A stretch of DNA of 64,000 nucleotides, from positions 11,914 through 75,913 of the forward strand of contig JARFUG010000005.1 in the NCBI GenBank assembly GCA_029289095.1. The letters are read 5' to 3'. The DNA is from Desulfuromonadales bacterium. Its GTDB lineage: Bacteria > Desulfobacterota > Desulfuromonadia > Desulfuromonadales > JACZKF01. This document shows positions 1 through 64,000 of this stretch, piece after piece. The stretch's first letter is position 1, and each line of letters starts with the position of its first letter. The notes under the pieces were generated by a model. The model worked only from the letters and a program-made list of their open reading frames with translations, made no database searches and was not told the DNA's origin. The position numbers and the translations under genes are program-made.

Positions 1-452
1 GGGGGAGGAGAAGAAAGTTGCCGCAGAGCCTCTAAAAGATTGAGAGTCCCCCGCGCGTTGATTTCGAAATCTTCCACAGGCCGACTGACGCTGGTGGTCA
101 CAGCAACCTGCGCCGCGAAATGATAGACCTCCGAGGCGCGGGCGGCGGCCTGGCCCACCGCCTCCGCATCCCGGATGTCGGCGATCTGGACTGCGATCCG
201 ATCGCCGAAGCGCTTTCTGAGCGCCCTCAGATTCTCTTCGACCCCTGGACGACTCAGGTTGTCGAAGACGAGAACCTCGTGCCCCCTTTCCGCCAGGCGC
301 GCTGCGAGGTTGGCGCCGATGAAACCCGCGCCGCCCGTAATAAGAGGGATCCTCTTCGCGTCGGAGGCGTTTTTTCTCCTGCGGCGCACTCTGCCGCTTT
401 CGGGCGCGCTCTCGTTCTGCGGGGGGCGCTCCTTTCCCTGCGCCTTATTCAT
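1..452 (-). CDS. NAD-dependent epimerase/dehydratase (extended SDR), N-terminal part; 3' end runs off the window
   Basis: Manual reverse translation from ATG at 452: MNKAQGKERPP...RIPLITGGAGFIGANLAARLAERGHEVLVFDNLSRPG...VYHFAAQVAVTTSV. Rossmann TGGAGFIG motif. No stop before position 1. ATGA start/stop overlap with the upstream gene at 449-452. Absent from the ORF track because it is open at the window edge. Confidence 0.75.
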   Translation of the reverse strand, partial: MNKAQGKERPPQNESAPESGRVRRRRKNASDAKRIPLITGGAGFIGANLAARLAERGHEVLVFDNLSRPGVEENLRALRKRFGDRIAVQIADIRDAEAVGQAAARASEVYHFAAQVAVTTSVSRPVEDFEINARGTLNLLEALRQLSSPP

Positions 453-1564
453 ACCGTCAGCCCCCTACTTGCCAGCTCGTAGCCTGCCATCTCCACCCTG
501 TCGACGGCGATCTGGCCTTCAAGCCACTCGGTCAGTTCCGCCAGTCCGTTTTCGAAGCGGATCCTCGGGCGGTATCCGAGAACCTCCTGAGCCAGAAGGA
601 TGTCGGCGAAACAGTGACGGATATCCCCCATTCGGAAGCGCCGGGTGATTTCGGGCGCGATCTGCTCCTTTCCCATCACGGCGGCGAGCCTGAGCGCCAC
701 CTCGCGCACGGTAGTCCGGGTGCCGCTGCCGATGTTGTAGACCTGCCCCCCGGAATCGCCGGCCTCCAGTGCCAGACGGCAGGCCGCAGCGACATCGGAG
801 ACGTGAACGAAATCGCGAAGTTGCAGGCCGTCTTCAAAAATCCGTGGAGGTTTGTCATTGAGCAGCCGAGAGGCGAAGATGGCCAGAACCCCCGTGTAGG
901 GGTTTGAAAGCGCCTGGCGCGTTCCGTAGACGTTGAAGAAGCGCAATGCCACCGTTGGAATTCCGTAGGCCTGCCCGACCATGAGGCACTGGCGCTCCTG
1001 AACGTACTTGTTGAGAGCGTAAATCGAGGAGAGTGCGGGGCGCTTGTTCTCAGGTGTCGGGATCGGACGCAGACGCCGCCCCCGCTCGTCGCTCAGTTCC
1101 CATACCGACTGTTGGAGCTGCTCGAGTTCCCGACTCTTCTCCTCCACCAGGCTCCCGTCGGGATCGAGATAGAGTCCCTCGCCGTAGATGCTCATGGACG
1201 AGGCGACGATCAGGCGCTTGACGGGGTGCTCTGTCAGCGCCTGCAGAAGGACTGCGGTGCCGTTCTCGTTGACGTCGACGTAGTCGCGTATCTGGTACAT
1301 GCTCTGGCCGACGCCTACTTTGGCGGCAAAATGAAAAACAGCGTCGATCCCCTGCAGCGCGCGCACGACGGCCTGCTCATCGCGCACATCTCCGATCTGC
1401 AGCTCGACCTGCGGATCGAGATAGGAAGGGGGGCGGCGATCGGGGTGTATCTGCTCGCAGAGGTTGTCCAGGACGCGGACGCGGTAACCGGCCGCCAGGA
1501 GCTCGTCTGCAAGGTGAGAGCCGATGAAGCCGGCCCCCCCGGTGATTAGGACATGATCAGACAT
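449..1564 (-). CDS. NAD-dependent epimerase/dehydratase (extended SDR, UDP-sugar 4-epimerase/dehydratase-like)
   Basis: 371-aa ORF. N-terminal ITGGAGFIGSHL Rossmann motif and catalytic YALNK (YxxxK). Divergent from the main cluster. Confidence 0.9.
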   Translation of the reverse strand: MSDHVLITGGAGFIGSHLADELLAAGYRVRVLDNLCEQIHPDRRPPSYLDPQVELQIGDVRDEQAVVRALQGIDAVFHFAAKVGVGQSMYQIRDYVDVNENGTAVLLQALTEHPVKRLIVASSMSIYGEGLYLDPDGSLVEEKSRELEQLQQSVWELSDERGRRLRPIPTPENKRPALSSIYALNKYVQERQCLMVGQAYGIPTVALRFFNVYGTRQALSNPYTGVLAIFASRLLNDKPPRIFEDGLQLRDFVHVSDVAAACRLALEAGDSGGQVYNIGSGTRTTVREVALRLAAVMGKEQIAPEITRRFRMGDIRHCFADILLAQEVLGYRPRIRFENGLAELTEWLEGQIAVDRVEMAGYELASRGLTV

Positions 1565-1810
1565 GCGAAGACCTCACAGTTAGCTTTAACTAATGATAGC
1601 CAGTAAATATCTAGCACCTCATCGCCTGAGCGCAAGCATTGGGGGGCAAAAACATCTTTCTGCCGTCTTTTCGTCGTCTGCTCCCGATCCCTACGACCAG
1701 AAAAGCGCCGACAGGGGGCGCAGGAAGGTCGCCCCGGGAGCGAGAAATTTAAACCTTGGATCCAATTGCATTCGAGTTGGGATTTGATAAAACCCTTTAA
1801 TAATAATTTA

Positions 1811-1840
1811 TTGAAATTGCGACCTTTCCGCAGATGAAAT
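1811..1840 (+). promoter_or_regulatory. candidate sigma-70-type promoter for the + strand cluster
   Basis: TTGAAA (1811-1816), 18-nt spacer, TGAAAT (1835-1840), inside the only AT-rich stretch of the 448-nt divergent spacer. Motif match only. Confidence 0.2.
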
Positions 1841-2012
1841 CCGACGGTTTCAGCAATTTCCTTCTCTGAACGGCTTAATGTGACCATGACAGACCGCTGC
1901 CTCGGACTCGCAGCCACGCTGCTCGATAATCCCGCGTTTCGATGGGAGAAGTGGATCCGGAAAAGGATGCAGGAGACCTGCGTGTGCGTCTTCGTCTCCT
2001 GGAGAGACATCG

Positions 2013-3371
2013 ATGAATAAAGCCCTGCTGGTTCTGATGATTGGAGACCTGGGAGCCGCCATGGCCGCCCACTCCCTCGGGCCGGTTTTCCTGCAGGGCG
2101 CTCTGCTCGAGGGGAACGCTCCCCATTCGACCATTTACCAAACCGTCATCTTTGCGGCGGCGCTCATGCTCACGAGCTATCTTGCCGAACTCTACAGTTG
2201 GGACCACAACAACGGGCGCATGGAAATCGTGATGCGCATCGGGGCCTCTGTTCTACTGGCTTTCTTCCTGCTGTCGGGGATCTACTATCTCATTCCCGAC
2301 GTCACGCCGGAGCGCATCTCCCTGGTGGCTTCGCTGGCGCTTTTCGGATTCGTTCAACTCATCTGGCACATCGGCTTCTTCATCTTTCTGCGCATGCCCG
2401 GGATTGCGCAGAAAATCCTGATCTTCGGCGTCGGACCTCTGGCCGACCAGATCGAGAGGGTGCTGGCGTCCCATCCCCATAACTACATTCTGGCCGGCTC
2501 GATCCGACCGCCCGGCATGGCGGTCAGTCCGGGCTCGATCGACACCTTGGGAAGCCGTGATGGGCTTGCGGTCACGGCCATGCGGGAGAAGGTCAACACC
2601 ATCGTCATCTCCGTCTCCGAAAGACGCGGCGTTCTGCCGGTGCGCGAAATTCTCGGCTGCAAACTCAACGGCATTGAGATCGTCGACGACCTGTCGTTCT
2701 ACGAGAGGATCACCGGAAAGTTGCTGGTCGAAAGGATGCATCCGAGTTCCCTGATCTTTTCCAACGGCTCACGTCTGACCGCCTTCGTGCGTTTTTACAA
2801 AAGGGTGTTCGATCTGATGTTCGCATCGATCGGGATCGTCTTCGCTTCGCCCCTTTTTCCGCTGATCGCACTGGCCATACGGCTCGATTCGCCCGGGCCG
2901 GTCTTCTTCCGCCAGAGCCGGGTGGGTAGAGGCGAAGAGGTATTCACCCTCTACAAGTTCCGAACGATGCGCCAGGATGCGGAAAAGGGGACCGGCGCGG
3001 TGTGGGCCAGGGAAAACGACCCCCGTATCACCCGGGTCGGCAGGATTCTGCGCAAATCGCGCCTGGACGAGATTCCCCAGCTTTTCAATGTCCTGAAGGG
3101 GGAGATGAGTTTCGTCGGCCCGCGCCCCGAGCGCCCCGAGTTTGTCGAAACACTCAAGGAGAAGATCCCTTATTACTCCAATCGTCACTACGTCAAGCCG
3201 GGCGCCACCGGCTGGGCGCAGGTGAAATATCCCTACGGCGCCTCGGTCGAAGACGCCGTCGAAAAGCTCTGCTACGACCTGTACTACATCAAGAACTATT
3301 CGCTCCTGCTCGATTTCCTGATCATTCTCGAGACCGTCAAGGTCGTCCTCTTCGGGCGGGGAGCGCGCTAA
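2013..3371 (+). CDS. priming polyprenyl-phosphate sugar-phosphate transferase (bacterial sugar transferase family, EpsB/WbaP-like)
   Basis: 452 aa. N-terminal TM segments. C-terminal domain [54 protein letters not shown]...[26 protein letters not shown] is the canonical bacterial sugar transferase signature. Confidence 0.9.
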
Positions 3372-3384
3372 CTTCTTCAAGGAG

Positions 3385-4197
3385 GTGGAAATGAAGTCTC
3401 GATTCGTCATTGCAGCTCTCATCCTGGCCCTGATCGCGCCGCTGAGCGCCGTCGCCTCGGACTACGTCATCGGCGACGGGGATGTCCTGGAGGTCGCCGT
3501 CTGGGGAGTGAGCGAGCTGAGCTTCACCGCACGGGTGCGCCCCGACGGCAAAGTGACCGTGCCGGGGCTCGGCGAGGTCATCGCCACAGGCAAGACCCCG
3601 ACCGAACTGCAAAGAGAGCTCGAAACCGGACTGCGCAGACTCGTCAAGAGCCCCATCGTGACCGTTTCGCTGCTGGAGATCACCAATAACCAGGTGCACA
3701 TCTTCGGCGGCGGGGTCGCTTCAGGCGTCTACGATCTGAACCGTCGCACCACACTTCTGCAGCTTCTGTGTCAGATTTCCGATTTCGCGCAGGCCGACCT
3801 CAGCCGCGCCTACCTGATGCGTTCAGGGGAGATGATCAAGGAGGGGTTCTCCGAGCTCTTCCTCAGGGGGATCGCCAGAGAGGACATCGTGCTGCAGGCC
3901 GGAGACGTGATCTTCATCCCCCTGGCCGAAGAGCAGAACGTCTACGTCCTTGGGGCGGTCATGGCGCCGCGGTTCGTCGTCTATCGCGAGGGGCTCACGG
4001 TCATGGAAGCAATTCTGGAGGCCGGAGGGTTCAACCGCTTCGCCCGACCCAACTCCACGGTCATTCTGCGAAAAGTGGAGGGTCGTGAAGAAAGGATCGA
4101 AGTCCGGATGAACGACCTCATCAAAAAAGGCGACCTGCGGCAGAATTTCCGCCTCAATGTCGGGGACTACGTCATTGTCAGAGAAGGTCTTTTCTAG
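3385..4197 (+). CDS. periplasmic/OM polysaccharide export protein (Wza/EpsE-like)
   Basis: 270 aa. Signal peptide MEMKSRFVIAALILALIAPLSAVA. YVIGDGDVLEVAVWG poly-export motif followed by SLBB-like repeats. RBS GGAGG upstream. Confidence 0.9.
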   Translation: MEMKSRFVIAALILALIAPLSAVASDYVIGDGDVLEVAVWGVSELSFTARVRPDGKVTVPGLGEVIATGKTPTELQRELETGLRRLVKSPIVTVSLLEITNNQVHIFGGGVASGVYDLNRRTTLLQLLCQISDFAQADLSRAYLMRSGEMIKEGFSELFLRGIAREDIVLQAGDVIFIPLAEEQNVYVLGAVMAPRFVVYREGLTVMEAILEAGGFNRFARPNSTVILRKVEGREERIEVRMNDLIKKGDLRQNFRLNVGDYVIVREGLF

Positions 4198-4302
4198 TTA
4201 TCGCACCGAAGATTTCCGCGCCCCCCGGGGCTGAGGATGTCTTTGTTTTTCGGTGCGGGATCCAGCAGGTGTCCTGACGGACGCCATCTATGGAGAACAG
4301 AC

Positions 4303-5796
4303 ATGTCTTCCCCTGAATTCGATTACAGGAAGTATCTCGCCCTGATCATGAAGCGGCGATATCTCTTTACGGCGGTCGCCATTCTAGTGGCCAGCGCCGG
4401 AATCGCCTTCACCTATCTCAAACCGGAGAGGTACGAGGCGAAATCGACGGTCTTCATCGAGCGCAGCGTTCTCACCGAGCTCTTCCAGGGGCTCGCCGTG
4501 ACGCATTCGATCGAAGAGAGGCTCCGGGTGCTCAGCTATGCCCTGAACACCCGGGCCCTTCTGGCCAAGGTGGTCGAGGAACTCGATCCGATCTACCACG
4601 GCGGAGACGAGGGAAAAAAGAAAGGGCTCATCGCGAAGTTCCAGACCAACACCGAGATCACCATCCAGGGGCAGGATCTCTTCACCATCGTCTATCGCGA
4701 TGCGGATCCTGTCCTGGCGCGAGATTATGTCAACACTCTGATTCGAACCTACATCGACGAAAATCTCTCGACAGTGCGCCAGGGCTCTTTCGGAGCGAAC
4801 CGTTTTCTCATGGAGCAGATGGAGCACTTCCGGCGCAGTCTCCAGGAGGCCGAAGCGCGTCTGGCCGAGTTCAGGCAGAACGAGCACTATCTCGTCTCGG
4901 CCGACGAATCGATTCTGCTGGCCGCCATCGAGGCCGATCGAAGCGCCCTTGAAGAGATCCTGATCCGCAAGGACGAACTCATGGCCCGGCGCCAGATCCT
5001 CAACCGCGGAAGCGTTCCAGGAGGATCGGCCGTCGAGTACCTCGCCGCGCTGCAGCGCCGACGCGACCAGTTGCTTCTGACCTATACCGAGCACTACCCG
5101 GAGGTGAAACTCGTTGACGCGGAGATCGCGCAGATCCGGGAGGCGATGAAAAACGGAACTCTCGACGGAACAACGGAGATCGAGGACGGCTCTCTGGAGA
5201 GCAGCCTTATTTCGGTGGAACTTCGGGCCGTCAGCCAGAGAGAAGCGCAGTTGCGCCAGGCGCTGGAGGAAAAGAGGGCGATCCTGGCCGCCCTGCCGGA
5301 GAAGAGACAGATCCTGAACAACCTGGAGCGCGACCGCAACACCTACTTCGAAGCATATCAGCAGCTTGTCGCCCGCTACGGTCGCTCGGAAGTCTCCAAG
5401 CAGATCGACCTTCAGGACAAGGCAGATACCTTCCGCATCGTCGATGCGGCCATGCTGCCGACCTCGCCGGTCGACCCCAAGAGGATCCCCTTCATTTTGC
5501 TGAGTCTCGTTGCGGGGCTCGGGGTTGCCTACGGTCTGGTTTTCGCCACCGATTATCTCGACAATTCCCTGCGAGGCGTCGACGAAATCCAGACTCTCGG
5601 GCTCCCGGTGCTGGCGATTCTGCCGCGCTTCACCACGGCCGAGGAACGAATGCGCGAGCGAAAGAAAAATGTCGCCCTGGCGACCTTCGCGGGGCTCTAT
5701 CTGCTTGGGGTGTTGGGGCTGCTGGTTTTCGAAGTCATCGAAATCCAGGAAGCGGAGACGGTCGCGAGCGTGCTGCTGCTGGTGGTGGCCGCTTGA
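4303..5796 (+). CDS. polysaccharide chain-length determinant (Wzz/PCP, EpsF-like)
   Basis: ORF 4237-5796. Start moved to ATG 4303 (GGAGA RBS at 4292). N-terminal TM (YLFTAVAILVASAGIAF), long coiled-coil periplasmic region, C-terminal TM. PCP architecture. Confidence 0.85.
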   Translation: MSSPEFDYRKYLALIMKRRYLFTAVAILVASAGIAFTYLKPERYEAKSTVFIERSVLTELFQGLAVTHSIEERLRVLSYALNTRALLAKVVEELDPIYHGGDEGKKKGLIAKFQTNTEITIQGQDLFTIVYRDADPVLARDYVNTLIRTYIDENLSTVRQGSFGANRFLMEQMEHFRRSLQEAEARLAEFRQNEHYLVSADESILLAAIEADRSALEEILIRKDELMARRQILNRGSVPGGSAVEYLAALQRRRDQLLLTYTEHYPEVKLVDAEIAQIREAMKNGTLDGTTEIEDGSLESSLISVELRAVSQREAQLRQALEEKRAILAALPEKRQILNNLERDRNTYFEAYQQLVARYGRSEVSKQIDLQDKADTFRIVDAAMLPTSPVDPKRIPFILLSLVAGLGVAYGLVFATDYLDNSLRGVDEIQTLGLPVLAILPRFTTAEERMRERKKNVALATFAGLYLLGVLGLLVFEVIEIQEAETVASVLLLVVAA

Positions 5797-5854
5797 GACG
5801 CCTCGGTGTCGGCCAGGGGAATCGATTCCGGAAACAGAGCAAGGGGGTATCAAG

Positions 5855-6724
5855 GTGAGTCGAATCGAAAAAGCACTGGAAAAAGCGACGGGGCAGAGGG
5901 GAGGCTCCAGGGAAAAGGACGAGGCGGGGATCGTCGAGAAGAGCATCAGGAAAAGTCTGCCCGAAGACGCCGGCGTCGTTTCCTCGACCCCTTCCGGCTC
6001 TCATCGGCATGTTTGGCCGGCAGAGGGAGCGGTGGAGATGAAGATCGATCATCCGATGCTCATCACGTACCGCGACCCGCGCTCGCCGATCTCCGAAGAG
6101 TTCAGGAAGCTGAAGACCTCACTGGTGACGCTGGCCAGGGAGGGGGATGCGAGAAGGACTCTCATGATCACCAGTTGCCTGAGCGGAGAGGGCAAGAGCG
6201 TGACGGCCATCAACCTCGCCATCACCCTGGCGCGGGAGTACGACCATACCGTCCTGCTGGTCGATGCCGACCTGCGCAAGCCCTCGGTCCACAAATATTT
6301 CCGCCTCACTCCAAGGCTCGGGCTTGCCGACTGCCTCGCCGACGGCGCCGATATCGGGGCGGCCCTCATCAAGACCGGGATTGGCAGACTCTCCATCCTC
6401 CCTGCGGGGCGTGAGGTGGAAAATCCGGCAGAACTCATCGGGTCGCAACGAATGAAGACCCTGGTCCAGGAGATGAGGCGCCGCTATACCGACCGCATCG
6501 TCATCTTCGACTCCCCCCCGGTGCTTTCGGTAGCCGAGACCCGCGCGCTGAGCACGTTGGTCGACGGAATTCTCTTCGTCGTAAAAGAAGGAATGGTCAG
6601 CCGCACCCATGTCCTCGACGCCCTTGGAGCCATCCAGGACAAGAAGGTGCTCGGAATCGTCTACAACCACATCGAGAACGAAAGCCTCAAGGGGCGCTAC
6701 CACTATTACTATCATGGGTATTGA
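5855..6724 (+). CDS. BY-kinase-like ATPase / chain-length determinant tyrosine kinase (EpsG-like)
   Basis: In-frame GTG at 5855 with AAGGGGG RBS. N-terminus VSRIEKALEKA. Walker A SGEGKSV, A' VLLVDADLRKP, B IVIFDSPP. Tyr-rich C-terminus RYHYYYHGY. The 5' part of ORF 5510-6724 overlaps the previous gene and is rejected. Confidence 0.85.
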   Translation: MSRIEKALEKATGQRGGSREKDEAGIVEKSIRKSLPEDAGVVSSTPSGSHRHVWPAEGAVEMKIDHPMLITYRDPRSPISEEFRKLKTSLVTLAREGDARRTLMITSCLSGEGKSVTAINLAITLAREYDHTVLLVDADLRKPSVHKYFRLTPRLGLADCLADGADIGAALIKTGIGRLSILPAGREVENPAELIGSQRMKTLVQEMRRRYTDRIVIFDSPPVLSVAETRALSTLVDGILFVVKEGMVSRTHVLDALGAIQDKKVLGIVYNHIENESLKGRYHYYYHGY

Positions 6725-6741
6725 GGAGCAGGAGCCAGAAT

Positions 6742-6806
6742 CCAGGAGCCAGGAGCCAGAATAGGGTCTTTGGCTTTCCTCCTGGCTTCTGGCTTCTGGC
6801 TCCTGG
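6742..6806. repeat. heptamer-repeat inverted pair (CCAGGAG/CCAGAAG family) forming a long hairpin
   Basis: CCAGGAGCCAGGAGCCAGAA (6742-6761) pairs with TTCTGGCTTCTGGCTCCTGG (6787-6806), 19 of 20 bp, 25-nt loop. Lies between the kinase stop (6724) and the ATPase start (6828). No T-run. Confidence 0.9.
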
Positions 6807-6827
6807 ATGCTGCCCTCAGGAACCTCA

Positions 6828-7997
6828 ATGTACGAAGCTTTCTTCGGACTGAACAAAAAACCTTTCGAGCTGGTGCCGAATCCGGATTTCCTCTACCTGA
6901 GCCGCTCCCATTCCCGGGCCGGGACGTATCTTGATTACGCCATGAGGGAAAATACCGGATTCATCCTGTTGACGGGCGAAGTCGGCGCGGGGAAGACGAC
7001 CATCATCCGCAGGCTCCTGGGGACTCTCGGCCCTAACGTGCAGGTCTCCAAGGTCTTCAACACCAGGCTCGAGGCCGATCAGCTCATCGCCACCATCAAC
7101 GACGACTTCGGCATAGAGATCGAGGGGCGCAGCAAGGTTCAGATGCTCAGGGATCTGTACCAGTTTCTCATCGAACAGTACGGCAACCAGAGGCGCTCTG
7201 TGCTGATCATCGACGAGGCGCAGAACCTCTCCGTCGATTCACTCGAAGAGTTGCGGATGCTCTCTAACCTGGAGACCAACGATACCAAGCTGCTGCAGAT
7301 CCTCCTGGTCGGTCAGCCCGAGTTGAAGAAGATCCTCTCGGTCCCTGAACTGCGACAGCTTCGCCAGCGCATCAGCATCCATTGCCACATCAACCCCCTG
7401 AGTCCGGAGGAGACGGCGCAGTATGTCTTCCACCGCCTGGAGGTCGCCGGGAACCGTGACGCCGTCAGCTTCGACGAGGAGGCTCTTTCCCTCGTTCATG
7501 AATACAGCGGGGGGATCCCCCGCCTGATCAATGTACTGTGCGATTTTCTTCTCCTGTCGGCCTTTGCCGAAGAGACGCGCGCCATCACTGGGAATCTGGT
7601 CGACGAGGTTGCCTCCGACAGTCAGTTCGAGGGGCAGTTCCTCCCTCGAAAGACACCTCTAACACGTCGCCCCTCGGGCTCCGGGGAAAAAGGAGATAAC
7701 CAGCCCCGGGTCCGCGCTTCTTCGTCTGAGGGCGCGGCTCCGGATCGCGCGCCGCAAGCGCCGCTACGCAGCGGCGCCGCCGAAAAAGCGGCGGAAATCT
7801 ACCGCAAACTCGACGCTTTCGAGCAATCGATCCAGCAGGTCAGTCGCGGCCTTCTGGAGAACGAAGTGCGTCCGGCCCATCTGCGCATTCCGGAAAGCGA
7901 GTCCGAAGACGTCGTCATCGAAATGCCCGATTTCAAAAGAAGCGCTTCTGCCTCGGGGCGCTGGATCAGCGAGCTGAAAAAAATCTTTACGCGTTGA
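6828..7997 (+). CDS. AAA ATPase, ExeA/GspA-like (PEP-CTERM-locus secretion ATPase type)
   Basis: MYEAFFGLNKKPFELVPNPDFLYLSRSH... N-terminus typical of ExeA-like proteins. Walker A LTGEVGAGKTT and Walker B VLIIDEAQ. Disordered C-terminal tail. Confidence 0.85.
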   Translation: MYEAFFGLNKKPFELVPNPDFLYLSRSHSRAGTYLDYAMRENTGFILLTGEVGAGKTTIIRRLLGTLGPNVQVSKVFNTRLEADQLIATINDDFGIEIEGRSKVQMLRDLYQFLIEQYGNQRRSVLIIDEAQNLSVDSLEELRMLSNLETNDTKLLQILLVGQPELKKILSVPELRQLRQRISIHCHINPLSPEETAQYVFHRLEVAGNRDAVSFDEEALSLVHEYSGGIPRLINVLCDFLLLSAFAEETRAITGNLVDEVASDSQFEGQFLPRKTPLTRRPSGSGEKGDNQPRVRASSSEGAAPDRAPQAPLRSGAAEKAAEIYRKLDAFEQSIQQVSRGLLENEVRPAHLRIPESESEDVVIEMPDFKRSASASGRWISELKKIFTR

Positions 7998-8018
7998 ACT
8001 TCCGGAAGGACCCTGGTC

Positions 8019-9254
8019 ATGAAATGGCGATATTTCGCAGGAGGATTCGTTGCCGTGCTCGTGGTGCTGAGCTGCACCGTCTCACAAGTTTACGGCGAAC
8101 TCAAAATCTATCCGGCGCTGACGCTGAGCGAGACCTACAACGACAACATCTTCAACGCTCCGGACAACAGGGTCAGCGAGTACGTCACCCGTCTCATGCC
8201 CTCGGTCGCCGCGACCTACGATGCCGCGCGCCTGGAGGCGGCGCTTGGCTATACCCTCGATTACAGGTATTACCTGCGGGGGGAGGCCGACAACGAAACG
8301 GTCCACTTCCTCGAGGCGCGGGTCCTCGCGACCCTCTACCGCCAATCGGTCTTCCTGGAAGTGGAGAACGAGCTGTCGCGAGTCTCACTCGACCCGGCGC
8401 GCGACTTCAGGGACGAGAGTCTGTTTCTCAACCAGAGCGACCGCAACGCCTTCTCGATCAGCCCCTTCATCGAGATCGAGCCGACTCCCCGGACACGGCT
8501 GCGCAGTGGGTATCGCTACGTTAACATCAACTACTCCGGGGCGGCAGGGGTCGATCGCGACAACCACATCATCTTCGTCGAAGGGTCGCGCGAACTGAAC
8601 GAGCGTACGACCGCCACCCTCGCAGCCCAGCATCTCGAAGAGGACAGCGCCCGCATCGATTACAGCAAGAGCGAAGTGAGAGCGGGGCTGCGCCGCGCTC
8701 TGTCCGAAACGCTCTACATCGCGGGCTCGATCGGATACGCCTGGATCGATTTCGACAACGACGTGCAGCAAAGAGACCTCTTCTGGGATGCCTCGGTGAG
8801 CAAGGACTTCATCCACGTCTTTGCCTTTGCCGGAATCGGGCGCCGCTATACCGAGGATCCGGAAGGGACGATCTTTCGCGAGGAATATTACCGGTTTTCC
8901 CTGAGCCGCGACTGGGAGCGCACGCGGGTGGCGGCGACAGCGACCTATGCCGAGTATTTCGAAACGCAGACCGACGATCTCGACACCCGCCGCAGGGGGG
9001 GGAGTCTGAGCCTCCATCACGAACTGACCCCTCGCTGGACTCTCCTGTCCGCACTGGGCGCCGACTGGTTCGACGACGCCATCGAGCGCACCGAAACGAG
9101 GCGCCTGATCTACAGCATCGCCTTCGCCTACATGCTCAGAGAAAACATGACGGCCACCTTCACCTATTCCCACGTCGATTCCCACTCCCCCGAACTGCTG
9201 AGAGACCGTTATCGGACAAACCGGGTCATGCTCGAGCTGCACACGGTGTTTTGA
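8019..9254 (+). CDS. outer-membrane beta-barrel protein (PEP-CTERM system-associated type)
   Basis: 411 aa. Signal peptide ...VLVVLSCTVSQVYG. Alternating amphipathic beta-strand pattern rich in Y/R/D/T. C-terminal ...MLELHTVF with terminal Phe. Sits after the ATPase as in described PEP-CTERM loci. Confidence 0.7.
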   Translation: MKWRYFAGGFVAVLVVLSCTVSQVYGELKIYPALTLSETYNDNIFNAPDNRVSEYVTRLMPSVAATYDAARLEAALGYTLDYRYYLRGEADNETVHFLEARVLATLYRQSVFLEVENELSRVSLDPARDFRDESLFLNQSDRNAFSISPFIEIEPTPRTRLRSGYRYVNINYSGAAGVDRDNHIIFVEGSRELNERTTATLAAQHLEEDSARIDYSKSEVRAGLRRALSETLYIAGSIGYAWIDFDNDVQQRDLFWDASVSKDFIHVFAFAGIGRRYTEDPEGTIFREEYYRFSLSRDWERTRVAATATYAEYFETQTDDLDTRRRGGSLSLHHELTPRWTLLSALGADWFDDAIERTETRRLIYSIAFAYMLRENMTATFTYSHVDSHSPELLRDRYRTNRVMLELHTVF

Positions 9255-9256
9255 GG

Positions 9257-9467
9257 GGCAGAATCCAGGAGCCAGGAGCCAGGCGTAGGGGCGGCCCCCT
9301 GTGGCCGCCCTGGACAGGCGTAGGGGCATTGGACCTATTGGACCTCTGGGACCTCTGGGCAGGCACGGGTGCCTGCCCCTACGTTGCCTTGTCCTCCGTC
9401 TTCTGCCCTCCGTCTTCCGTCCTCAGTCCTCAGTCCTTTGTCCGTCTTCCGTCTTCCGGCTTCCTCC
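9257..9467. repeat. composite repeat spacer: CCAGGAG heptamers, CAGGCGTAGGGG direct repeat, 9-mer repeats, GC palindromes, eleven GTCYTCN heptamers
   Basis: CCAGGAG x2.7 at 9265-9283. CAGGCGTAGGGG at 9280-9291 and 9315-9326, with CCCCTACG at 9376-9383. Hairpin GGGCGGCC/GGCCGCCC at 9289-9310. ATTGGACCT/CTGGGACCT 9-mers at 9328-9363. Palindrome GGGCAGGCAC-GG-GTGCCTGCCC at 9357-9378. 7-nt periodic GTCCTCC GTCTTCT GCCCTCC GTCTTCC GTCCTCA GTCCTCA... at 9391-9467. Confidence 0.9.
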
Positions 9468-9602
9468 CTTTGTATTGATTCACGCTCCCCCTGTTCCAAC
9501 ACCTTGGATTGATTTTGGCCGATGCAACGGATTGGGGATTGATTCGATGCGGAAGCGAGATAATCTCGCAAATATGAAAGAAAATTTAGGTTTGGAGGAT
9601 CC

Positions 9603-10451
9603 ATGCGAAACGCTCTGACCGTCGATGTGGAGGATTACTTCCAGGTCGCCGCGTTCCGAAACGATATCCGGGTGGAAGACTGGGAATATTACCCCTTGCG
9701 CGTTGTTGACAACACCCTGCGAGTTCTCGATCTGCTGGACGAGTTCGAGGTCAAGGCGACTTTCTTCGTTCTGGGATGGGTCGCCATGCGGAGGCCGGCC
9801 CTGGTGGGAGAAATCCGGCGTCGGGGCCACGAAATCGCCAGCCACGGTTTCGGCCATCAGCTCATCTACGAGATCGGGCCGGATGAGTTCCGTGAGGATG
9901 TGCGGCGCAGCAAGGCGCTGCTGGAAGATCTGTGCGGAGAAGCGGTGCACGGCTACCGCGCTCCGAGCTATTCGATCACCGGGCGCAACATGTGGGCCAT
10001 CGATATCCTCATCGAAGAAGGGTTTACCTACGATTCGAGCATCTATCCCATTCACCACGACCTCTACGGGATGCCGGACGCTCAGCGCTTCCCCCATGTC
10101 ATCCATCGTGCCGGCGGCTCGATCCGGGAATTTCCAATCTCGACCCTGCAGTTCGGTCTGGGCGAAGCGCTTCAGTTCAGGCTCCCCGTAGGCGGTGGAG
10201 GGTATCTGCGCCTGTTTCCCGTCTCCCTCATGCGCTACGCCTTCAACCACATCAACGAAAAAGAAATGCAACCGGCGGTCCTGTACTTCCACCCCTGGGA
10301 GATCGACCCGGGCCAGCCCCGCATCCGCTCTGGATGGAAATCGCGATTTCGCCACTACGTCAATCTGGAGACGACCTTCAGCAAGCTGACATGCCTGGTC
10401 AAAGACCTGCACTTCGTCCCGATGAAGGAGGTTTTTGCCGATGAAGGGTGA
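9603..10451 (+). CDS. polysaccharide deacetylase (CE4/NodB-like, PEP-CTERM-locus subtype)
   Basis: 282 aa. MRNALTVDVEDYFQVAAF... KATFFVLGWVA...GHEIASHGFGH motifs. GGAGG RBS. Confidence 0.9.
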   Translation: MRNALTVDVEDYFQVAAFRNDIRVEDWEYYPLRVVDNTLRVLDLLDEFEVKATFFVLGWVAMRRPALVGEIRRRGHEIASHGFGHQLIYEIGPDEFREDVRRSKALLEDLCGEAVHGYRAPSYSITGRNMWAIDILIEEGFTYDSSIYPIHHDLYGMPDAQRFPHVIHRAGGSIREFPISTLQFGLGEALQFRLPVGGGGYLRLFPVSLMRYAFNHINEKEMQPAVLYFHPWEIDPGQPRIRSGWKSRFRHYVNLETTFSKLTCLVKDLHFVPMKEVFADEG

Positions 10452-11820
10452 AATTTTCCAAGGAGACTTCTATGCCCCGATCGTGCGCAGCATCGTGGCC
10501 CCTTTGTGGGCCTTCCGGGAGCGCAGTCCCTACCTTCGCCACCTGCGGCGCCTGGAGCATTCCCCACGACGCCCTCTGGAGGTGGTGCGCGCCAATCAGT
10601 GGCGCCGCCTCCAGGCTCTGCTGCACCATGCCGTCGATCACGTCCCGTATTACCGCAATAGGCTGTACGAAGAAGGGATCGACGTACGCGAGGTGCGCTC
10701 CTGGGACGATTTCAGCGCCCTGCCTCTTTTGACAAAGGACGACATCCGGGTCCATCGCACCGGGATGATGGCCGGCAACATCCCTGCCGAGGCGCACCAT
10801 CGCAAGAAGACTTCCGGGTCGACCGGCATCTCTCTCGATTTCGTCGTCGACGATCAGAGCATGCAGTGGAAGCGCGCCTGCACCGTTCGTCACGACCAGT
10901 GGACGGGGTGGCGTCTCGGCGAGCGGGTCGGCGCCCTCTGGGGAAATCCCGAGTACAAAAAGAGCTGGCGCGGATACGTGCGCAACGCCCTGCTGGAGCG
11001 CACCGCATACCTGGACACCCTGAAGATGGACGAAGTGGCGATGGCCAGGTTTTACTACCGCCTCCGGCGCCTCAGGCCGACCCTGCTCTACGGTCACGCA
11101 CACTCTCTTTACCTCTTCGCGCGCTACCTCAAGAAGACGGGGAAGCTCGACCTGCGCCCACGGGGAATCATCTCCACCGCCATGACGCTGCACGATTTCG
11201 AGCGGCGCCTCATCGAGGAAGTCTTCGCCGTCCCGGTGACCAACCGGTACGGCTGCGAAGAGGTGAGCCTGATCGCCTGCGAATGCCGTGCGCACAACGG
11301 CCTGCACCTGAACCTCGATACCGTCGTGGTGGAGTTCATCAGGGACGGGCGCTCCGCCGCCCCCGGCGAACCCGGCGCCATTGTCGTCACCGACCTGACC
11401 AACAGGGCGATGCCCTTTATCCGCTACAAGGTCGGCGACGTGGGGGTCCCCTCGGCACGCACCTGCTGCTGCGGTTGCACCTATCCGCTGATGGAGTCGG
11501 TCCAGGGGCGCATCGCCGATTACGTCGTGACCCCGGAAGGGGAGTTCGTCAGCGGCATCTCGCTCACCGAGAACTTCGCCATGCACCTTGACGGCGTGAA
11601 GCAGGTGCAGATCGTTCAGGAGCGCCTCGACCATCTCCTCGTACGCCTTGTGCGGGGAGACGATTACACCGACGGCGTTCTGGAGCGTCTTTCTGAACTC
11701 GTCAGTGTAAGGTTCGGGCCGCGAATGGGTCACGCCGTCGAATTCGTCAAGGCGATCGAGCCCGAGAGTTCGGGGAAGTACCGTTTCTGCATCTCGAGAC
11801 TACAGGAGCATCCCTTTTGA
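10435..11820 (+). CDS. adenylate-forming enzyme, phenylacetate-CoA ligase-like (PaaK/CapK/F390-synthetase family)
   Basis: 461 aa. KKTSGSTGISLDF AMP-binding loop, NRYGCEEV, and family-typical length and layout. Overlaps the upstream stop by 17 nt, so the start could instead be ATG 10441. Confidence 0.8.
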   Translation: MPMKGEIFQGDFYAPIVRSIVAPLWAFRERSPYLRHLRRLEHSPRRPLEVVRANQWRRLQALLHHAVDHVPYYRNRLYEEGIDVREVRSWDDFSALPLLTKDDIRVHRTGMMAGNIPAEAHHRKKTSGSTGISLDFVVDDQSMQWKRACTVRHDQWTGWRLGERVGALWGNPEYKKSWRGYVRNALLERTAYLDTLKMDEVAMARFYYRLRRLRPTLLYGHAHSLYLFARYLKKTGKLDLRPRGIISTAMTLHDFERRLIEEVFAVPVTNRYGCEEVSLIACECRAHNGLHLNLDTVVVEFIRDGRSAAPGEPGAIVVTDLTNRAMPFIRYKVGDVGVPSARTCCCGCTYPLMESVQGRIADYVVTPEGEFVSGISLTENFAMHLDGVKQVQIVQERLDHLLVRLVRGDDYTDGVLERLSELVSVRFGPRMGHAVEFVKAIEPESSGKYRFCISRLQEHPF

Positions 11821-13007
11821 GCCTCGTTGCGATCTTCATGATTCTGTTCGGGTTGGTGCTGACGACTGCCGCCGTTTACCTGGTCTTCTGGGCCTTCGTC
11901 TTTCTGAGCAACCGGGCAGACCCTGTGGTCCTGCCAGCACCGCCGCGGTTGCGTTTCGCCGTCGTCGTCCCTGCGCACAATGAAGAGGAAGGGATCGCGC
12001 ATACCCTGGAGAACCTCAAGGGAATCGATTATCCGAGCGATCTTTACGAGATCGTCGTGATCGCAGACAACTGCAGCGATGCAACGGCGGGCATCGCCCG
12101 ACGCTGCGCAGTCCGTACGCTGCGACGAAGCAATCCGGTGCTGCTCGGGAAGGGGTATGCCCTGAACTTCGCCTTTTCCCGCCTTCTGAAGGAAAATTTC
12201 GACGCTTTCGTCGTCGTCGATGCCGATTCGGTGCTCGATGCCGATTTTTTGCGGGTGATGAACGATCGGCTCCTTCGCGGCGAAAAGGTCGTGCAGGCGT
12301 GCTACGGCATTTCGAATCCCGACAGCAATCCCCTGACCTACATGATGCAGGTCGGCAACGTCATGGAAAACCTTCTCTTCTACGCGGCGAAGTCGCGTCT
12401 GGGTCTGCCGGCATTGCTGCGCGGCAACGGGATGTGTTTCGCCCGCCAAGTCCTCGAAGCGCACCCCTGGGATTGTTATTCCGTCGTCGAAGATACCGAA
12501 TACACTCTTCGCCTGGTGCGCGCAGGGTTCGCCATCCCCTTCGCGGACGAGACGCGCGTTCTGGCGCGGCAGCCCGAAACGCTGCGGCAGGCTCACACGC
12601 AGCGGGTGCGCTGGGCCTCGGGGAACCTGAAGCTGACGCGGGCGAACGCTCTGGCGCTGATCCGTGAAGGGATCGAAAGACGAAGCGGCGCGCTGATCGA
12701 TATGGGGGTGAGCTTTCTGGTGATGAGCAAGCCGCTGCTGCTTCTGGCGGCGCTCCTGCTAGCCGCGGCGGTTTTGGCGGCCGGGGCTCTAGGGCCCCTG
12801 AGCGCGCTTGCCATCGTCCTGGGCCTTCTGCCCTCGATCCTGCTCATGCTCTATATCGCCCTCGGGATCGCTGTGGCAGGAATCAGCTTGCGGCGCATGG
12901 CCTACCTGTTGTGCACCCCATGGTATCTGGGATGGTTCTTTCTCGTTTCGCTGCTCGGCGTCTTGGGATACCGGGCCAATATCTGGCTGAGAACGGGGCG
13001 GACATGA
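11817..13007 (+). CDS. membrane-bound family 2 glycosyltransferase
   Basis: FAVVVPAHNEEEGI, IVVIADNCSDAT and VVVDADSVL (DxD) motifs. N- and C-terminal TM helices. TTG at 11817 overlaps the upstream TGA; alternative ATG at 11838. Confidence 0.85.
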   Translation: MSLVAIFMILFGLVLTTAAVYLVFWAFVFLSNRADPVVLPAPPRLRFAVVVPAHNEEEGIAHTLENLKGIDYPSDLYEIVVIADNCSDATAGIARRCAVRTLRRSNPVLLGKGYALNFAFSRLLKENFDAFVVVDADSVLDADFLRVMNDRLLRGEKVVQACYGISNPDSNPLTYMMQVGNVMENLLFYAAKSRLGLPALLRGNGMCFARQVLEAHPWDCYSVVEDTEYTLRLVRAGFAIPFADETRVLARQPETLRQAHTQRVRWASGNLKLTRANALALIREGIERRSGALIDMGVSFLVMSKPLLLLAALLLAAAVLAAGALGPLSALAIVLGLLPSILLMLYIALGIAVAGISLRRMAYLLCTPWYLGWFFLVSLLGVLGYRANIWLRTGRT

Positions 13008-14173
13008 AACGATTGAGGATCGCCCACCTGATCGCCAGCAATTTCTTCGGGGGTCCGGAGAAGCAGATTCTGGAGCACGCGCGGCGTCTGCGGGAGAGTC
13101 CCTTCGAGGTATGCCTGATCTCGTATCACGAGGGGACGAAGAATGAATTCCTGGAACAGGCGCGCCGCGAAGGGCTCAGCACCCTGGCGCTGCCGGCGCG
13201 TATCCCCTTCGATCCGCGGGCGATCATCGATCTGAGCGCCGCTCTTCGAAGGGAGAATGTGGGGCTGCTGGTCACCCATCACTACAAGGCAAACGTTCTT
13301 GGAACCCTTGCAGCCACTCGCGTGGGGATACCGAAGGTGAGCGTCTCCCGGGGGTGGACAGGGGAGAACCGCAAGGTGCGTTTCTATGAATGGCTCGACA
13401 AGCGCTTTCTTCGCTTCGCCGATGAGATCGTCGCCGTATCGGAAGGGCAGCGCGCAAAGATTCTGGCCCTGGGAGTCGACCCACGGCGCGTTCGGGTCAT
13501 CCACAACTGCATCGACCTGGAGAATTCTCCTCCCCGGGCGGAGATTCCCCTGCGATGGGAACTCAGACTGTGCCCGGAGACCCTTCTGATCGCATCTGCC
13601 GGGCGCCTGAGTCCCGAGAAGAATATTGAAGGGTTGATCAGGGTGGCCGCGCGGGTCATGGCCTGCTCGCCGCGCGCCGTTTTTGTCGTCTTCGGCGAGG
13701 GGGTGCTTCGCAGGCGTCTTGAGGAGGCCGTCCGCAAAGCCGGTCTGCAGGGGAGCTTTCTTCTGCCGGGATTTCGCGAAGACTTCGCCGCCGTGCTGCC
13801 GCAGATCGACATCTTCGTCCTCCCCTCTCTGACCGAGGGGCTCCCCAATGTCATCCTGGAAGCCTTTGCCGCCCGAAAGCCGGTGGTGGCAACGGCCGTC
13901 GGAGGGACTCCCGAAGTCGTCGTCGATGGGGAAGGGGGATACCTGGTGCGTCCCGGCGATGAGGAAAAAATGGCGGAACGCATTCTGGAGCTCATGCATG
14001 ACTCCGAACTCCGGCGGCAGATGGGGGAGATGGGGCAGCGGCGCGTCTGCGAGACCTTCAGCCCCAGGAAACAGGCCGAAGCCTATTTCGCCCTCTATGA
14101 GGCCATGGTCCGCCGCAGGACGGAGCGCTACGGGCGCGGCGACCTTCCGGCACAGAAGGGCTGGAAGGTCTGA
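13004..14173 (+). CDS. family 4 (GT-B) glycosyltransferase
   Basis: ATG 13004 overlaps the upstream TGA (ATGA). MKRLRIAHLIASNFFGGPEKQ N-terminus. C-terminal FVLPSLTEGLPNVILEAFAARKPVVATAVGG (E-x7-E). The 5' extension to 12911 is rejected. Confidence 0.85.
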   Translation: MKRLRIAHLIASNFFGGPEKQILEHARRLRESPFEVCLISYHEGTKNEFLEQARREGLSTLALPARIPFDPRAIIDLSAALRRENVGLLVTHHYKANVLGTLAATRVGIPKVSVSRGWTGENRKVRFYEWLDKRFLRFADEIVAVSEGQRAKILALGVDPRRVRVIHNCIDLENSPPRAEIPLRWELRLCPETLLIASAGRLSPEKNIEGLIRVAARVMACSPRAVFVVFGEGVLRRRLEEAVRKAGLQGSFLLPGFREDFAAVLPQIDIFVLPSLTEGLPNVILEAFAARKPVVATAVGGTPEVVVDGEGGYLVRPGDEEKMAERILELMHDSELRRQMGEMGQRRVCETFSPRKQAEAYFALYEAMVRRRTERYGRGDLPAQKGWKV

Positions 14174-14212
14174 AGAGGGGGATATGAGTGAGCGGAAGGA
14201 AAATTTTCTCGT

Positions 14213-15337
14213 ATGGACCCATTTCTGACCATCGTCATGCCTGTGCGCAACGAGAGGCGCTTTATCTCCGATACGATCCGGATGCTCCTGAGCCAGGATT
14301 ATCCCGAAGACCGCTACGAGATCATCGTCGCCGACGGGCATTCCGACGACGGTACGGCGGAGCTCGTCCAGGAACTGGCCGCCCGCCACCCACAGATCCG
14401 CCTCGTCATCAACGACAAGCGGCGATCGAGCGCCGGGCGCAACCTCGGTTTTCGCCTCGGAAGAGGCGAGTATTTTCTCGTCGTCGACGGCCACTGCCAT
14501 ATCGACAACGATCGCCTCTTGCGCAGCGTCGTCGACTGCTTCGAGCGCAGCGGCGCCGACTGCCTGGGGCGCCCTCAGCCCCTCGACCCCCCGGGGCTCA
14601 CGCCTTTCCAGGAGGCGGTCGCCCTTGCCCGCGCTTCGTTCATCGGGCACAGCAGCCAGTCTCTGATCTACGATCGCCACGAAGGGTATGCCAGCATCGT
14701 GAGCAACGGCGCGGCCTACAGGCGCGAGGTCTTCGAGAAGGTCGGCTATGTCGATGAGCGCATGGACGCCTGCGAAGACGTCGAATTTCACTACCGGATC
14801 GAAAAAGCGGGACTGCGCGGCTACACCAGCCCCGATCTGACCGTGCGCTACTATCCCCGCGAAGACCTCGCCGCCCTCTATCGCCAGATGCACAGGTACG
14901 GGAAGGGGCGCTACCGTTTTTTGCAGCGCCACCCTGAAAGCTTCCATTGGGAAACGCTGATCCCCCCTCTTTTCGTCCTCGGCCTGTATCTGCTGGCCGC
15001 AAGCGTTCTGGGGGTCTTCGCGATCTATCTGAGGACGAACCCGGGTGAAGAAGTCGCTATGGCTTCATCGACTTTGGCGCTCCTGGTCTGCGCAGGGGGG
15101 CTTTTCGGTCTCTATCTCTCCTATCTCTGCGTCATCGGGGGAACCTCGGTTCTGATCGCACTCGAACAGGGGCCAAGACACCTGCGCTATCTCCCCGGCA
15201 TCTTTTTCACCATCCACCTCGGAATGGGGCGCGGTTTTCTGGCAGCGCTCTGGAACGCCGCGCAGGACGACACAGACATCGACAGAGCCGACATTCCTCC
15301 GCGAATGCGCAAGCCTGCGGGAAAGAGTCCGTCATGA
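14213..15337 (+). CDS. family 2 glycosyltransferase with C-terminal TM region
   Basis: LTIVMPVRNERRFI, IIVADGHSDDGT and LVVDGHCHI motifs. Four C-terminal hydrophobic helices. Confidence 0.85.
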   Translation: MDPFLTIVMPVRNERRFISDTIRMLLSQDYPEDRYEIIVADGHSDDGTAELVQELAARHPQIRLVINDKRRSSAGRNLGFRLGRGEYFLVVDGHCHIDNDRLLRSVVDCFERSGADCLGRPQPLDPPGLTPFQEAVALARASFIGHSSQSLIYDRHEGYASIVSNGAAYRREVFEKVGYVDERMDACEDVEFHYRIEKAGLRGYTSPDLTVRYYPREDLAALYRQMHRYGKGRYRFLQRHPESFHWETLIPPLFVLGLYLLAASVLGVFAIYLRTNPGEEVAMASSTLALLVCAGGLFGLYLSYLCVIGGTSVLIALEQGPRHLRYLPGIFFTIHLGMGRGFLAALWNAAQDDTDIDRADIPPRMRKPAGKSPS

Positions 15338-16296
15338 CGCCGCCCTTCAACGTCCTGATCCTGACCGGCGACGACCCCGAGCGCTATCGCACCCTTCAGG
15401 ACGAGGGAATCGAAATTCATGTGCGCGCCCCGTCAGAAACGATCCCCGAGATCGAGCGCGTCGATGCCGTTATCGGGGGGTGGTTCAGTCGCGAGCTCCT
15501 GGAAAGCGCCGGGCGGCTCAAGTATTTTCTCGTCCCGTTTGCAGGCCTCCCGCCGGATCTGGGCAACCTCCTGCGGAACCGTCCCGGGCTGCACGTGGCC
15601 AACTGCCATTACAGCGCGCCCTTCGTCGCCGAACATGTCTTTGCCATGATCTTTCACCTGTGGCGCAACCTGCAGTCGATGGACCGCTTCATGCGCCGCT
15701 CGCGCATCGTTCGCCGGCGCCGTCCCGCCGTCGACTTCGTCACCCTTCAGGGCAAGACGATGGGGATACTGGGGCGCGGCCACATCGGCCGCGAAGTGCA
15801 GCGTCGCGCGCTCGCCTTCGGAATGGACACCCTCATCTACAGTCGCGGCGACTATCTGCAGGATCCGGACAGGCGCAGGCTTCACGATCTTCTCGGGTGC
15901 AGCCGCATCGTCGTGCTGGCCCTTCCGCTCACCCAGGAGACGCGGGAGATGATAGCGCAGGAGGAATTCGCCCATATGGGGGGGGAATCGATTTTCATCA
16001 ACGTCTCGCGGGGCGAGATCGTCAAGGAGCAGGCTCTCTTCGACGCCCTGCACGGCGACAGGATTCAGGGGGCGGGGGTCGATGCCTGGTACAACTACGT
16101 CGAGGGGTTTTTCTCGGCCGAGCGGCCCTACACCTGCCCCTTCCACCGTCTGGCGAATATTGTCATGACTCCGCATGTGGCCTACCAGGCCGACGTTCTG
16201 GAGGCAGAAAAGCTCAGAAGCATACGGACCTTCATCCGCGAGGCCGCAGGGGGGAAATCTCTTTCGGGACGCATCGATCCGTCGCGAGGGTATTGA
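15334..16296 (+). CDS. D-isomer-specific 2-hydroxyacid dehydrogenase family protein
   Basis: ATGA overlap at 15334. NAD-binding GKTMGILGRGHIGREV. LPLTQETREMI, INVSRGEIV and VMTPHVA catalytic-region motifs. Confidence 0.8.
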   Translation: MTPPFNVLILTGDDPERYRTLQDEGIEIHVRAPSETIPEIERVDAVIGGWFSRELLESAGRLKYFLVPFAGLPPDLGNLLRNRPGLHVANCHYSAPFVAEHVFAMIFHLWRNLQSMDRFMRRSRIVRRRRPAVDFVTLQGKTMGILGRGHIGREVQRRALAFGMDTLIYSRGDYLQDPDRRRLHDLLGCSRIVVLALPLTQETREMIAQEEFAHMGGESIFINVSRGEIVKEQALFDALHGDRIQGAGVDAWYNYVEGFFSAERPYTCPFHRLANIVMTPHVAYQADVLEAEKLRSIRTFIREAAGGKSLSGRIDPSRGY

Positions 16297-16301
16297 GAAC
16301 A

Positions 16302-16382
16302 GGAGTCGGGAGTCGGGAGTCGGGAGTCGGGGCCAAAGCAAGAGCCAAGAACCAGGACCAAAAGCCGGGAGTCGGGAGCTCG
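16302..16382. repeat. heptamer array GGAGTCG x4 plus degenerate units
   Basis: GGAGTCG at 16302, 16309, 16316 and 16323. Degenerate CCAAAGC/AAGAGCC/AAGAACC units follow. GGGAGTCGGGAGCTCG at 16367-16382 ends 2 nt before ATG 16385. Confidence 0.9.
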
Positions 16383-16384
16383 TT

Positions 16385-17533
16385 ATGACCGACAAAGTCA
16401 AAATCGCTTTCGTCATCAACACCATCGCTTCCCCCTCTGGCGGGACGGAAAAGCAGCTCCTTTTCCTTCTCGAGGGGATGAACCGTGAGGTCTTCGAGCC
16501 GCATCTTTTCTGCCTTTATTCAAATGCCTGGCTCGATGAGCATTTCAGCCTCTGCCCCCTGCACGTTCTGGGGATCAACTCGTTCAAGAACCCCCTGATC
16601 CTGCAGCATCTCGCCTCCTTTGCCGCGACTCTGCGCAAAGAAAGCTTCTCCATCGTCCAGACCCATTTCTCGGACGCTAACATGGTGGGGACCCTCGCAG
16701 GGCGGCTCGCCGGCGTGCCGGTCATCATCTCGACCCGACGCGGCGTCCCCTACTACAGCAGCCGCGCGGGGCTCTCGATCCTGCGCCTGCTCAATGCCCG
16801 GGCGAGCTTCTTCATCGCCAACTCCCCCGCGACCCGCCAGTGGGCGTCCGAGGCCGAAGGGATCCCCCTGGAGAAGATCGGGGTGGTCCCCAACGGGATC
16901 GATCCCGCCGTCTGCGTACGGCGCGGGAGGCAGAGAAGCAGCTACCGGCGCGCGCTCAATCTGCCGCTGCGCGCTTCGGTCGTCGGCATCGTCGCCAACC
17001 TTCGCCCGGTCAAGGGGATCGAGATCTTCCTGCGTGCCGCCGCTCTGGTTCTGCTCGAGCTTCCGCAGAGTTACTTTCTGGTGGTCGGCGAAGGGGAGGA
17101 GGAGTCTTCGCTGCGCTCTCTGGCCCGGGAACTCGGGATCGCGCAAAACGTCCTTTTCCTCGGCAAACGAAGCGACGTCCCGGCCCTGCTCGACACCCTG
17201 GACGTGGGAGTTCTCTCCTCTCACTGGGAGAGCTTCTCCAACGCCATACTCGAATACCTCGCCGCCGGGATTCCCGTCGTGTGCACCGACGTGGGAGGGT
17301 GCAGGGATGTCGTCGTCGAGGGGATCAACGGCTACATCGTCCCTCCCGCAGACCCCAGGGCGATGGCCGAGAAGATCGTTCTGCTTCTGCATCGCCATTT
17401 CAGCCAGGGGGAGTGCCAGCGTCTTCGCCGCCGGGTGATGAAGAAATACTCCGTCGAGGCGATGGTGGAGGGGCATCAGAGCCTCTATCGACGGCTTTTG
17501 CAGGGAACCCTCGTGCCGCAGCAGGAAGGGTGA
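16385..17533 (+). CDS. family 4 (GT-B) glycosyltransferase
   Basis: MTDKVKIAFVINTIASPSGGTEKQ N-terminus. VLSSHWESFSNAILEYLAAGIPVVCTDVGG (E-x7-E). The 5' extension to 16175 runs through the repeat array and is rejected. Confidence 0.85.
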   Translation: MTDKVKIAFVINTIASPSGGTEKQLLFLLEGMNREVFEPHLFCLYSNAWLDEHFSLCPLHVLGINSFKNPLILQHLASFAATLRKESFSIVQTHFSDANMVGTLAGRLAGVPVIISTRRGVPYYSSRAGLSILRLLNARASFFIANSPATRQWASEAEGIPLEKIGVVPNGIDPAVCVRRGRQRSSYRRALNLPLRASVVGIVANLRPVKGIEIFLRAAALVLLELPQSYFLVVGEGEEESSLRSLARELGIAQNVLFLGKRSDVPALLDTLDVGVLSSHWESFSNAILEYLAAGIPVVCTDVGGCRDVVVEGINGYIVPPADPRAMAEKIVLLLHRHFSQGECQRLRRRVMKKYSVEAMVEGHQSLYRRLLQGTLVPQQEG

Positions 17534-17574
17534 CGGATGCGCAAAAGGTTGCGGGTGCGATTGGAAGAGACCGT

Positions 17575-18615
17575 ATGCTGAAACAATTCATCAAGAACTG
17601 CCTCTACGTGATCAGCCACGACGTTCAAAGGACGCTGGGCCTCGGACCGGTCTTCTGCAGGGGAATCCATATCCTGATGTATCACCGCATCTGCCCCCGG
17701 CGCGATGAGCTCGGAATCGCCATCAGCCCGGAATTTTTTGAGGCACAGATCCGGTATCTCCAGAACCATTTCACCATTATCTCTCTCGATGAGGCGCTTG
17801 AGGCCATCCCTCGCGGAACGAGTGAACCGCTTTTCGCCATCACCTTCGACGACGGGTACAGGGACAATTTCACCGACGCATATCCGGTCCTGCGCCGTTA
17901 CGGCGTCCCCGCCACCATCTTCATCACCTGCAACGACGTCCAGAGCGGGGTGACGGATTGGCATCGGATGGACTGCGCCCTTCGCGAAACCGCCCTCGAG
18001 GAGCTCGATCTGGAAATCTTCGGCCTCGGCATCATCTCCCTTCGCACCCTGGAGGAACGCATCAGGGCGATCCGCACCCTTCACCGTCGCCTGAAGGAGA
18101 TCGACAACGAGCTGCGCCTCGAGATCCTCTCCTTCATCCTGGAGCGCTGCGGCGCGAGGGAACTGGAGAGAATCATGCTGACCTGGCAGGACGTGCGTCG
18201 TATGTCCGACGAAGGGCTCGTCACCATCGGGTCCCACACCCTCAGCCACCCGATTCTGACGAGCGTCGGCGCGGCCGCCGCGAAAAGGGAGATCGAGCAG
18301 AGTCGCCTGCGCATCGAAGAGGTGATCGAGCGTCCCGTCAGGCATTTCGCCTACCCGAACGGAGATTTCGACGCCAAGATCGCCGATCTGGTGAGACAGG
18401 GCGGATATGCCAGCGCCTGCACCACCGTCGCGGGGTGCAACGAGAGGAGGGCCGATCTCTTCGCTCTTCGGCGAATCGATGTGACCTATCAGATGTGCGA
18501 GACCATCAGCGGACACTTCTCTGCGCGCATGTTCGCCATGAGCATGGCGACCGAGGCGAATGCCAAAGAGGGGTGGCCACCCCGGCAGAACATCAAGCCG
18601 GCAGCGGGAGTCTGA
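17575..18615 (+). CDS. polysaccharide deacetylase (CE4/NodB-like)
   Basis: MLKQFIKN... ILMYHRI, FAITFDDGYRDNFTDAYPVLRRYGVPATIF, IGSHTLSHP and FAYPNG motifs. The long Arg/Gly-rich 5' extension of ORF 16840-18615 overlaps the previous GT and is rejected. Confidence 0.85.
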   Translation: MLKQFIKNCLYVISHDVQRTLGLGPVFCRGIHILMYHRICPRRDELGIAISPEFFEAQIRYLQNHFTIISLDEALEAIPRGTSEPLFAITFDDGYRDNFTDAYPVLRRYGVPATIFITCNDVQSGVTDWHRMDCALRETALEELDLEIFGLGIISLRTLEERIRAIRTLHRRLKEIDNELRLEILSFILERCGARELERIMLTWQDVRRMSDEGLVTIGSHTLSHPILTSVGAAAAKREIEQSRLRIEEVIERPVRHFAYPNGDFDAKIADLVRQGGYASACTTVAGCNERRADLFALRRIDVTYQMCETISGHFSARMFAMSMATEANAKEGWPPRQNIKPAAGV

Positions 18616-18624
18616 GAGAGCGTC

Positions 18625-19794
18625 ATGAAGATCGAGATCGTCTCCAGTCAGGAATCGTTCGCCTCCCTGAGAGAGCCCTGGAGCGAACTGCTCGAAAAAA
18701 ATCCGGCGGTAGACTTCTTCCTCTCCCACCCCTGGCTCTACTCGTGGTGGGAAGTCTTCGCACGGGGGCGTGAGCTCTCGATCTTCGTGTGCCGCCACGG
18801 GAGCGACGGAAGGGTCGTCGGAATCCTCCCGGCCTTTATGGAAAACGGTGGAGGTCTCTCGTCGCGACGCATGCGGCTGCTGGGGAGCGAGTTCGTCAGT
18901 TCGGATTTTCTCGGCATTCTCGTCGATCCGCACAGCAAAGAAGAGACCCTGAAGGCGCTTCTCGATGCTCTCCATCACGGCGAGCAGCTCTGGGATCTGC
19001 TCGATTTCGAGGCGCTCGATTCACAGGGAGACCTGCCGGCGCTCCTGCATGAAACGGTTGCGAAAGGGGAGGGGCGCCGGATTCTCATCGAGCCCGGCGA
19101 AACGTGCCCGGCGCTGGTTCTTCCGGGCGACTGGGAGACGTACCTGCGTGCGCTGACGAAAAAGATGCGCTCCAACGTCCGGTATTTCCGCAAGGTGCTG
19201 GAGCGCCGCGGCGCCGTGGAGTACGAAATGATTGAATCGCCGGAGCAGTTCGAAGGGGCGCTGAGTGATGTGATGCGTCTTCGCCGTCGCTGGATCGAGG
19301 CGCGCGGGTACTCGAGCCCGTGCCCTTTTCCCCTCTACGCCGATTTTCACCGCCGCCTGTGGAGGCGCTCGATTCCCGAAGGGGGTGTCCACATCCGCTT
19401 CCTGCGCTACAACGGGCGTCGCATCGCTTTCGCCTATCTTCTGCGCCTGGGAGCGAGCGTTTACTACTACCAGACCGCCTTCGAGCAGGAATTCGCCAGT
19501 CGCAGCGTCGGTTCCGTCCTTCTCGGCCACCTTATCGAAGAGGCGATCGCCTGGGGGTGCACCCGCTTCGAGTTCCTGCGCGGGGATGAACAGTACAAAT
19601 TCAAATGGGGAGAGGTGCGAGAGCGCAGGCTCGCAAGGGTGAAGGTCTACAACGCCACCGGCGCCGGGCGCTGGAGCTACGGCATCGACACGGCTCTGGG
19701 GAGCGCGCGGAGGATGGTGAAGGGACTGGCGCCGGGAAGGACGGAGGACAGAGGACGGAGGACGGAGGACAGCAAACTCCCCCTCCTTGATTAG
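18625..19794 (+). CDS. FemAB-fold GNAT acyltransferase (CelD/BioF2-like, Acetyltransf_6 type)
   Basis: 389 aa. C-terminal signature FEFLRGDEQYKFKWG. Length and layout match four other paralogs in the window. The last ~19 aa (GRTEDRGRRTEDSKLPLLD) are encoded by the heptamer array. Confidence 0.7.
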   Translation: MKIEIVSSQESFASLREPWSELLEKNPAVDFFLSHPWLYSWWEVFARGRELSIFVCRHGSDGRVVGILPAFMENGGGLSSRRMRLLGSEFVSSDFLGILVDPHSKEETLKALLDALHHGEQLWDLLDFEALDSQGDLPALLHETVAKGEGRRILIEPGETCPALVLPGDWETYLRALTKKMRSNVRYFRKVLERRGAVEYEMIESPEQFEGALSDVMRLRRRWIEARGYSSPCPFPLYADFHRRLWRRSIPEGGVHIRFLRYNGRRIAFAYLLRLGASVYYYQTAFEQEFASRSVGSVLLGHLIEEAIAWGCTRFEFLRGDEQYKFKWGEVRERRLARVKVYNATGAGRWSYGIDTALGSARRMVKGLAPGRTEDRGRRTEDSKLPLLD

Positions 19795-19801
19795 GAGGGG
19801 G
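19739..19801. repeat. heptamer array GGACGGA/GGACAGA x5 followed by an 8-bp hairpin spanning the stop codon
   Basis: Units at 19739, 19746, 19753, 19760 and 19767. CCCCCTCC (19779-19786) pairs with GGAGGGGG (19794-19801). The loop TTGATTA contains the TAG stop. Confidence 0.9.
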
Positions 19802-19854
19802 TTGGGGGGTGGTGGAGATCGTGACAAGACGCCGCGAAGCGGCCCGGAGCTCAA

Positions 19855-21048
19855 ATGAATATTCCCCCACAGGAAAACACCTATTCGCTGGCCCACAGCG
19901 CCGAGGGGTACGTCGTCATCGATTCGCTGCGGTGGGGAACGAGTGCCGGGGGGGTGAGGATATCGGGGGACATGACCCTGGCCGAGGTGCGGGCTCTCGC
20001 GCGGGAGATGAGCTGCAAGTTCGGATTCTTCGACCTTCCGCGCGGCGGGGCCAAGAGCGGCATCCGCATGCCGGGAGTTCTCGGTGTCAAGGAGCGGCGG
20101 GACGTTCTCGAGGACTTTGGGAGCAGGCTCAAACCGCTCATCGTCTCGGGGCGATACTACCCCGGGATGGACATGAACTGCGGCCCCGGCGATCTGCAGG
20201 CGATCTATCGCGGGGCCGGCCAAGAGGTCGACGGTTTTACCGACACCTCCTTCTACACCTCCTTATCGGTCGCGCACGCCCTGATGGCGTGCCGCCGGAT
20301 ATCGTTTCCACCCGATCGCCCCCTCACCCTGGCGGTGGAGGGGTTCGGAAGGGTCGGCGCGCACCTCGCCCGCCGACTCCCCCCGCAAGCGTTTCGCATC
20401 ACGGCACTTTCGACTCTTGCCGGAGGGGTGAGCAGCGAGAGCGGATTCGACCCTGAAGACCTCGCACGTCTGCGCGACAAACACGGCGACTCCCTGGTGG
20501 AGCATCTTCCGGGAAAGAGGATCGAGAAGCGCGAGATCCTGAGCTCTTTGGTCGATATCCTCGTCCCTTCGGCGCGCACCTGGAGTATCGACATCGAAAC
20601 CGCCTCGAAGCTTCGCGCCGCCTGCGTCGTGCCGGTCGCCAACGTCCCCTACGCCGAAGGGGTCTCCGAACTCCTACATCGGCGGGGAGTCCTCTGCCTT
20701 CCGGGGTTCGTCTGCAATGGGGGTGGGGTCTTCGCCTCGTCCCTGGCCGACAGCGCGGTGGAGGGGGAGCGCATCGAGGCGATCTGTCGGGACTTCTATC
20801 AGCCGATGGTCGAAGAGCTGATCCGACGCAGTCGCTCCCTTGGCATCTCGCCCGTCGAACTTGCGCAGCAGGTTGCCTTGCGGCGACTCGAAAGAGGGGA
20901 AGGGGGGAGGGTCGGTCCCATTCTGAAGCGGGTCTATCGCCGCGGGTTGTTCCCGCCGCAGCTCTACGGGTATTTGGTGCAACACCTCTTCGGGCGCAAT
21001 CTGACGGCCCTCGAGAGAATGATTCGGGGTCAACCCGTGAAGGGATAG
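19855..21048 (+). CDS. Glu/Leu/Phe/Val amino-acid dehydrogenase family protein
   Basis: 397 aa. SAGGVRI...LPRGGAKSGI (substrate/Lys region), NAD fold VEGFGRVGAHLARRL, and VPVANVPY. Confidence 0.65.
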   Translation: MNIPPQENTYSLAHSAEGYVVIDSLRWGTSAGGVRISGDMTLAEVRALAREMSCKFGFFDLPRGGAKSGIRMPGVLGVKERRDVLEDFGSRLKPLIVSGRYYPGMDMNCGPGDLQAIYRGAGQEVDGFTDTSFYTSLSVAHALMACRRISFPPDRPLTLAVEGFGRVGAHLARRLPPQAFRITALSTLAGGVSSESGFDPEDLARLRDKHGDSLVEHLPGKRIEKREILSSLVDILVPSARTWSIDIETASKLRAACVVPVANVPYAEGVSELLHRRGVLCLPGFVCNGGGVFASSLADSAVEGERIEAICRDFYQPMVEELIRRSRSLGISPVELAQQVALRRLERGEGGRVGPILKRVYRRGLFPPQLYGYLVQHLFGRNLTALERMIRGQPVKG

Positions 21049-21051
21049 ACG

Positions 21052-22332
21052 ATGATTTACCTCGTAGCGATCTACATGTTCTTCTTCATTTTCCGTCCTT
21101 TCGAGTACTGGCCGATCCTGGGGGAATACCGCATCGAGCGGGTCTACATGCTTTTTTTGCTGAGCGCTCTGTGTTTCTGGCAGGGGAAAAAGTATTTCCC
21201 CCACACGATCAACCGGCTGGTCCTCCTCTTCTTTGCCGTCATGGCCGCCTCGACAGCGTGGGCGCTGCACGTCGACGTCGCCTATGAGGCCACCTTCGAG
21301 TTCTTCAAGCTCATGGTCTTCTTCTTCGTTCTCGTGCTGACGTTGCGGGACGAAAGGGACCTCAAGTTCTTCATCCTGGCGTACCTGGGGATCATGAGCA
21401 TCTATGTGGGGAAATCGGCGTGGGAGTTCTTCGTCCATGACCGCCACGTTTTTCGCATGGGAATCCGCAGGATGGTAGGGGTCGACACCACCTACGGCGA
21501 TCCCAACTCCTTTGCCGCCTCCATCGCCTACAGCCTGCCGTTCCTCTGGGCGATGCTGCGTCTTTACTGGCGGGACAACCCGTGGATACGCACAGCTCTC
21601 ATCGGCTACGGCGTGCTCGCTGCGGTTGCCGTCGTCTTTACCGGGTCGCGCAGCGGCATGCTCATCTGCCTTCTCTTCCTGGTGCTGGCCTGGTGGGAAT
21701 CGGCCAGGAGATTCGCGGGACTCATTGTCCTGGCGGGGGCTCTCGTCCTGGGCTGGCATTACACCCCGGAAGATCTCAAGTACCGGTTTCTCTCCACCTT
21801 CTACAAAGGGGTCGCTCCGGCGGCGGCCGCCGCCGACACCTCTGCAGAGGGGCGGCTGGACGGTCTTTTTCACGGGATACAAATTTTTTTCGAGAATCCT
21901 GTGATGGGCGTCGGTCCCGGCAACTTCCCTTATACGTGGGAGAGAGCCATGAGCTCGCACAATCTGTACGGGCAGCTTCTCGGCGAACTCGGCGCCGTCG
22001 GCTTCATCGCCTTTTTCCTGCTGGTCTGGACGATCTACCGCACGCATCGGCGCAACCGCCTGCGCATCGACGAACTGCAGGGCGGGGATTCCATGGCGGG
22101 CTACGACCCGGGCTTGCGGCTCATGCGCCTGCTCTCGGTCGCCTCGGTGCAGACCCTCATCCTCCTTCTGTTCAACGGCAACTTCGGCCACAACCTTTAC
22201 CGCTACAACTGGCTCTGGATCGGCGTCATCGCCATCGTGACGGCGCATGTGCTGGGAGGCAGAATTCAGAATCCAGGAGCCAGGAGCCGAAAGCTGTATC
22301 CAGGAGCCAGGAGCCAGAATTCCGAAACCTGA
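21052..22332 (+). CDS. O-antigen ligase/polymerase-like membrane protein (Wzy-type, exosortase-locus type)
   Basis: 426 aa, about 10 TM segments. FTGSRSGMLICLLFLVLAWW Wzy_C-like loop. HNLYGQLLGELG. C-terminal ~24 aa (IQNPGARSRKLYPGARSQNSET) encoded by heptamer arrays. Confidence 0.8.
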   Translation: MIYLVAIYMFFFIFRPFEYWPILGEYRIERVYMLFLLSALCFWQGKKYFPHTINRLVLLFFAVMAASTAWALHVDVAYEATFEFFKLMVFFFVLVLTLRDERDLKFFILAYLGIMSIYVGKSAWEFFVHDRHVFRMGIRRMVGVDTTYGDPNSFAASIAYSLPFLWAMLRLYWRDNPWIRTALIGYGVLAAVAVVFTGSRSGMLICLLFLVLAWWESARRFAGLIVLAGALVLGWHYTPEDLKYRFLSTFYKGVAPAAAAADTSAEGRLDGLFHGIQIFFENPVMGVGPGNFPYTWERAMSSHNLYGQLLGELGAVGFIAFFLLVWTIYRTHRRNRLRIDELQGGDSMAGYDPGLRLMRLLSVASVQTLILLLFNGNFGHNLYRYNWLWIGVIAIVTAHVLGGRIQNPGARSRKLYPGARSQNSET

Positions 22333-22351
22333 AACCTGAAACCTGAAACCT
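22273..22351. repeat. heptamer arrays CCAGGAG (x2, x2.5) and GAAACCT x4
   Basis: CCAGGAG at 22273, 22280, 22300 and 22307. CCAGAAT at 22314. GAAACCT at 22324, 22331, 22338 and 22345, giving TGA in all three frames (22330, 22337, 22344). Confidence 0.95.
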
Positions 22352-22365
22352 TATCGGAGTTCTTC

Positions 22366-23667
22366 ATGCAGATACTTGCGATCCTCTACATCTACCCCCC
22401 GCTCCTTTTCCCGGCCACCATGCGCAATCTCAAGGTGGTCAAGGGGCTTTCGGAGTGCGGCGCAGGCGTCGAGGTGGTGAGTGTCGATCCTGAGAGTTTC
22501 GTCTTTTCCGGGCATCACATCGACCCTGCACTGGAGGAACTCGCCCCGCCTTCAATCGTCAATCACCGGATCCGATCGTGGGAGGTTCATCCCCTGGTGA
22601 AGGGGCTCAAGGCCTTTGCCTTCACCCGCTCCCTTCTCTACCGGCTCTTCGAGCCGCGCAAGAAGGAGTGGACCTATTCAGCGCTACGATATCTTAAAAA
22701 GCTCGGCTCAGATCGGTTCGACCTGATCCTGAGTTGCTCGCAGCCCCACTGCAACCATCTGCTCGGCTACAGGCTCAAGCAGATGACGGGAAAACCATGG
22801 GTCGCCTATTTCAGCGACCCATGGACCGACAACGTCTATGCCGATTACAGCGATGAAAAGATCCGGCGCTACCATCTCGAGCTCGAAAAACGAGTCCTTC
22901 ACGGCGCCGATCGGATCTGCTTCACCTGCAAAGAAGCGGCCGATCTGGTGCTTCGGAAGCACCCGCCGGCGTTTGCCCGCAAATGCGTCATCCTCCCCCA
23001 CAGCTTCGTGCCGCAATGGTACGGGCTGCGTCCGGCCTGCGCAGCGGCGCCGGAGAAGATCCGCATCGTTCAGACCGGGCATTTCTATGGCCCCCGCACC
23101 CCCATGCCGCTCTTCGAGGCGTTGGCCGAAGCGGCGAAGAGGCGCCCCCTCGAAGAGCGGCTGGAGTTTCATTTCTACGGGAGCATGGATGACAGATACC
23201 ACAAATACATGCGGGAACACGGACTCGATCGTTTCGTGCACCTCAAGGGGACCGTCCCCTACCTGCAGAGCCTGTCCGTGCTCAAAGACGCCGATTTTCT
23301 CCTCCTCATCGACGCTCCCCTGACGGATCAGGCCGAGAGCGCCTTTCTCCCCTCCAAGCTCATCGATTATTTCGGGAGCGGGAAACCGGTCCTCGGCATC
23401 ACTCCGGCCGCCGGGACGAGCGCGCGGGTGCTGCGCGAGACGGGGAATCTGGTGTGCGACGTCGCCGACAAGACAGCCATCATGCAGATGCTCGAAAAAC
23501 TCGCCGAGGGCTCTCTCGATATCGATCCCGACACAGAGGCTCTCGGACGCTACGAAAACACCGAAGTCTCTCGGCGCTTCTACGCCGACCTGCAACATCT
23601 GGTACTTACCGATCCTCTCCCCCTCCTGGATCAGGAGGGGAGTGAAACCAGTGGCTGCCGCAGATGA
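22366..23667 (+). CDS. GT-B fold glycosyltransferase (GT4-like, divergent)
   Basis: 433 aa. Two-Rossmann layout. YFSDPWTDN, IVQTGHFYG and FLPSKLIDYFGSGKPVLG motifs. Similar architecture to 50307-51683. Confidence 0.6.
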   Translation: MQILAILYIYPPLLFPATMRNLKVVKGLSECGAGVEVVSVDPESFVFSGHHIDPALEELAPPSIVNHRIRSWEVHPLVKGLKAFAFTRSLLYRLFEPRKKEWTYSALRYLKKLGSDRFDLILSCSQPHCNHLLGYRLKQMTGKPWVAYFSDPWTDNVYADYSDEKIRRYHLELEKRVLHGADRICFTCKEAADLVLRKHPPAFARKCVILPHSFVPQWYGLRPACAAAPEKIRIVQTGHFYGPRTPMPLFEALAEAAKRRPLEERLEFHFYGSMDDRYHKYMREHGLDRFVHLKGTVPYLQSLSVLKDADFLLLIDAPLTDQAESAFLPSKLIDYFGSGKPVLGITPAAGTSARVLRETGNLVCDVADKTAIMQMLEKLAEGSLDIDPDTEALGRYENTEVSRRFYADLQHLVLTDPLPLLDQEGSETSGCRR

Positions 23668-23731
23668 ACGCAGATAAGCGCAGATGGACGAAGACCAGGT
23701 TTCCATCTGCGGAAATCTGTGCAATCTGCGG
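23659..23731. repeat. 10-nt periodic CGCAGAT array, three direct plus three inverted units
   Basis: CGCAGATGAA, CGCAGATAAG, CGCAGATGGA (23659-23688), then CCATCTGCGG, AAATCTGTGC, AATCTGCGG (23703-23731). The inner arms GCGCAGATGG/CCATCTGCG form a hairpin. The GT stop (23665-23667) lies in the first unit. Confidence 0.9.
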
Positions 23732-23745
23732 ATGAAAGATCTGGA

Positions 23746-25293
23746 ATGAAGATCAAGTCGGTCAACCGCCGCATCGCACTGAACGCCTCGACCAATTTCG
23801 TCCGGTTCGGGTCGCAGGTGGTCATCGTCTTCCTCATGACGCCCTTCATCATCGGAAGCGTGGGGGATGCGTCCTATGGGGTGTGGGTGGTGATCCTGTC
23901 GTTCGCCGGCTATGCGGCGATTCTCGAGTTCGGTGTTCACGAATCTCTGATCAAGCTCGTCTCCAAGTACGAGACGCTCGGCGACGCAGCAAAAATCAAC
24001 CAGGTCTTTTCCATCGCCTTTCTCTTCATGGCGTCTCTGGCGCTTCTCTCCTTCACTATACTGTTCTGGATCGTCCCCGGCGCCCTGCCGCGCCTTCTCG
24101 GAGAAGGAGCGGATCTGCAAACTGCCACGCTTCTGCTGAAAATCGTCGCCTTCGATGCGGTCCTGATGCTGATGAATTTCTCCTTCTCCGGCATGATCTA
24201 CGGTTTCCAGCTCTATCACATCAAGAACACCCTCGACATTTTCATCGGTCTGGTCAGCCCCCTGGTCGTCTACATCCTGATTCGCCTCGATTACGGGGTC
24301 CTCTCGCTGGCGTACGGCACGATTCTCTTCAATGCGCTCAACCTGCTCATCTTCTCCAGCCTGTGCAAGTACCACTTTCGCCCCCTGCGCCTTGTCTACG
24401 GCAGCGGCAGCTTCACCGCTGTGCGGGAAATCCTTGCCGTCAGCTCGCGCCTTTTCACCTCGGCCACTGCCCTCAGGCTCGCCCGCAATTCGCAGCCGCT
24501 GGTGATCGCCTGGTTTCTCCCCCCGGCCTGGAACGCCTTCTACGCCGTTCCGGCGCGTCTGGCCGATTACGGCAACGAACTGCTGTACGTCCTCTCGAGG
24601 GGGTTCATGCCGATCTTCAGCGAATACCACTCCCGCGGCGATCGCGCGGCGATTCGCGAGCTCTATTTTCGCTTCACGCGCTTCATCGTCGCCGGCTTCT
24701 TCCCCCTGATCCTCTCGCTGCTCGTTTTCGGGGAGAGCTTTCTGTCGATCTGGATGTCGGCGGAATACGCCGAAAAAGGGAAATGGGTTCTGCTGTTTCT
24801 GACCCTTTCGATCTTCGTGCAGAGCTGCCAGCCACTTTGGGCCAAACTTCTCATCGGTGTCGAGCGTCTGGGCGTGATTGTCTCCGTCAACGTCTCGGTC
24901 TCGATTCTCCAGATCGTCCTCGGGATCGTTCTGGTTGCGGCGTACGGGATCGACGGCATGGCGCTGAGCATTCTGTGCGCCATGTTCGTCAGTCAGTTCA
25001 TCTATTTCCGCTACGTCGCCCGTTATCTGGAGACGACTCCCTGGGATTACATTCGCGGCTGCCATGTCCGGGCGCTCCTCGCATCGGCGGTCTTCTTCGC
25101 GCTCATCTCTACACTCAGGGGAACGTTCCCTCCGCAGAGCTACTTCGCGATCCTCTGGCAGCTCGCTTTCGGTTTTGCCGTCTATATTCCCCTGGCCTGG
25201 TTCCTTGTGCTGAGCCGGAACGAGCGCCGCGTTCTCAACGAGAAGGTCGCCGGGCGTTTCGGAGCCGGAGCGGCCAAGGAGCTCGAGCCATGA
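23746..25293 (+). CDS. oligosaccharide-unit flippase (Wzx, MOP superfamily)
   Basis: Start at ATG 23746. About 12-14 TM helices. N-terminus NASTNFVRFGSQVVIVFLMTPFIIGSVGDASYGVW is typical of polysaccharide biosynthesis (Wzx) proteins. Confidence 0.8.
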   Translation: MKIKSVNRRIALNASTNFVRFGSQVVIVFLMTPFIIGSVGDASYGVWVVILSFAGYAAILEFGVHESLIKLVSKYETLGDAAKINQVFSIAFLFMASLALLSFTILFWIVPGALPRLLGEGADLQTATLLLKIVAFDAVLMLMNFSFSGMIYGFQLYHIKNTLDIFIGLVSPLVVYILIRLDYGVLSLAYGTILFNALNLLIFSSLCKYHFRPLRLVYGSGSFTAVREILAVSSRLFTSATALRLARNSQPLVIAWFLPPAWNAFYAVPARLADYGNELLYVLSRGFMPIFSEYHSRGDRAAIRELYFRFTRFIVAGFFPLILSLLVFGESFLSIWMSAEYAEKGKWVLLFLTLSIFVQSCQPLWAKLLIGVERLGVIVSVNVSVSILQIVLGIVLVAAYGIDGMALSILCAMFVSQFIYFRYVARYLETTPWDYIRGCHVRALLASAVFFALISTLRGTFPPQSYFAILWQLAFGFAVYIPLAWFLVLSRNERRVLNEKVAGRFGAGAAKELEP

Positions 25294-26930
25294 TGAGACC
25301 AACTTCCCTGATCGCCTTTGTTCTGCTCTTTCTCTGGACGGCGCCAGCCGCTGCGGGAGAGCGCCTAATAGACGGTCCGGCGATCCTCGACCAGGAAAAC
25401 GCCAGCTACCGGCTGACGGTCGATATCGAGGCGAACTCCACCCCCTTCGTCATCCGCGCTTCGGGGGTGACCCTCGATCTCGGCGGGCGCGCCATCACCG
25501 TGCGATGCCGCGAGGGGGAAGAGGGGGCGATCCACGCCGTCGCCGTCGAAGGGCATCATCTGAAACAGATCCGGATTCTGAACGGCTCCCTGAGCCAGCG
25601 CGGCCAGTGCCGCGAGAGCCATCCGGTCCATATGCCTTCCGGGGTGCACGGCGCCGAAATCGCCCACCTCGCCATCGACTACGAGTCGCCGGACGCCTCG
25701 GCCATTCGCATGCACTGGGGGGAGCATTCGCGCATCCATCACAACGTGATCGACGATCGCGGTCAGGTCGTTTCCAATCGTCACCAGGGGGTGGCGGCTA
25801 TCGATGCAGGGCGGGGGGAGGGGATGCGCATCCACGACAACACCATCCGTCGCACCCGGCATATCGGGATTCGGACGGCGGAAGGGGCCGAAATCCGCAA
25901 CAACGCGGTGCATATCGACAGCGTCGCCACGAACTCGACGGGGATCTTCGCCGCAGGAGGCGTCGTGGCGCACAACCGGGTGACGGGGGAGGGGGTTCAC
26001 CCCATCGGCATCTGGCCGGGAAACGATATCCGGGTCTTCGGGAACTACGTCCGGGTGGGAAACACCCGCTTCGGCGAAGAGTACGGCAACACCGGCGCCG
26101 CCTGCCTGCGCATGACCTGGGGAAACGACGCCGTGGAGGTGACCGACAACATCTTCATTCTCGATGCCGAAGGGGCTGCAGCGGAACCGGATTTGGAAAG
26201 CTGGGGGAGGGCGCTTTGGGTGGGGCTCCCCGAGCCGGGCCAGAGAGCGCTCTTCGCCCGCAACCTCATCGTCGCCAGCAGCCGCGAAGGGCGCGCCAAA
26301 GCGGCCGCTATCGCCGTGGTGTGCGACAACGCCTCTTCAGGGCTCGTCTTTCTGGAGAACACCGTCATCAGCAACTGGGGGGCGGTGCTGCTCGCCGACG
26401 ATTACGGGCACGCTGACGGCTACGCGCGTTTTGTCGAGAACACCTTCGTGCGCCAGGGGGATTCTCCGGAGTTTCGCACTGTGCGCAGCGATTATCCCGA
26501 ATACCCGAGTACGGGGATCTTCATCGACAACCTCTGCCTGGGGGGCGCTTCCTGCACGGAGGCCGACCTGGAGTGGGGGGGGGCGGGTCTGAAGGAGGTC
26601 GGCTTCGGCCGCCGAGTCGTCTTTGTGCTGACGGACGCTTCGGGACGCCCCCTTGCCGATGTCTCCGTGGAGATCGTCGACGCAGAGAGTCTCTCTCGTT
26701 TCGAGGGGCGAACCGATGAGAACGGGGAGATTCCGGCAGAACTCGTCGATTACTTTCTCACCAACCAGGTCGCGATGCTCATGGCATCCGGCGAGAGGGA
26801 ATTCCCGGTGCGCCGCCGCGCAACGTCCGCCCTCACGATGCGTCGGGGAGAAATGGAAAGCCGAAAATCCGTCCACACCGGAACGGAAGAGCTGCCGCGC
26901 ACGATCCGGTTAAAATTCGTCGTCGATTAG
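25290..26930 (+). CDS. secreted right-handed beta-helix (PbH1/CASH-like) protein, paralog 1
   Basis: ATGA overlap with wzx (25290-25293). Signal peptide MMRPTSLIAFVLLFLWTAPAAAG. Repeated xNxI/V beta-helix rungs (HHNVIDD, IHDNTI, IRNNAV, AHNRV, FGNYV, TDNIF). C-terminal CarboxypepD_reg-like beta-sandwich (VVFVLTDASGRPLADVSVEIVD...TDENGEI). Shares blocks with 28076 and 30316. Confidence 0.7.
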   Translation: MMRPTSLIAFVLLFLWTAPAAAGERLIDGPAILDQENASYRLTVDIEANSTPFVIRASGVTLDLGGRAITVRCREGEEGAIHAVAVEGHHLKQIRILNGSLSQRGQCRESHPVHMPSGVHGAEIAHLAIDYESPDASAIRMHWGEHSRIHHNVIDDRGQVVSNRHQGVAAIDAGRGEGMRIHDNTIRRTRHIGIRTAEGAEIRNNAVHIDSVATNSTGIFAAGGVVAHNRVTGEGVHPIGIWPGNDIRVFGNYVRVGNTRFGEEYGNTGAACLRMTWGNDAVEVTDNIFILDAEGAAAEPDLESWGRALWVGLPEPGQRALFARNLIVASSREGRAKAAAIAVVCDNASSGLVFLENTVISNWGAVLLADDYGHADGYARFVENTFVRQGDSPEFRTVRSDYPEYPSTGIFIDNLCLGGASCTEADLEWGGAGLKEVGFGRRVVFVLTDASGRPLADVSVEIVDAESLSRFEGRTDENGEIPAELVDYFLTNQVAMLMASGEREFPVRRRATSALTMRRGEMESRKSVHTGTEELPRTIRLKFVVD

Positions 26931-26992
26931 TGCAACCCGTACGGCGCAGGCGAACGCCACTGACGACATTGAGCACGAGATATCGAGACCAA

Positions 26993-27697
26993 ATGAAACT
27001 TTCCGAACTGAGAAGAAAGGTGCTGACGATAGAGAAGGTTGTTTTCTACTCTCTCGATTTGCGGCAGTGGCAGACGCCGTCTTTGCCCCGAATGCGGCTG
27101 CCGGTCAGATTTGCCTTCGGGAGAGAAGAAGACATCGAATGCATGGCGGCCGACGACAGACTCAATCTCGGAGGGCGCAGCGATTTCTATCTGCAGAAGC
27201 TGCAGATGGGACACAAGCTGCTGCTCGGAACACGGAACGAGGAGATCCTCTTTTATCTCTGGGTCGTTTCGGGGGAGAAGATCCTGATGAACAAAGTGTT
27301 GGCGCTCGAGCCGCAGCAGATCGCCATCGAGAGGGCCTTCGTCCGCAAGGACGTGCGCGGACACGGCCTCTTCGTCCACGGTCTCAATTACCTTCTCCCA
27401 CTGGAAAAGGAGGAGGGAGCGGCGAACTGCCTGACGGAGGTGAGCTGCAAGAACAGGCCGATGACCCACACCGTGCTGAAATACGGTTTCGAGCGCCTCG
27501 ACTCCTCCTACTACTGGATCTCCCATCCGCTGCGTCATCACGCCATCGTCCTCGGTCCGCTGCGAAAGCGCAGCCGCCCCAACACCATCATCTCGCCGAT
27601 GGCAGGCGCGCAGGGGAGGTATCTATGGAAGGCAGAAGCCAGAAGCCAGAAGCCAGGAGCCAGGAGCCAGGAGCCAGGAGTAAGGAATAAGGAATAA
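26993..27697 (+). CDS. small GNAT-like N-acetyltransferase (tentative)
   Basis: Start at ATG 26993. ERAFVRKDVRGHGLFVHGLNYL resembles GNAT motif A (R-x-x-G-x-G/A). The C-terminal ~20 aa are encoded by heptamer arrays, and the stop is the third TAA of TAAGGAA x3. Confidence 0.45.
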   Translation: MKLSELRRKVLTIEKVVFYSLDLRQWQTPSLPRMRLPVRFAFGREEDIECMAADDRLNLGGRSDFYLQKLQMGHKLLLGTRNEEILFYLWVVSGEKILMNKVLALEPQQIAIERAFVRKDVRGHGLFVHGLNYLLPLEKEEGAANCLTEVSCKNRPMTHTVLKYGFERLDSSYYWISHPLRHHAIVLGPLRKRSRPNTIISPMAGAQGRYLWKAEARSQKPGARSQEPGVRNKE

Positions 27698-27876
27698 GGA
27701 CCAGGAGCCAGGAGTCAGGAGCCAGGAGCCAGAGCCGGCTCGTTCTTTTCCGTTTAACTCGCCCTCCTCCCTCCTCCCTTCTTGGCCCTTCGTCCTCTGT
27801 CCTCTGTCCTCCGTCCTCCGTCCTCCGTCCTCCGTCCTCCGTCCTCTCCAACTCCCAACTCCCAGCTCCCAACTCC
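27632..27876. repeat. largest heptamer-repeat block: ~15 sense units then ~12 antisense-type units
   Basis: 27632-27735: GCAGAAG, CCAGAAG x2, CCAGGAG x4, TAAGGAA x3, CCAGGAG x2, TCAGGAG, CCAGGAG, CCAGAGC. 27793-27876: TCCTCTG x2, TCCTCCG x5, TCCTCTC, CAACTCC x2, CAGCTCC, CAACTCC. Confidence 0.95.
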
Positions 27877-27989
27877 CGCCATATCACCACAGCCTCCGAC
27901 ACAAATGGTCAACGCCTTCGCTCGAGGGTGTGAACTTTCGTTCTCCTGGCTTTTAAGATAAGTGACTGAAATTGCGTAGAAAACAAAGT

Positions 27990-28005
27990 TGGTACATGCA
28001 TTGCT
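27990..28005 (+). promoter_or_regulatory. sigma-54 (-24/-12) promoter candidate for beta-helix lipoprotein paralog 2
   Basis: TGGTAC-ATGCA-TTGCT against the consensus TGGCAC-N5-TTGCW, with exact GG-N10-GC spacing. Lies 71 nt upstream of ATG 28076. Confidence 0.6.
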
Positions 28006-28075
28006 CCTTTGAGCTCCCGGCCGACGCATAAGCCGTCGGAACCGGGCTTTTCAAATGAACAAGGAGATCACGAGA

Positions 28076-29983
28076 ATGAAGGTCAGATTTGCTGCCTTCC
28101 CTCTGCTTGCGGCTGCCCTCATGCTGATCCTGGTCGGGTGCGGCACAGACGGAGGTAAAGCGTCGTGGGACATTTCGGGAGAGGACTTCTTTGCTCCTGC
28201 CGAGAATAACGATTTCATCAGCGAGTTCCCTCAAATCGGGAACGAACCCTCCAACCCTCGGACCGAAACGCCATCTCCCGGCGAGCCTTCTCCCACCGTC
28301 GGGGCTCACGGCGCCATCGGCGCCGCCTCTGCCGGGGTCGCCTTCTGGGACGCAGAGATCCCGCACCGCAGCCGAACGGTGATGCTGAGCGCCCCTGCGG
28401 TTCTCGATCAGCCCGATACCGAATACATCCTGGCGCAGGACATCGTCGTCGCCGGAAGCGCATTCATTATCACGGCCGCGAACGTGACGCTGAACCTCAA
28501 CGGCCGTACCGTCACCTACGCGCAGAGCGCATCTTCCGGCCCAGTCTACGGCATCAACCTCATCGAACGGGGACTGTCCGATGTGGCGATCGTGAACGGC
28601 AAGATCCGCCAGGGCAATGGCGCCTCCGAGAGCGATGCGACGCAAAGAGGGTGGCACCCGGTCAACATCCTGCGCGATGTCCCCGGTCTGAAGATCGCAG
28701 GGCTCAAGGTCGAATACCGCACCCCTGAGACCTTCGCCATCAATGTCCCCTGGGGGAGGAACGGCGAAATCGCCCATAACGATCTACACGATACGGGCTC
28801 TTTCATCATCGACCGCCATCAACTTGTCGCTGTCGTCAAGGCAAACCGGGCGCCGGGAATGACGATCCGCCACAACCGCATCCTCCGCGCGCGCCAGGCC
28901 GGGATCGACGCCGGCCCCGGGGCTGTGGTGCACGATAACGAGATCGTGATCGACAGCCACAGCACCAATTCGTACGGCATCGTCCTGTACAACGTCGACG
29001 GCTTCACCGTTCACAACAACACCATCAAGGGGGCAGGGGAGCATCCCATCGGGATCGGGATGGTTTCGGGAACAAGAAATGGCGAGGTCTACAGCAATCG
29101 CGTTGAGGTGCAGAACACTCGGGGGAGCGCCGAGTACGGAGCTACGGGCTCGGCCGGGATGCGAATGACGTGGGGGACCGACAAGGTCGAGGTCCGCAAC
29201 AACCACATCACGGTGAAGGCCCAGGCGAATCTGGTCGGTCCGGGGCTCGACAGTTGGGGACGCGGGCTCTGGCTCGGGCTCCCCGATGCTGGTGCCGCCG
29301 TTCTCTTTCGCGACAACACCATCATCGCCGTGAACAAAGACGGGCGCGCCAAGGCCGCAGGGATCGCGGTGGTGTGCGGCAACAGGGCGCCCGGCCTCGT
29401 TTTCCGCAACAACCTGGTGACGAGCAACTGGGCCAACGTGCTGCTGACAGACGATTACGGAGACGCACAAGGCTTTCCCCGCTTCATCGGGAACACCTTC
29501 CGAAAGCAGGACGATCATTCCACCTATCGCACGGTTCGCAGCCAGTATGCGGGCCGCATATCAACCGGCAACTTCTTCAGCAACGTCTATGAGAACGGCG
29601 CCGCCGCCGACAGCATGGAGATGGAATTCCACGGCTCCGGACTCAAAGAAATCGGTTTCGGCTGGAGGGTGCGCCTGACGGTGCGCGATGCCGCGAACCA
29701 CCCCGTGAGCGGAGCGACGGTGCGGATCGCAGACAACAGCGGAGACGTGGTTTTCAGCGGGAGCACCGATGCCGATGGTCATGCGTTCACCGAACTGGTC
29801 GAGTTCCAGGCGACCAACCGCAGCAGCTACGTCGTCGCAGGCCAGCTCACCAAAGATGTCTTCGGCCTCTACGGCAACCGCATCCGCAAGAATCCCTACA
29901 CAGTCACCGTCGAAAAGAACGGCGTCAGGGTCTCGGAAGTGATCGAGATCAAGGCAGACAGAGAGGTGGAGATAGGACTTTAG
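28076..29983 (+). CDS. beta-helix (PbH1/CASH-like) lipoprotein, paralog 2
   Basis: ATG 28076 has an AAGGAGA RBS at 28061. Lipoprotein signal MKVRFAAFPLLAAALMLILVGC. Beta-helix rungs and a C-terminal beta-sandwich. Long identical blocks with paralog 3 (GEHPIGIGMVS, GSAEYGATGSAGMRMTWGTD, ANLVGPGLDSWGRGLW, DGRAKAAGIAVVCGN). Confidence 0.75.
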   Translation: MKVRFAAFPLLAAALMLILVGCGTDGGKASWDISGEDFFAPAENNDFISEFPQIGNEPSNPRTETPSPGEPSPTVGAHGAIGAASAGVAFWDAEIPHRSRTVMLSAPAVLDQPDTEYILAQDIVVAGSAFIITAANVTLNLNGRTVTYAQSASSGPVYGINLIERGLSDVAIVNGKIRQGNGASESDATQRGWHPVNILRDVPGLKIAGLKVEYRTPETFAINVPWGRNGEIAHNDLHDTGSFIIDRHQLVAVVKANRAPGMTIRHNRILRARQAGIDAGPGAVVHDNEIVIDSHSTNSYGIVLYNVDGFTVHNNTIKGAGEHPIGIGMVSGTRNGEVYSNRVEVQNTRGSAEYGATGSAGMRMTWGTDKVEVRNNHITVKAQANLVGPGLDSWGRGLWLGLPDAGAAVLFRDNTIIAVNKDGRAKAAGIAVVCGNRAPGLVFRNNLVTSNWANVLLTDDYGDAQGFPRFIGNTFRKQDDHSTYRTVRSQYAGRISTGNFFSNVYENGAAADSMEMEFHGSGLKEIGFGWRVRLTVRDAANHPVSGATVRIADNSGDVVFSGSTDADGHAFTELVEFQATNRSSYVVAGQLTKDVFGLYGNRIRKNPYTVTVEKNGVRVSEVIEIKADREVEIGL

Positions 29984-29987
29984 AATC

Positions 29988-30095
29988 GTGAGGAGTGAGG
30001 AGTCAGGAGTCAGGAGTCAATAGATTGAGTGCAATGCAATCGGCGGGACCCTTCGGGTTCCGCCTTTTTTTTATCCCAGCTCCCAACTCCCAACC
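29988..30095. repeat. heptamer arrays flanking a terminator: GTGAGGA/GTCAGGA x5 and CAGCTCC/CAACTCC x2.7
   Basis: Units at 29988-30022 (sense GGAGTGA/GGAGTCA family). The complement family is at 30077-30095. The two blocks bracket the hairpin at 30042-30072. Confidence 0.9.
30042..30072 (+). terminator. Rho-independent terminator after paralog 2
   Basis: GGCGGGACC (30042-30050) pairs with GGTTCCGCC (30056-30064), including one G-U pair. Loop CTTCG, followed by T8 (30065-30072). Confidence 0.8.
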
Positions 30096-30120
30096 TTCGG
30101 CTGAGGATGATTTTCACATG

Positions 30121-30140
30121 TTGTTGCATCTGCGCAACAA
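30121..30140. promoter_or_regulatory. inverted repeat TTGTTGC-N6-GCAACAA, candidate enhancer-binding-protein site
   Basis: Perfect 7-bp arms at 30121-30127 and 30134-30140, about 80-100 nt upstream of the sigma-54 -24 element at 30220. An IHF-consensus match AATCAACATCTTA (WATCAANNNNTTR) lies at 30199-30211 between them. Confidence 0.3.
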
Positions 30141-30219
30141 ACCGCCGCGCTGAGCCGCAGAGAACGAAAGTCCCAGGAAATCCTCAAAATGGTCTGAAAA
30201 TCAACATCTTACATCCTTT

Positions 30220-30235
30220 CGGCACGGCCATTGCT
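30220..30235 (+). promoter_or_regulatory. sigma-54 (-24/-12) promoter candidate for beta-helix lipoprotein paralog 3
   Basis: CGGCAC-GGCCA-TTGCT with exact GG-N10-GC spacing. Lies 81 nt upstream of TTG 30316. Confidence 0.6.
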
Positions 30236-30315
30236 GTATGGGCCTGCGTTGCACACGCGTGAGGAACCTGGGTTCCGATTGAATCCTCACCCTAAAAAGC
30301 CGATAGGAGATACCC

Positions 30316-32169
30316 TTGAGCAGACGTTTTCTTGTACTTTTTTCCCTCATTCCCTTCCTCCTTCTTGCCTGTGGCGGCGGCGAATCTGATGCTCAGGCTT
30401 TTGATCATGATCTCCCCTCCGCGAACGGCGGAGGCGGCGATTTTGTCTCAGATGAATTTCCCGGCGTCAGTCCGGGCTCTGTCGGCGCCCCTTCAGCGGG
30501 AATCGGCGCGGACGGCAAGGTCGGAGCCGATTCCTGGGATCGTCAGACACCCGCCCGCACCAACCGGGTGATGATCAGCGCACCGGGGGAGCTGACCCAG
30601 GCCGATACGGTCTATATCCTGGCTCAGGATATCTTCGCTCCCGGCACCGCCTTCACCGTCAAGGCCGCCAACGTCACCCTGGATCTCAACGGTCGCACCA
30701 TCACGTATGCCAACGGCGGCGCTTCGGAGCGGGCCTACGGGGTAAGCGTCGATCGCGGCCTGCGTGATGTGGCCATCGTCAACGGAAGCATCCGACAAGG
30801 GGGAGGAGCGCAGGAGAACAATCCCGACCAAGCGGGGTGGCATCCGGTTCATTTCGTCTCCGACACTCCGGGCTTCAAGGTTGCCGGCCTGAACATCGAG
30901 TACCGTACGCCCGAGACGTCGGCCATTCATGCCCAGTGGGGGAAGCAGGGTGAGATTCACCACAACGATCTCAACGATACCGGCTCCTTCATCATCAATC
31001 GTCACCAACTCGTCTCGGTCATCAAGAACAACCGCGGCTCCGGCACCCGGATTCACCACAATCGCATCGTCAGGGCGCGCCAGGGGGGGATCGACATCGG
31101 CAACGCTTCCGAGACAAGCCACAACGAGATCGTCGTCGAGAGCCGGAGCACCAACTCCTACGGCATCTCGTCTTACGGGATCGACGGTTTTACGATCAGC
31201 AACAATATGATCAAAGGGAGCGGCGAGCATCCCATCGGCATAGGCATGGTCTCCAAGTCGCGAAACGGCAAGGTCCACGGCAACCGCATCGAGGTTCAGA
31301 ATACCGAGGGGAGCGCAGAGTACGGCGCCACCGGCTCGGCCGGTATGCGCATGACGTGGGGGACCGACCAGGTCGAGGTCTGGAACAACCACGTCACCGT
31401 CAGGGCACAGGCCAATCTCGTCGGTCCCGGCCTCGACAGTTGGGGGCGCGGGCTGTGGGTCGGACTTCCCGATCCGCAGGCGAAGGTCCTTTTCCGCAAC
31501 AACACCATCATCGCAAAAAACAACGACGGTCGCGCCAAAGCGGCAGGGATCGCGGTGGTGTGCGGCAACGAGTCGCCGGGGCTCGTCTTTCGCGACAACC
31601 TGGTGGTGAGCAACTGGGGGCACGTCGTTCTGGCCGATGATTACGGCAAGGGGGACGGTTATCCCCAGTTCTTCGGAAACACCTTCCGCAAAGAAGACGA
31701 TCACGAAAATTACCGCACGGTAAAAAGCGATTACCGCGGCTACGTCGCCACCGGCGTCTTTATCGGCAACCGCTATGAAGGAGGATCCTCCCGCGATTCG
31801 ATCGAGGGAGAGTTCGAGTCCAGAGAGCTCAAGGATATCGCTTTCGGATGGGAATACGGCCTCACCGTGAAATCGGGCGGACGGACACTTCCCGGCGCTT
31901 CGGTGAAGATCTATGATAATACCGGCGCCGAGATCTTCAGCGGCATGACCGACGAATCCGGGCGCATCGACGCCGTTCTCATCGAGTACTGGGCGACCAA
32001 CAACAGCGACAATCCCGGACCGCCCGAGGCGCTCCGCCGGGATGTCTTCGGCGCCTACGGCAACCGCATCGACAAGAACCCCTACCGCGTCCGCATCAGT
32101 TCCGCTGGTGTGACGAAGGAGCAGCCGGTCACGGCGACCGGGAACATCAACGCCGAGGTCGAGCTGTAA
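30316..32169 (+). CDS. beta-helix (PbH1/CASH-like) lipoprotein, paralog 3
   Basis: TTG start with an AGGAGA RBS at 30305-30310. Lipoprotein signal ...FSLIPFLLLAC. Collinear with paralog 2 over nearly its full length. Confidence 0.75.
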   Translation: MSRRFLVLFSLIPFLLLACGGGESDAQAFDHDLPSANGGGGDFVSDEFPGVSPGSVGAPSAGIGADGKVGADSWDRQTPARTNRVMISAPGELTQADTVYILAQDIFAPGTAFTVKAANVTLDLNGRTITYANGGASERAYGVSVDRGLRDVAIVNGSIRQGGGAQENNPDQAGWHPVHFVSDTPGFKVAGLNIEYRTPETSAIHAQWGKQGEIHHNDLNDTGSFIINRHQLVSVIKNNRGSGTRIHHNRIVRARQGGIDIGNASETSHNEIVVESRSTNSYGISSYGIDGFTISNNMIKGSGEHPIGIGMVSKSRNGKVHGNRIEVQNTEGSAEYGATGSAGMRMTWGTDQVEVWNNHVTVRAQANLVGPGLDSWGRGLWVGLPDPQAKVLFRNNTIIAKNNDGRAKAAGIAVVCGNESPGLVFRDNLVVSNWGHVVLADDYGKGDGYPQFFGNTFRKEDDHENYRTVKSDYRGYVATGVFIGNRYEGGSSRDSIEGEFESRELKDIAFGWEYGLTVKSGGRTLPGASVKIYDNTGAEIFSGMTDESGRIDAVLIEYWATNNSDNPGPPEALRRDVFGAYGNRIDKNPYRVRISSAGVTKEQPVTATGNINAEVEL

Positions 32170-32194
32170 ACCGGAACGACATCGCTGCACAGAC

Positions 32195-32236
32195 GAAAAA
32201 AAGGTGGGATCCCTCGGGCTCCCACCTTTTTTTCGT
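32195..32236. terminator. Rho-independent, potentially bidirectional terminator after paralog 3
   Basis: An A7 run, then GGTGGGATCCC (32203-32213) pairing with GGGCTCCCACC (32216-32226) with one mismatch, then T7 (32227-32233). Confidence 0.75.
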
Positions 32237-32334
32237 CTGGGGCCGGGTGGGTGGGAGGCTTCATTAAATGTAGGAAAACTTTACAATGAAGCCTTCTCGC
32301 CTAATTTCTGTTGTATTTTCAGATAGATACGATC

Positions 32335-32350
32335 TGGCCCGGAGTTTGCT
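32335..32350 (+). promoter_or_regulatory. sigma-54 (-24/-12) promoter candidate for the PEP-CTERM cargo gene
   Basis: TGGCCC-GGAGT-TTGCT with exact spacing, 47 nt upstream of ATG 32397. A perfect 10-bp inverted repeat AGGCTTCATT (32256-32265) / AATGAAGCCT (32285-32294) lies 41-79 nt upstream. Confidence 0.6.
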
Positions 32351-32396
32351 ATTCAATGAGAACAAACCCCAACCACCCCTTTCCAAAGGAGGGAAC

Positions 32397-33023
32397 ATGA
32401 AAAAATGGATAAGTATTTTGTCGATCGGAATTCTCCTGTGCTTTTCTTCATCAGCATTGGCGCTCACGTATTATTTCGACGTCTCCAACGAATTCGGCAC
32501 ATGGCAGGGGACAGTGCCGCCGGGCTACGGCTCTGTTGAGATCGAAAAGGGAGCCGATGGCTTCATCTATTTCACCGTGACCGCGAACGACAATTTCTTC
32601 ACCCCCAGCGGTCCAGGGCTCACCTGGGACAAGTTCTACTACAATTTCAACGACCAGAAGACCCTCGACACCAGCCTGATCGTCGTCACGGCTCCCGGCA
32701 ACTGGAACGTCGACATCACGAACAGGAACGTCTCGATGTTCGGCCGCTTCGACTATGGCACGCATGGCAGCGCCATCGGGAGCGAGTTTCTCAATCCTCT
32801 TACCTTCTACATCGCCGATCCGAGCCTGGTGGAAACCGATTTCGCATTCGCCAATGCCGACGGCTACCTCTTTGCCGCGCACCTGAGAAGATTCGCTTCG
32901 ATCGACGGCAGGGACAGCACCTTCCTTGCCGTGCGCACCGAACCGATCCCCGAGCCGGCGACAATTCTCCTTCTCGGCTCCGGTCTTCTCGGCCTTTACG
33001 GCGTCCGCAAACGCCGCAGTTGA
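32397..33023 (+). CDS. PEP-CTERM sorting-domain protein (exosortase cargo)
   Basis: ATG 32397 with an AAAGGAGGG RBS. Sec signal MKKWISILSIGILLCFSSSALA. C-terminus EPIPEPATILLLGSGLLGLYGVRKRRS has the PEP motif, a TM helix and a basic cluster, the canonical PEP-CTERM tripartite signal. Confidence 0.9.
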   Translation: MKKWISILSIGILLCFSSSALALTYYFDVSNEFGTWQGTVPPGYGSVEIEKGADGFIYFTVTANDNFFTPSGPGLTWDKFYYNFNDQKTLDTSLIVVTAPGNWNVDITNRNVSMFGRFDYGTHGSAIGSEFLNPLTFYIADPSLVETDFAFANADGYLFAAHLRRFASIDGRDSTFLAVRTEPIPEPATILLLGSGLLGLYGVRKRRS

Positions 33024-33030
33024 AAAGACG

Positions 33031-33060
33031 AGCGCAGCAGGGGATTTCCCCTGCTGCGCT
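33031..33060 (+). terminator. 13-bp perfect hairpin after the PEP-CTERM gene (terminator or RNA stabiliser)
   Basis: AGCGCAGCAGGGG (33031-33043), loop ATTT, CCCCTGCTGCGCT (33048-33060). No clear T-run follows. Confidence 0.45.
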
Positions 33061-33216
33061 TCACGTCCGACACCGCGCGCCGCCCACGCGGTAATATGAA
33101 CCTTGGATCACCGGCTTTGAACCAAAGGCCTTCCCGCCACGGGTGTACCTTCCAAATAGCTGTAAACCTGTTGTTTTTTCCAAAACAAAATCGTCGAATA
33201 TTTTTTCCGGAAGCGG

Positions 33217-33244
33217 TTTACATCGGGACCTCTCTTACTATAAT
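33217..33244 (+). promoter_or_regulatory. candidate sigma-70-type promoter
   Basis: TTTACA (33217-33222), 16-nt spacer, TATAAT (33239-33244), in an AT-rich spacer. Motif match only. Confidence 0.3.
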
Positions 33245-33310
33245 TAGCCTGAAATAATTACATCTATTTTAATTAATTGATTTGTCAGAAACCTTTACAC
33301 AGGCACTCTT

Positions 33311-33326
33311 ATCGCCTTTCGACTCA
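33311..33326 (+). promoter_or_regulatory. weaker sigma-54 (-24/-12) promoter candidate for the TPR lipoprotein gene
   Basis: AGGCAC-TCTTA-TCGCC. The GG-N10-GC spacing is exact and -24 GGCAC is intact, but the -12 reads TCGC instead of TTGC. Lies 81 nt upstream of ATG 33407. Confidence 0.4.
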
Positions 33327-33406
33327 ACATCCCGTTACGAGTGAACGATGGCGGTCCTCCTTCGAAAGCGGGAATCCGGCCGACCATGCAAGGGAGAAGA
33401 ACCGCA

Positions 33407-36055
33407 ATGAAACTGCTCAAAGTATTGACCTTTGTGATGCTCGTGATCTGTCTGCTTCCCGGGTGCCGCACCCAGACCCGCGAGGCGTTGCTCGAGAAGG
33501 GGGTCGCGCTCGCTCAGGCCGGCGATTTCGATGGTGCGATCGTGTGCTTTCGAAGCGCCCTGGACAGGGATGCCAACTTCTCCGAAGCCCGGTACGAGCT
33601 GGCTCACGCCTATCTGCGGACAGGCCGGTTCGATCGGGCGGAAAACGAACTCGAGAAAGTTCTTCGCCAGGACGCCTCTTTTCCCAGGCTCCCCCTGCTG
33701 CTCGCCGAGGTCTACCTTCACAGCTCCCGCGTCGGGCAGGCGCGCGAAATAATCGAGGAATGGCTCATCGCTCACGGTCACGATGCCGATGCCTATGATC
33801 TTCTCGGGCGCGTGCATATCGCAGCGAACGATTTCATGGCGGCGGAGGAGGCGTTAAGAAAAGCGGTGCGTTTCCAGCCCGAGCACATTTCGGCCCGTAT
33901 CAATCTGGCCGCCCTGCACCTTACCCAGGGGCGCGTCGAAGCGGGGCGGACGATCCTGGAGGAGATCCTCACGGAGGCTCCCGACAACATTCCCGCGCGA
34001 AACATGCTGGCAGGCCTGGAGATCGAAGCCGGAAGGGCGGAGTCGGCTCTGGAGCAGTTCGAGGCGCTGGCGCGAGTCGATCAAAGCAGTCCCGACGCCC
34101 TTTACATGAGCGCTCTGCTGCATCTGCAGATGGGAAACATCGAGGAGGTGAAAAAAATCTCGGCAGTTCTCGATGAGCGTTTTCGCGACCATTCCCTTCC
34201 CCCCCTGCTGAGGGGGCTGATCCTCTATCGCGAGGGGAAATTTACCGAGGCGAGCATCGCTTTTCAGGCGGCCAACCGTATCCGTTCCGATTTGACGGCA
34301 TTCTATTTTCTCGGTCTGAGCTATTACCACCTCGGAAATTTCGAACTCGCCCTCAGCGAAATGCAGCGCATTCTCGATTATCGCCCCTCTTCGGTGCAGC
34401 CCCGCCTCATGAGCGCCGTCATCCTGCTGCAGCAGCAAAGGAGCGGCGACGCCATCCGGGAGGCTGAAATCGCCCTGCGCCACGATCCCCAAAGCGGCGT
34501 CGCGCACAACATTCTCGGCAGCGCCTATCTGGCCCAGGGAAAATACGATCTGGGGATGACGCACCTCGCCCGCGCCACGGCGCTCGATCCAAATCTCGCC
34601 GATGCACATCTTAAAAAAGGGATCTTCAACCTGACGAGAGGGAATTCGGAGTCGGGTGAGAGGGAAATCGTGCAGGCGCTTGCGATCGCACCCGAGGTCC
34701 TCGATACGCGGCTGATCCTGGCGAATCATCACCTGCGCCGGCAGAACTACCCCGCGGCCCTCGGCATACTGGAAGAAGGGCTCCGCGGCCGCCCGCAGGA
34801 TGCCGTCCTGTACAACGTCATGGCCGGCGCCTATTTCTCGATGAACCGGCCCCAAAAAGCACTCGAAGCTCTTCATGCCGCGAGGCGGGCCGACCCCGGA
34901 TACCTGACCCCGGTGTTCAACCTGGCTGCTTACTACGCCGCCGCGGGGGAAGCCGAAACGGCGGCCGCGGAATACCGGAAGATTCTGCAGAAAGACCCGG
35001 CGAACGTGCGCGCTCTTGTCGCCGCCGGAAGGCTTGCAGAGGCGATGGGGAAGGGCAACCAAGCGCTCGGCCATTTCCAGAGAGCCAGAGAGACCGGCGC
35101 CCCCGAGGGCTTCCTCGCCCTGGCGCAATACCAGCTCAGAAGCGGAAACGAAACAGAGGCGGCCTCTCTTCTGGACGAGGGTCTGCGCAGACATCGAAAC
35201 GCTCCGGCGCTTCTCGATGCCAAAGGACGGCTTCTGCTGCGGCAGGGGCGCGCGGAAGAGGCGATCCCCGTCTTCCAGGCCCTGGAGGCGGCAAGTCCCG
35301 GACGCGGTTATCCGGTGTTGGTGCAGATCTATCTGCAGGGCGAGCAGAGGGAAAAGGCCGAAGAGACAGCCCGCAGGGCGACTCGTGAAAACCCCGACCG
35401 CGCGTACGGGTATGGTCTGCAGGCCGCCATCCACGAGGCTGTGGGAGAACATCGGCAGGCGCTGCGGATCCTCGAAGAGGCGCGACGAAGGGTCAGAGAG
35501 CCTCAGCTCGAGATGCAGATCGGACAGCTTCACGAAAGGGCGGGCAATCATCAGAGGGCAAAGGAGAGCTACGTCCGTGTTCTGGAGAGCGCTCCCCGGT
35601 TTCATCCGGCTCTTTTCGCTCTCGCATCCCTCCAGGACCGGGCCGGCAACAAGGCAGAGGCGATGCGCCTCTACCGCCAGGTCCTGGAAATCGAGAGCGA
35701 CTTTACCCCTGCCCTCAACAACCTCGCCTATCTCCAGGCCGAAAATTTCGGCGATCCGGAAGAGGGGCTGAGACTGGCTTTTCAGGCCTATCGAAACGAA
35801 CCGGAACAGCCCGTCGTCATGGATACCCTCGGATATCTTCTGGTGCGCAACGGAAGGGCGACGGAGGCCGTCCCCCTGCTCGAGCAGGCTGCCGCCCTGC
35901 TCCCTGACACGCCCACAGTCCTGTACCACCTCGGGCTCGCCTACAAGGAGAGCGGCCAGAAGGAGAAGGCGCGAGGGGCGCTGCACCGCGCCCTCGAAAT
36001 GGGGGAGTTTCCCGAGTCCCGGCAATCGAGGAAGATTCTGGCGCAGTTGGAATAG
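33407..36055 (+). CDS. TPR-repeat lipoprotein, PEP-CTERM system type (PrsT-like)
   Basis: ATG 33407 with an AGGGAGAAG RBS. Lipoprotein signal MKLLKVLTFVMLVICLLPGC. About 880 aa of consecutive TPR units (A-x3-Y/L-x-G-x3-A periodicity throughout). Confidence 0.85.
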   Translation: MKLLKVLTFVMLVICLLPGCRTQTREALLEKGVALAQAGDFDGAIVCFRSALDRDANFSEARYELAHAYLRTGRFDRAENELEKVLRQDASFPRLPLLLAEVYLHSSRVGQAREIIEEWLIAHGHDADAYDLLGRVHIAANDFMAAEEALRKAVRFQPEHISARINLAALHLTQGRVEAGRTILEEILTEAPDNIPARNMLAGLEIEAGRAESALEQFEALARVDQSSPDALYMSALLHLQMGNIEEVKKISAVLDERFRDHSLPPLLRGLILYREGKFTEASIAFQAANRIRSDLTAFYFLGLSYYHLGNFELALSEMQRILDYRPSSVQPRLMSAVILLQQQRSGDAIREAEIALRHDPQSGVAHNILGSAYLAQGKYDLGMTHLARATALDPNLADAHLKKGIFNLTRGNSESGEREIVQALAIAPEVLDTRLILANHHLRRQNYPAALGILEEGLRGRPQDAVLYNVMAGAYFSMNRPQKALEALHAARRADPGYLTPVFNLAAYYAAAGEAETAAAEYRKILQKDPANVRALVAAGRLAEAMGKGNQALGHFQRARETGAPEGFLALAQYQLRSGNETEAASLLDEGLRRHRNAPALLDAKGRLLLRQGRAEEAIPVFQALEAASPGRGYPVLVQIYLQGEQREKAEETARRATRENPDRAYGYGLQAAIHEAVGEHRQALRILEEARRRVREPQLEMQIGQLHERAGNHQRAKESYVRVLESAPRFHPALFALASLQDRAGNKAEAMRLYRQVLEIESDFTPALNNLAYLQAENFGDPEEGLRLAFQAYRNEPEQPVVMDTLGYLLVRNGRATEAVPLLEQAAALLPDTPTVLYHLGLAYKESGQKEKARGALHRALEMGEFPESRQSRKILAQLE

Positions 36056-36060
36056 GAGGG

Positions 36061-36166
36061 CAGAATCCAGAATCCAGAAACCAGGAGCCAGAAAAGAACC
36101 CTGCACCCTGAATTTTGAACCTATGGGCAAGTCTTTCTCCTGGCTCCTGGATTCTGGCTCCTGGCT
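36061..36166. repeat. heptamer inverted pair (CAGAATC/CAGGAGC family and complement)
   Basis: CAGAATC x2, CAGAAAC, CAGGAGC, CAGAAAA at 36061-36095. The complement block TTCTCCTGGCTCCTGGATTCTGGCTCCTGGCT is at 36135-36166. CCAGGAGCCAG (36081-36091) pairs with CTGGCTCCTGG (36140-36150). Confidence 0.9.
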
Positions 36167-36186
36167 ACTGTTTTAGGAGATATTCA

Positions 36187-37215
36187 ATGCACATTCTGCG
36201 TGTCTACAACCGCGACCCGCTCTGGGACGCTTATGTCGATTCTCATCCCGAGGCGACCAATTATCACCGGCTTGGCTGGAAACGCGTGGTCGAAAGGAGT
36301 TTCGGGCACCAGGGGATCTACCTCGCGGCCCGCGACAATGAAGGGAAGATGCAGGGAATACTCCCCCTCGTCTATCTCAGGAGTCCTCTCTTCGGGAACG
36401 TCATCGTATCGGTTCCCTTTTTCAATTACGGCGGGCTTCTATGCAGTTGCACAGAGGCGGAGCACGCTCTGCTGTCCGAGGCCGAAAAGATCAAAGAGAA
36501 CCTGCGCGTCGGTCACCTCGAGCTTCGGCACATGGGTCGAAGCTCGCCGGGGCTCGTCACAAAGAACCACAAAGTGACGATGATCCTCGATCTGCTTCCG
36601 GACGAGGAGAGCCAGTGGCAGGGGTTCAGCGCAAAGGTTCGCAATCAGGTGAGAAAGGCGCAGAAGGCGGGGCTCGAGACAAAGCTCGGCGGCCTCAGTC
36701 TTCTCGACGGCTTCTACGACGTCTTCTGCAGGAACATGCGCGATCTCGGCACACCAGTGTACGCAAAGGCATTTTTCCGCAACATCCTGCGGGTCTTTCC
36801 CGAGCACACCCGGATTCTGTCGGTTTATCTCAACGGGAAGGTCATCGCTTCGGCTCTCCTCACCTGGTACCGCGACAGTCTCGAAGTCCCATGGGCTTCG
36901 TCGAACCGCGATTACCGCGATCTGTGTCCGAACAATCTGCTGTACTGGGAAGCGATCCGCTTCGCCGTCGGCATGGGGGTGAAGAGCTTTGATTTCGGCC
37001 GCTCCACGCCGGACCACGGGACGTTCCGGTTCAAGAAACAGTGGGGCGCCAGGCCGGTGCAGCTCTACTGGCAATACCTTCTCGGAAGTGAAAAAGAAGT
37101 CCCCGATCTGAGCCCGGCCAACCCCAAGTTCCGCCTGGCGATCAAGGTGTGGCAGAACCTCCCGGTAGGGGTGACAAAGCTTCTGGGACCGTCGATCGTG
37201 CGGAGTATTCCTTGA
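36187..37215 (+). CDS. FemAB-related protein, PEP-CTERM system-associated type
   Basis: ATG 36187 with a TAGGAGA RBS. MHILRVYNRDPLWDAYVDSHPEATNYHRLGWKRVVERSFGH..., FFNYGGLL, and FDFGRSTPDHGTFRFKKQWGA FemAB-fold C-terminus. Confidence 0.85.
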   Translation: MHILRVYNRDPLWDAYVDSHPEATNYHRLGWKRVVERSFGHQGIYLAARDNEGKMQGILPLVYLRSPLFGNVIVSVPFFNYGGLLCSCTEAEHALLSEAEKIKENLRVGHLELRHMGRSSPGLVTKNHKVTMILDLLPDEESQWQGFSAKVRNQVRKAQKAGLETKLGGLSLLDGFYDVFCRNMRDLGTPVYAKAFFRNILRVFPEHTRILSVYLNGKVIASALLTWYRDSLEVPWASSNRDYRDLCPNNLLYWEAIRFAVGMGVKSFDFGRSTPDHGTFRFKKQWGARPVQLYWQYLLGSEKEVPDLSPANPKFRLAIKVWQNLPVGVTKLLGPSIVRSIP

Positions 37216-37221
37216 GAGGCA

Positions 37222-37319
37222 GGAGTTGGGAGTTGGGAGTGAGGAGGCAGAAGGCGGAAGACAGAGGACAGAAGACAGAAGACAAGCCAGGAGCTATGAG
37301 CCAGGAACTATGAGCAATG
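37222..37319. repeat. heptamer array (GGAGTTG, GGAGTGA, GAAGACA, GAGGACA families) merging into a 14-mer AGCCAGGARCTATG duplication at the start codon
   Basis: Fourteen consecutive 7-nt units from 37222. AGCCAGGAGCTATG (37285-37298) and AGCCAGGAACTATG (37299-37312). The second ATG (37310) is the aminotransferase-like gene start. Confidence 0.9.
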
Positions 37320-38545
37320 AGCACAAAAGACGCTTCCGCATAGGACGCACTCTCCCGCCTGCGGCGGCTCCGATTGAGCTTCGCGACATCGTGTGCGGCC
37401 TTCGAGGGTGGTTTCGGGGGGAGAGGGCCGTGCGGGAGATGGAAGAGAGTTTCCGCTCGTTTTTCGGCGTGCGGCACTGCTTTGCCGTTTCCTCGGGCAC
37501 GGCGGCGCTCACCCTCATCCTCGCCGCGCTCAAGGAGAAGCGTCCGCGACGGACCGAGGTCCTCATTCCGGCCTACACTTGTTATTCGGTCCCCTCGGCC
37601 ATCGTGCGGGCCGGATTGAAGGTGGCCCTGTGCGACATCGATCCGAAGACTCTCGATTTCGACTACGGCGAGCTAAAGAGAAAACTCGAGAACCCGCGTC
37701 TGCTGGCCGTCGTGCCGACGCACCTGTTTGGCCTGCCGGCCGATGTGCCCCGACTTCGGGAGATGTTGCGCGACCGCGAAACGACCATCATCGAGGATGC
37801 GGCGCAGGCTATGGGGGGGCAGTTTGGAGGGAGAAAGCTCGGCACCCTGGGAGACGTCGGCTTCTTCAGCCTTGGTCGAGGAAAAGCGCTTTCCACCGTC
37901 GAAGGGGGGATCATTCTCACCAACTGTGACGAGATTGCCGCGAAAATCGCAAGAGAGCAGCGCCGCCTCTACGAGTATGGCGCTCTGGAGATGGGCTCTC
38001 TTGTGCTGTATGCCCTCGTGCTGACGGTTTTCCTGCGCCCCTCCCTCTTCTGGCTGCCGAGTTCCCTGCCTTTTCTGAACCTGGGGAAGACCGTCTTCGA
38101 TCCGACGTTCAGGATGCGAAGGATGAGCGGTTTTCAGGCAGGCCTGGCTCTGCACTGGCGGGAAAAGCTTGAAGCTCTGCAGGCTGCGCGCAGGGGGAGC
38201 GTCCGGCAGTGGTTCGGAGCCCTTATGCCGGCTCAGGCGGCACTCCTGAACGACCCGCCTCCTCTGCTTCGGCTGCCGGGGAGGGCGAAAACGGCGCACG
38301 GTGCATCGAGGCTGCTGTCGGGGGGGGCGAAAAAGGGGCTCGGAGTGTCGGCGGCCTATCCCGACGCCGTCAGCGCCATTCCAGAACTCGCCGGAGACTT
38401 CGCCGGTGAAGATTTTCCGGCAGCCAGGGACCTGGCTCGGCGGATCGTGACCCTGCCGGTCCATACCTACGTCAACAGTGAAGACCGCAGAAAAATTCTC
38501 GGTCTCTTGTCTCAAGTGGAGATGCAATGGCCGCTGTCAGCCTGA
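37310..38545 (+). CDS. DegT/DnrJ/EryC1/StrS-family PLP-dependent enzyme (sugar aminotransferase-like)
   Basis: FAVSSGTAALTLILAAL, VLIPAYTCYSV, IIEDAAQAMGG, FFSLGRGKALS (candidate PLP Lys), and C-terminal VTLPVHTYV. Confidence 0.75.
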   Translation: MSNEHKRRFRIGRTLPPAAAPIELRDIVCGLRGWFRGERAVREMEESFRSFFGVRHCFAVSSGTAALTLILAALKEKRPRRTEVLIPAYTCYSVPSAIVRAGLKVALCDIDPKTLDFDYGELKRKLENPRLLAVVPTHLFGLPADVPRLREMLRDRETTIIEDAAQAMGGQFGGRKLGTLGDVGFFSLGRGKALSTVEGGIILTNCDEIAAKIAREQRRLYEYGALEMGSLVLYALVLTVFLRPSLFWLPSSLPFLNLGKTVFDPTFRMRRMSGFQAGLALHWREKLEALQAARRGSVRQWFGALMPAQAALLNDPPPLLRLPGRAKTAHGASRLLSGGAKKGLGVSAAYPDAVSAIPELAGDFAGEDFPAARDLARRIVTLPVHTYVNSEDRRKILGLLSQVEMQWPLSA

Positions 38546-39369
38546 GCGATAAATGGAAAATAACCGTCCTGCTGGCGGGATGGGCGCTCCTGTTCTACCC
38601 CGTCGTTCCGCCGATGGTGGAGACGTGGCTCAATCACTCGGACAACTCCCACGCCCTACTGGTCCCCCTGATCTCCCTCTATTTCTTCTGGAAAAAGCGC
38701 GACACTCTGGGCGAGATCGGCATTTCAGGCTCCATGGCAGGGTGGATGATCCTGGCCGCGAGCCTTGCCGTTTATCTCGTGAGTTTCGCCGGCGGAATCG
38801 CTTTTTTCGCCCGGCTGATGATGATCACCTCCCTTGCGGGGCTGCTGTGGTGCTGCCTCGGTGCGCAGATGGTGCGGCATCTGGCGTTCCCGCTGGCCTT
38901 TCTGTGCTTCATGGTGCCGGTCCCCGATTCGATCCTCACGATGGTGTCCTTTCCGTTGCAACTGATGGCGAGCAAGATCTCCGCTGACCTGATCAGCCTC
39001 TGCGCGATCCCGGTGTACCGGGAGGGGAACATGCTCCATTTTCTGCAGACCCGTCTCGAGGTCGCCGAGGCCTGCAGCGGCATACGCTCCATCATGTCCC
39101 TGGCAATGCTGAGTGTCCTGTTCGCCTACGTGTCCGAGTCGGGCCGCTGGCAGAAGATCGTCCTCGTTCTCTCGGCTCTGCCCATTGCGCTGGCGGCCAA
39201 CATCGTGCGCGTCACCGGTACGGGGATACTGGCCCACTTCTATGGCGACCGGGCCGCGCAGGGCTTTCTCCACGATTTTTCCGGCATGGCCGTCTTCGCC
39301 CTGGGGATGGCGATGCTCTACTTCGAATACCAACTGCTCAACCGAATCGGCAAAAGGAACAGACGATGA
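38527..39369 (+). CDS. xrtA: exosortase (EpsH family; XrtA-like by locus context)
   Basis: 280 aa, about 8 TM segments. NSHALLVPLISLYFFW (YSHGxLVP-like). Catalytic Cys motif EVAEACSGIRSIMSL. Arg motif ALAANIVRVTGTGILA. His in FLHDFSGMAVF. The XrtA subtype is inferred from neighbouring marker genes and was not tested. Confidence 0.88.
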   Translation: MAAVSLSDKWKITVLLAGWALLFYPVVPPMVETWLNHSDNSHALLVPLISLYFFWKKRDTLGEIGISGSMAGWMILAASLAVYLVSFAGGIAFFARLMMITSLAGLLWCCLGAQMVRHLAFPLAFLCFMVPVPDSILTMVSFPLQLMASKISADLISLCAIPVYREGNMLHFLQTRLEVAEACSGIRSIMSLAMLSVLFAYVSESGRWQKIVLVLSALPIALAANIVRVTGTGILAHFYGDRAAQGFLHDFSGMAVFALGMAMLYFEYQLLNRIGKRNRR

Positions 39370-40022
39370 TCGAGAACCGCAGATTTTTTCTCGCACTGTG
39401 CACGCTGGCGGCCGCCCTCATAATCGTCTTGAGCCTCTCTCAGCGCGGTGTGCCGGTCGTGCTCAACACCAATCTCGAAAACATCCCCATGGAGATCTCC
39501 GGCTATCGGGGAGTCGAGGATGTTTTCCCACCGTGGGTCTACGAGACGCTCAATGCCGATAAACATGTCTATCGCCACTACCGCTCGCCCGAAGGTGCGC
39601 AGGTGAGTTTGTACATCGGCTATTACGGAACGGCCAAGGGGGGGCGCACAAGTCACAACCCTTATGGTTGTCTTCCGAGCGTCGGCTGGACCATCGTGGA
39701 GCGGGGAATCGTGCAGGTCAGTCCCAGCTACCAGCCGCAGGGGGTTCGCGTCAACTACGTCGTCGCCAGCAAGGACGATATAAAGAACGTCATGCTCCAT
39801 TGGTACCAGAGCGCCGGAACCCGTGTTCTGGCCAGCGGAATCCAGCAGAACCTGCAGCGCTTTACCGGCAGGGTCCTTTACAACCGCAATGACGGGGCCT
39901 ACGTGCAGGTCAACGCATTCGTCCGAGAACAGGATGTCCCAAAGGCCAGGGAAGTCGTCACCGAGTTTGCCGGCGATATTCTGGAATTTCTCCCCAGACA
40001 TTGGCCAGACGAAGCGATCTGA
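39366..40022 (+). CDS. epsI: EpsI-family exosortase-associated protein
   Basis: ATGA overlap with the exosortase gene. N-terminal TM anchor FFLALCTLAAALIIVL. About 200-aa periplasmic domain with YIGYYGTAKGGRTSHNPYGCLPSVGW. Size and position are as described for EpsI. Confidence 0.75.
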   Translation: MIENRRFFLALCTLAAALIIVLSLSQRGVPVVLNTNLENIPMEISGYRGVEDVFPPWVYETLNADKHVYRHYRSPEGAQVSLYIGYYGTAKGGRTSHNPYGCLPSVGWTIVERGIVQVSPSYQPQGVRVNYVVASKDDIKNVMLHWYQSAGTRVLASGIQQNLQRFTGRVLYNRNDGAYVQVNAFVREQDVPKAREVVTEFAGDILEFLPRHWPDEAI

Positions 40023-40058
40023 TCGCATCGAAGCCATCACGCGCAAGGAATCGATGAA

Positions 40059-41228
40059 ATGAGAATTGCCGGAAAAGTGCAAAAGGCGGGGGCGCTGCTG
40101 TGGTCGGATCTCAAAGGCCTGGCGAAAAGAGAGATTGATTTTCACCGGGCGCGGCCACGAACCGCGATTTTGATTCTGACCTACCGATGTGATTCGAGAT
40201 GCAAAACCTGCTCCATGTGGCGCAGGGATGCCGGCGGCGAAATGGAGAAGGAACTCGAGCTGTCTCAATGGAAAGCGATCGTAGACAAACTGAGCAATGA
40301 AGGAATCCGGGTCTTCGAACTCTTCGGCGGGAACATCCTGCTGAGGAAAGAACTAGTGATGGAGCTTACGAGATATCTGTTCGGCAAGGGTGCGATCATT
40401 CACATCCCCACCAATCAACTGGGACTCGACGACGAAATCGCAGAGGCGATGGTGAATTACGTCGACACCGTCTATCTCTCCACGGACGGGACGGGAAACA
40501 CGCAGGACGCGATCAGGGGTATCGACGGTTCGGAGCGTATCGGCAGAGACGCCGTCGACAGGCTGCTTATGAAGCGCAGGGCTGCCCGAAGGCAGAGAGG
40601 GCGACTGAGAATCGTATGCAACTGCACCGTGTCGAAATATAACTTCGATCGCCTCGAAAGAATCGTCGAATACGCCGAGAGCAAATGTTTCGACGAAGTG
40701 CATTTTGAATACGCGGGGGAATTTCGGAGACCCACCGTCGAGAACTCCAGAATACTCGATATCACCCCGGAGCCTCACTACCTGAATGAGGGCGAATCGA
40801 TTCTGGTCAACCGGGAACAGGCTGTCGTCATCAAGGAAACCCTGCGAAAGATACGTCGAAAATACGCAAGCGGCCCTTTAAAGATCACGACGCTGAATAT
40901 CGATTCCATGTCGCTCGCAAACCTGTATAAGGGGAGCATACCCCACAAAAAATGCTATCTGGAGCGTTGTGAAGTCACCGTGGACCCTTACGGGAACATG
41001 GTTGCCTGTCCCTTCATCACCAACTTCATACTGGGAAATTGTCTCGAGGGAGAATTCACCAAAGTATGGAACGGCCCAAGACACAAGGTGTTCAGAAAGG
41101 CCCAGAACTCCGGTCGTCTCCCCATGTGCAGGAACTGCATTCTCGGAGTCCAGTGGAATCACGGAATCGCCAAGTCCCTGCATCGGATCTATCTCACCCG
41201 ATTCAGACCCGCCATTACAGGGACGTAG
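40059..41228 (+). CDS. radical SAM enzyme with C-terminal SPASM/twitch-like Cys-rich domain
   Basis: ILTYRCDSRCKTCSMW (CX3CX2C). The C-terminal segment CYLERCEVTVDPYGNMVACP...GNC...MCRNC includes CX12C with GX4C, plus CX2C. AAGGAA RBS. Confidence 0.85.
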   Translation: MRIAGKVQKAGALLWSDLKGLAKREIDFHRARPRTAILILTYRCDSRCKTCSMWRRDAGGEMEKELELSQWKAIVDKLSNEGIRVFELFGGNILLRKELVMELTRYLFGKGAIIHIPTNQLGLDDEIAEAMVNYVDTVYLSTDGTGNTQDAIRGIDGSERIGRDAVDRLLMKRRAARRQRGRLRIVCNCTVSKYNFDRLERIVEYAESKCFDEVHFEYAGEFRRPTVENSRILDITPEPHYLNEGESILVNREQAVVIKETLRKIRRKYASGPLKITTLNIDSMSLANLYKGSIPHKKCYLERCEVTVDPYGNMVACPFITNFILGNCLEGEFTKVWNGPRHKVFRKAQNSGRLPMCRNCILGVQWNHGIAKSLHRIYLTRFRPAITGT

Positions 41229-41233
41229 CTGTC

Positions 41234-42361
41234 ATGAAGTTGCGAGGGAGCGTAGAGACAAAAACGAGTCTGAAACTTGGGCGCCTGGCATCGGTCGAGG
41301 AGCTGACAGGCGTCGCCGGCGCCTGGGACGATCTGTGGGAGAGAAGCGAGGTCTGTTCGCCCAGAGCCAGGGCATCCCTTCTTGCCCTGTGGATCAAGAC
41401 ATTTTCCAAGGACGGCGATTTCCAGGCGCTGACCGTAGAAGCCGACGGGAAACTCGTAGCGGCACTCCCGCTGATCCTCCAAAAATATAAGGGGTTCCTC
41501 AAGGTGGGAACGGTCGCCTCGAATCTGATCGCCGCAGGAGGAGACTTCCTTCTCGATCCGGAGTGCGATGTCGGACAAGTGCTGAAGCTGACGGCGTCGG
41601 CTCTGTCGAGGCTTCCAGTGGCTTTCCTGCATTTCGACGGCATCCCCGTGGAGGAGCAGAGGTGGAGGGGGCTTCTGGGGGCGATGGCCGCGGATGGGCA
41701 GCTCATCGACGTGTCCGAGCAGTACAGGGTAGGGCGGGTGTCGATTGAAGGACGATGGGCGGATTACGAGGCAGGGCTTTCGCGAAATCATCGCCGAAAT
41801 CGGCGTCGCCAGGCAAAACTCCTCGATGAATGCGGAGGGGCGACCTTGAGGGTCTTCTCCCGAATCTCCGCCGATGAGCTCGAGCCCCTTCTCCGAAGAG
41901 GCTTCGAGGTCGAAGACCGCAGTTGGAAGGGGAAAGAAGGAACTTCGGTACTGAAGTCAGCCGGGATGTTCCAGTTCTTCTGCCGCGAGGGAGCCTGCCT
42001 GTCCGAGCGGGGGGAGCTCGAACTGGTTTTTCTCGAGCACGGCGCAACGCCGATGGCCTTTCTGTACGGATGGAACTCCAAGGGGATGCGCTTCGCTCCC
42101 AAAGTTGGTTATGACGAGTCCTTCGAGAGATATGGACCGGGGCAACTGCTGATGATGAATTTCATCCAACGCCTTCATGAGGAGCCGCTCCCTCTCAAAC
42201 TCGATTTTCACGGGCCGCTGATGCCCTGGACGCAGAGCTGGGCGACGGAATCCTATCCCCTGGGGCGGATTGTCGCAACAACGCATCACCCCTTGAGCAG
42301 GTCTCTTTTCCGTCTCAACTTCAATGTCAAGCCTCTTCTCAAGGGGAGCCGAAGGGGTTGA
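41234..42361 (+). CDS. FemAB-fold GNAT acyltransferase (CelD/BioF2-like)
   Basis: Start at ATG 41234. FEVEDRSWKGKEGTSV and PKVGYDESFERYGPGQLLM motifs shared with the other paralogs. Confidence 0.7.
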   Translation: MKLRGSVETKTSLKLGRLASVEELTGVAGAWDDLWERSEVCSPRARASLLALWIKTFSKDGDFQALTVEADGKLVAALPLILQKYKGFLKVGTVASNLIAAGGDFLLDPECDVGQVLKLTASALSRLPVAFLHFDGIPVEEQRWRGLLGAMAADGQLIDVSEQYRVGRVSIEGRWADYEAGLSRNHRRNRRRQAKLLDECGGATLRVFSRISADELEPLLRRGFEVEDRSWKGKEGTSVLKSAGMFQFFCREGACLSERGELELVFLEHGATPMAFLYGWNSKGMRFAPKVGYDESFERYGPGQLLMMNFIQRLHEEPLPLKLDFHGPLMPWTQSWATESYPLGRIVATTHHPLSRSLFRLNFNVKPLLKGSRRG

Positions 42362-42388
42362 TTGACTCGTTGTGAATCGAGGTCGACG

Positions 42389-43600
42389 ATGAATCAAGCA
42401 GAAGTCCAGATCCTTAACGTTCCAGACGTGCAGATTGTCGAGAGCGACCGGAAACTCATGACGATCAGGGTGGTTGTCGGATTGGATGGGATGGACGAAA
42501 TCAGAAACGAATGGATGAACCTGACGAAGCTGCAGGGCAATCGCGGGATTCATCAGGCCTTTGGATGGGTCCGGGCCGCCTACGAGACGCTTTCGAGAGG
42601 CGATAAGCCGTATATCGTCGTTCTGAGGACCGACCGTGGGAAAATCGTTGCCATAGCTCCATTGGCGCTTGGATACGGAAAATACAGGGGAATCACGATC
42701 CGGAAGCTGGGGTTCGTCAGGAACGACCAGAGCCCGTGCAACGACTTCATTCTCCATCCCGGGTTCGAAAAAGATGCGATGTTCGTTCTGCTGGAGCACC
42801 TGAACACATTCATGGATTGGGAGATGGTCGACCTGCACCAGGTGGACATCGACGGCCACACGGGGAAGGCCATCAAGAGCCTCATGGAAAGATTCCCTTA
42901 CTGCTCGTACGAGAAAAAGAACAGACAGAGCCCCTATCTCGTCTTCGAGAAAGGCTGGAACGAATTCTGGGGTGGAAAATCGAGGAGACTCAAAAAGTCG
43001 ATCAACAACAAGCTGAACCGGCTGGGGATGGACTACCAGGTCGAGAAGCGAAGGATTTCCGACGCCACGGCGCAGGAATTGGCAGAAATCGTCCGGATTT
43101 CGCAAAAGAGCTGGAAGCGGCGCATCGGCGCAGAACTCGCGGTCTGCAGCGACAACTGGAAATTCTACACGGAGATCTGCAACCATTTCGGCCCCGAGGG
43201 GTGTATCCATGTCTGGATCCTGAGAATCGAAGGGATTCCCGTCGCCTTCGAGTTCCATGTCGAGTACGGAGGAGTCCAGTATCCGATAAAAGCCGACTAT
43301 GACGACGACTTCAAAAAGCTCTCTCCCGGCTCCATTCTCGAATACGAAATCATCAGGAGATCTTTTAACGATCCAGGGTTGTCAGCCTACCATTCATGCG
43401 CACATAGCTATGATTATCTTCTCAAATGGACCCAAACAATCAGGGATCATCGGAACTATGAATTTTTTGCGCCAAAGATCAAGACGATAATATTGTATAA
43501 ATTCGAATACGAATTGATGAAGCTTGTGCGAAAAAGTCGATTGTACAGGTGGTACAAGGAAAGACAGTGCAGGGAGGGATTGCAAGGGGAAGCGCTATGA
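42389..43600 (+). CDS. FemAB-fold GNAT acyltransferase (CelD/BioF2-like)
   Basis: ATG 42389 (GAGG RBS), or TTG 42362. ISQKSWKRRIG and IKADYDDDFKKLSPGSILEYEII motifs. The 3' third is visibly AT-richer than the rest of the locus. Confidence 0.7.
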   Translation: MNQAEVQILNVPDVQIVESDRKLMTIRVVVGLDGMDEIRNEWMNLTKLQGNRGIHQAFGWVRAAYETLSRGDKPYIVVLRTDRGKIVAIAPLALGYGKYRGITIRKLGFVRNDQSPCNDFILHPGFEKDAMFVLLEHLNTFMDWEMVDLHQVDIDGHTGKAIKSLMERFPYCSYEKKNRQSPYLVFEKGWNEFWGGKSRRLKKSINNKLNRLGMDYQVEKRRISDATAQELAEIVRISQKSWKRRIGAELAVCSDNWKFYTEICNHFGPEGCIHVWILRIEGIPVAFEFHVEYGGVQYPIKADYDDDFKKLSPGSILEYEIIRRSFNDPGLSAYHSCAHSYDYLLKWTQTIRDHRNYEFFAPKIKTIILYKFEYELMKLVRKSRLYRWYKERQCREGLQGEAL

Positions 43601-44286
43601 AAGCCGAAATGGGTATTTTGGCTAAAACAATGGGTGAATACAGTAAAAAAGGTTTGAAAGGAGTTCTACATAAAGTTCTATTAAAGACACGGAAGTATGT
43701 TTTTTACACGACTAAATCGACATGGTACCAATTCGATATGGCCGACAGCTTGACAAGAATAGACAATATGTTTGGATTGGATTGCGAATTTCTTGTCTCT
43801 GACAAATCCACTTTAATAGAATGGCTCAAAGTCAATCATAGTATTTACCCGTGGATCTATTTTGAAAAAGAAATTGAATCGGCAATAAGAAATGACCATG
43901 TTTTTGCTGTTGTCAGTCATAAGAAATCATTTGTAGGGTATATAAAAGTTGGAATCGGTTCAACTTATATTCACGATTTTGATGTAAACATTGTTTTTCC
44001 GCCTCGAACAGCATTCGTTTACGACACATTTGTTCTGCCCGAGTGGCGCGGGAAGAATGTGGCTGTTTATGCTCTCCTCACCCTGGCCGATTACCTGAAG
44101 CACAGGGGATTCGAGAGAATTCTCTGCCACATCGAAGACTGGAATCAGTCTTCTGTGCGTACATTCAGTAAAGCGTACTTCTATCCCAGAAATACGGTCA
44201 GGTTCATTCGAATTGCAGAGATGGGATTCTATGTCCTGGACAGGCGCCGCCTCTACAGAAAACTCGAACCTTATGTCGCTGGATGA
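43597..44286 (+). CDS. GNAT-family N-acetyltransferase (tentative), in an AT-rich patch
   Basis: ATGA overlap at 43597-43600. YDTFVLPEWRGKNVAVYALLTLADYLKHRGFERILCHIEDWNQSSVRTFSKAYF fits GNAT motifs A and B. The 5' two-thirds of the gene has a markedly AT-rich composition. Confidence 0.55.
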   Translation: MKAEMGILAKTMGEYSKKGLKGVLHKVLLKTRKYVFYTTKSTWYQFDMADSLTRIDNMFGLDCEFLVSDKSTLIEWLKVNHSIYPWIYFEKEIESAIRNDHVFAVVSHKKSFVGYIKVGIGSTYIHDFDVNIVFPPRTAFVYDTFVLPEWRGKNVAVYALLTLADYLKHRGFERILCHIEDWNQSSVRTFSKAYFYPRNTVRFIRIAEMGFYVLDRRRLYRKLEPYVAG

Positions 44287-44316
44287 GATCTCACGGGACT
44301 GCATGGGAGTGGACGC

Positions 44317-45354
44317 ATGTATCTTATCGTCAGTATCGATGTTGAGGAGGATAATTGGGGCGAGTACGACCCCCTCGACTATTCCGTCGAAAACCTCAGG
44401 AAGGTGCCGGGTCTTCAGGATATTTTCGATCGCTTCGAGATCACGCCGACCTATCTCGTCAACTATCCCGTGGCGAGCGATCCCTGGGCCGTCGAGATGT
44501 TTTCCCGTTACGCCGAACTCGGCAGGTGCGAGATCGGGATGCACTGCCATCCCTGGAACACCCCGCCGTTCTCCGACACAGCACATCAAGGCGACAGCAT
44601 GCTGTGCAACCTGCCTGCCGGGGTGCAGTTCGAGAAGCTAAACTTCCTGCACGAGACGATCCGGAAGAACATCGGCGTCGCTCCGGTCTCCTTCCGGGCG
44701 GGTCGCTGGGGGTTCGGTCCTGAAACTGCCGCAGTCCTCGATCGTCTCGGATACAAGGTAGACACTTCGGTTACCCCTTTCGTGAGCTGGAAAGGATTGG
44801 GAGGTCCCGACTATACCGATTTCGGACTGGCGCCTTTCCGTTTCCGCTGCGACGACATCGCGCAGGCAAACGAAAAGGGTCCCCTCCTGCAGGTGCCTGC
44901 GACGGTCGGCTTTCTTCAGTCCAGCTACTCTCTTTGCCGTCTGATGAAAAAGATGGCCGAGAACCGTATCGGAAGGATGATTCACCTCAAGGGAATCCTG
45001 TATCGCTGCGGATTTTTGAACCAGGCCTGGCTCTCTCCGGAGCTCTCGGATGTGCGAACCATGATCAGGCTGGCCCAGAGGATCGAAAAGCTGAATTACC
45101 CCTGCCTGAACATGACCTTCCATTCAAGCAGCCTGAAAGAGGGGCTCAGCCCCTTCGTCGGGATCGGCGAAGAAGCTCGTTTCCTCGAGAAGATAAAGGC
45201 GTTCCTGTCGTTTGCACGGCAGTCCGGATATGCCTCGGTGAGCCTGAAGGAGTTTGCGCAGCGCTATTCATGTGCAATCGAGATCGATCGGTCCGGCGCT
45301 GCGCGGAGCGGGGCCGGAGGACGCAATGCTCACCCGCAGGCCGCGAATGAATGA
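44317..45354 (+). CDS. polysaccharide deacetylase-like protein (WalW-type, divergent CE4)
   Basis: MYLIVSIDVEEDNWGEYD parallels the TVDVEDYF start of the 9603 deacetylase. CEIGMHCHPWNTPPF and VSFRAGRWGFG motifs. Confidence 0.55.
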   Translation: MYLIVSIDVEEDNWGEYDPLDYSVENLRKVPGLQDIFDRFEITPTYLVNYPVASDPWAVEMFSRYAELGRCEIGMHCHPWNTPPFSDTAHQGDSMLCNLPAGVQFEKLNFLHETIRKNIGVAPVSFRAGRWGFGPETAAVLDRLGYKVDTSVTPFVSWKGLGGPDYTDFGLAPFRFRCDDIAQANEKGPLLQVPATVGFLQSSYSLCRLMKKMAENRIGRMIHLKGILYRCGFLNQAWLSPELSDVRTMIRLAQRIEKLNYPCLNMTFHSSSLKEGLSPFVGIGEEARFLEKIKAFLSFARQSGYASVSLKEFAQRYSCAIEIDRSGAARSGAGGRNAHPQAANE

Positions 45355-45429
45355 ATCCATCTCCGCCGATTCTGCCCTGAACCGGCCGTGACCATAAGAG
45401 CCGAAGCGCATCGCCGAAGGGGGTGATCT

Positions 45430-46575
45430 TTGAGCAGGTCAGTGAAACTGGAAGTCCTTGCCGAATGCTGTGATCACGAGTCGCTGATCCATCAGTGGGA
45501 TGAGATCCTGGCGCAGAGCGTTTCGGCCCGGCTCTTCGAAAGCCCTCTATGGGTGCTGAACTACTGGAGGTATCGCTGCGGAGCAAAGAATGCGCTCAGC
45601 TTCATCACCGGGAGAGACGAAGATGGCAGAATGGTCGCAATCCTCCCCTTCGTCAAGAAGCCGCAGCCCGGGGCGCCGTTCCTTTCCACCTGGGAATGCG
45701 CGCATTCCACCGGTGAGTATGAATCGAACTGGACCTGTCATCCCGATTATGCCGGACGATTCGCATCGGCCCTCCTGGATCACCTGAACAGTCACCGGCA
45801 TCTCTGGTACCAGATGAAGATGACGGTCGTGCGGGAAGACTCCTCGGCGCTGACGGCTCTGCTGCCCGCATGCAGACAAAGCGGCTTCTCGATCATCTCG
45901 GCACCCGGCCGGGAGGTGCCTTTTATTCCCATCACCGATTCAGCATCCCTCGAGGACGTGGTCGACGGCAAGTACAGGCGGGAAATGAGGAGACGTCAGA
46001 ACAAGCTGGAGAAGGTGAACCCCTTGAAATTCGAGCTTTACTGTGATCAGGAGGGGCTCGATCCGGCCCTTGACGAATTCTTCGCGGTGGAGGCTTCCGG
46101 GTGGAAGGGGCGTGGAGGGAGCGCCATTCGCGACGACGACTCGGCGGAGCGGTTCTGGAGACAACTTTCGCATGATGCGGCCCGCCGCAGGCAATTGAGG
46201 CTGCATCTTCTGCGTTCGGGAGATGGGGTCATCGCAGGGCAGCTCGGGATCGTCTTCGCAAAGACCTACTATTGTCTGAAGATCGGCTATGACGACAGAT
46301 ACGGGGAATTCGGCCCGGGAGCCCTGACGACCCGCGAGGCGGTCCGGCACTGCCTCGAAGATCCGCAGATCGATGTCTATGACTTTGCAGGCGCGGCGCT
46401 GCCTTACATGAGGAATTGGACGGACCGGACCTACAGGACTTGGAGCATTCAGATCGGCTCTACCCATGCGGCGCTGGGGGGCGTTTTCGATCTTGTCCGA
46501 CACGGCCGGGGGACGCTGCGCTCCCTTCGGCGGGCGATCACAGGGAGGAATGACAATGTCTCCGAAAACACCTGA
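45430..46575 (+). CDS. FemAB-fold GNAT acyltransferase (CelD/BioF2-like)
   Basis: FFAVEASGWKGRGGSAI and LKIGYDDRYGEFGPGALTT motifs. Start uncertain (TTG 45430 or GTG 45442). Confidence 0.7.
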   Translation: MSRSVKLEVLAECCDHESLIHQWDEILAQSVSARLFESPLWVLNYWRYRCGAKNALSFITGRDEDGRMVAILPFVKKPQPGAPFLSTWECAHSTGEYESNWTCHPDYAGRFASALLDHLNSHRHLWYQMKMTVVREDSSALTALLPACRQSGFSIISAPGREVPFIPITDSASLEDVVDGKYRREMRRRQNKLEKVNPLKFELYCDQEGLDPALDEFFAVEASGWKGRGGSAIRDDDSAERFWRQLSHDAARRRQLRLHLLRSGDGVIAGQLGIVFAKTYYCLKIGYDDRYGEFGPGALTTREAVRHCLEDPQIDVYDFAGAALPYMRNWTDRTYRTWSIQIGSTHAALGGVFDLVRHGRGTLRSLRRAITGRNDNVSENT

Positions 46576-46619
46576 AGGACCGGTGCGCCCCGGCAGGTGC
46601 GCGAAAGAGAGGCGATCGC

Positions 46620-47912
46620 GTGGGCGGCTTGCATGATTTCCAGGACAAACGCAGGGCTGCTGTTGAACCGGGACCCGCCGGGCGCTATGAATGGAAGGCC
46701 TCCGATGTGCCGGGCATCCGTCCGGGGATGCTCCTTCCGCGGATCGGGGTTCGAGGATCGGTCTTCCCCTTCAGCGCCAGGGGAATCGGCTATTACTACT
46801 ATGCGCGAAACGGAATTTTCGCCCTGTGCAGACACTGGCGTCTGGAAGGGCGCGAGGTCCTGTTTCCGTCTTATTTTCACGGTGTCGAACTCGAGGCGCT
46901 CCTGGCTGCCGGAGTTCGTCCGAAATTCTATCCGGTCAACGCTGAGATGCAGATCGATATCGACGCACTGACGGCGCGGATCACTCCTGAAACGCAGGCC
47001 GTCTACATGATTCACTATCTCGGGTTTCCAGGTCCCGTCGAGGCTCTTCGCGAGATCTGCCGTGAGCGCAAGCTCAAGCTGATCGAGGATTGCGCTCTTG
47101 CTCTGCTGTCGAAAAAGGGGAGCCGACCTCTGGGGTCGTTCGGTGACGCGGCCGTATTCTGCCTGTACAAGTCGCTCCCTCTGCCGACGGGAGGCGCCCT
47201 GGTGCTCGGCAGCAAAGAGAGCGCTTCCTTTGCGACCAGGCGCGCGCCGTGGCGGGCAGCATGGAGCAATCTGGGTTCCTCACTGGTGCAGCACTTCGAG
47301 CGCCGCGGAAACCGGCTGGCCCAGAGCGCTCTGAACGGGACCCGCCTCGTGATGAAGACGGCGGCTCGTCTAACGGGTACGGAATGGGTCGGGGTGGGGG
47401 GGCAGCATTTCGAAATCGATAGAGCGCATCTCGGAATGAACAGCCTCAACCACGTTCTCGTGGCCGGGCAGAATTACAGACAGATCGTCAAGACGCGTCG
47501 ACGCAACTACCTCTTTCTCCTGCGCCATCTCTCGCCTTTGTCCCGACCGGTATTTGCCGATCTGCCCAAAGGGGTGTGCCCTCTTTTCTACCCGTTGAGG
47601 GCGCCCTTTGAAAAACAGGAATTCATCGATCGCCTGCATGCCCGCAGGGTCATGGCCGTCAACTTCTGGCTGCAGGGGCATCCGTCCGTAACGCCGGAGG
47701 CGTTTCCCGAATCGGATCGGCTGCGTCGCACGATTCTTGAGATCCCCTGTCATCAGGATCTGGACGAATCCGACATGCTCAGGATTACTGATATTGTCAA
47801 GGAGGAATGGGGGCGGATGCTCCAGAACTGCTGCATGCGCGGCAGCGGTCCCGGCGTGCCGGTGCACGATGAGCCGCTTCTGCACATGACAGACAAGACG
47901 CAGGGGCGCTGA
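46620..47912 (+). CDS. DegT/DnrJ-like PLP-dependent enzyme (divergent)
   Basis: VLFPSYFHGVE, LIEDCALALLS, AVFCLYKSLPLPTGG (candidate Lys), and TILEIPCHQDLDESDM C-terminus. Start uncertain (GTG 46620 or ATG 46728). Confidence 0.6.
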   Translation: MGGLHDFQDKRRAAVEPGPAGRYEWKASDVPGIRPGMLLPRIGVRGSVFPFSARGIGYYYYARNGIFALCRHWRLEGREVLFPSYFHGVELEALLAAGVRPKFYPVNAEMQIDIDALTARITPETQAVYMIHYLGFPGPVEALREICRERKLKLIEDCALALLSKKGSRPLGSFGDAAVFCLYKSLPLPTGGALVLGSKESASFATRRAPWRAAWSNLGSSLVQHFERRGNRLAQSALNGTRLVMKTAARLTGTEWVGVGGQHFEIDRAHLGMNSLNHVLVAGQNYRQIVKTRRRNYLFLLRHLSPLSRPVFADLPKGVCPLFYPLRAPFEKQEFIDRLHARRVMAVNFWLQGHPSVTPEAFPESDRLRRTILEIPCHQDLDESDMLRITDIVKEEWGRMLQNCCMRGSGPGVPVHDEPLLHMTDKTQGR

Positions 47913-49000
47913 TGTCCGATCTGTCGATCACCGTTATTGAATCTCTCGACGAGTGGAACAATCTGGCTCAGGAGTGGCGAACGCTCCTTTCGGACTCCAG
48001 GTCGGAATCCTTTTTTCTGCGGTGGGAGTGGCTCTCGGCCTGGGTCGATTGCTGCCTCGGTGACGACCGACAGCTCTTCGTGCTGGCTTTCCGTGAAAAG
48101 GAGGCCCTTGTGGGGATCGCTCCCCTCTATATCAGCCTGAAGAAATACGGCCCCTTTCCCATACGGGAAGTGCGTCTGCTCGGTTCTCCCGACGGCGGCT
48201 CCGACTATCTCGACGTCATCTCCAGGCGTGGGAGGGAAAGGGTTGTCGCCGATGCGCTTTACGACTATCTGATGGGGGAGGGCGCGAAAAGATGGGACAT
48301 CCTTTACCTGCAGGATATCCCCGCCGATGCCCTCTTCATTCTGTACTTTATGAAAAGGATTCAGGCCGAAGGCAAGTACGCCGAACTGGTGCAGGGTTCC
48401 TACTGCCCGATCGTCGAACTTCCCGAATGTGAGAACACCCTGCTCAAAGAGCTGTCGCAGTGGAGAAGAAAGAAGTTCAAGCAGGACATCCGGGTGCTCC
48501 ATCGCGAGCAAAATGTTGTCCACTCGGTTCTCGTGGGAGATGACGTCGCCGCCGGCCTCGAAACTTTCTTCCGGCTCTATGAGGAAAAAGGAGGGTGGCC
48601 CGCGGAGGGACTCAGAAGTCTCATCCGAAGCTTTCTCGCAAGATGTGGTGACGACAAGCCGCTTCAGCTCGATCTGCTCTCGGTCGACAACCGGGCTGTG
48701 GCAGGGCTTCTCCATCTGAAGCACAACGATACGATAGCGATGTACCTGATGGCGGTCGACAAGGAGTTCAATCCCAAGATAAGTCTGGGCAACCTGCTGG
48801 TAGGGCTGTGCCTGAAAAACTCCATCGCAGCAGGACACGCCTTCTACGATTTTCTGAAAGGGGACGAGAGCTACAAGTTCCATTGGGCGACGGGAGGAAA
48901 GAGCAGCATGAATCTGCTCTTCTGGCAGAAGCGTCCGGCCGCGACGATAGTCGCTCTCAACAGGCTCCTGCGGCACGCAGGGAAGCTTATCCTGAGATGA
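47912..49000 (+). CDS. FemAB-fold GNAT acyltransferase (CelD/BioF2-like)
   Basis: TGATG overlap at 47910-47914. C-terminal FYDFLKGDESYKFHW signature, compare FLRGDEQYKFKWG in 18625-19794. Confidence 0.7.
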   Translation: MSDLSITVIESLDEWNNLAQEWRTLLSDSRSESFFLRWEWLSAWVDCCLGDDRQLFVLAFREKEALVGIAPLYISLKKYGPFPIREVRLLGSPDGGSDYLDVISRRGRERVVADALYDYLMGEGAKRWDILYLQDIPADALFILYFMKRIQAEGKYAELVQGSYCPIVELPECENTLLKELSQWRRKKFKQDIRVLHREQNVVHSVLVGDDVAAGLETFFRLYEEKGGWPAEGLRSLIRSFLARCGDDKPLQLDLLSVDNRAVAGLLHLKHNDTIAMYLMAVDKEFNPKISLGNLLVGLCLKNSIAAGHAFYDFLKGDESYKFHWATGGKSSMNLLFWQKRPAATIVALNRLLRHAGKLILR

Positions 49001-49037
49001 GCGCGGGACGTGAACGATTCGACTGGAAGGACCCGTG

Positions 49038-50285
49038 ATGGTCATCCATGTGCTGATCGATGTATACCCGCATCCCTTCAAACCGTACTTCGATGTGCAG
49101 TTCGAAGAATGGGAAAAAGCGGGCCATCAGGTTACGGTTTTTTCAACCTCCTGCATACCGGGTATTGCGAGCCCTGTGGAGGTCAGGCCAGTCAGAACTC
49201 TGAGGGATCACCCCCTCAGGAGGATCGGACAGGTTCTCGAAGCCTTCATCAGGTCGCCTTCCCGGACCTTTTCAGTCATGAAGAGCGGGGCAGGGCTCAG
49301 GGAAAAAATCAAGCTCCTCGTGACGGACAGTCAGCTCGACAGGGAGATGCCGGACCTTTTCTTCGTGCACAACCTTGCAGCTTGCCTGAGATTTGCTTAT
49401 CTGAAGCATGTACTCCCGGGTATCCCACTGGCCCTATATTTCCACGGAGGGGAGATTCCAGGGGTCCCCTCCATACCTGTGGCCCGATCACGACCGGCGC
49501 TGGAGGCTCCCGACATCATTTTCACGAATACCCGCTACTCGAAATCCGATGCCGTAAGGCGCGGCGCACACCCCGGGAAAATCCGATGCATACCCGTCGG
49601 ATTCAGGGTTCAAGACTATGCACTCCCTGCGTCCAGGTCCTATCTCGAAGGCGGGAAGGTTTCGTTGGCGAGTGTCGGGCGGTTTTCAGTGGAGAAAGGT
49701 TTCGACATCGCGCTGCGGGCGCTGTCGGAGTTCAAAAAGAAGAACCCATGGGACTTCAGGTACACGATGATCGGCAACGGTCCCGAGATGGAGAATCTGA
49801 AAAAACTTGTCGAAACGCTCGATCTCGCAGAGCACGTGGAGTTCACTGGATACCTCGATGCCGCCGAAGTTGCGCGACACCTGTCCCGGACCGACGTTCT
49901 GATTTTGCCCAGCGTTCCGGCAGGAAACTGCGAGGAGAACCAGGCGTGCGTGATGCAGGAAGCGATGCTGATGGGGGCCGTGGTCATCGCCTCGGACCTC
50001 GGCGGCGTCGCCGAGTCGATTCCCGATGCCATGAAGCCGTATCTTTTCAGGCCGGGGGACGTAGATCAACTCTGCCGGAAGATGGCCGAGCTTTTGTCTT
50101 GCGGTGCAGAAACGATCGGAAAACTTGGGACCGTCGGGCGGGAGTTCGTCCTGTCGAATTATGATTCCCGTATCGTCAATGCGAAACTGCTCGCAGAGGC
50201 GAAAGAGATCGGGCAAGGGGCTTCGTTCGATGGGGCGTCTCCAGAGGAGGGGGATCAACAGATCGGGAATCATCACGCCTTTTGA
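49038..50285 (+). CDS. family 4 (GT-B) glycosyltransferase
   Basis: ATG 49038 with a GGAAGGA RBS. LILPSVPAGNCEENQACVMQEAMLMGAVVIASDLGG (E-x7-E). Confidence 0.8.
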   Translation: MVIHVLIDVYPHPFKPYFDVQFEEWEKAGHQVTVFSTSCIPGIASPVEVRPVRTLRDHPLRRIGQVLEAFIRSPSRTFSVMKSGAGLREKIKLLVTDSQLDREMPDLFFVHNLAACLRFAYLKHVLPGIPLALYFHGGEIPGVPSIPVARSRPALEAPDIIFTNTRYSKSDAVRRGAHPGKIRCIPVGFRVQDYALPASRSYLEGGKVSLASVGRFSVEKGFDIALRALSEFKKKNPWDFRYTMIGNGPEMENLKKLVETLDLAEHVEFTGYLDAAEVARHLSRTDVLILPSVPAGNCEENQACVMQEAMLMGAVVIASDLGGVAESIPDAMKPYLFRPGDVDQLCRKMAELLSCGAETIGKLGTVGREFVLSNYDSRIVNAKLLAEAKEIGQGASFDGASPEEGDQQIGNHHAF

Positions 50286-50306
50286 GGTGATGAAGGATGA
50301 TAAGGG

Positions 50307-51683
50307 ATGAGCGATACCAGGAAAACAAAGATCCTGTGGGTGACGCACGATTTCCCCCCCAGGCGAAGCAGCGGTATCTACAGGCCGATCAAGATCAACA
50401 AGTATCTCGATGGAGACCGATACGCGATCGAGTTCCTGACGCAGTCCATGTTCAATGAGAACATTTCACTCGACGAGAATCTCCTGTACGAACTCGAGCC
50501 CACTCCTCCGATCCACAGGGTGCCCAACATCGTCCTGGACAATTACATCGGCAAAATGCTGAAACGCCGACACCGGGACCACATCGCTGACAAAGGGGCA
50601 AGTGAGGCGGAACCGAAGGCGGAGCGTCCGAAAGCCGATGAAGGAGGAGGGCTGATGCGACGCCTGTACAAACTCTGGATGATGGCTGTTTACTTTCCCG
50701 ATCAATATTTTCTCTGGGGATGGATGGCTGCGTTCAGGGCCGCGCTCCTTCACCTGAAGAACAGGTACGACATCGTGTACACGACATCGCATCCGCAATC
50801 GGGGCACATGCCGGGGTTCCTGCTCAAGGCAATGGGGGTGAAGTGGGTCGCCGACTACCGGGACGCAGGAATCCTTTCACATTATTTTCTGTTTTCCGAT
50901 CTGTACACGAAGGGGTGGATTCGATTGAAGATCGAACGTCTGTACCAGAAGCTGGTCCTGCACGCCTGCGATCACGTGATCACGCACAGCTCCATCATGA
51001 AAGAATCCTTCAGTAAAGAGTTCTCCGTTCGTTCGAGCAAGATGACGGAAATATCGAACGGATATGACGAAAGCGACTTCGCGCGCCAACGGTTGCCGGT
51101 GACGGTCGCGGCGGCATCGAGAGGCGAGTTGCACATGCTCCACATGGGGATCTGGTACCTGACCGAGTCGGAGCAGCGCAAAGTCACCGAGCGGATCGAG
51201 CGCCTCGCCGTCGATCTCGCCGCCGGCGGGGTAAGGCTCATCGTGAATGCACTCGGGCACGATCTCTTCTCTGCGGATTCTGCAGCCCGATCGACGATCT
51301 GCTTCGACTATCGTTTTTATCCTTCCGTGGCGCACCACGAGGTCATTCCGCACCTGCTGGGCGCCGATGTTTATTTAATGGCCAATACCATGAGCATCGA
51401 CATGTCCGGATTTCTCCCCGGGAAATTATGGGAATATCTCAGGGGGGGAAAGCCGATCGTCTATTTTGGGGAAAAAGGAGAGGCCTGGGAGATCATACAG
51501 GAGTGCGCAACCGGCATTTTCGTCGATTTCGACGACGCTCTGCCGATCGATGCGGCACGACTGATCGAGGCCTGCCGCCGTGCTGAAGAAAATCCGAGGC
51601 GTTCGGAAAAACACAACTGGAAATCGAGAGCGATGGATTTCGATAAGATCTTTTCCAACATCAGGTTGGAAGCAAGTCTCTGA
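50307..51683 (+). CDS. GT-B fold glycosyltransferase-like protein (divergent)
   Basis: KILWVTHDFPPRRSSGIYRP N-terminus. WVADYRDAG. FLPGKLWEYLRGGKPIVYFG parallels the motif in 22366-23667. Confidence 0.5.
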   Translation: MSDTRKTKILWVTHDFPPRRSSGIYRPIKINKYLDGDRYAIEFLTQSMFNENISLDENLLYELEPTPPIHRVPNIVLDNYIGKMLKRRHRDHIADKGASEAEPKAERPKADEGGGLMRRLYKLWMMAVYFPDQYFLWGWMAAFRAALLHLKNRYDIVYTTSHPQSGHMPGFLLKAMGVKWVADYRDAGILSHYFLFSDLYTKGWIRLKIERLYQKLVLHACDHVITHSSIMKESFSKEFSVRSSKMTEISNGYDESDFARQRLPVTVAAASRGELHMLHMGIWYLTESEQRKVTERIERLAVDLAAGGVRLIVNALGHDLFSADSAARSTICFDYRFYPSVAHHEVIPHLLGADVYLMANTMSIDMSGFLPGKLWEYLRGGKPIVYFGEKGEAWEIIQECATGIFVDFDDALPIDAARLIEACRRAEENPRRSEKHNWKSRAMDFDKIFSNIRLEASL

Positions 51684-51713
51684 GCAATCATCTCAGGTTT
51701 AAACGAGGAACGA

Positions 51714-53534
51714 ATGGTTCAGCTATTTAAAAAAATATCTTCACTGCTGACATCGAAGGACAAACGGCAACTGCTTTTTCTTACGTTTGTCATCTTCATC
51801 GTCGCCCTTGTCGAGGTTTGCGGCATAGCTTCGATCATGCCGTTCATGGCAGTGGTGGCCAATCCGGAGGTCATCGAAAGCAATCGCTATATTGCGCTCG
51901 TCTACCATCGTCTCGGGTTTTCATCGACGAACCAGTTTCTCGTCTTTCTGGGGATCGTCGTCTTTTTCATCATCCTTATGAGCAATGCGCTCAAGGCTCT
52001 CTGCCTCTGGCTGGAGCTGCGGTTCATACATTTTCGGCTGTATGAGATTTCACGAAGACTGCTGTTCAGCTATCTCAGCCGCCCCTATGTCTATTTCCTG
52101 AACCAGAACACCTCTATTCTGGGAAAGAACATTCTGCAGGAGGTATCTCTCTTCACCCATAACATCCTGCGGCCATGCACCCAGATCCTCTCCAGGCTCG
52201 TGGTCGTCTTCTTCATTCTGGCCCTTCTTGTGGTGGTCGATCCACTGCTCGCCGTCGTCATCGCTTCGACTCTCGGCGGGTCATACATCCTTTTGTACTA
52301 TCTCGTCCAGCGCAAACTGGCCCGGCTGGGAGAAGAGCGCTTCGAAGCCAACTCGCTGCGCTCCAAAGCCGCCGCAGAGGCGTTCGGCGGGGTGAAGGAT
52401 TTGAAAGTCCTCGGACGAGAGCGCCTTTTTCTCGACCAGTTCTCTCGCCATGCCTACAGGATGGAAGGGAATTTGGTCAAGAACGGTCTGATCTCTCAAC
52501 TCCCCAGCTACATCATGGAGGTGCTCGCGTTCGGGGGGATCCTCATCATCGTCCTTTACTTCCTCATGATTCGGCAGGACATCGCGCAGACACTCCCTGT
52601 TATGGCGCTTTACGCCTTTGCCGGCTATCGGCTCATGCCGGCGCTGCAGGGGATCTTCTCGTCGGTGACCCTGCTGCGTTTCAATCTCCCCGTCCTGGAC
52701 ACTCTCTACAGGGACCTGGCCGGGATCGCCGGCATCCCAGCCGCCTGGCAGACATCGACGGCAGCGCCGCTGGCGTTTCGCTCCAGAATCGATCTCGACG
52801 ACATCACATTCACCTATCCCGGAGCGGATGCTCCCGTCGTCCAGGGGCTGACTCTCTCCATCGAAAAGAACACGAGCGTAGGCTTCATGGGGCCGACGGG
52901 GTCGGGCAAGACGACCACCATCGATATCCTTCTCGGGCTCCTGCCGCCTCAGCACGGCTCGCTTCGCATCGACGGCGTCGCGCTCACCCCTGATACGCTT
53001 CAGGCATGGCAGAAAAACATCGGCTATGTGCCGCAGGCCATTTTTCTCTCCGACGACTCCATGGCGGCCAACATCGCCTTCGGAGTCCCGCCGCAGGAGA
53101 TCGACCTCGCCGCCGTGGAGCGCGCCGCCCGCATCGCCAACCTCCACGATTTCGTCATGCGAGATCTCCCCGACGGCTATGCGACACCCATCGGAGAAAA
53201 GGGAGTGAGGCTCAGCGGCGGGCAGCGCCAGCGTATCGGCATCGCCCGGGCGCTGTATCACGATCCCGAAGTTCTGATCATGGACGAGGCGACGAGCGCC
53301 CTCGACGGCGTTACGGAGGAGGCGGTCATCCAGGCGATACGAAGACTCTCGGGGAAGAAGACGATCATCACCATCGCCCATCGGCTGAGCACCCTGAAGG
53401 ACTGCGATCTCATCTACTTGATGGAGAAGGGAAAAGTGGTGCGCCAGGAGCCTTATGAGGCCCTTGGCGGTTTTTCGGAGAATCTCAGGGCGGTAGCGGC
53501 CGCAAGCCCCGTCCGTCGACCGAAGGAGGTCTGA
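51714..53534 (+). CDS. ABC exporter, fused permease and ATPase (MsbA/type-1 exporter-like)
   Basis: Six N-terminal TM helices. Walker A GPTGSGKTT, signature LSGGQRQRIGIARAL, Walker B VLIMDEATSALD. Confidence 0.9.
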   Translation: MVQLFKKISSLLTSKDKRQLLFLTFVIFIVALVEVCGIASIMPFMAVVANPEVIESNRYIALVYHRLGFSSTNQFLVFLGIVVFFIILMSNALKALCLWLELRFIHFRLYEISRRLLFSYLSRPYVYFLNQNTSILGKNILQEVSLFTHNILRPCTQILSRLVVVFFILALLVVVDPLLAVVIASTLGGSYILLYYLVQRKLARLGEERFEANSLRSKAAAEAFGGVKDLKVLGRERLFLDQFSRHAYRMEGNLVKNGLISQLPSYIMEVLAFGGILIIVLYFLMIRQDIAQTLPVMALYAFAGYRLMPALQGIFSSVTLLRFNLPVLDTLYRDLAGIAGIPAAWQTSTAAPLAFRSRIDLDDITFTYPGADAPVVQGLTLSIEKNTSVGFMGPTGSGKTTTIDILLGLLPPQHGSLRIDGVALTPDTLQAWQKNIGYVPQAIFLSDDSMAANIAFGVPPQEIDLAAVERAARIANLHDFVMRDLPDGYATPIGEKGVRLSGGQRQRIGIARALYHDPEVLIMDEATSALDGVTEEAVIQAIRRLSGKKTIITIAHRLSTLKDCDLIYLMEKGKVVRQEPYEALGGFSENLRAVAAASPVRRPKEV

Positions 53535-54109
53535 TGCCCGTCTCTGTGGGGAGGCTTCCTTCGGTCAAAAAGACGCTCAAGTGGTCTCTGATGAATGTGA
53601 GGGACTCCGTCGCCTATCGCTCCCGCCGCAACGAGCGTGCCCCCGAAGAGGTGCATCACCTCATCTTCGTCTGCAAGGGAAATATCTGCAGGAGCGTTTT
53701 TGCCGAACACTACCTGCGATCGAAGACCCACGATCCGCGTCTGCGGATCGAATCGTGCGGTCTCGATGTGGATCAGAACTGCGCCTCTCCGAAGGAAGCG
53801 ATCGTTGTGGGTGGGGAGTTCGGGCTCGATCTCGCCGGGCACCTCTCGAGAAGTTACCGGAGGTGTGATTTTGCGAAAGCCGATCTGATCCTGGCAATGG
53901 AATACCACCATTATCTTCGACTCTCGGCCCTCTTTCCCGAGTCCGGAGGCAGAATCAGGCTGTTGCGGGAGTTCGCACCCTGGCCGGAACGTTATCTATG
54001 CAATATCAATGATCCTTACGGCCTGGGGCCTGAAGAGTTCAGGCGATGCTTCAGAGCGATGCAGCGTGCTCTGGAAGGGTTGAGATCACATATGACGAGA
54101 GCGATATGA
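53534..54109 (+). CDS. low-molecular-weight protein-tyrosine phosphatase (Wzb-like)
   Basis: GAAGGAGG RBS at 53522. Active site LIFVCKGNICRSVFAE (CX5RS) and DPYG loop. Confidence 0.9.
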   Translation: MPVSVGRLPSVKKTLKWSLMNVRDSVAYRSRRNERAPEEVHHLIFVCKGNICRSVFAEHYLRSKTHDPRLRIESCGLDVDQNCASPKEAIVVGGEFGLDLAGHLSRSYRRCDFAKADLILAMEYHHYLRLSALFPESGGRIRLLREFAPWPERYLCNINDPYGLGPEEFRRCFRAMQRALEGLRSHMTRAI

Positions 54110-55440
54110 GCGCCAAATTCGATGTGCAGATCTACTCATTGAAGCCGAAGGCTATCTGGAATGCTTTCGCGACGGACAATTTCGCCTTCTGGATGTCGTG
54201 CGCCTATCTGTTTTTCGAGTACGTCAGGCCCCAGGCGATCTGGTCGGTGTTCGAGATCTACCCCTACTGGGCAAGAACCTTCATCATCCTTGCCTTCCTG
54301 GGGTGGACCCTCGACCAGAAACGCCAGTTCATCTGGACCCGGATCACGACGATGGTTTTCACCCTGCTCGTCCTGATCATCCTTTCCTCGCTCTCCGCCT
54401 ACTGGCCTGCCATCTCCTGGTCACACTTCATGGATTATTTCAACTGGGTCGTCGTCTTTTTCGTTCTTACCCAGACCGTCACGACCCGCAAGAGGCTGCT
54501 CATTCTCCTTCTCGTCTTTTTGCTTGCGAGTTTCAAGCTCTCCCTGTACGGGGCACGGCGATGGGCGACGCTCGGTTTCACCTATGCGGACTGGGGGGTC
54601 GCCGGTCCGAGAGGTTTTTTCAACAATCCTGGCGAACTGGCGATCCAGATGCTCATGTTCGCGCCGATCGCCGTTTTCTTCCTCATGGGGATCAGGAAGT
54701 CTTTGAAACACTGGCAGACGGGGCTCCTGTTCCTCATGCCGGTTACGGCTGCCCTGACGGTCCTCGCGACAAATACCCGCGGCGGGCAGGTGGCTCTGGC
54801 CGCCCAGCTTACGGCCCTGCTCCTCATGACCAAGCATCGTGTCAAAGCCCTCGTCGTCATAGGAGTCGTTCTCGCTGTCGGGTTCAGCTTCCTCCCGGAA
54901 GAGCAGAAAACCCGTTTCAGTTCCGCCGGGCAGGATGCCACATCGGTTCAGAGGATCCTGTATTGGCAGAACGGGTGGCAGATGATCAAGGATCACCCCT
55001 TCCTTGGCGTCGGTTACTTCAATTTTGCCCAGTACTACAACGTCAAGCACGCTGAAGATCTTGTGAGAGGCGTAGGAAAACCGGCGGAATTGCCGCACAA
55101 CATATTCATCCAGGTCGGGACCGATACGGGATTCACCGGTCTGCTCCTCTTCATCGCCATCCTTTCGACGGCATTTGTGAGCATGCATCGGCTGCGAAAA
55201 GAAGCCGAAGCTGCCAATGACCCGTTCATGGCGAACATCTCGAAGGGGATGAATCTTTCGCTGGTCGGCTTTGTGATCGCCGGGCAGTTCGTTACGGTCG
55301 CTTACTACCCGTTTCTATGGATTCACCTGGTTTTCGTCACCGCCCTGATGACGGTGTGGAGAAATGAAAGGTATCTCAGCACCGTTGAGGAACCGCAGGC
55401 ATGGCGGTCGCGTCCCGGGTATGCACGACAAAACGTCTGA
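54106..55440 (+). CDS. O-antigen ligase/polymerase-like membrane protein (second Wzy-type)
   Basis: ATGA overlap at 54106. About 10-12 TM segments. TNTRGGQVALAAQL loop and HNIFIQVGTDTGFTGLLLF Wzy_C-like region. Confidence 0.8.
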   Translation: MSAKFDVQIYSLKPKAIWNAFATDNFAFWMSCAYLFFEYVRPQAIWSVFEIYPYWARTFIILAFLGWTLDQKRQFIWTRITTMVFTLLVLIILSSLSAYWPAISWSHFMDYFNWVVVFFVLTQTVTTRKRLLILLLVFLLASFKLSLYGARRWATLGFTYADWGVAGPRGFFNNPGELAIQMLMFAPIAVFFLMGIRKSLKHWQTGLLFLMPVTAALTVLATNTRGGQVALAAQLTALLLMTKHRVKALVVIGVVLAVGFSFLPEEQKTRFSSAGQDATSVQRILYWQNGWQMIKDHPFLGVGYFNFAQYYNVKHAEDLVRGVGKPAELPHNIFIQVGTDTGFTGLLLFIAILSTAFVSMHRLRKEAEAANDPFMANISKGMNLSLVGFVIAGQFVTVAYYPFLWIHLVFVTALMTVWRNERYLSTVEEPQAWRSRPGYARQNV

Positions 55441-55477
55441 TGGCGAACAAAAGCCCATCCGCCGGAGAGAACCGTCC

Positions 55478-56659
55478 ATGAAACAGGAAAAGCCGGGGAA
55501 CGTGCTGATGGTGGCCAACTACCCCTCCGATACCGGGTATGCCTGGTGGCTCATGGAGCATTTCTGGAAGATCCTCGCAGAGCGCGCTGACGGCGCCGGA
55601 TGTGCGGCCTATCTGGCCTATCCCCGGATTTCGACCCTGTCCGATTGCATTGAAAAGGCTCCCATCACACCCGTCGAGCTGTCGATCCCCTGGAATTCGA
55701 TGCAGCAGGCCGCCTCGGTCGCACGGTTTCTGAAAGAGAAGAAGATCAAGTATGTTTACCTGACCGATCAGAAATATTTTCACCTCCAATACCCGGTTAT
55801 GCGCTCTTGCGGCGTCGAGCACATCGTCGTCCACGATCACTCCCCCGGCGACCGGCCGCGGGTTATCGGGGTGAAAGGATTCGTCAAGGCATTGAGGAAC
55901 AGCCTCCCTTTTTTCAGCGCCGATCACGTCTTCTGCGTGTCCGATTTCATTCGGCGGCGCAACATGGAAAACGCCCGTATCCCTGCGCGAAAATGCGTCG
56001 TCGTCCAGAACGGGATCACTTCTGTGACGAGCGACCCCGGGCTAAGGCGTCGGCTGCGCGGCGAGATGGGGTTCGATGAGACGACCCTTCTGGTGATCGC
56101 CACGGGCAGAGCGCATCCCTACAAACGTTTCGACTTCATTATCGACTGTGCGGGGCTCGTCACATCCAGGGCGCCGGAGCTCGATATCCGTTTCCTGATT
56201 GCGGGCGACGGGCCTGCTATGCCCGATCTTAGAGAGCGGGTCGGGCGCCTCGGGCTTGGCGAAACGGTTCAGCTTCTCGGCTTCAGGAGCGATGTGCGGG
56301 AACTGCTGGGCGTCTGCGATGTTGCGATGCATGCCGCTCTAGGCGAGGCCTTCTCGCTCTCCATCATCGAATACATGAGCGCCGGGCTTCCGGTTCTGGT
56401 TCCCGATATCCCCTCGGTAAAGCAGGCGGTCAGAGATGGAGAAACGGGATTCGTCTATGCAGCCGACGATCGGGAAGGCGCGGCGGCGCGTCTCATCGAG
56501 TTGGCCCGGGGGCGCGAAAAGAGGCTTGCGATGGGAAGGGCGGCCAGGAGGGATGCCGACACCTGTTACAACATCGAAAGGTGCACCAGTGACTTTCACC
56601 GGGCCCTTGATCTGAGCGGATTTCCGCGTCAGCCGAGAAGGGCGGAGAAGAGCGAATGA
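55478..56659 (+). CDS. family 4 (GT-B) glycosyltransferase
   Basis: ATG 55478 with a GGAGAGA RBS. VAMHAALGEAFSLSIIEYMSAGLPVLVPDIPS (E-x7-E). Confidence 0.85.
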   Translation: MKQEKPGNVLMVANYPSDTGYAWWLMEHFWKILAERADGAGCAAYLAYPRISTLSDCIEKAPITPVELSIPWNSMQQAASVARFLKEKKIKYVYLTDQKYFHLQYPVMRSCGVEHIVVHDHSPGDRPRVIGVKGFVKALRNSLPFFSADHVFCVSDFIRRRNMENARIPARKCVVVQNGITSVTSDPGLRRRLRGEMGFDETTLLVIATGRAHPYKRFDFIIDCAGLVTSRAPELDIRFLIAGDGPAMPDLRERVGRLGLGETVQLLGFRSDVRELLGVCDVAMHAALGEAFSLSIIEYMSAGLPVLVPDIPSVKQAVRDGETGFVYAADDREGAAARLIELARGREKRLAMGRAARRDADTCYNIERCTSDFHRALDLSGFPRQPRRAEKSE

Positions 56660-57663
56660 CTCCCAAATCCTGGGTGAAGACTCTCGCCGCCGAAATCGTG
56701 AGCTTCGGCGGAGGATTCGAACTGCTTGCCCGGTACGCCCTGCGCAATCGCTCCTTCATTCTGATGTATCACAGGGTCCTTTCATCGCGGGTTGCAGGCG
56801 ATGCGTTCGTCCAGCCAGGGATGTACGTGTCGACGGAAGCCTTTCGGAGTCAGGCTGCGTTTCTCAAGCGGAAGTTCACCGTCCTGCCTCTCCATGAGCT
56901 GCTCGGGAGGGTTGCCCGAGGCAGGGCCGTGGGACGCTGCTGTGCCCTGACCTTCGACGACGGCTGGCACGACAATTTTCTGAACGCTTTTCCCGTTCTG
57001 GAGGAAAAAAATCTTCCGGCGACAATTTTCCTGCCGACCGCTCTTGTAGGCACCGACCGACGTTTCTGGCCGGAGGATGTCACCGCCTGCCTGATGCGGC
57101 CGGAAGTGAGAACCGCCGCCGGAGCGCATCCCCTTCTTGCGCGGTTCCTGAGCACCATCCCGCACAGGGCCGGATCGGATGCGTATTACGAGGCCGCCAT
57201 TCTCGCGCTGAAGAGCCGTCCCCCCGAGGAGCGCGACACGATTGTCGAAGCGCTCCGCCGACTGAGTCCGGCCCCTCCTGCCGGGCGGGTGCTCATGAAC
57301 TGGGAGGAGGCCGCAGTGATGCGAGCGAGCGGGTTGATACGTTTCGAGTCCCATACGTCCAGCCATGTCATCCTCGACCAGGTCCCGCTGCGACAGGCCG
57401 AGGACGAGATCGTGCGCTCGCGGCATGAACTGGAGCAGAATCTTGGTGTCGCGCCTGAATTCTTCGCTTATCCCAACGGCAACTTTAACGGAGAGCTGCA
57501 ATCGATTCTCAGGCGCCACGGGTTCAAAGGGGCGGTCACCACGCGCAAGGGGCTGGTCGAACCGGGAGCCTCGCTTTTCGAAATCCCGCGGATCGGTGTG
57601 CACGAGGATGTCAGCCGCCGTCTGTCGCTGTTTCAGGGAAGAATCCTTCTGAAGAGGTTCTGA
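56656..57663 (+). CDS. polysaccharide deacetylase (CE4/NodB-like)
   Basis: ATGA overlap. FILMYHRV, CALTFDDGWHDNFLNAFPVLEEKNLPATIFL, FESHTSSH and FAYPNG motifs. Confidence 0.85.
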   Translation: MTPKSWVKTLAAEIVSFGGGFELLARYALRNRSFILMYHRVLSSRVAGDAFVQPGMYVSTEAFRSQAAFLKRKFTVLPLHELLGRVARGRAVGRCCALTFDDGWHDNFLNAFPVLEEKNLPATIFLPTALVGTDRRFWPEDVTACLMRPEVRTAAGAHPLLARFLSTIPHRAGSDAYYEAAILALKSRPPEERDTIVEALRRLSPAPPAGRVLMNWEEAAVMRASGLIRFESHTSSHVILDQVPLRQAEDEIVRSRHELEQNLGVAPEFFAYPNGNFNGELQSILRRHGFKGAVTTRKGLVEPGASLFEIPRIGVHEDVSRRLSLFQGRILLKRF

Positions 57664-57669
57664 ATTGCG

Positions 57670-58872
57670 ATGAACGTCCTCGTCACCGATGGTGAAAACC
57701 GCTCTGCCCTTGCCGTCACCCGCTCGCTGGGAAAGAGAGGGTGCCGCGTCGTCGTTACCGGGCGAGATGTGCGTACCCTTGCATCCTCCTCCCGGCACTG
57801 CAGTCTGGGCCTCGGTGCTCCCGATCCGATGCGCCACGGCAGCGAATATGTTTCAGCCATCGGGGATGCTGTCGTTCGGGAATCGATCGACATCGTCTTT
57901 CCGCTGACGGAGCAGTCGATCAGCCTGCTCAACGAGGCCCGGGAGCGCTTTCCGCGCGGGACGCTTCTTGCCTGTCCCTCGGCCGAGAAGATGCGCGCGA
58001 TCTCGGACAAATCGGCGCTCTTCCGTCTTGCCGGCGCCCTGGGGGTCGCGATTCCCGAAACGCTCCATCTCGATGGCCCTGACGATCTCGCCTCTGTGCT
58101 CGGACAAATCGACCGGTACCCGGTGGTGGTCAAGCCGTCCCTGTCCAAGATCCCCATTTCCGACGGGTTCATCTGCGCCGGAGTCGGTTACGCCGGCTCC
58201 CGCGAAGAACTCGAGCGCCTGTACGAAACGAGCCCGGCTCTGCGTTATCCGTCGATGATCCAGGAGAGGATCGTCGGCGAGGGGACGGGGCTCTTTACTC
58301 TGTACGGGGGGAACGCTCACCTTGCACTCTTTTCGCACAGGCGCCTGCGCGAAAAGCCCCCTTCTGGCGGGGTGAGCGTCGTCTCCGAGAGTGTTCCCCT
58401 CGACAGGGAGATGGTGGAGGCGTCGGACCGGCTCCTGTCGGCGGTGGAGTGGGACGGAGTGGCGATGGTCGAGTTCAAAAGAGATCGGCGCGACGGAAAG
58501 GCGAAACTGATGGAGATCAACGGACGTTTCTGGGGATCGCTGCAGTTGGCCATCGCCTGCGGCGTCGATTTCCCCTCCCTGCTTCTCGATCACATCACGG
58601 GGAAAGCGCCGTCGGCCGTGGTCGGGTCCTATCGTGTGGGGCATCGGTTGAAGTGGCTTCTGGGGAGCCTCGACCACCTGTTGATCCGCCTGGCGAACAG
58701 CGACCTCGCCCTGAACCTGCCTCCCGGCTCACCCCCCCGGTGGCGCGCCGTCCTGGAGTTTCTCAAGATCCGGGAAAAGAACATGTCGTTCGATGTCTTC
58801 GACAGCAAGGACCCGGGGCCGTTCTGGTTCGAGGGGCGCTCCTACCTGAAACAGGCGTGGAGAACGAAATGA
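57670..58872 (+). CDS. ATP-grasp domain carboxylate-amine ligase-like protein
   Basis: MNVLVTDGENRSALAVTRSLGKRG pre-ATP-grasp. YPVVVKPS. WDGVAMVEFKRDRRDGKAKLMEINGRFWGSLQLAI. Confidence 0.85.
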   Translation: MNVLVTDGENRSALAVTRSLGKRGCRVVVTGRDVRTLASSSRHCSLGLGAPDPMRHGSEYVSAIGDAVVRESIDIVFPLTEQSISLLNEARERFPRGTLLACPSAEKMRAISDKSALFRLAGALGVAIPETLHLDGPDDLASVLGQIDRYPVVVKPSLSKIPISDGFICAGVGYAGSREELERLYETSPALRYPSMIQERIVGEGTGLFTLYGGNAHLALFSHRRLREKPPSGGVSVVSESVPLDREMVEASDRLLSAVEWDGVAMVEFKRDRRDGKAKLMEINGRFWGSLQLAIACGVDFPSLLLDHITGKAPSAVVGSYRVGHRLKWLLGSLDHLLIRLANSDLALNLPPGSPPRWRAVLEFLKIREKNMSFDVFDSKDPGPFWFEGRSYLKQAWRTK

Positions 58873-59969
58873 CCAGGATCCTTCACACCATCGACACCAC
58901 CGGGCCGGGGGGGGCCGAAACGGTCTTCGTGAACCTGGTGAAAAAGCTCGATCCAGCGCTTTTCCAGTCCTTTGCCGCCATCGCCGGAACCGGATGGGTC
59001 TGCGATCAGCTTCGCAGCAGTGGTGTCGAGCCGATCTTCGTGCGGTCCAAAGGAGGGTTCAACACCAGGTACCTGATGGAGATCGTGAGGATCATCATGG
59101 ATTACGAAATCGATATCGTGCAGTCTCATCTGCTCGGTGCAAACGTCTACTCCTGCCTGGCCGGAATGCTGTGCAGGGTTCCGGTCGTCTCGACCTTCCA
59201 CGGCTTTGTCGACAGCAGCCGCCGCGACCGCCTGATGCCTGTGAAGCGAGCCATCGTCAATCTCGGATCGAGAAGGGTCGTCTTCGTTTCCGAGCGCCTG
59301 CGCCAGCATTTCATCGCCGAGTACGGCTTTTCGGCAGGCAAATCGAGCGTCATCCACAACGGCATCGATGCCGGCAGATTCCGCTTCGAGAAGGACGATT
59401 CGCTGCGACGAGAGCTCGGTCTGAGCGCCGACCATATCCTCATCGGGGCGCTCGGCAACATCAGGCCCGCCAAAGGATACGATCTCTTCCTGAGAGCGGC
59501 GAGGATCGTCCATGATGCGCATCCGCAGACCCGGTTCGTTGTCTCGGGGCAGGGGGCAGGAGCGCTGTACGATTCCCTGCTCAAGCTCAGAGGCGAGCTC
59601 GATCTGGAAGGGATCTTCCACTTCATAGGGTTCCGGGACGATGCCGCCCGGATCCTCAACAACCTCGATCTCTTCGTCCTGCCGTCGACCACGGAGGGGT
59701 TTTCGATATCGACGATCGAAGCTATGTTCTGCCGGGTTCCCGTGGTGGTAACACGCAGCGGGGGGCCGGAAGAAATCGTCGCCTCCGGCTTCAACGGCCT
59801 TTGCGTCGATTGCACGCATGAAGACATTGCGCAGGGAATCATCCAATTGCTCGATTCGCGGGATCTCGGCCGCACCTTTCTGTCGAACGCCTATGAAGCT
59901 GCGATCTCGACATTCAGCCTGTCCAAAATGACCGAAGCCTACGCGCAGATCTATGCAGCACGAAAGTGA
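58869..59969 (+). CDS. family 4 (GT-B) glycosyltransferase
   Basis: ATGA overlap. MTRILHTIDTTGPGGAE N-terminus. FVLPSTTEGFSISTIEAMFCRVPVVVTRSGG (E-x7-E). Confidence 0.85.
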   Translation: MTRILHTIDTTGPGGAETVFVNLVKKLDPALFQSFAAIAGTGWVCDQLRSSGVEPIFVRSKGGFNTRYLMEIVRIIMDYEIDIVQSHLLGANVYSCLAGMLCRVPVVSTFHGFVDSSRRDRLMPVKRAIVNLGSRRVVFVSERLRQHFIAEYGFSAGKSSVIHNGIDAGRFRFEKDDSLRRELGLSADHILIGALGNIRPAKGYDLFLRAARIVHDAHPQTRFVVSGQGAGALYDSLLKLRGELDLEGIFHFIGFRDDAARILNNLDLFVLPSTTEGFSISTIEAMFCRVPVVVTRSGGPEEIVASGFNGLCVDCTHEDIAQGIIQLLDSRDLGRTFLSNAYEAAISTFSLSKMTEAYAQIYAARK

Positions 59970-60898
59970 GACCAATGGCTCTGGATATCTCGGTAATCAT
60001 CCCCTGTCTGAACGAGAGAAAGACGATTGCCGAGGTCGTAACCTCGGTTACGCGTGAGCTCACGGCATCCCGCTTCTCCTTCGAGGTGCTCGTCATGGAC
60101 AACGGTTCGTCCGACGGAAGCGATGCCGTCGCGGAAGAGCTCGGGGCGAAGGTGATCCGGAGTCCGGCCCGTACGGTGGCGGGAGTGCGCAACAGCGGCG
60201 CGGCCCTGGCGAAAGGACGCCTGTATGTCTTTATCGACGCCGATGTGGTCGTGACGTCCCAGTGGGGGCGGACGCTCAGGGAGATGTACGGCGCTCTGCT
60301 CGATGCAAACGACGCGATCACCGGGTCGCACTGTCTCGTTCCGCCCGATATGAGGCCGCTTCTCGGTGCATGGTACCGGGCAATTTCGGAGAATTTCAGA
60401 AACTCCTATCTCGGGACGGGGCACATGATCATGTCCGCCACCGTGTTCGAAACCGTCGGCGGCTTCGACGAGACTCTCGTGACCGGTGAAGACTACGACT
60501 TCTGCGTCCGGGCCAGGCAGCAGGGGATCCGCATCGTCAAGAATCCTCAACTGGCCGTCTACCACCTGGGGTATCCTGAGAGCCTGAAGGGCTTTGCGAA
60601 GCGGGAAATCTGGCACGGAAAAGGAGACTGTCAGAGCCTCAGACGTGTCCTGTCATCGAAGATCGCCCTGTGCGGAGTCGCATTTCTGCTCATCAATCTC
60701 AGCATGATTTTGCTGTTTTTCGTCGATACTGCGATCTTTCTGGCCCTGTTCGCCCTGGCCGTCCTCCTCTCGACCGCTTTCAATCTGCTGAAATTTCGAT
60801 TCGGCGGATGGCGGGACTTCCTCTCTCGAATCGTCGTCTCCTATCTCTATCTGCTGTGCCGGGGGCTCTCCCTGCCCTTCTATCTTCTCGGAAAATAG
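59966..60898 (+). CDS. family 2 glycosyltransferase with C-terminal TM helices
   Basis: ISVIIPCLNERKTI, VLVMDNGSSDGS and VFIDADVVV (DxD) motifs. GTG 59966 overlaps the upstream TGA; alternative ATG at 59975. Confidence 0.85.
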   Translation: MRPMALDISVIIPCLNERKTIAEVVTSVTRELTASRFSFEVLVMDNGSSDGSDAVAEELGAKVIRSPARTVAGVRNSGAALAKGRLYVFIDADVVVTSQWGRTLREMYGALLDANDAITGSHCLVPPDMRPLLGAWYRAISENFRNSYLGTGHMIMSATVFETVGGFDETLVTGEDYDFCVRARQQGIRIVKNPQLAVYHLGYPESLKGFAKREIWHGKGDCQSLRRVLSSKIALCGVAFLLINLSMILLFFVDTAIFLALFALAVLLSTAFNLLKFRFGGWRDFLSRIVVSYLYLLCRGLSLPFYLLGK

Positions 60899-60908
60899 TC
60901 GATCAGGC

Positions 60909-60961
60909 AAAAAAATCCGGCCGGGCGCCGCTGCGCGAAAAGCGCTGCAACACCCGGCCGG
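60909..60961 (-). terminator. candidate Rho-independent terminator for the convergent - strand gene
   Basis: On the - strand, CCCGGCCGG (60953-60961) pairs with CCGGCCGGG (60917-60925) across a 27-nt loop, followed by a U7 run (A7 at 60909-15 on +). The long loop lowers confidence. Confidence 0.4.
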
Positions 60962-60987
60962 GTGCGGTTCAGAGGTGCCGCTGAAGA

Positions 60988-62496
60988 TCAGTTGACAATC
61001 TTCAGCCCGCTGGGTGCCCTGGGTGCCGAAATGATCGGCTCGCTCGGAGCAGGTTCGCTCGGAGCCGTGCTGAAATTGACCTGATGGCCGTGAGTCCCCA
61101 AGTAGGAACTGAAAGCCGCCGTCAGATTGCCGGAAGCGTCGACGACATTTCCGGTGAGCGAACCAGTCACATTGTTTCTGTAACTGACGCAGGAACGGTT
61201 CAGTCCGTTCGTGGAGTGAATGAGCACGTTGTCGTAGAAGTTGAAGGGACCTTTCCCGCAGGGGTCGGAACGGAAGTCGTGGATCGCTCCGACCGCCGTA
61301 TTGCGGTAATAGTTCAGCCTTCCCTGGCTGCCGTGGGGATTCCAGCGGTGGACGGCGCCCCCGGAGCCGCTCTGCCTGAAGTAGTTGAAGGAGACATCGA
61401 CGTGATGAGTGTCGACGAAGCTGCTGTTCAGATACCAGGCAAGGGGGGTCCCCGAGCTCATAATGACGTGGTTGCCTCGGATGAAGAGATAGTCGGTGTA
61501 GTATTTCGGGGCGATGCCGTTGTTGATGCCGGTCGAGCCTCCGCCGAGGGTGGTGTGGATGTAGTTGTTCTCGATGAGGACCCGCTTGGTGTTGTAAAGG
61601 CTTCCGATGGCCGACCCCCCGCGCCAGTGGCTGAATTCGTTGTCCTGAATGACAAGGTAGAACCCCGCACCGGCGTTCTCAGTGAAGATGAAGCCCTGGT
61701 TGTGGTTGACCGAGGTGCTGGTGTCGAGGTCTCTGAAGGAGCAGCGGCGGATCGTCATGTAGTTCCGGTTGCTGCGCACGTACAGACCCCAGTCCCTGAA
61801 ATTGCGCAGGTGCAGACTGTCGAAGTAGATGCCCGCTCCGGCGCCGATGTGGCGACCCTGAGCATCCATGGTGACACGCTCTCCGGGGAAGCCGATCCAG
61901 GTGAAGGGACGCCCCTCGATTCGAACCTGGGTTGCGGAATGCGCGGGCAGGACATAGTTCCCACCCCTGAAGTAAACGATATTGGTCGTATTGCTTGCGG
62001 CAGAGCTGGAAAAGAAGCTTCCCACGGACCTGAACGGCTGGGTGATGCTCCCGGTCTCGGCGCCGGTGTGCTTGGAATCGACGAAAACAAATCCGTTCGT
62101 CGTCACGTTGATGGCCCACGAGGTGGTCGCCGTCCTGTTCTCGGCGTCGGTGACGGTAAGGGTGATCGTCCCTGAACTCGCCTGGGGATTGGGCCAACGG
62201 ATCTCACCGGTGGAGGCGTTGATGGTCATTCCCGGGGGAGCGTTGGTGAGTCTGAAGGTGAAGGGATAGAGTCCTCCGGTCACCGCCGCACGGATGTTGT
62301 ATTCGATTCCCGGATAGGCCCGGAAGATGCGGTTGCTGGCAGGGATAGCCGGATTCCCGGTCCCCGCGGGTCGGATGTTGATGATCTCCAGCGGATAGTT
62401 GGCGGAATACGCCGGCGTCGAAAAAAGCATGAGCACCAGCATGACCGGCACGATTCCGAGAATGTAAAAAGGTTTGAACAGATTCCTTGCGGACAT
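60988..62496 (-). CDS. secreted protein with an Ig/cadherin-like N-terminal domain and a right-handed beta-helix (pectate-lyase-fold) domain
   Basis: Start at ATG 62496 (GAGAGG RBS). Signal/anchor FYILGIVPVMLVLMLFSTPAYSA. YPFTFRLTNAPPGMTINASTGEIRWPNP (putative Ig domain). Beta-helix rungs (IENNYIH, IRGNHV, YRNTAV, YDNVLI). Confidence 0.7.
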   Translation of the reverse strand: MSARNLFKPFYILGIVPVMLVLMLFSTPAYSANYPLEIINIRPAGTGNPAIPASNRIFRAYPGIEYNIRAAVTGGLYPFTFRLTNAPPGMTINASTGEIRWPNPQASSGTITLTVTDAENRTATTSWAINVTTNGFVFVDSKHTGAETGSITQPFRSVGSFFSSSAASNTTNIVYFRGGNYVLPAHSATQVRIEGRPFTWIGFPGERVTMDAQGRHIGAGAGIYFDSLHLRNFRDWGLYVRSNRNYMTIRRCSFRDLDTSTSVNHNQGFIFTENAGAGFYLVIQDNEFSHWRGGSAIGSLYNTKRVLIENNYIHTTLGGGSTGINNGIAPKYYTDYLFIRGNHVIMSSGTPLAWYLNSSFVDTHHVDVSFNYFRQSGSGGAVHRWNPHGSQGRLNYYRNTAVGAIHDFRSDPCGKGPFNFYDNVLIHSTNGLNRSCVSYRNNVTGSLTGNVVDASGNLTAAFSSYLGTHGHQVNFSTAPSEPAPSEPIISAPRAPSGLKIVN

Positions 62497-62618
62497 GGTT
62501 TCCTCTCTATTTCGAACGGGAGCTCTCATTGTAGTGTTCCTGCAGGAGACTGCCGCGTTCAGCTTAATGATACAGAACTTTCGAGCAAATTGGTCAACGC
62601 TAATTTGATTTGATGGAC

Positions 62619-63026
62619 TTATTTGACCCGCTTGACCTTAGGCGGTTTCAACTGGCCGGGGGGGGTCGGCCGATCGTCTCCCGGGTTCGTATTGCCGGGC
62701 CCGGCAACGGTGCAAACTTCGCCCGAAAGGGGGCTGTCGAGCCCTGAAGTGTTGTAGGCCGAGACGGCGAAACACCAGGTCCTGTTTTCGTCAAGCCCCA
62801 TGATCTGGATCGAGGTGAGATTGCCCACCGTGACGGGAGAGGGCCCCTGGATGGCTCCGGCGCCGTTGAAGGAGGAGCTGTCCGCAGGCCTGTAGTGGAC
62901 CTTGTAGCCGGCGAGATCGCTTTCCGAGTTGGGATCCCATGCCAGGGAGATGTCTTTGGCGAGGGCGGGGGCGCTTGCCATAAGAAGGCAGGCGACAGTC
63001 ATTGCAAAAATTCTTGAGCGTTTCAT
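62619..63026 (-). CDS. small secreted fibronectin type III-like protein
   Basis: ATG 63026 (GGAAGGA RBS). Signal MKRSRIFAMTVACLLMASAPALA. KDISLAWDPNSESDLAGYKVHYR...WCFAVSAYNTSGLDS is the FN3 pattern. Paralogous to the N-terminal domain of 63088-63933. Confidence 0.65.
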   Translation of the reverse strand: MKRSRIFAMTVACLLMASAPALAKDISLAWDPNSESDLAGYKVHYRPADSSSFNGAGAIQGPSPVTVGNLTSIQIMGLDENRTWCFAVSAYNTSGLDSPLSGEVCTVAGPGNTNPGDDRPTPPGQLKPPKVKRVK

Positions 63027-63087
63027 ATTCTGATTCCTTCCATATTCATTTAGGTGCCGGCGTTCGAAGCGCAAGGAGCGATCGGCC

Positions 63088-63933
63088 TCAGAATGCCTCG
63101 GTGGTGAAGCTGTAGACAGGGCTCCCCAGTTCGACGCCGTCGGCGTGAACGGCCACAACCTGCCAGTAATACGTGGTGGAGGGTTCCAGGTTGTGGACCG
63201 TATGGGAGGTCTGGACGATATCGCTCAAAACCTCGACTTTGCTGGTATCCCACTCGAATTCGCTGCCGATCTGACCGAGGTCGATTCCGGTGTAGTCGCT
63301 GCCGTCGCCGCAGCCGCTTGCCAGGAAGATGAACGATGCAAGCAGCAGCGGAGCGATGAATTTCATCCGCCGGCGTGATTTCATGCCGAAGCCGGCCAGG
63401 GCGAGAACGGACATTCCGGCGAGCAGGGCGCCTCCCTGGTGAGCCTGGGCGACGGAGGTCTTTTCGAGTGCGGAGGCATCGGTGGTGTAGGCGAGCTTGT
63501 AGTAAATGACTTCGTCGACGGCGGGAGGCGTTTCCCAGCCGAAGGCGACTTCCCTCGGTGAGTGGAGGCTCTGGTCGGCAGGGAAGGTGACGTTCGGCGT
63601 CCAGTGGCTGGCGATGATGTTGGAGAACTCGCTCTCAACGCCCCAGGCGTCGTAAGCGGTGACGGCGAAGTAGTAGACCTGCCCATTGAGTCCGGTGATC
63701 GTCGACTCGAGGGAGAGGCCGATGTCGATGGGAGAGCGCCCCTGGTCGGCGCCGGCGCCGTCAAACGGCCCGTCGGGGTTGGCGGCTCGGTAGTAAACGC
63801 GGTAGCCGGCAATGTTCGGATCGTCGTCGGCCTCGAGCTGCAGGCGGATGTCCTTTGCCCATGCGCCGGCGCAGAGGGTCAGGATCAGCAGGGGCAGTGC
63901 AATCAGATGAAAGAACAGGCGGTTTTTTTTCAC
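63088..63933 (-). CDS. FN3-like secreted protein ORF with an internal anchor-like segment plus a lipoprotein signal (possible two-gene fusion)
   Basis: GTG 63933 (AAAGGAG RBS). Signal MKKNRLFFHLIALPLLILTLCAGAWA. FN3 block KDIRLQLEADDDPNIAGYRVYYR...YYFAVTAYDAWGVES. Internal GGALLAGMSVLALAGFGMKSRRR is followed directly by MKFIAPLLLASFIFLASGC and a second FN3-like block (EPSTTYYWQVVAV). Confidence 0.6.
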   Translation of the reverse strand: MKKNRLFFHLIALPLLILTLCAGAWAKDIRLQLEADDDPNIAGYRVYYRAANPDGPFDGAGADQGRSPIDIGLSLESTITGLNGQVYYFAVTAYDAWGVESEFSNIIASHWTPNVTFPADQSLHSPREVAFGWETPPAVDEVIYYKLAYTTDASALEKTSVAQAHQGGALLAGMSVLALAGFGMKSRRRMKFIAPLLLASFIFLASGCGDGSDYTGIDLGQIGSEFEWDTSKVEVLSDIVQTSHTVHNLEPSTTYYWQVVAVHADGVELGSPVYSFTTEAF

Positions 63934-64000
63934 GGTGAAACTCCTTTTCCATTTAGGTGATGTCCCTCCAGGAGCGAAGGTTCATTGCAGATCGACAGCA

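Follow-up and report, generated by a model that had tools for sequence, protein, structure and literature searches.

The radical SAM gene that lies directly after xrtA and epsI in 64,000 nucleotides of Desulfuromonadales DNA (the window) is, on balance, probably the central member of a conserved cassette for glycan tailoring and not a protein-sorting accessory. Its product is predicted to hold two clusters, a SAM-binding [4Fe-4S] cluster and, in a twitch domain, a single auxiliary [4Fe-4S] cluster whose ligands are all Cys. The cassette has 3 to 4 genes, encoding a FemX-like transferase, a radical SAM enzyme with a BtrN-type twitch domain, an N-acetyl- or N-formyl-transferase, and often a DUF362 protein, with a CE4 deacetylase often present as a further partner. 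These genes, and not the exosortase, are the conserved partners of the radical SAM enzyme. The cassette is undescribed and widely conserved, being absent from curated families and from the literature found.

The window locus is an XrtA/PEP-CTERM system with XrtA, EpsI, PrsT, a PEP-CTERM substrate, and associated EPS genes. It has in common with the canonical XrtA/PEP-CTERM EPS locus XrtA, EpsI, PrsT, the TIGR03019 FemAB protein, TIGR03013, TIGR03027, TIGR03015, TIGR03016, and a PEP-CTERM protein; these 5 TIGR models, together with TIGR03109, TIGR02914, and TIGR02917, score above cutoff in the window. The difference is that neither the radical SAM enzyme nor the cassette falls in any curated XrtA-associated family. 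The genes are as follows.

32286..33023, plus strand: PEP-CTERM protein, putative exosortase cargo, C-terminus ...IPEPATILLLGSGLLGLYGVRKRRS, with PEP-CTERM family matches at the C-terminus
33341..36055, plus strand: PrsT, XrtA/PEP-CTERM system TPR lipoprotein (TIGR02917, 543.5 bits, cutoff 312)
36115..37215, plus strand: FemAB-family XrtA-associated protein, a hallmark gene (TIGR03019, 403.3 bits, cutoff 260)
37226..38545, plus strand: DegT/DnrJ/EryC1-type sugar aminotransferase (PF01041, E = 3.8e-50)
38527..39369, plus strand: exosortase XrtA, 280 aa (TIGR03109, 223.1 bits, cutoff 208; PF09721, E = 5e-75)
39366..40022, plus strand: EpsI, exosortase-associated, DUF3485, 218 aa (TIGR02914, 98.8 bits; PF11984, E = 4.3e-44)
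40059..41228, plus strand: radical SAM enzyme with predicted BtrN-type twitch domain, 389 aa (PF04055 and PF13186)
41234..42361, plus strand: PF13480 FemAB-like tandem-GNAT transferase, paralog 1 (E = 4.3e-23)
42362..43600, plus strand: PF13480 FemX-fold transferase, paralog 2 (E = 1.1e-21; database gene start 42389, 403 aa)
43549..44286, plus strand: small GNAT N-acetyltransferase, start codon uncertain (PF00583, E = 3e-11)
44317..45354, plus strand: divergent CE4-like polysaccharide deacetylase (no Pfam match; hhalign)
45430..46575, plus strand: PF13480 FemAB-like transferase, paralog 3 (E = 2.2e-29)
46620..47912, plus strand: second DegT-family aminotransferase (PF01041, E = 3.6e-22)
47912..49000, plus strand: PF13480 FemAB-like transferase, paralog 4 (E = 9.1e-20)
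49035..56659, plus strand: remainder of the same-strand EPS assembly block, with GT4 glycosyltransferases, a PglK-like ABC flippase, a LMW phosphotyrosine phosphatase, and an O-antigen-ligase-like protein (NCBIfam and Pfam matches)

The first aminotransferase likely starts at 37310 to give a 411-aa product, as in the L086 gene call. The hallmark FemAB gene falls by protein clustering into a separate cluster (16), distinct from the PF13480 genes of the cassette. In the original prediction, xrtA and epsI share an ATGA and a radical SAM gene coding for 389 aa begins 36 nt further on, and the coordinates agree exactly: the ATG is at 39366-39368 and the TGA at 39367-39369, epsI ends at 40022, and the 36-nt spacer up to the radical SAM ATG at 40059 holds a Shine-Dalgarno-like AAGGAA. 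The small GNAT gene, the window's copy of the conserved downstream partner, sits in a low-GC island (GC 41.5%). The CE4-like protein is aligned by hhalign to the XrtA-type deacetylase cluster (171 columns, probability 93.6%, E = 2e-7), and has homologs in L001, L012, L084, and 8 metagenome loci.

By its CX3CX2C motif and a PF04055 score of 45.6 bits (cutoff 29.5), the product of 40059..41228 is a member of the radical SAM superfamily. The motif, already pointed out in the original prediction, is C44, C48, and C51 within RCDSRCKTCSMW, and C44-X3-C48-X2-C51 is kept in 98% of 112 homologs. PF13186 (SPASM) is also matched over residues 299-360, with 39.1 bits (cutoff 21.5). In the C-terminal part, CYLERCEVTVDPYGNMVACP...GNC...MCRNC, the only invariant auxiliary cysteines are C299, C317, C357, and C360, present in 100% of the 112 homologs with the conserved spacing C299-X12-G-X4-C317 and C357-X2-C360. 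The other cysteines singled out there at the start do not hold up, C304 being kept in 5% and the "GNC" cysteine in 1%, and there is no conserved cysteine beyond C360 among these homologs. With only 4 auxiliary cysteines conserved, the full 7-Cys SPASM motif (CX9-15GX4C...CX2CX5CX3C...C, 2 auxiliary clusters) is ruled out. The AF2 model (pLDDT 88) has a single helix (residues 2-30) followed by the core strand at 35-39.

A twitch domain is a shortened SPASM domain in which 4 Cys ligate one auxiliary [4Fe-4S] cluster; the auxiliary cluster of BtrN, which carries out a two-electron oxidation, likewise has 4 Cys ligands (PMC9012708). The profile of our family matches BtrN residues 159-242 (46.6 bits overall, domain E = 7e-9) and aligns C299/C317/C357/C360 with the BtrN cluster ligands C169/C187/C232/C235. 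Because only 4 auxiliary cysteines are invariant and they align with the 4 ligands of BtrN, the C-terminal domain is predicted to be a BtrN-type one-cluster twitch domain and not a full SPASM domain. The earlier label of SPASM/twitch was thus imprecise in its first half, although PF13186 is indeed passed. BtrN (2-deoxy-scyllo-inosamine dehydrogenase of the butirosin pathway; PDB ID: 4M7S/4M7T) shares the 4 twitch cysteines as C-X17-C...C-X2-C, has an amino-cyclitol, sugar-type small-molecule substrate, and is partnered with a DegT/StrS-type aminotransferase, of which the window locus has 2 genes. The cores, however, are barely alignable at 6.4 bits, BtrN has 250 aa whereas the radical SAM enzyme has 389 with an N-terminal helix and a long insert, and the setting is an EPS locus with acyl transferases as partners, in place of an aminoglycoside cluster. 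On the core score and the EPS context, identification as a BtrN ortholog (DOIA dehydrogenase) was rejected.

The gene neighborhood was surveyed in 116 related loci (36 from genomes and 80 from metagenomes) spanning more than 10 phyla; the genome-derived set is the window, the 36 genome loci, L083, and L084 (n = 39). PF13480 is encoded in 32/36 genome loci, mostly immediately 5' of the radical SAM gene, and in 58/80 metagenome loci. A small GNAT is encoded in 19/39 genome-derived and 46/80 metagenome loci and a formyltransferase in 8/39 and 18/80, in the genome-derived set mostly directly 3' of the radical SAM gene, and DUF362 occurs in 17/39 and 29/80. Gaps beside the radical SAM gene are mostly under 30 nt, or the genes overlap. 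The parts are also found fused, PF13480 with radical SAM in L008, L017, P0152, P0165, P0169, and P0173, radical SAM with GNAT in P0153 and P0157, PF13480 with GNAT in L007 and L034, and all cassette parts in the single 1183-aa protein P0176. Around the cassette are glycan genes, namely GT4, a Wzx-type flippase, CE4 deacetylases, DegT, and NeuB. L002/L099, a member of the clade, stands alone and outside an EPS context.

In the window, the product of 42362..43600 is the best match to the gene that in most loci immediately precedes the radical SAM gene, and is identified from this as the ortholog of the conserved partner. Its AF2 model has the tandem-GNAT FemX fold, with top Foldseek matches to 1xf8, 7z6a, and 4ii9 (FemX) at E = 1e-13 and TM 0.67; its nearest PDB entries are all aminoacyl-tRNA-dependent transferases, namely FemX, FemA, Sbb17/Sba18 (in complex with the amino sugar streptothrisamine), and MprF. 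The fold, which at that TM score is common to FemX of W. viridescens, is also that of Sbb17/Sba18, where the reaction is an aminoacyl-tRNA-dependent acylation of streptothrisamine. Identity to the FemX/Sbb17-type enzymes is only 10-13%, however, and the partner belongs to PF13480, not PF02388. Since acyl-CoA-using tandem GNATs, such as the Foldseek match 2wpw, have the same fold, use of aminoacyl-tRNA by the partner is no more than putative.

The pathway that we propose would operate on the cytoplasmic side. Its substrate would be a sugar of the EPS repeat unit, linked to a nucleotide or to undecaprenyl, and its product an N-aminoacylated amino sugar of that unit. In a first step, either a CE4 enzyme would de-N-acetylate the sugar to expose an amine, or the radical SAM enzyme would oxidize C-OH to C=O in the manner of BtrN and a DegT aminotransferase would aminate the ketone. 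DegT is scarce near the cassette (within 10 kb in only ~8/39 genome-derived and 7/80 metagenome loci), and "oxidize then transaminate" therefore has weaker synteny support than the acyl-transferase link. The amine would then be acylated by the FemX-like enzyme, probably with an aminoacyl group from aminoacyl-tRNA, and the new amine would be capped by the GNAT or the formyltransferase. Finally, the radical SAM enzyme would take a hydrogen atom from the sugar or the new substituent and pass the second electron to the auxiliary cluster, for a net two-electron oxidation. Gene presence, the Cys pattern, domain homology, synteny, the fusions, and the fold matches are observed, and from them the substrate, the dependence on aminoacyl-tRNA, the sequence of steps, and the type of reaction are inferred.

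Twitch enzymes acting on aminoglycosides can invert stereocentres, and EpeE/YydG are peptide epimerases. An epimerase in place of an oxidase, which would invert a sugar stereocentre or convert the tRNA-delivered L-aminoacyl substituent to the D form with a Cys thiol returning the hydrogen atom, seems unlikely here, although it has something in its favor. In 90% of homologs a core beta-strand carries an additional cysteine, C187; EpeE is among the fold matches, the fusions to the FemX-like enzyme suggest action on the product of that enzyme, and bacterial glycans with D-aminoacyl N-substituents are known. Against this, C187 is missing from the whole subclade P0108-P0117, which retains the cassette, and the twitch domain has its nearest counterpart in BtrN, which is an oxidase.

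In 9/36 genome and 15/80 metagenome loci, the 10 kb around the radical SAM gene include a gene for an exosortase or EpsI, usually on the same strand and 1-2 genes ahead of it; the count is 0/44 for loci of more distant radical SAM/SPASM relatives. Of the loci with at least 3 kb of upstream flank, 9/30 from genomes and, by a hand tally, ~11/~39 from metagenomes have an exosortase within 10 kb. Where the flank suffices, an XrtA-like or XrtW exosortase thus precedes the radical SAM gene by a few genes in ~29% of loci and is missing from ~70%. The adjacency is far above chance and, within these 10 kb, not obligatory. It recurs across phyla, which removes the concern that it might be unique to one genome, and the family of the enzyme is not a housekeeping one. 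The pairing was unfamiliar to the original prediction and does appear to be undescribed for XrtA loci: every NCBIfam model stays below its cutoff (MftC comes highest, with 61.8 bits against 265), and full-text literature searches found no account of a radical SAM gene within an exosortase or PEP-CTERM locus. Unlike the canonical locus, the cassette is also found beside XrtW, and more often without a nearby exosortase.

The exosortase counts would also suit a maturase that, like anSME, QhpD, and sactisynthases, modifies its target, here PEP-CTERM cargo or the acyl-intermediate of an exosortase, as would the PEP-CTERM genes near the cassette in the window, L007, L008, L017, and L020. The whole-protein sequence and fold matches to the core are best with the SPASM maturases SkfB, anSME, SuiB, CteB, PqqE, and MftC, which the PF13186 match also recalls; the closest solved structures, SkfB, anSME, and SuiB, give TM 0.54-0.59, and the sugar and nucleotide enzymes DesII, BlsE, and viperin are no better. 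We nevertheless consider a protein or peptide substrate improbable. The RRE, an N-terminal winged helix-turn-helix that the solved RiPP maturases SkfB and CteB carry and whose role is described in PMC8326336, is absent from the AF2 model, since only a 30-residue helix precedes the core. The surveyed loci share no small-ORF family that could be an adjacent precursor-peptide gene, and the cassette contains no conserved small ORF or cargo gene; a RiPP radical SAM maturase was rejected on these two absences. One auxiliary cluster is indicated, by 4 auxiliary cysteines and not 7 or more, in contrast to 2 clusters in anSME, PqqE, and SuiB, and with no sulfatase or conserved target gene near the radical SAM gene in the surveyed loci, an anSME-type protein maturase was rejected as well. 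The fused partners are small-molecule acyl transferases, and the compartments differ, PEP-CTERM processing being expected at or outside the membrane and soluble radical SAM enzymes operating in the cytoplasm. Of the substrates first offered for the enzyme, cargo or sugar, the cargo is thus disfavored, also by the ~70% of loci without an exosortase, and a sugar or glycan is favored by acyl-transferase partners and fusions amid glycosyltransferases, CE4 deacetylases, and flippases.

FemXAB build the pentaglycine used by sortase A, and by analogy the cassette might build the exosortase acceptor: a lipid-linked sugar would be given a modified aminoacyl branch, and to this branch XrtA or XrtW would attach PEP-CTERM proteins. 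The order CE4 deacetylase, exosortase, PF13480 (single or duplicated), radical SAM is seen repeatedly in different phyla, with both XrtA-like exosortases and XrtW, 5 FemAB-like genes surround xrtA in the window, and FemAB (TIGR03019) and deacetylase genes are curated XrtA hallmarks, but a transpeptidase needs the very amine on which the conserved N-acetyl- or N-formyl-transferase would place a cap, and most cassette loci have no nearby exosortase, which makes this reading very improbable. That gene order is tighter than mere co-residence in EPS loci needs, and in this it counts against glycan tailoring, our best explanation.

Most likely, then, the cassette decorates a sugar of the exopolysaccharide rather than maturing sorted proteins, and we propose that it is so often directly 3' of an exosortase gene because the polysaccharide it tailors would be that of exosortase-type EPS loci.

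The entire window is a canonical XrtA/PEP-CTERM EPS locus, laid out as follows.

2013-3371, TIGR03013 priming transferase
3385-4197, TIGR03027 exporter
6807-7997, TIGR03015 ATPase
8019-9254, TIGR03016 outer-membrane protein
32286-33023, PEP-CTERM protein
33341-36055, PrsT
36115-37215, TIGR03019 FemAB
37226-38545, DegT aminotransferase
38527-40022, xrtA (38527-39369) and epsI (39366-40022)
40059-41228, radical SAM enzyme, 389 aa
41234-42361, PF13480 FemAB-like protein
42362-43600, PF13480 FemAB-like protein, the conserved partner
43549-44286, small PF00583 GNAT
44317-45354, ORF without a Pfam match
45430-46575, PF13480 FemAB-like protein
46620-47912, second DegT
47912-49000, PF13480 FemAB-like protein
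49035-56659, GT4s, PglK-like ABC flippase, LMW-PTP and O-antigen-ligase-like protein

The original prediction had drawn attention to a radical SAM gene behind xrtA and epsI, and all three genes are where it placed them, with xrtA and epsI overlapping by ATGA (ATG at 39366-39368, TGA at 39367-39369) and a spacer of 36 nt between epsI and the 389-aa ORF. XrtA scores 223.1 bits against the curated model TIGR03109, which has a cutoff of 208, and EpsI passes TIGR02914 and PF11984. The ORF at 44317-45354 finds no match in a sequence search of the PDB; hhalign rules it out as a divergent DUF362 (probability 0.2%) and instead aligns it to XrtA-type CE4 deacetylases (probability 93.6%, E = 2e-7). Just 5' of the PEP-CTERM gene, 28055-29983 and 30316-32169 encode paralogous proteins of about 620-640 aa with lipoprotein-like N-termini (LILVGCG, LLLACGG), one of which has a right-handed beta-helix/NosD-like region. 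The low-molecular-weight phosphotyrosine phosphatase gene (53534-54109) lies between those for the ABC flippase and the O-antigen-ligase-like protein.

The 389-aa protein passes PF04055 at 45.6 bits and the SPASM model PF13186 at 39.1 bits, and every NCBIfam equivalog falls well short of its threshold, with the mycofactocin maturase model highest at 61.8 versus 265 bits. A database search finds about 120 close relatives, nearly all metagenomic and with generic names only. Across 112 full-length homologues, the C44/C48/C51 motif (CX3CX2C) is conserved in 98%, the core C187 in 90%, and C299, C317, C357 and C360 in 100%, giving the C-terminal pattern C-X12-G-X4-C ... C-X2-C. The additional C-terminal cysteines named in the original prediction are not part of it, with C304 conserved in only 5% and the cysteine of the GNC element in only 1%. 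This pattern corresponds to just the first half of the SPASM motif. A full SPASM assignment is rejected on the cysteine conservation, and of the earlier SPASM/twitch reading the twitch part stands.

When the family profile is run against all PDB sequences, its match in BtrN is the C-terminal domain, residues 159-242 of 4M7S, at 46.6 bits overall and a domain E of 7e-9, and the four invariant cysteines line up with BtrN C169, C187, C232 and C235, numbered as in the aligned PDB chain. BtrN, the founding twitch enzyme, binds a single auxiliary [4Fe-4S] cluster through four Cys ligands and oxidizes an amino-cyclitol by two electrons (PMC9012708). These sequence features class the 389-aa protein as a BtrN-like twitch radical SAM enzyme with two predicted clusters, though it is not a BtrN orthologue. 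In its AF2 model (pLDDT 88.3) a single N-terminal helix (residues 2-30) leads into the first strand of the core, and an RRE domain is absent. Foldseek against the PDB gives superfamily-level matches only (TM 0.5-0.6), in which the peptide maturases SkfB, anSME and SuiB are mixed with the sugar and nucleotide enzymes DesII, BlsE and viperin, so the substrate class cannot be read from the fold alone.

A gene-neighbourhood survey, as the original prediction had proposed, finds conserved neighbours and a recurring pairing with exosortase. Scanning one genome per GTDB species gave 36 loci with a family member and, for comparison, 44 loci whose radical SAM/SPASM genes are all distant relatives; 80 further family loci came from metagenomes. 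Each homologue was viewed with 10 kb on either side, genes in foreign loci were called with a simple ORF caller, and neighbours were counted by presence in the locus. Clustering used 39 genome-derived loci, namely the window, the 36 genome loci, L083 and L084. The hosts include Desulfuromonadales, Desulfobacterales, Nitrospirota, Verrucomicrobiota, Phycisphaerae, Gemmatimonadota, Zixibacteria, Ignavibacteriales, Cytophagia and Omnitrophota among others. The enzyme set is found in the EPS loci of many phyla, most of them anaerobic.

A PF13480 gene is present in 32/36 genome loci and 58/80 metagenome loci, usually directly upstream of the radical SAM gene. A small GNAT (19/39 genome-derived, 46/80 metagenome) or, replacing it, a formyltransferase (8/39 and 18/80) usually takes the position directly downstream where it occurs, and a DUF362 gene (17/39 and 29/80), from a family in one Pfam clan with the LarA racemases (PMC11770544), usually the next one. 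On either side of the radical SAM gene the intergenic gap is in most cases below 30 nt or negative. Genes for CE4 deacetylases, GT4s and Wzx-type flippases often lie nearby too, and Pfam-annotated contigs have the make-up of typical Wzx/Wzy-type polysaccharide loci. No small-ORF family common to the surveyed loci was found. Formyl_trans_N occupies the GNAT position in L084 (11056-12123), L027 (11049-11915), L091-L095, L140, L142, L143 and others, which implies that the same amine is capped alternatively by N-formyl or N-acetyl.

In Deltaproteobacteria bacterium RBG_13_43_22 (L002/L081/L082/L099), a close family member (10001-11149, 48% identity) is solitary: a MalQ-like 4-alpha-glucanotransferase gene lies on one side and unrelated genes on the other, with PF13480, GNAT and EPS genes all absent within 10 kb; this is either an orphan copy or a gene with a different role. 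In the window, a sharp low-GC island at 43350-44100 (34-40% versus about 57% on either side) covers the 3' end of 42362-43600 and most of the small GNAT gene. That gene has a GC of 41.5% and a GC3 of 42%, where every neighbour has a GC3 of about 70%, and this suggests a recent replacement or acquisition of this one cassette gene.

Genuine fusion proteins join the radical SAM, PF13480 and GNAT families into one group under single-linkage clustering, and the families were therefore separated with a two-sided coverage filter. PF13480 is fused to radical SAM plus twitch in L008 (Gemmatimonadota, 924 aa), in L017 (Phycisphaerae, 798 aa) and in P0152, P0165, P0169 and P0173; radical SAM is fused to a PF00583 GNAT in P0153 and P0157, and PF13480 to GNAT in L007 and L034. 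The single metagenomic polypeptide P0176 (1183 aa) runs through PF13480, PF00583, radical SAM, twitch and a second GNAT, a natural fusion that would be handy for biochemistry. The fusions, found in several combinations, are strong evidence that the three activities work on one substrate.

As for the exosortase, it or EpsI is within 10 kb in 9/36 genome loci versus 0/44 distant-relative loci (Fisher p = 4e-4, indicative only as the control taxa differ) and in 15/80 metagenome loci. Where at least 3 kb of upstream sequence is present, an exosortase is found in 9/30 genome loci and, by hand tally, about 11 of about 39 metagenome loci, together about 29%. Nine exosortase genes per 0.54 Mb is more than 10x a baseline of one or a few per genome, that baseline being our estimate and not a measurement. 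The exosortase-linked loci are spread over the entire radical SAM tree. They typically run CE4 deacetylase, exosortase (EpsI being a gene of its own or fused to it), one or two PF13480 genes, radical SAM, GNAT and DUF362. The linked exosortases are XrtA or XrtA-like, except for XrtW with a fused EpsI domain in L006 (4021-5577, 527 bits) and L027 (6063-7592, 534 bits; cutoff 425), so the cassette is linked to two exosortase subtypes or more. That epsI and the radical SAM gene are immediate neighbours in the window is due only to the PF13480 genes being downstream of the radical SAM gene; L001, the nearest relative (63% identity), L004 and L012 each have one PF13480 gene separating the two. The pairing is thus recurrent and non-random, but not the defining association.

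The conserved PF13480 partner finds no match in a sequence search of the PDB. Its AF2 model (pLDDT 87.5) has aminoacyl-tRNA-dependent transferases as its best structural matches, namely Weissella FemX at E = 1e-13 and TM 0.67, S. aureus FemX and FemA, Sbb17/Sba18 (solved with the amino sugar streptothrisamine), and MprF and aminoacyl-phosphatidylglycerol synthases. The acyl-CoA-binding tandem GNAT 2wpw also matches. With TIGR03019 and four PF13480 paralogues, the window has five FemAB-like genes in one EPS operon, which hints at a multi-residue branch built stepwise or at several different acylations.

The radical SAM gene is tightly coupled, including by fusion, to a FemX-fold transferase and an N-acetyl- or N-formyl-transferase, in a setting of glycan-assembly genes. 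We consider it probable that the cassette tailors a glycan, and infer that this would be an EPS repeat-unit sugar modified in the cytoplasm. Both fixed partners would act on amines, and CE4 deacetylases or DegT aminotransferases, which would produce sugar amines, often lie nearby. The simplest scheme, of four reactions, would begin with the making of a sugar amine, to which the FemX-like enzyme adds an acyl group, probably an aminoacyl one; the GNAT or formyltransferase supplies the cap, and the radical SAM enzyme abstracts an H atom and oxidizes by two electrons in the manner of BtrN. This oxidation might precede the amine, its ketone product then being aminated by DegT, or might follow acylation and act on that product; the fusions favor a radical SAM step adjacent to that of the FemX-like enzyme. 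Oxidation as the specific chemistry is tentative, about half as probable as glycan tailoring itself. The main chemical alternative is epimerization, for which C187 could be the H-atom donor, although this residue is missing from one subclade.

Two exosortase-related roles are doubtful. In one, the cassette would give an EPS sugar an aminoacyl branch, N-capped and modified by the radical SAM enzyme, which in exosortase loci XrtA/XrtW would use as acceptor or recognition element for PEP-CTERM attachment. The order CE4, Xrt, Fem-like, radical SAM recalls FemXAB and sortase A of Gram-positive bacteria, a parallel for a Fem-built acceptor branch if this reading is true, and the window has its five Fem-like genes, but the conserved N-capping enzyme speaks against a free nucleophile. 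We give it little probability, including a variant in which an uncapped sibling branch from the locus's other FemAB-like paralogues is the acceptor. Equally improbable is a maturase of PEP-CTERM cargo: the exosortase enrichment, PEP-CTERM genes nearby in five loci and the superfamily-level resemblance would fit, but there is no RRE, one auxiliary cluster and no conserved peptide or cargo partner, the fusions are with acyl transferases, and most loci have no exosortase nearby. By the features tested, the enzyme is not a RiPP maturase. A housekeeping role is rejected on the lack of a near-cutoff NCBIfam equivalog and the EPS context in nearly all loci.

Carbohydrate-acting radical SAM twitch enzymes are known from antibiotic pathways. 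None of the curated families covers the present enzyme, and neither they nor the literature searched tie a twitch radical SAM enzyme to exopolysaccharide assembly. Full-text searches bear out the earlier remark that the pairing was not described for XrtA loci, with no account found of such a gene in an exosortase or PEP-CTERM locus; the radical SAM genes named in a Geobacter transcriptome paper are unrelated and stand apart from its mention of epsH. The family and its cassette are undescribed and would extend radical SAM carbohydrate tailoring to EPS loci.

What is defined here is a compact, fusion-supported enzyme set of FemX-like transferase, twitch radical SAM enzyme and N-acyl transferase, often directly behind an exosortase gene. 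It suggests a specific chemistry that can be tested, in which an amino sugar would carry an N-aminoacyl group and be modified by radical action. The same arrangement is available in a cultured organism, Geothermobacter hydrogeniphilus HR-1 (L004), the only cultured host in the survey, with the order FemAB, DegT, XrtA, EpsI, PF13480, radical SAM, DUF362. The link to exosortase is real but partial. If the cassette does build the proposed aminoacyl branch, it would make a glycan decoration of a kind so far without an assigned enzyme set, and an exosortase link that proved functional would have a bearing on the long-standing problem of the target to which exosortase cargo is attached.

Follow-up and report, generated by a model that had tools for sequence, protein, structure and literature searches.

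Bacterial lipoprotein signals have been treated as strictly N-terminal, and annotation and predictors search for them only there. Internal Tat signals located after Sec-inserted helices occur in actinobacterial Rieske proteins and in Sco2149. In the insulin and IGF1 receptors, a long insert sits inside the domain FnIII-2, and both chains contribute strands to this domain. The alpha and beta chains of these receptors stay one receptor after furin cleavage (PMC7039211). Among bacterial proteins, the name of the 'choice-of-anchor D' class refers to alternative C-terminal anchors (bioRxiv 10.1101/2023.03.06.531300). The NCBIfam profile NF058595 'invert_tail' (release 20.0) is described as a 'lipo-invert putative C-terminal anchoring domain', and residues 151–212 of the protein analyzed here align with positions 10–75 of its 113 (20.8 bits, E 3.8e-4, under the curated cut-off of 37 bits). 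The same profile matches the hairpin region in 12 of 14 proteins of the family, in 8 of 10 from Nitrospirota, and in 9 of 10 from other genomes, with relatives scoring from 19 to 36.8 bits (best 36.8, L050) and none of the 34 tested proteins reaching the cut-off. The layout implied by its name, consisting of a helix, a basic loop, a second helix, and a lipobox Cys, is found in our protein, with 73 residues from the Cys to the C-terminus. Since NF058595 matches the hairpin region, the layout appears, from this match and the profile name, to be already known to curators. In a literature search, no paper was found on NF058595 or lipo-invert, nor on an internal lipobox or internal lipoprotein signals, and no published experiments were found on a hairpin-split FN3 tail.

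The gene lies on the minus strand of the window, the whole stretch of 64,000 nucleotides that was analyzed (Table 1). Its product is identical to the database protein P0001 (100% identity), and the identical protein is present on 2 contigs from two independent assemblies. From the N-terminus, the protein consists of a Sec signal, an FN3 domain, a helix, the loop KSRRRMK, a helix ending in the lipobox ASG-C208, a Gly-rich linker, and an FN3-like end, with hydrophobic stretches at residues 4–29, 166–184, and 189–210 in the hydropathy analysis. Sequence, hydropathy, and Pfam analyses bear out the Sec signal, helix, and lipobox layout that an earlier, sequence-only reading had given for the 281-aa ORF. 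Both peptide strings that it quoted occur exactly, QGGALLAGMSVLALAGFGMKSRRR as residues 166–189 and MKFIAPLLLASFIFLASGC as residues 190–208, and its DNA junction ATGAAATCACGCCGGCGGATGAAATTCATC is found on the minus strand, with one ATG at 63384 directly 5' of the basic loop and a second at 63366 within the loop. The Sec signal is made up of MKKNR, a hydrophobic core, and AWA, followed by KD at the predicted cleavage site, and the alignments revealed that all homologues keep an N-terminal hydrophobic segment with a small-x-small end. FN3 domain 1 is modeled by AlphaFold with strands at residues 27–94 (pLDDT 84–93), gives a weak Pfam fn3 match at residues 31–106, and contains the residues Gly43, Tyr44, Tyr47, Val91, Thr92, Ala93, and Tyr94, which are invariant in the homologue alignment.

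Table 1. Features of the gene for the hairpin-split FN3 protein and of the two genes that follow it
Feature	Position in window	Strand	Basis
Whole ORF, 281 aa plus stop, GTG start	63088..63933	minus	gene read from sequence
Shine-Dalgarno AAGGAG, 7 nt 5' of the GTG start	63941..63946	minus	direct sequence reading
N-terminal Sec-type signal peptide, residues 1–26	63856..63933	minus	hydropathy and conservation
Complete FN3 domain 1, residues ~27–110	63604..63855	minus	AlphaFold, Pfam, conservation
FN3 domain 2, first half (strands A–C), residues ~111–160	63454..63603	minus	Pfam splicing, hhalign, AlphaFold
Helix 1 of the hairpin, GGALLAGMSVLALAGFGM, residues 167–184	63382..63435	minus	hydropathy 1.5–2.0
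Basic loop KSRRRMK, residues 185–191	63361..63381	minus	sequence
Helix 2, predicted h-region of the internal lipoprotein-type signal peptide, FIAPLLLASFIFLASG, residues 192–207	63313..63360	minus	hydropathy
Cys208 (TGC), predicted diacylglyceryl acceptor and LspA site G207/C208	63310..63312	minus	conservation
Flexible linker, Gly-rich in homologues, residues 209–231	63241..63309	minus	conservation, pLDDT
FN3 domain 2, second half (strands C'/E–G), residues 232–281	63091..63240	minus	Pfam, AlphaFold, hhalign
Next gene, small secreted FN3 protein, 135 aa, paralogue of FN3 domain 1	62619..63026	minus	Pfam fn3
Third gene, 513 aa, signal anchor and He_PIG Ig domain	60988..62529	minus	Pfam He_PIG 37.4 bits, gene call

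The window also contains an XrtA exosortase gene at 38527–39369 (223.1 bits against a cut-off of 208), together with PrsT, TIGR03013, TIGR03007, TIGR03015, and TIGR03016, which are markers of the XrtA system, and a true PEP-CTERM protein is encoded at 32274–33023. In 13 of 35 loci, the homologue adjoins PrsR/PrsK-like regulators, and some homologues lie near EpsH/EpsI. Clustering of the homologue neighborhoods returned only PrsR/PrsK-like, Crp-like, and OmpR-like regulators and housekeeping glycolysis genes. The 135-aa and 513-aa genes run in the same direction as the 281-aa ORF. The 135-aa FN3 protein (Pfam fn3, 32.4 bits) also has a gene call on the identical contig and clusters with the family. 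The remainder of the 513-aa protein, a part with no match, resembles a beta-helix by eye. The two FN3 genes share the leader CACCTAAATG, which, judged by eye, misfits the GG-N10-GC spacing of a sigma-54 promoter.

We removed the insert in silico, joined the flanks, and reran Pfam. The spliced P0001 gave a single match to Pur_ac_phosph_N (PF16656) that spans the junction (42.1 bits, cut-off 30, profile positions 10–93 of 93), as well as a match to fn3 (PF00041; 37.2 bits, cut-off 25, positions 13–79 of 84). The C-terminal half alone scored 29.5 bits with Pur_ac_phosph_N and 25.2 bits with fn3, covering only the second half of the profiles (positions 56–93 of 93 and, for residues 231–271, 39–78 of 84, respectively), and the N-terminal half alone gave no Pfam match. 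Splicing the first half to the C-terminal half adds ~12 bits and profile positions 10–59. The same outcome was obtained with P0007, P0009, and P0018. Left as it is, the second FN3 unit does not form a contiguous domain of ~85–95 residues, being interrupted by the insert, and a full-profile Pfam score above the gathering threshold is reached only after in silico removal of the insert. Local-mode hhalign comparison of the module profile with 63 uninterrupted domains produced a single alignment, query 12–186 to template 3–94 of 95 (probability 99.7%, E 2.5e-26), in which the hairpin is one insertion, the first half covers columns 1–48, and the second half, which carries the motifs TTYYWQVVA and SFTTEAF, covers columns 50–95. 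In the AlphaFold model of the window protein, strands are placed at residues 115–150 (block pLDDT 84–93) and 234–278 (block pLDDT 81–95), and in the model of the Nitrospirota-type protein P0030, the half-domain blocks have pLDDT values of 84–97 and 87–98. In both models, built from shallow alignments of 17 and 20 sequences, the two helices and the linker are at low pLDDT. In Foldseek, the model matched tandem FN3 pairs and the insulin/IGF1 receptors best, and the packing of the two halves was derived from the pLDDT values, the strand content, the hhalign result, and the order of the Foldseek matches rather than from contacts. Pfam splicing, hhalign, and the two AlphaFold models agree that a single FN3 domain has been split, each flank being one half of it, and that the helix-loop-helix and its lipobox form an insert of ~70–85 residues between strand C and strand E. 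The segment after the lipobox, described in the sequence-only reading as another FN3-like domain, therefore keeps its FN3 character but is half of a domain rather than a separate one; likewise, the suggested unusual two-domain membrane protein remains a membrane protein, with one FN3 domain and an inserted hairpin in place of two domains. Without the insert, this FN3 subtype is very common. When the module alignment was searched exhaustively as a profile against 1.84 billion representatives, 28,849 matches were returned, the best 150 of which are all giant multi-FN3 proteins, so that no count of the family itself could be obtained.

Comparison of 58 distinct homologous modules, from Desulfuromonadia, Nitrospirota, a Dongiaceae, and a Bacteroidetes MAG, revealed the same helix, basic loop, and helix order and a Cys at the same site of the domain in 58 of 58. 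Since all the modules hold these elements in place, the layout is far above chance expectation on the basis of sequence. A hydrophobic segment at the position of helix 1 is likewise present in every module; in the window protein, this helix is Gly-rich and moderately hydrophobic (~1.95 Kyte-Doolittle), and AlphaFold places a low-pLDDT helix at residues 168–181. The net charge of the 12-residue loop ranges from +1 to +6 (median +4), and the distance from the last Lys/Arg to the Cys is 14–22 residues (median 17). The window protein has the n-region, h-region, and lipobox of a lipoprotein (KSRRRMK, FIAPLLLASFIFL, and A-S-G-C208), located away from the precursor N-terminus. Its helix 2 reaches a hydropathy of 2.3 and ends in L-A-S-G, so that the lipobox L-A-S-G-C has Ala at position –3 and Leu at –4, while Leu occupies –3 in 42 of 58 modules. 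Position –1 is Ser, Ala, or Gly in 58 of 58, a statistic that is partly circular because the module filter demanded [GAS]-C; the invariance of the Cys, which also holds in the homologue alignments, and the Leu bias at –3 are unaffected. Downstream of the Cys, position +2 is Gly in 51 of 58 modules and Asp in none, positions +3 to +6 are mostly Gly, and residues 203–223 of the window protein have pLDDT below 50. The module is terminal in every case, with 52–120 residues between the Cys and the C-terminus, and ends otherwise unrelated surface proteins whose N-terminal parts range from ~150 to 1600 aa; the Cys lies at residues 167–1629 in relatives and at 208 of 281 in the window protein. In Nitrospirota, it ends 'choice-of-anchor D' proteins.

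Two earlier explanations of the junction both fail here. According to the first, two adjacent genes were fused by loss of a stop codon; a recent loss, or an assembly error, was weighed with it. The junction superficially resembles the end of one anchored protein with a lipoprotein start directly behind it. Aligning the homologues to look for split genes, the check proposed with this explanation, gave a uniform single-polypeptide layout at the genomic level: all 58 distinct homologues retain a single ORF, as do 17 full-length homologues with identities as low as 27–31%, including a set of 12 with identities as low as 31% and a further four, and 32 species-level genome loci from several phyla, with the split version in 0 of 80 genome loci. 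The identical protein in two independent assemblies also speaks against an assembly error, and two independent genes would not yield the halves of one FN3 domain, making a fusion exceedingly improbable. According to the second explanation, initiation at ATG 63384 or 63366, two in-frame codons ahead of a good n-region, h-region, and lipobox, would produce a separate small lipoprotein beside the full-length protein. However, a Met is present in just 3 of 17 aligned homologues, a Shine-Dalgarno-like motif precedes an in-frame start in the loop region in 0 of 30 loci, and 5 of these 30 loci have no start codon in the loop region at all. In the window itself, GGCGG abuts the ATG with zero spacing, and the resulting product, no more than half of an FN3 domain, could not fold by itself. 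With the uniform single-polypeptide layout, this reading fails as well, and we regard internal initiation as very improbable. The duplicated ATGAAAT pointed out earlier is present and probably incidental; as a functional repeat it was rejected, since Met-Lys or Met-Arg at this place is limited to the 3 closest relatives among the 17 full-length homologues.

With moderate confidence, we propose that the window protein is an envelope protein of an XrtA/PEP-CTERM exopolysaccharide locus and that the hairpin-split FN3 module is its membrane anchor; the conserved tail probably anchors the C-terminal end of the protein to the membrane. The sequence layout, its conservation, the split domain, the C-terminal position of the module, and the exosortase-locus link were directly established, and sequence rules were used to predict topology, lipidation, cleavage, and product location. 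The N-terminal Sec signal would direct the export of FN3 domain 1 and strands A–C of FN3 domain 2, until helix 1, a predicted stop-transfer segment running from outside to inside, halts the transfer. By the positive-inside rule, the KSRRRMK loop would remain in the cytoplasm, where it is predicted to serve also as the n-region of an internal signal peptide. Helix 2 would act as this lipoprotein-type signal peptide, allowing the last 73 residues to be re-exported, so that the lipobox ASG-C208 comes to lie on the outer side of the inner membrane. With both of its halves on one side of the membrane, FN3 domain 2 would fold as one sandwich in which each sheet uses strands of both halves, with B pairing with E, and C with C' and F. 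Cys208 is predicted to receive diacylglycerol from Lgt, and LspA may cut between Gly207 and Cys208, which would give two chains joined through the shared FN3 fold, an N-terminal chain with the helical hairpin and a C-terminal chain with an N-terminal lipid on a flexible tether. We put forward only tentatively this action of Lgt and signal peptidase II on the internal signal, by which one gene would give two anchored chains and an FN3 domain completed by strand complementation, the strand donor being a detachable C-terminal lipid anchor. If LspA cuts and the E. coli +2 rule holds, Lol would take the lipidated chain to the outer membrane while its partner would be retained in the inner membrane, a conflict that remains within the anchor model. 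The lipidated strand-donor chain could pass to Lol, carrying or bridging cargo towards the outer membrane.

No conflict with Lol sorting arises if the hairpin stays uncleaved and anchors the FN3 domain to the inner membrane, with the lipobox either lipidated without an LspA cut or unused by Lgt, in which case the role of the Cys and the small residues would be in helix packing or a different modification. Such an anchor, for which the hairpin by itself would suffice, is backed by the same evidence on architecture, and the Gly-rich helices suit tight helix-helix packing (Gly at position –6 in 31 of 58 modules, GxxxG-like spacing in helix 1). It would leave unexplained the invariant Cys, the small residue at –1, the Leu at –3, the lipoprotein-like length of the h-region, and the Gly run after the Cys, which jointly define an Lgt/LspA substrate and therefore count against a plain hairpin, where far more variation would be allowed across phyla. 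We consider the uncleaved hairpin unlikely. In a further variant, the LspA cut at Cys208 would be accompanied by a second cut before or within helix 1, made by an exosortase- or rhomboid-type enzyme or a site-2 protease, and the hairpin would be excised. The cargo would then be held through the two-chain FN3 domain to the lipidated strand donor and sorted by Lol to the outer membrane, giving true C-terminal lipid anchoring. Helix 1 with its basic cluster (GGALLAGMSVLALAGFGMKSRRR) resembles the tail of the PEP-CTERM protein in the window (PEPATILLLGSGLLGLYGVRKRRS), XrtA is encoded in the window and EpsH/EpsI near some homologues, and the residues ahead of helix 1 form semi-conserved motifs, which read YYAG[IV]G in Nitrospirota and LLAG in Desulfuromonadia (AQAHQGG stands there in the window protein). 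The Gly at +2 with no Asp is consistent with Lol export, and the name of NF058595 implies anchoring of the entire protein. These motifs, however, differ between subfamilies, neighborhood clustering of the homologue loci found no dedicated protease gene conserved beside the family, and the variant as a whole would follow from indirect reasoning; we judge it improbable. The exosortase-type anchor without a PEP motif that the sequence-only reading saw in helix 1 is a fair resemblance without membership of the class. A PEP-CTERM signal was rejected, as no homologue has a PEP before the helix, the segment is not terminal, and no PEP-CTERM model matches at E up to 1. A GlyGly-CTERM/rhombosortase signal was also rejected: the GG of the window protein (Q-G-G-A) is not conserved, the segment is not C-terminal, and no GlyGly-CTERM model matches at E up to 1.

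If the anchor model is true, a conserved internal lipobox in a folded extracellular domain would be a new C-terminal anchoring route in diderm bacteria, and the poorly understood exosortase/PEP-CTERM matrix systems would gain a component. On the more tentative reading of two chains that complete one FN3 domain, it would be a new class of protein-sorting signal beside PEP-CTERM, LPXTG, GlyGly-CTERM, and the T9SS C-terminal domain, and diderm bacteria such as Desulfuromonadia and Nitrospirota would use it on exosortase-locus and 'choice-of-anchor' proteins. The anchor model would also widen the substrate range of Lgt and of LspA, the target of globomycin and myxovirescin, and provide a natural bacterial two-chain FN3 domain formed via strand complementation.

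Similar to classical lipoprotein signals (Lgt/LspA/Lnt, lipobox [LVI][ASTVI][GAS]C), the module has a basic n-region, an h-region of 14–22 residues, an invariant Cys, and small residues after it. In contrast to them, its signal lies inside the protein, the Cys being residue 208 of 281 here and as far along as residue 1629 in relatives; exported domains and a predicted stop-transfer helix precede it, and its 'N-terminus' would be a cytoplasmic loop. As in PEP-CTERM/exosortase (XrtA) signals, a Gly-rich hydrophobic helix is followed by an Arg/Lys cluster, and an exosortase is encoded in the locus, whereas the helix lacks the PEP motif and is not C-terminal, with 92 residues after the basic cluster. 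The likeness to the actinobacterial Rieske proteins and Sco2149 lies in an internal signal peptide that, after earlier transmembrane segments, exports a C-terminal domain; those proteins use the Tat pathway, with no lipoprotein processing, cleavage, lipid, or split domain. The insulin and IGF1 receptors differ in being eukaryotic, in having a soluble disordered insert rather than a membrane hairpin, in the use of furin rather than signal peptidase II, in carrying no lipid, and in that their chains are also disulfide-linked. They share with the module an FN3 domain broken by a long insert, which in the receptors holds the protease site.

Analysis of the window protein (P0001) revealed three hydrophobic stretches in its hydropathy profile, at residues 4-29, 166-184, and 189-210. 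The peptides singled out by the sequence-only reading are exact, with QGGALLAGMSVLALAGFGMKSRRR spanning residues 166-189 and MKFIAPLLLASFIFLASGC residues 190-208, and the junction DNA ATGAAATCACGCCGGCGGATGAAATTCATC is found as quoted, where the ATGs begin at 63384 and 63366. In public data, the protein is identical on two independent assemblies; the observed layout of the ORF is real and conserved, and is no artefact. A homology search retrieved 12 full-length relatives (268-328 aa, identity down to ~31%), all of which have, in one polypeptide, an N-terminal signal and an FN3 followed by two hydrophobic segments that flank a basic cluster, then L-x-[SAG]-C, a run of Gly, and an FN3-like end. 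Further relatives from a profile search include proteins from Nitrospirota (280-645 aa) that combine N-terminal 'choice-of-anchor D' domains with a tail of the window protein's type. Scanning a single genome for each species located the module, a split FN3 domain with an inserted helix, basic loop, and lipobox helix, at 32 loci in proteins of 221 to 1685 aa: 14 in Desulfuromonadia (Desulfuromusa, Geopsychrobacter, Geobacteraceae, and others), 13 in Nitrospirota, one each in MAGs of Dongiaceae (924 aa) and Bacteroidetes (1510 aa), and the remainder elsewhere. The module is always C-terminal, with 52-120 residues (median 68.5) beyond the Cys, and no two-gene version was seen among the homologues and scanned genome loci.

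Two adjacent genes fused by loss of a stop codon, or an internal start producing a separate lipoprotein, had been proposed to explain this layout. Because the orthologues uniformly encode a single polypeptide, neither proposal is supported. The internal Met is present in just 3 of 17 aligned homologues, no SD-like motif precedes any in-frame ATG, GTG, or TTG of the loop region in the 30 loci with DNA, and in five of these loci the region has no candidate start codon at all. The duplicated ATGAAAT at the junction tracks the poorly conserved Met-Lys and is best regarded as incidental. We thus regard internal initiation as very improbable, and give a gene fusion or artefact practically no weight.

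Comparison with Pfam profiles indicated that the piece after the lipobox is FN3-like, as had been read, yet is not a whole domain, since it covers second profile halves only (fn3 39-78/84, Pur_ac_phosph_N 56-93/93; 25.2 and 29.5 bits for this half alone). The N-terminal half alone has no Pfam match, and the segment before helix 1 (VAFGWETPP...VIYYKLAYTTD) resembles strands A-C. When the insert was removed in silico, the spliced protein gave one match across the junction with each profile, Pur_ac_phosph_N at 42.1 bits over 10-93/93 and fn3 at 37.2 bits over 13-79/84, and the result was the same in three distant relatives. We further compared the module with a profile of 63 uninterrupted domains of the TTYYWKVVA subtype, taken from exhaustive-profile-search proteins and loci L060 and L085. 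Local hhalign returned one alignment (query columns 12-186, template 3-94 of 95; 91 aligned columns, probability 99.7%, E 2.5e-26), in which the entire hairpin is a single insertion after template column 48. In the AlphaFold2 model of the window protein (17-sequence alignment), strands at 115-150 (block pLDDT 84-93) are followed by low-confidence helices at 168-181 and 190-206, a disordered linker, and strands at 234-278 (block pLDDT 81-95). The model of the Nitrospirota-type protein P0030 gives the same picture, with strands 117-169 (block pLDDT 84-97), helices 181-201 and 208-224, and strands 242-279 (block pLDDT 87-98). High confidence in the separated half-sheets is as expected in such models if both pack into one sandwich. 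The best Foldseek matches in the PDB are two-FN3 fragments (LAR, neogenin, and DCC; ~265-270 aligned columns) together with the insulin and IGF1 receptors. The window protein therefore very probably consists of a signal peptide, FN3 domain 1, and an FN3 domain 2 interrupted by a membrane hairpin of ~70-85 residues between strands C and E. The earlier label of an unusual two-domain membrane protein holds for the membrane part, while its actual form is a lipobox-bearing hairpin inside one FN3 domain. The insertion loop shifts by one strand between subfamilies, with C' predicted to follow the insert in the window family and to precede it in P0030.

Lipobox statistics were drawn from 58 non-identical modules. 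The Cys is invariant, and all 58 have Ser, Ala, or Gly at position -1, a figure that is partly circular as the filter required [GAS]-C; the other statistics are non-circular. Leu occupies position -3 in 42 modules, nearly all have a hydrophobic residue there, and most have Thr, Ala, Ser, Val, or Ile at -2. At +2, 51 modules have Gly and none has Asp, with Gly prevailing at +3 to +6. The Cys lies 14-22 residues (median 17) from the last Lys or Arg, and the loop carries a net charge of +1 to +6 (median +4). Homologues outside the filter (P0005, L024, L027, and L030) also keep the Cys. Judged by these features, the insert resembles a lipoprotein-type signal after a stop-transfer helix, and this topology is supported because an even number of passes and a positive loop would put both halves of the split domain on one side. 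The Nitrospirota subfamily (L018, L022, L037, L058, P0018, and P0027-P0040) conserves a Cys pair (C.D....T.GC) in the N-terminal half of the split FN3 and an [IV]YYAG[IV]G motif directly before helix 1. The window family lacks both; the motif might be recognised by a second processing enzyme.

This kind of tail has already been named by NCBI curators. NCBIfam release 20.0 contains NF058595, 'lipo-invert putative C-terminal anchoring domain-containing protein', whose match to the window protein covers residues 151-212 and scores 20.8 bits, below the model's cut-off of 37. Among the other proteins tested, the model matches 12 of 14, 8 of 10, and 9 of 10 (best score 36.8 bits). The window family is a sub-threshold relative of this model, which is curated but apparently unpublished; a literature search found no paper using the term 'lipo-invert' or describing an internal lipobox. 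The label 'choice-of-anchor' denotes surface proteins whose C-terminal anchor can be of several alternative kinds (bioRxiv 10.1101/2023.03.06.531300). Since the module sits at the anchor position in Nitrospirota proteins of this label, an anchoring role is supported, and we propose the hairpin as a putative C-terminal anchoring module. Specialists in lipoprotein biogenesis or in protein sorting would not expect a lipobox-bearing hairpin inside an FN3 domain. At some Nitrospirota loci (L037, L050, L078, and L028, with the module checked in the scan-matched gene only), FN3-family genes occur as tandem pairs or triplets, which may be sets of surface proteins with a common anchor.

The window-protein gene is the first of a three-gene minus-strand run at the edge of a glycosyltransferase block. 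The leader common to both FN3 genes may be a tandem-duplication remnant or a small shared regulatory element; by eye, it does not fit sigma-54 spacing. Syntenic orthologues in other Desulfuromonadia (L007, L012, L019-L023, and L042) are placed differently, following gap-pgk-tpi, an OmpR-type regulator, a small Cys-rich protein, and a Crp/Fnr-type regulator (names given by eye), and are convergent with sigma-54 regulator and kinase genes resembling PrsR/PrsK. Among 35 loci, the homologue adjoins a PrsR-like gene 13 times and a PrsK-like kinase 9 times; three loci have EpsH/EpsI within 10 kb. Positions 1-60000 of the window are a canonical, near-complete XrtA/PEP-CTERM exopolysaccharide locus, also rich in glycosyltransferases, FemAB-like ligases, and aminotransferases; the four TIGR models, PrsT, and exosortase A are all over curated cut-offs. 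The FemAB-like, DegT-type, and radical SAM/SPASM set suggests amino-acid decoration of an amino-sugar polymer.

Features of the window-protein gene run and the XrtA/PEP-CTERM locus
Feature	Position	Strand	Remark
TIGR03013 priming transferase	2013-3371	+	
TIGR03007 chain-length determinant	4237-5796	+	
TIGR03015 ATPase	6807-7997	+	
TIGR03016 outer-membrane protein	8019-9254	+	
Long putative ORFs without Pfam match (E up to 1e-5)	23883-26930, 26930-27697, 30316-32169, 44317-45354, 49010-50164	+	largest 1015 aa
PEP-CTERM protein	32274-33023	+	tail ...IPEPATILLLGSGLLGLYGVRKRRS; sole window ORF found by classical PEP-CTERM tail scan; helix and basic cluster resemble helix 1 of window protein
PrsT	33341-36055	+	
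FemAB-like Acetyltransf_6 genes (4)	36115-37215, 42362-43600, 45430-46575, 47912-49000	+	
DegT-type aminotransferases (2)	37226-38545, 46620-47912	+	interleaved with FemAB-like genes
Exosortase A (XrtA)	38527-39369	+	223 bits, cut-off 208
Radical SAM/SPASM gene	40059-41228	+	around exosortase
He_PIG protein	60988-62529	-	third gene of run
Small secreted FN3 paralogue	62619-63026	-	directly after window-protein gene
Common leader CACCTAAATG[G/A]A...GGA	63049-63058, 63951-63960		just 5' of ribosome-binding sites of both FN3 genes
Window-protein ORF	63088..63933	-	281 aa, start codon GTG
Shine-Dalgarno AAGGAG	63941-63946	-	7 nt 5' of start

In the best-supported reading, which we favour with modest confidence as a whole chain, the N-terminal signal would direct Sec export, helix 1 would halt transfer with the basic loop remaining inside, and helix 2 would restart export as an internal lipoprotein signal. 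Both FN3 halves would then join in one fold outside, with Cys208 lipidated by Lgt and LspA probably cleaving just before it. FN3 domains have the sheets A-B-E and C'-C-F-G; each sheet needs strands of both halves, and therefore the two chains would stay interlocked after cleavage. Under the E. coli rule, Gly at +2 without Asp would mean Lol-mediated transport of the lipidated chain to the outer membrane, but the partner chain would keep its inner-membrane hairpin, at odds with this routing. A hairpin left uncleaved could itself be the anchor; we consider this unlikely. A second protease excising the hairpin would leave a true C-terminal lipid anchor able to reach the outer membrane; no conserved dedicated protease was found beside module genes in the neighbourhoods of 35 loci, and we judge this improbable. 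For the favoured chain of internal signal and processing, work from Inouye's laboratory in the 1980s reportedly found that an internalised lipoprotein signal can still undergo processing. The insulin receptor carries its insert in FnIII-2, so that its FN3, like FN3 domain 2 of the window protein, is interrupted. This FN3 with a protease-cleaved insert provides a precedent (PMC7039211).
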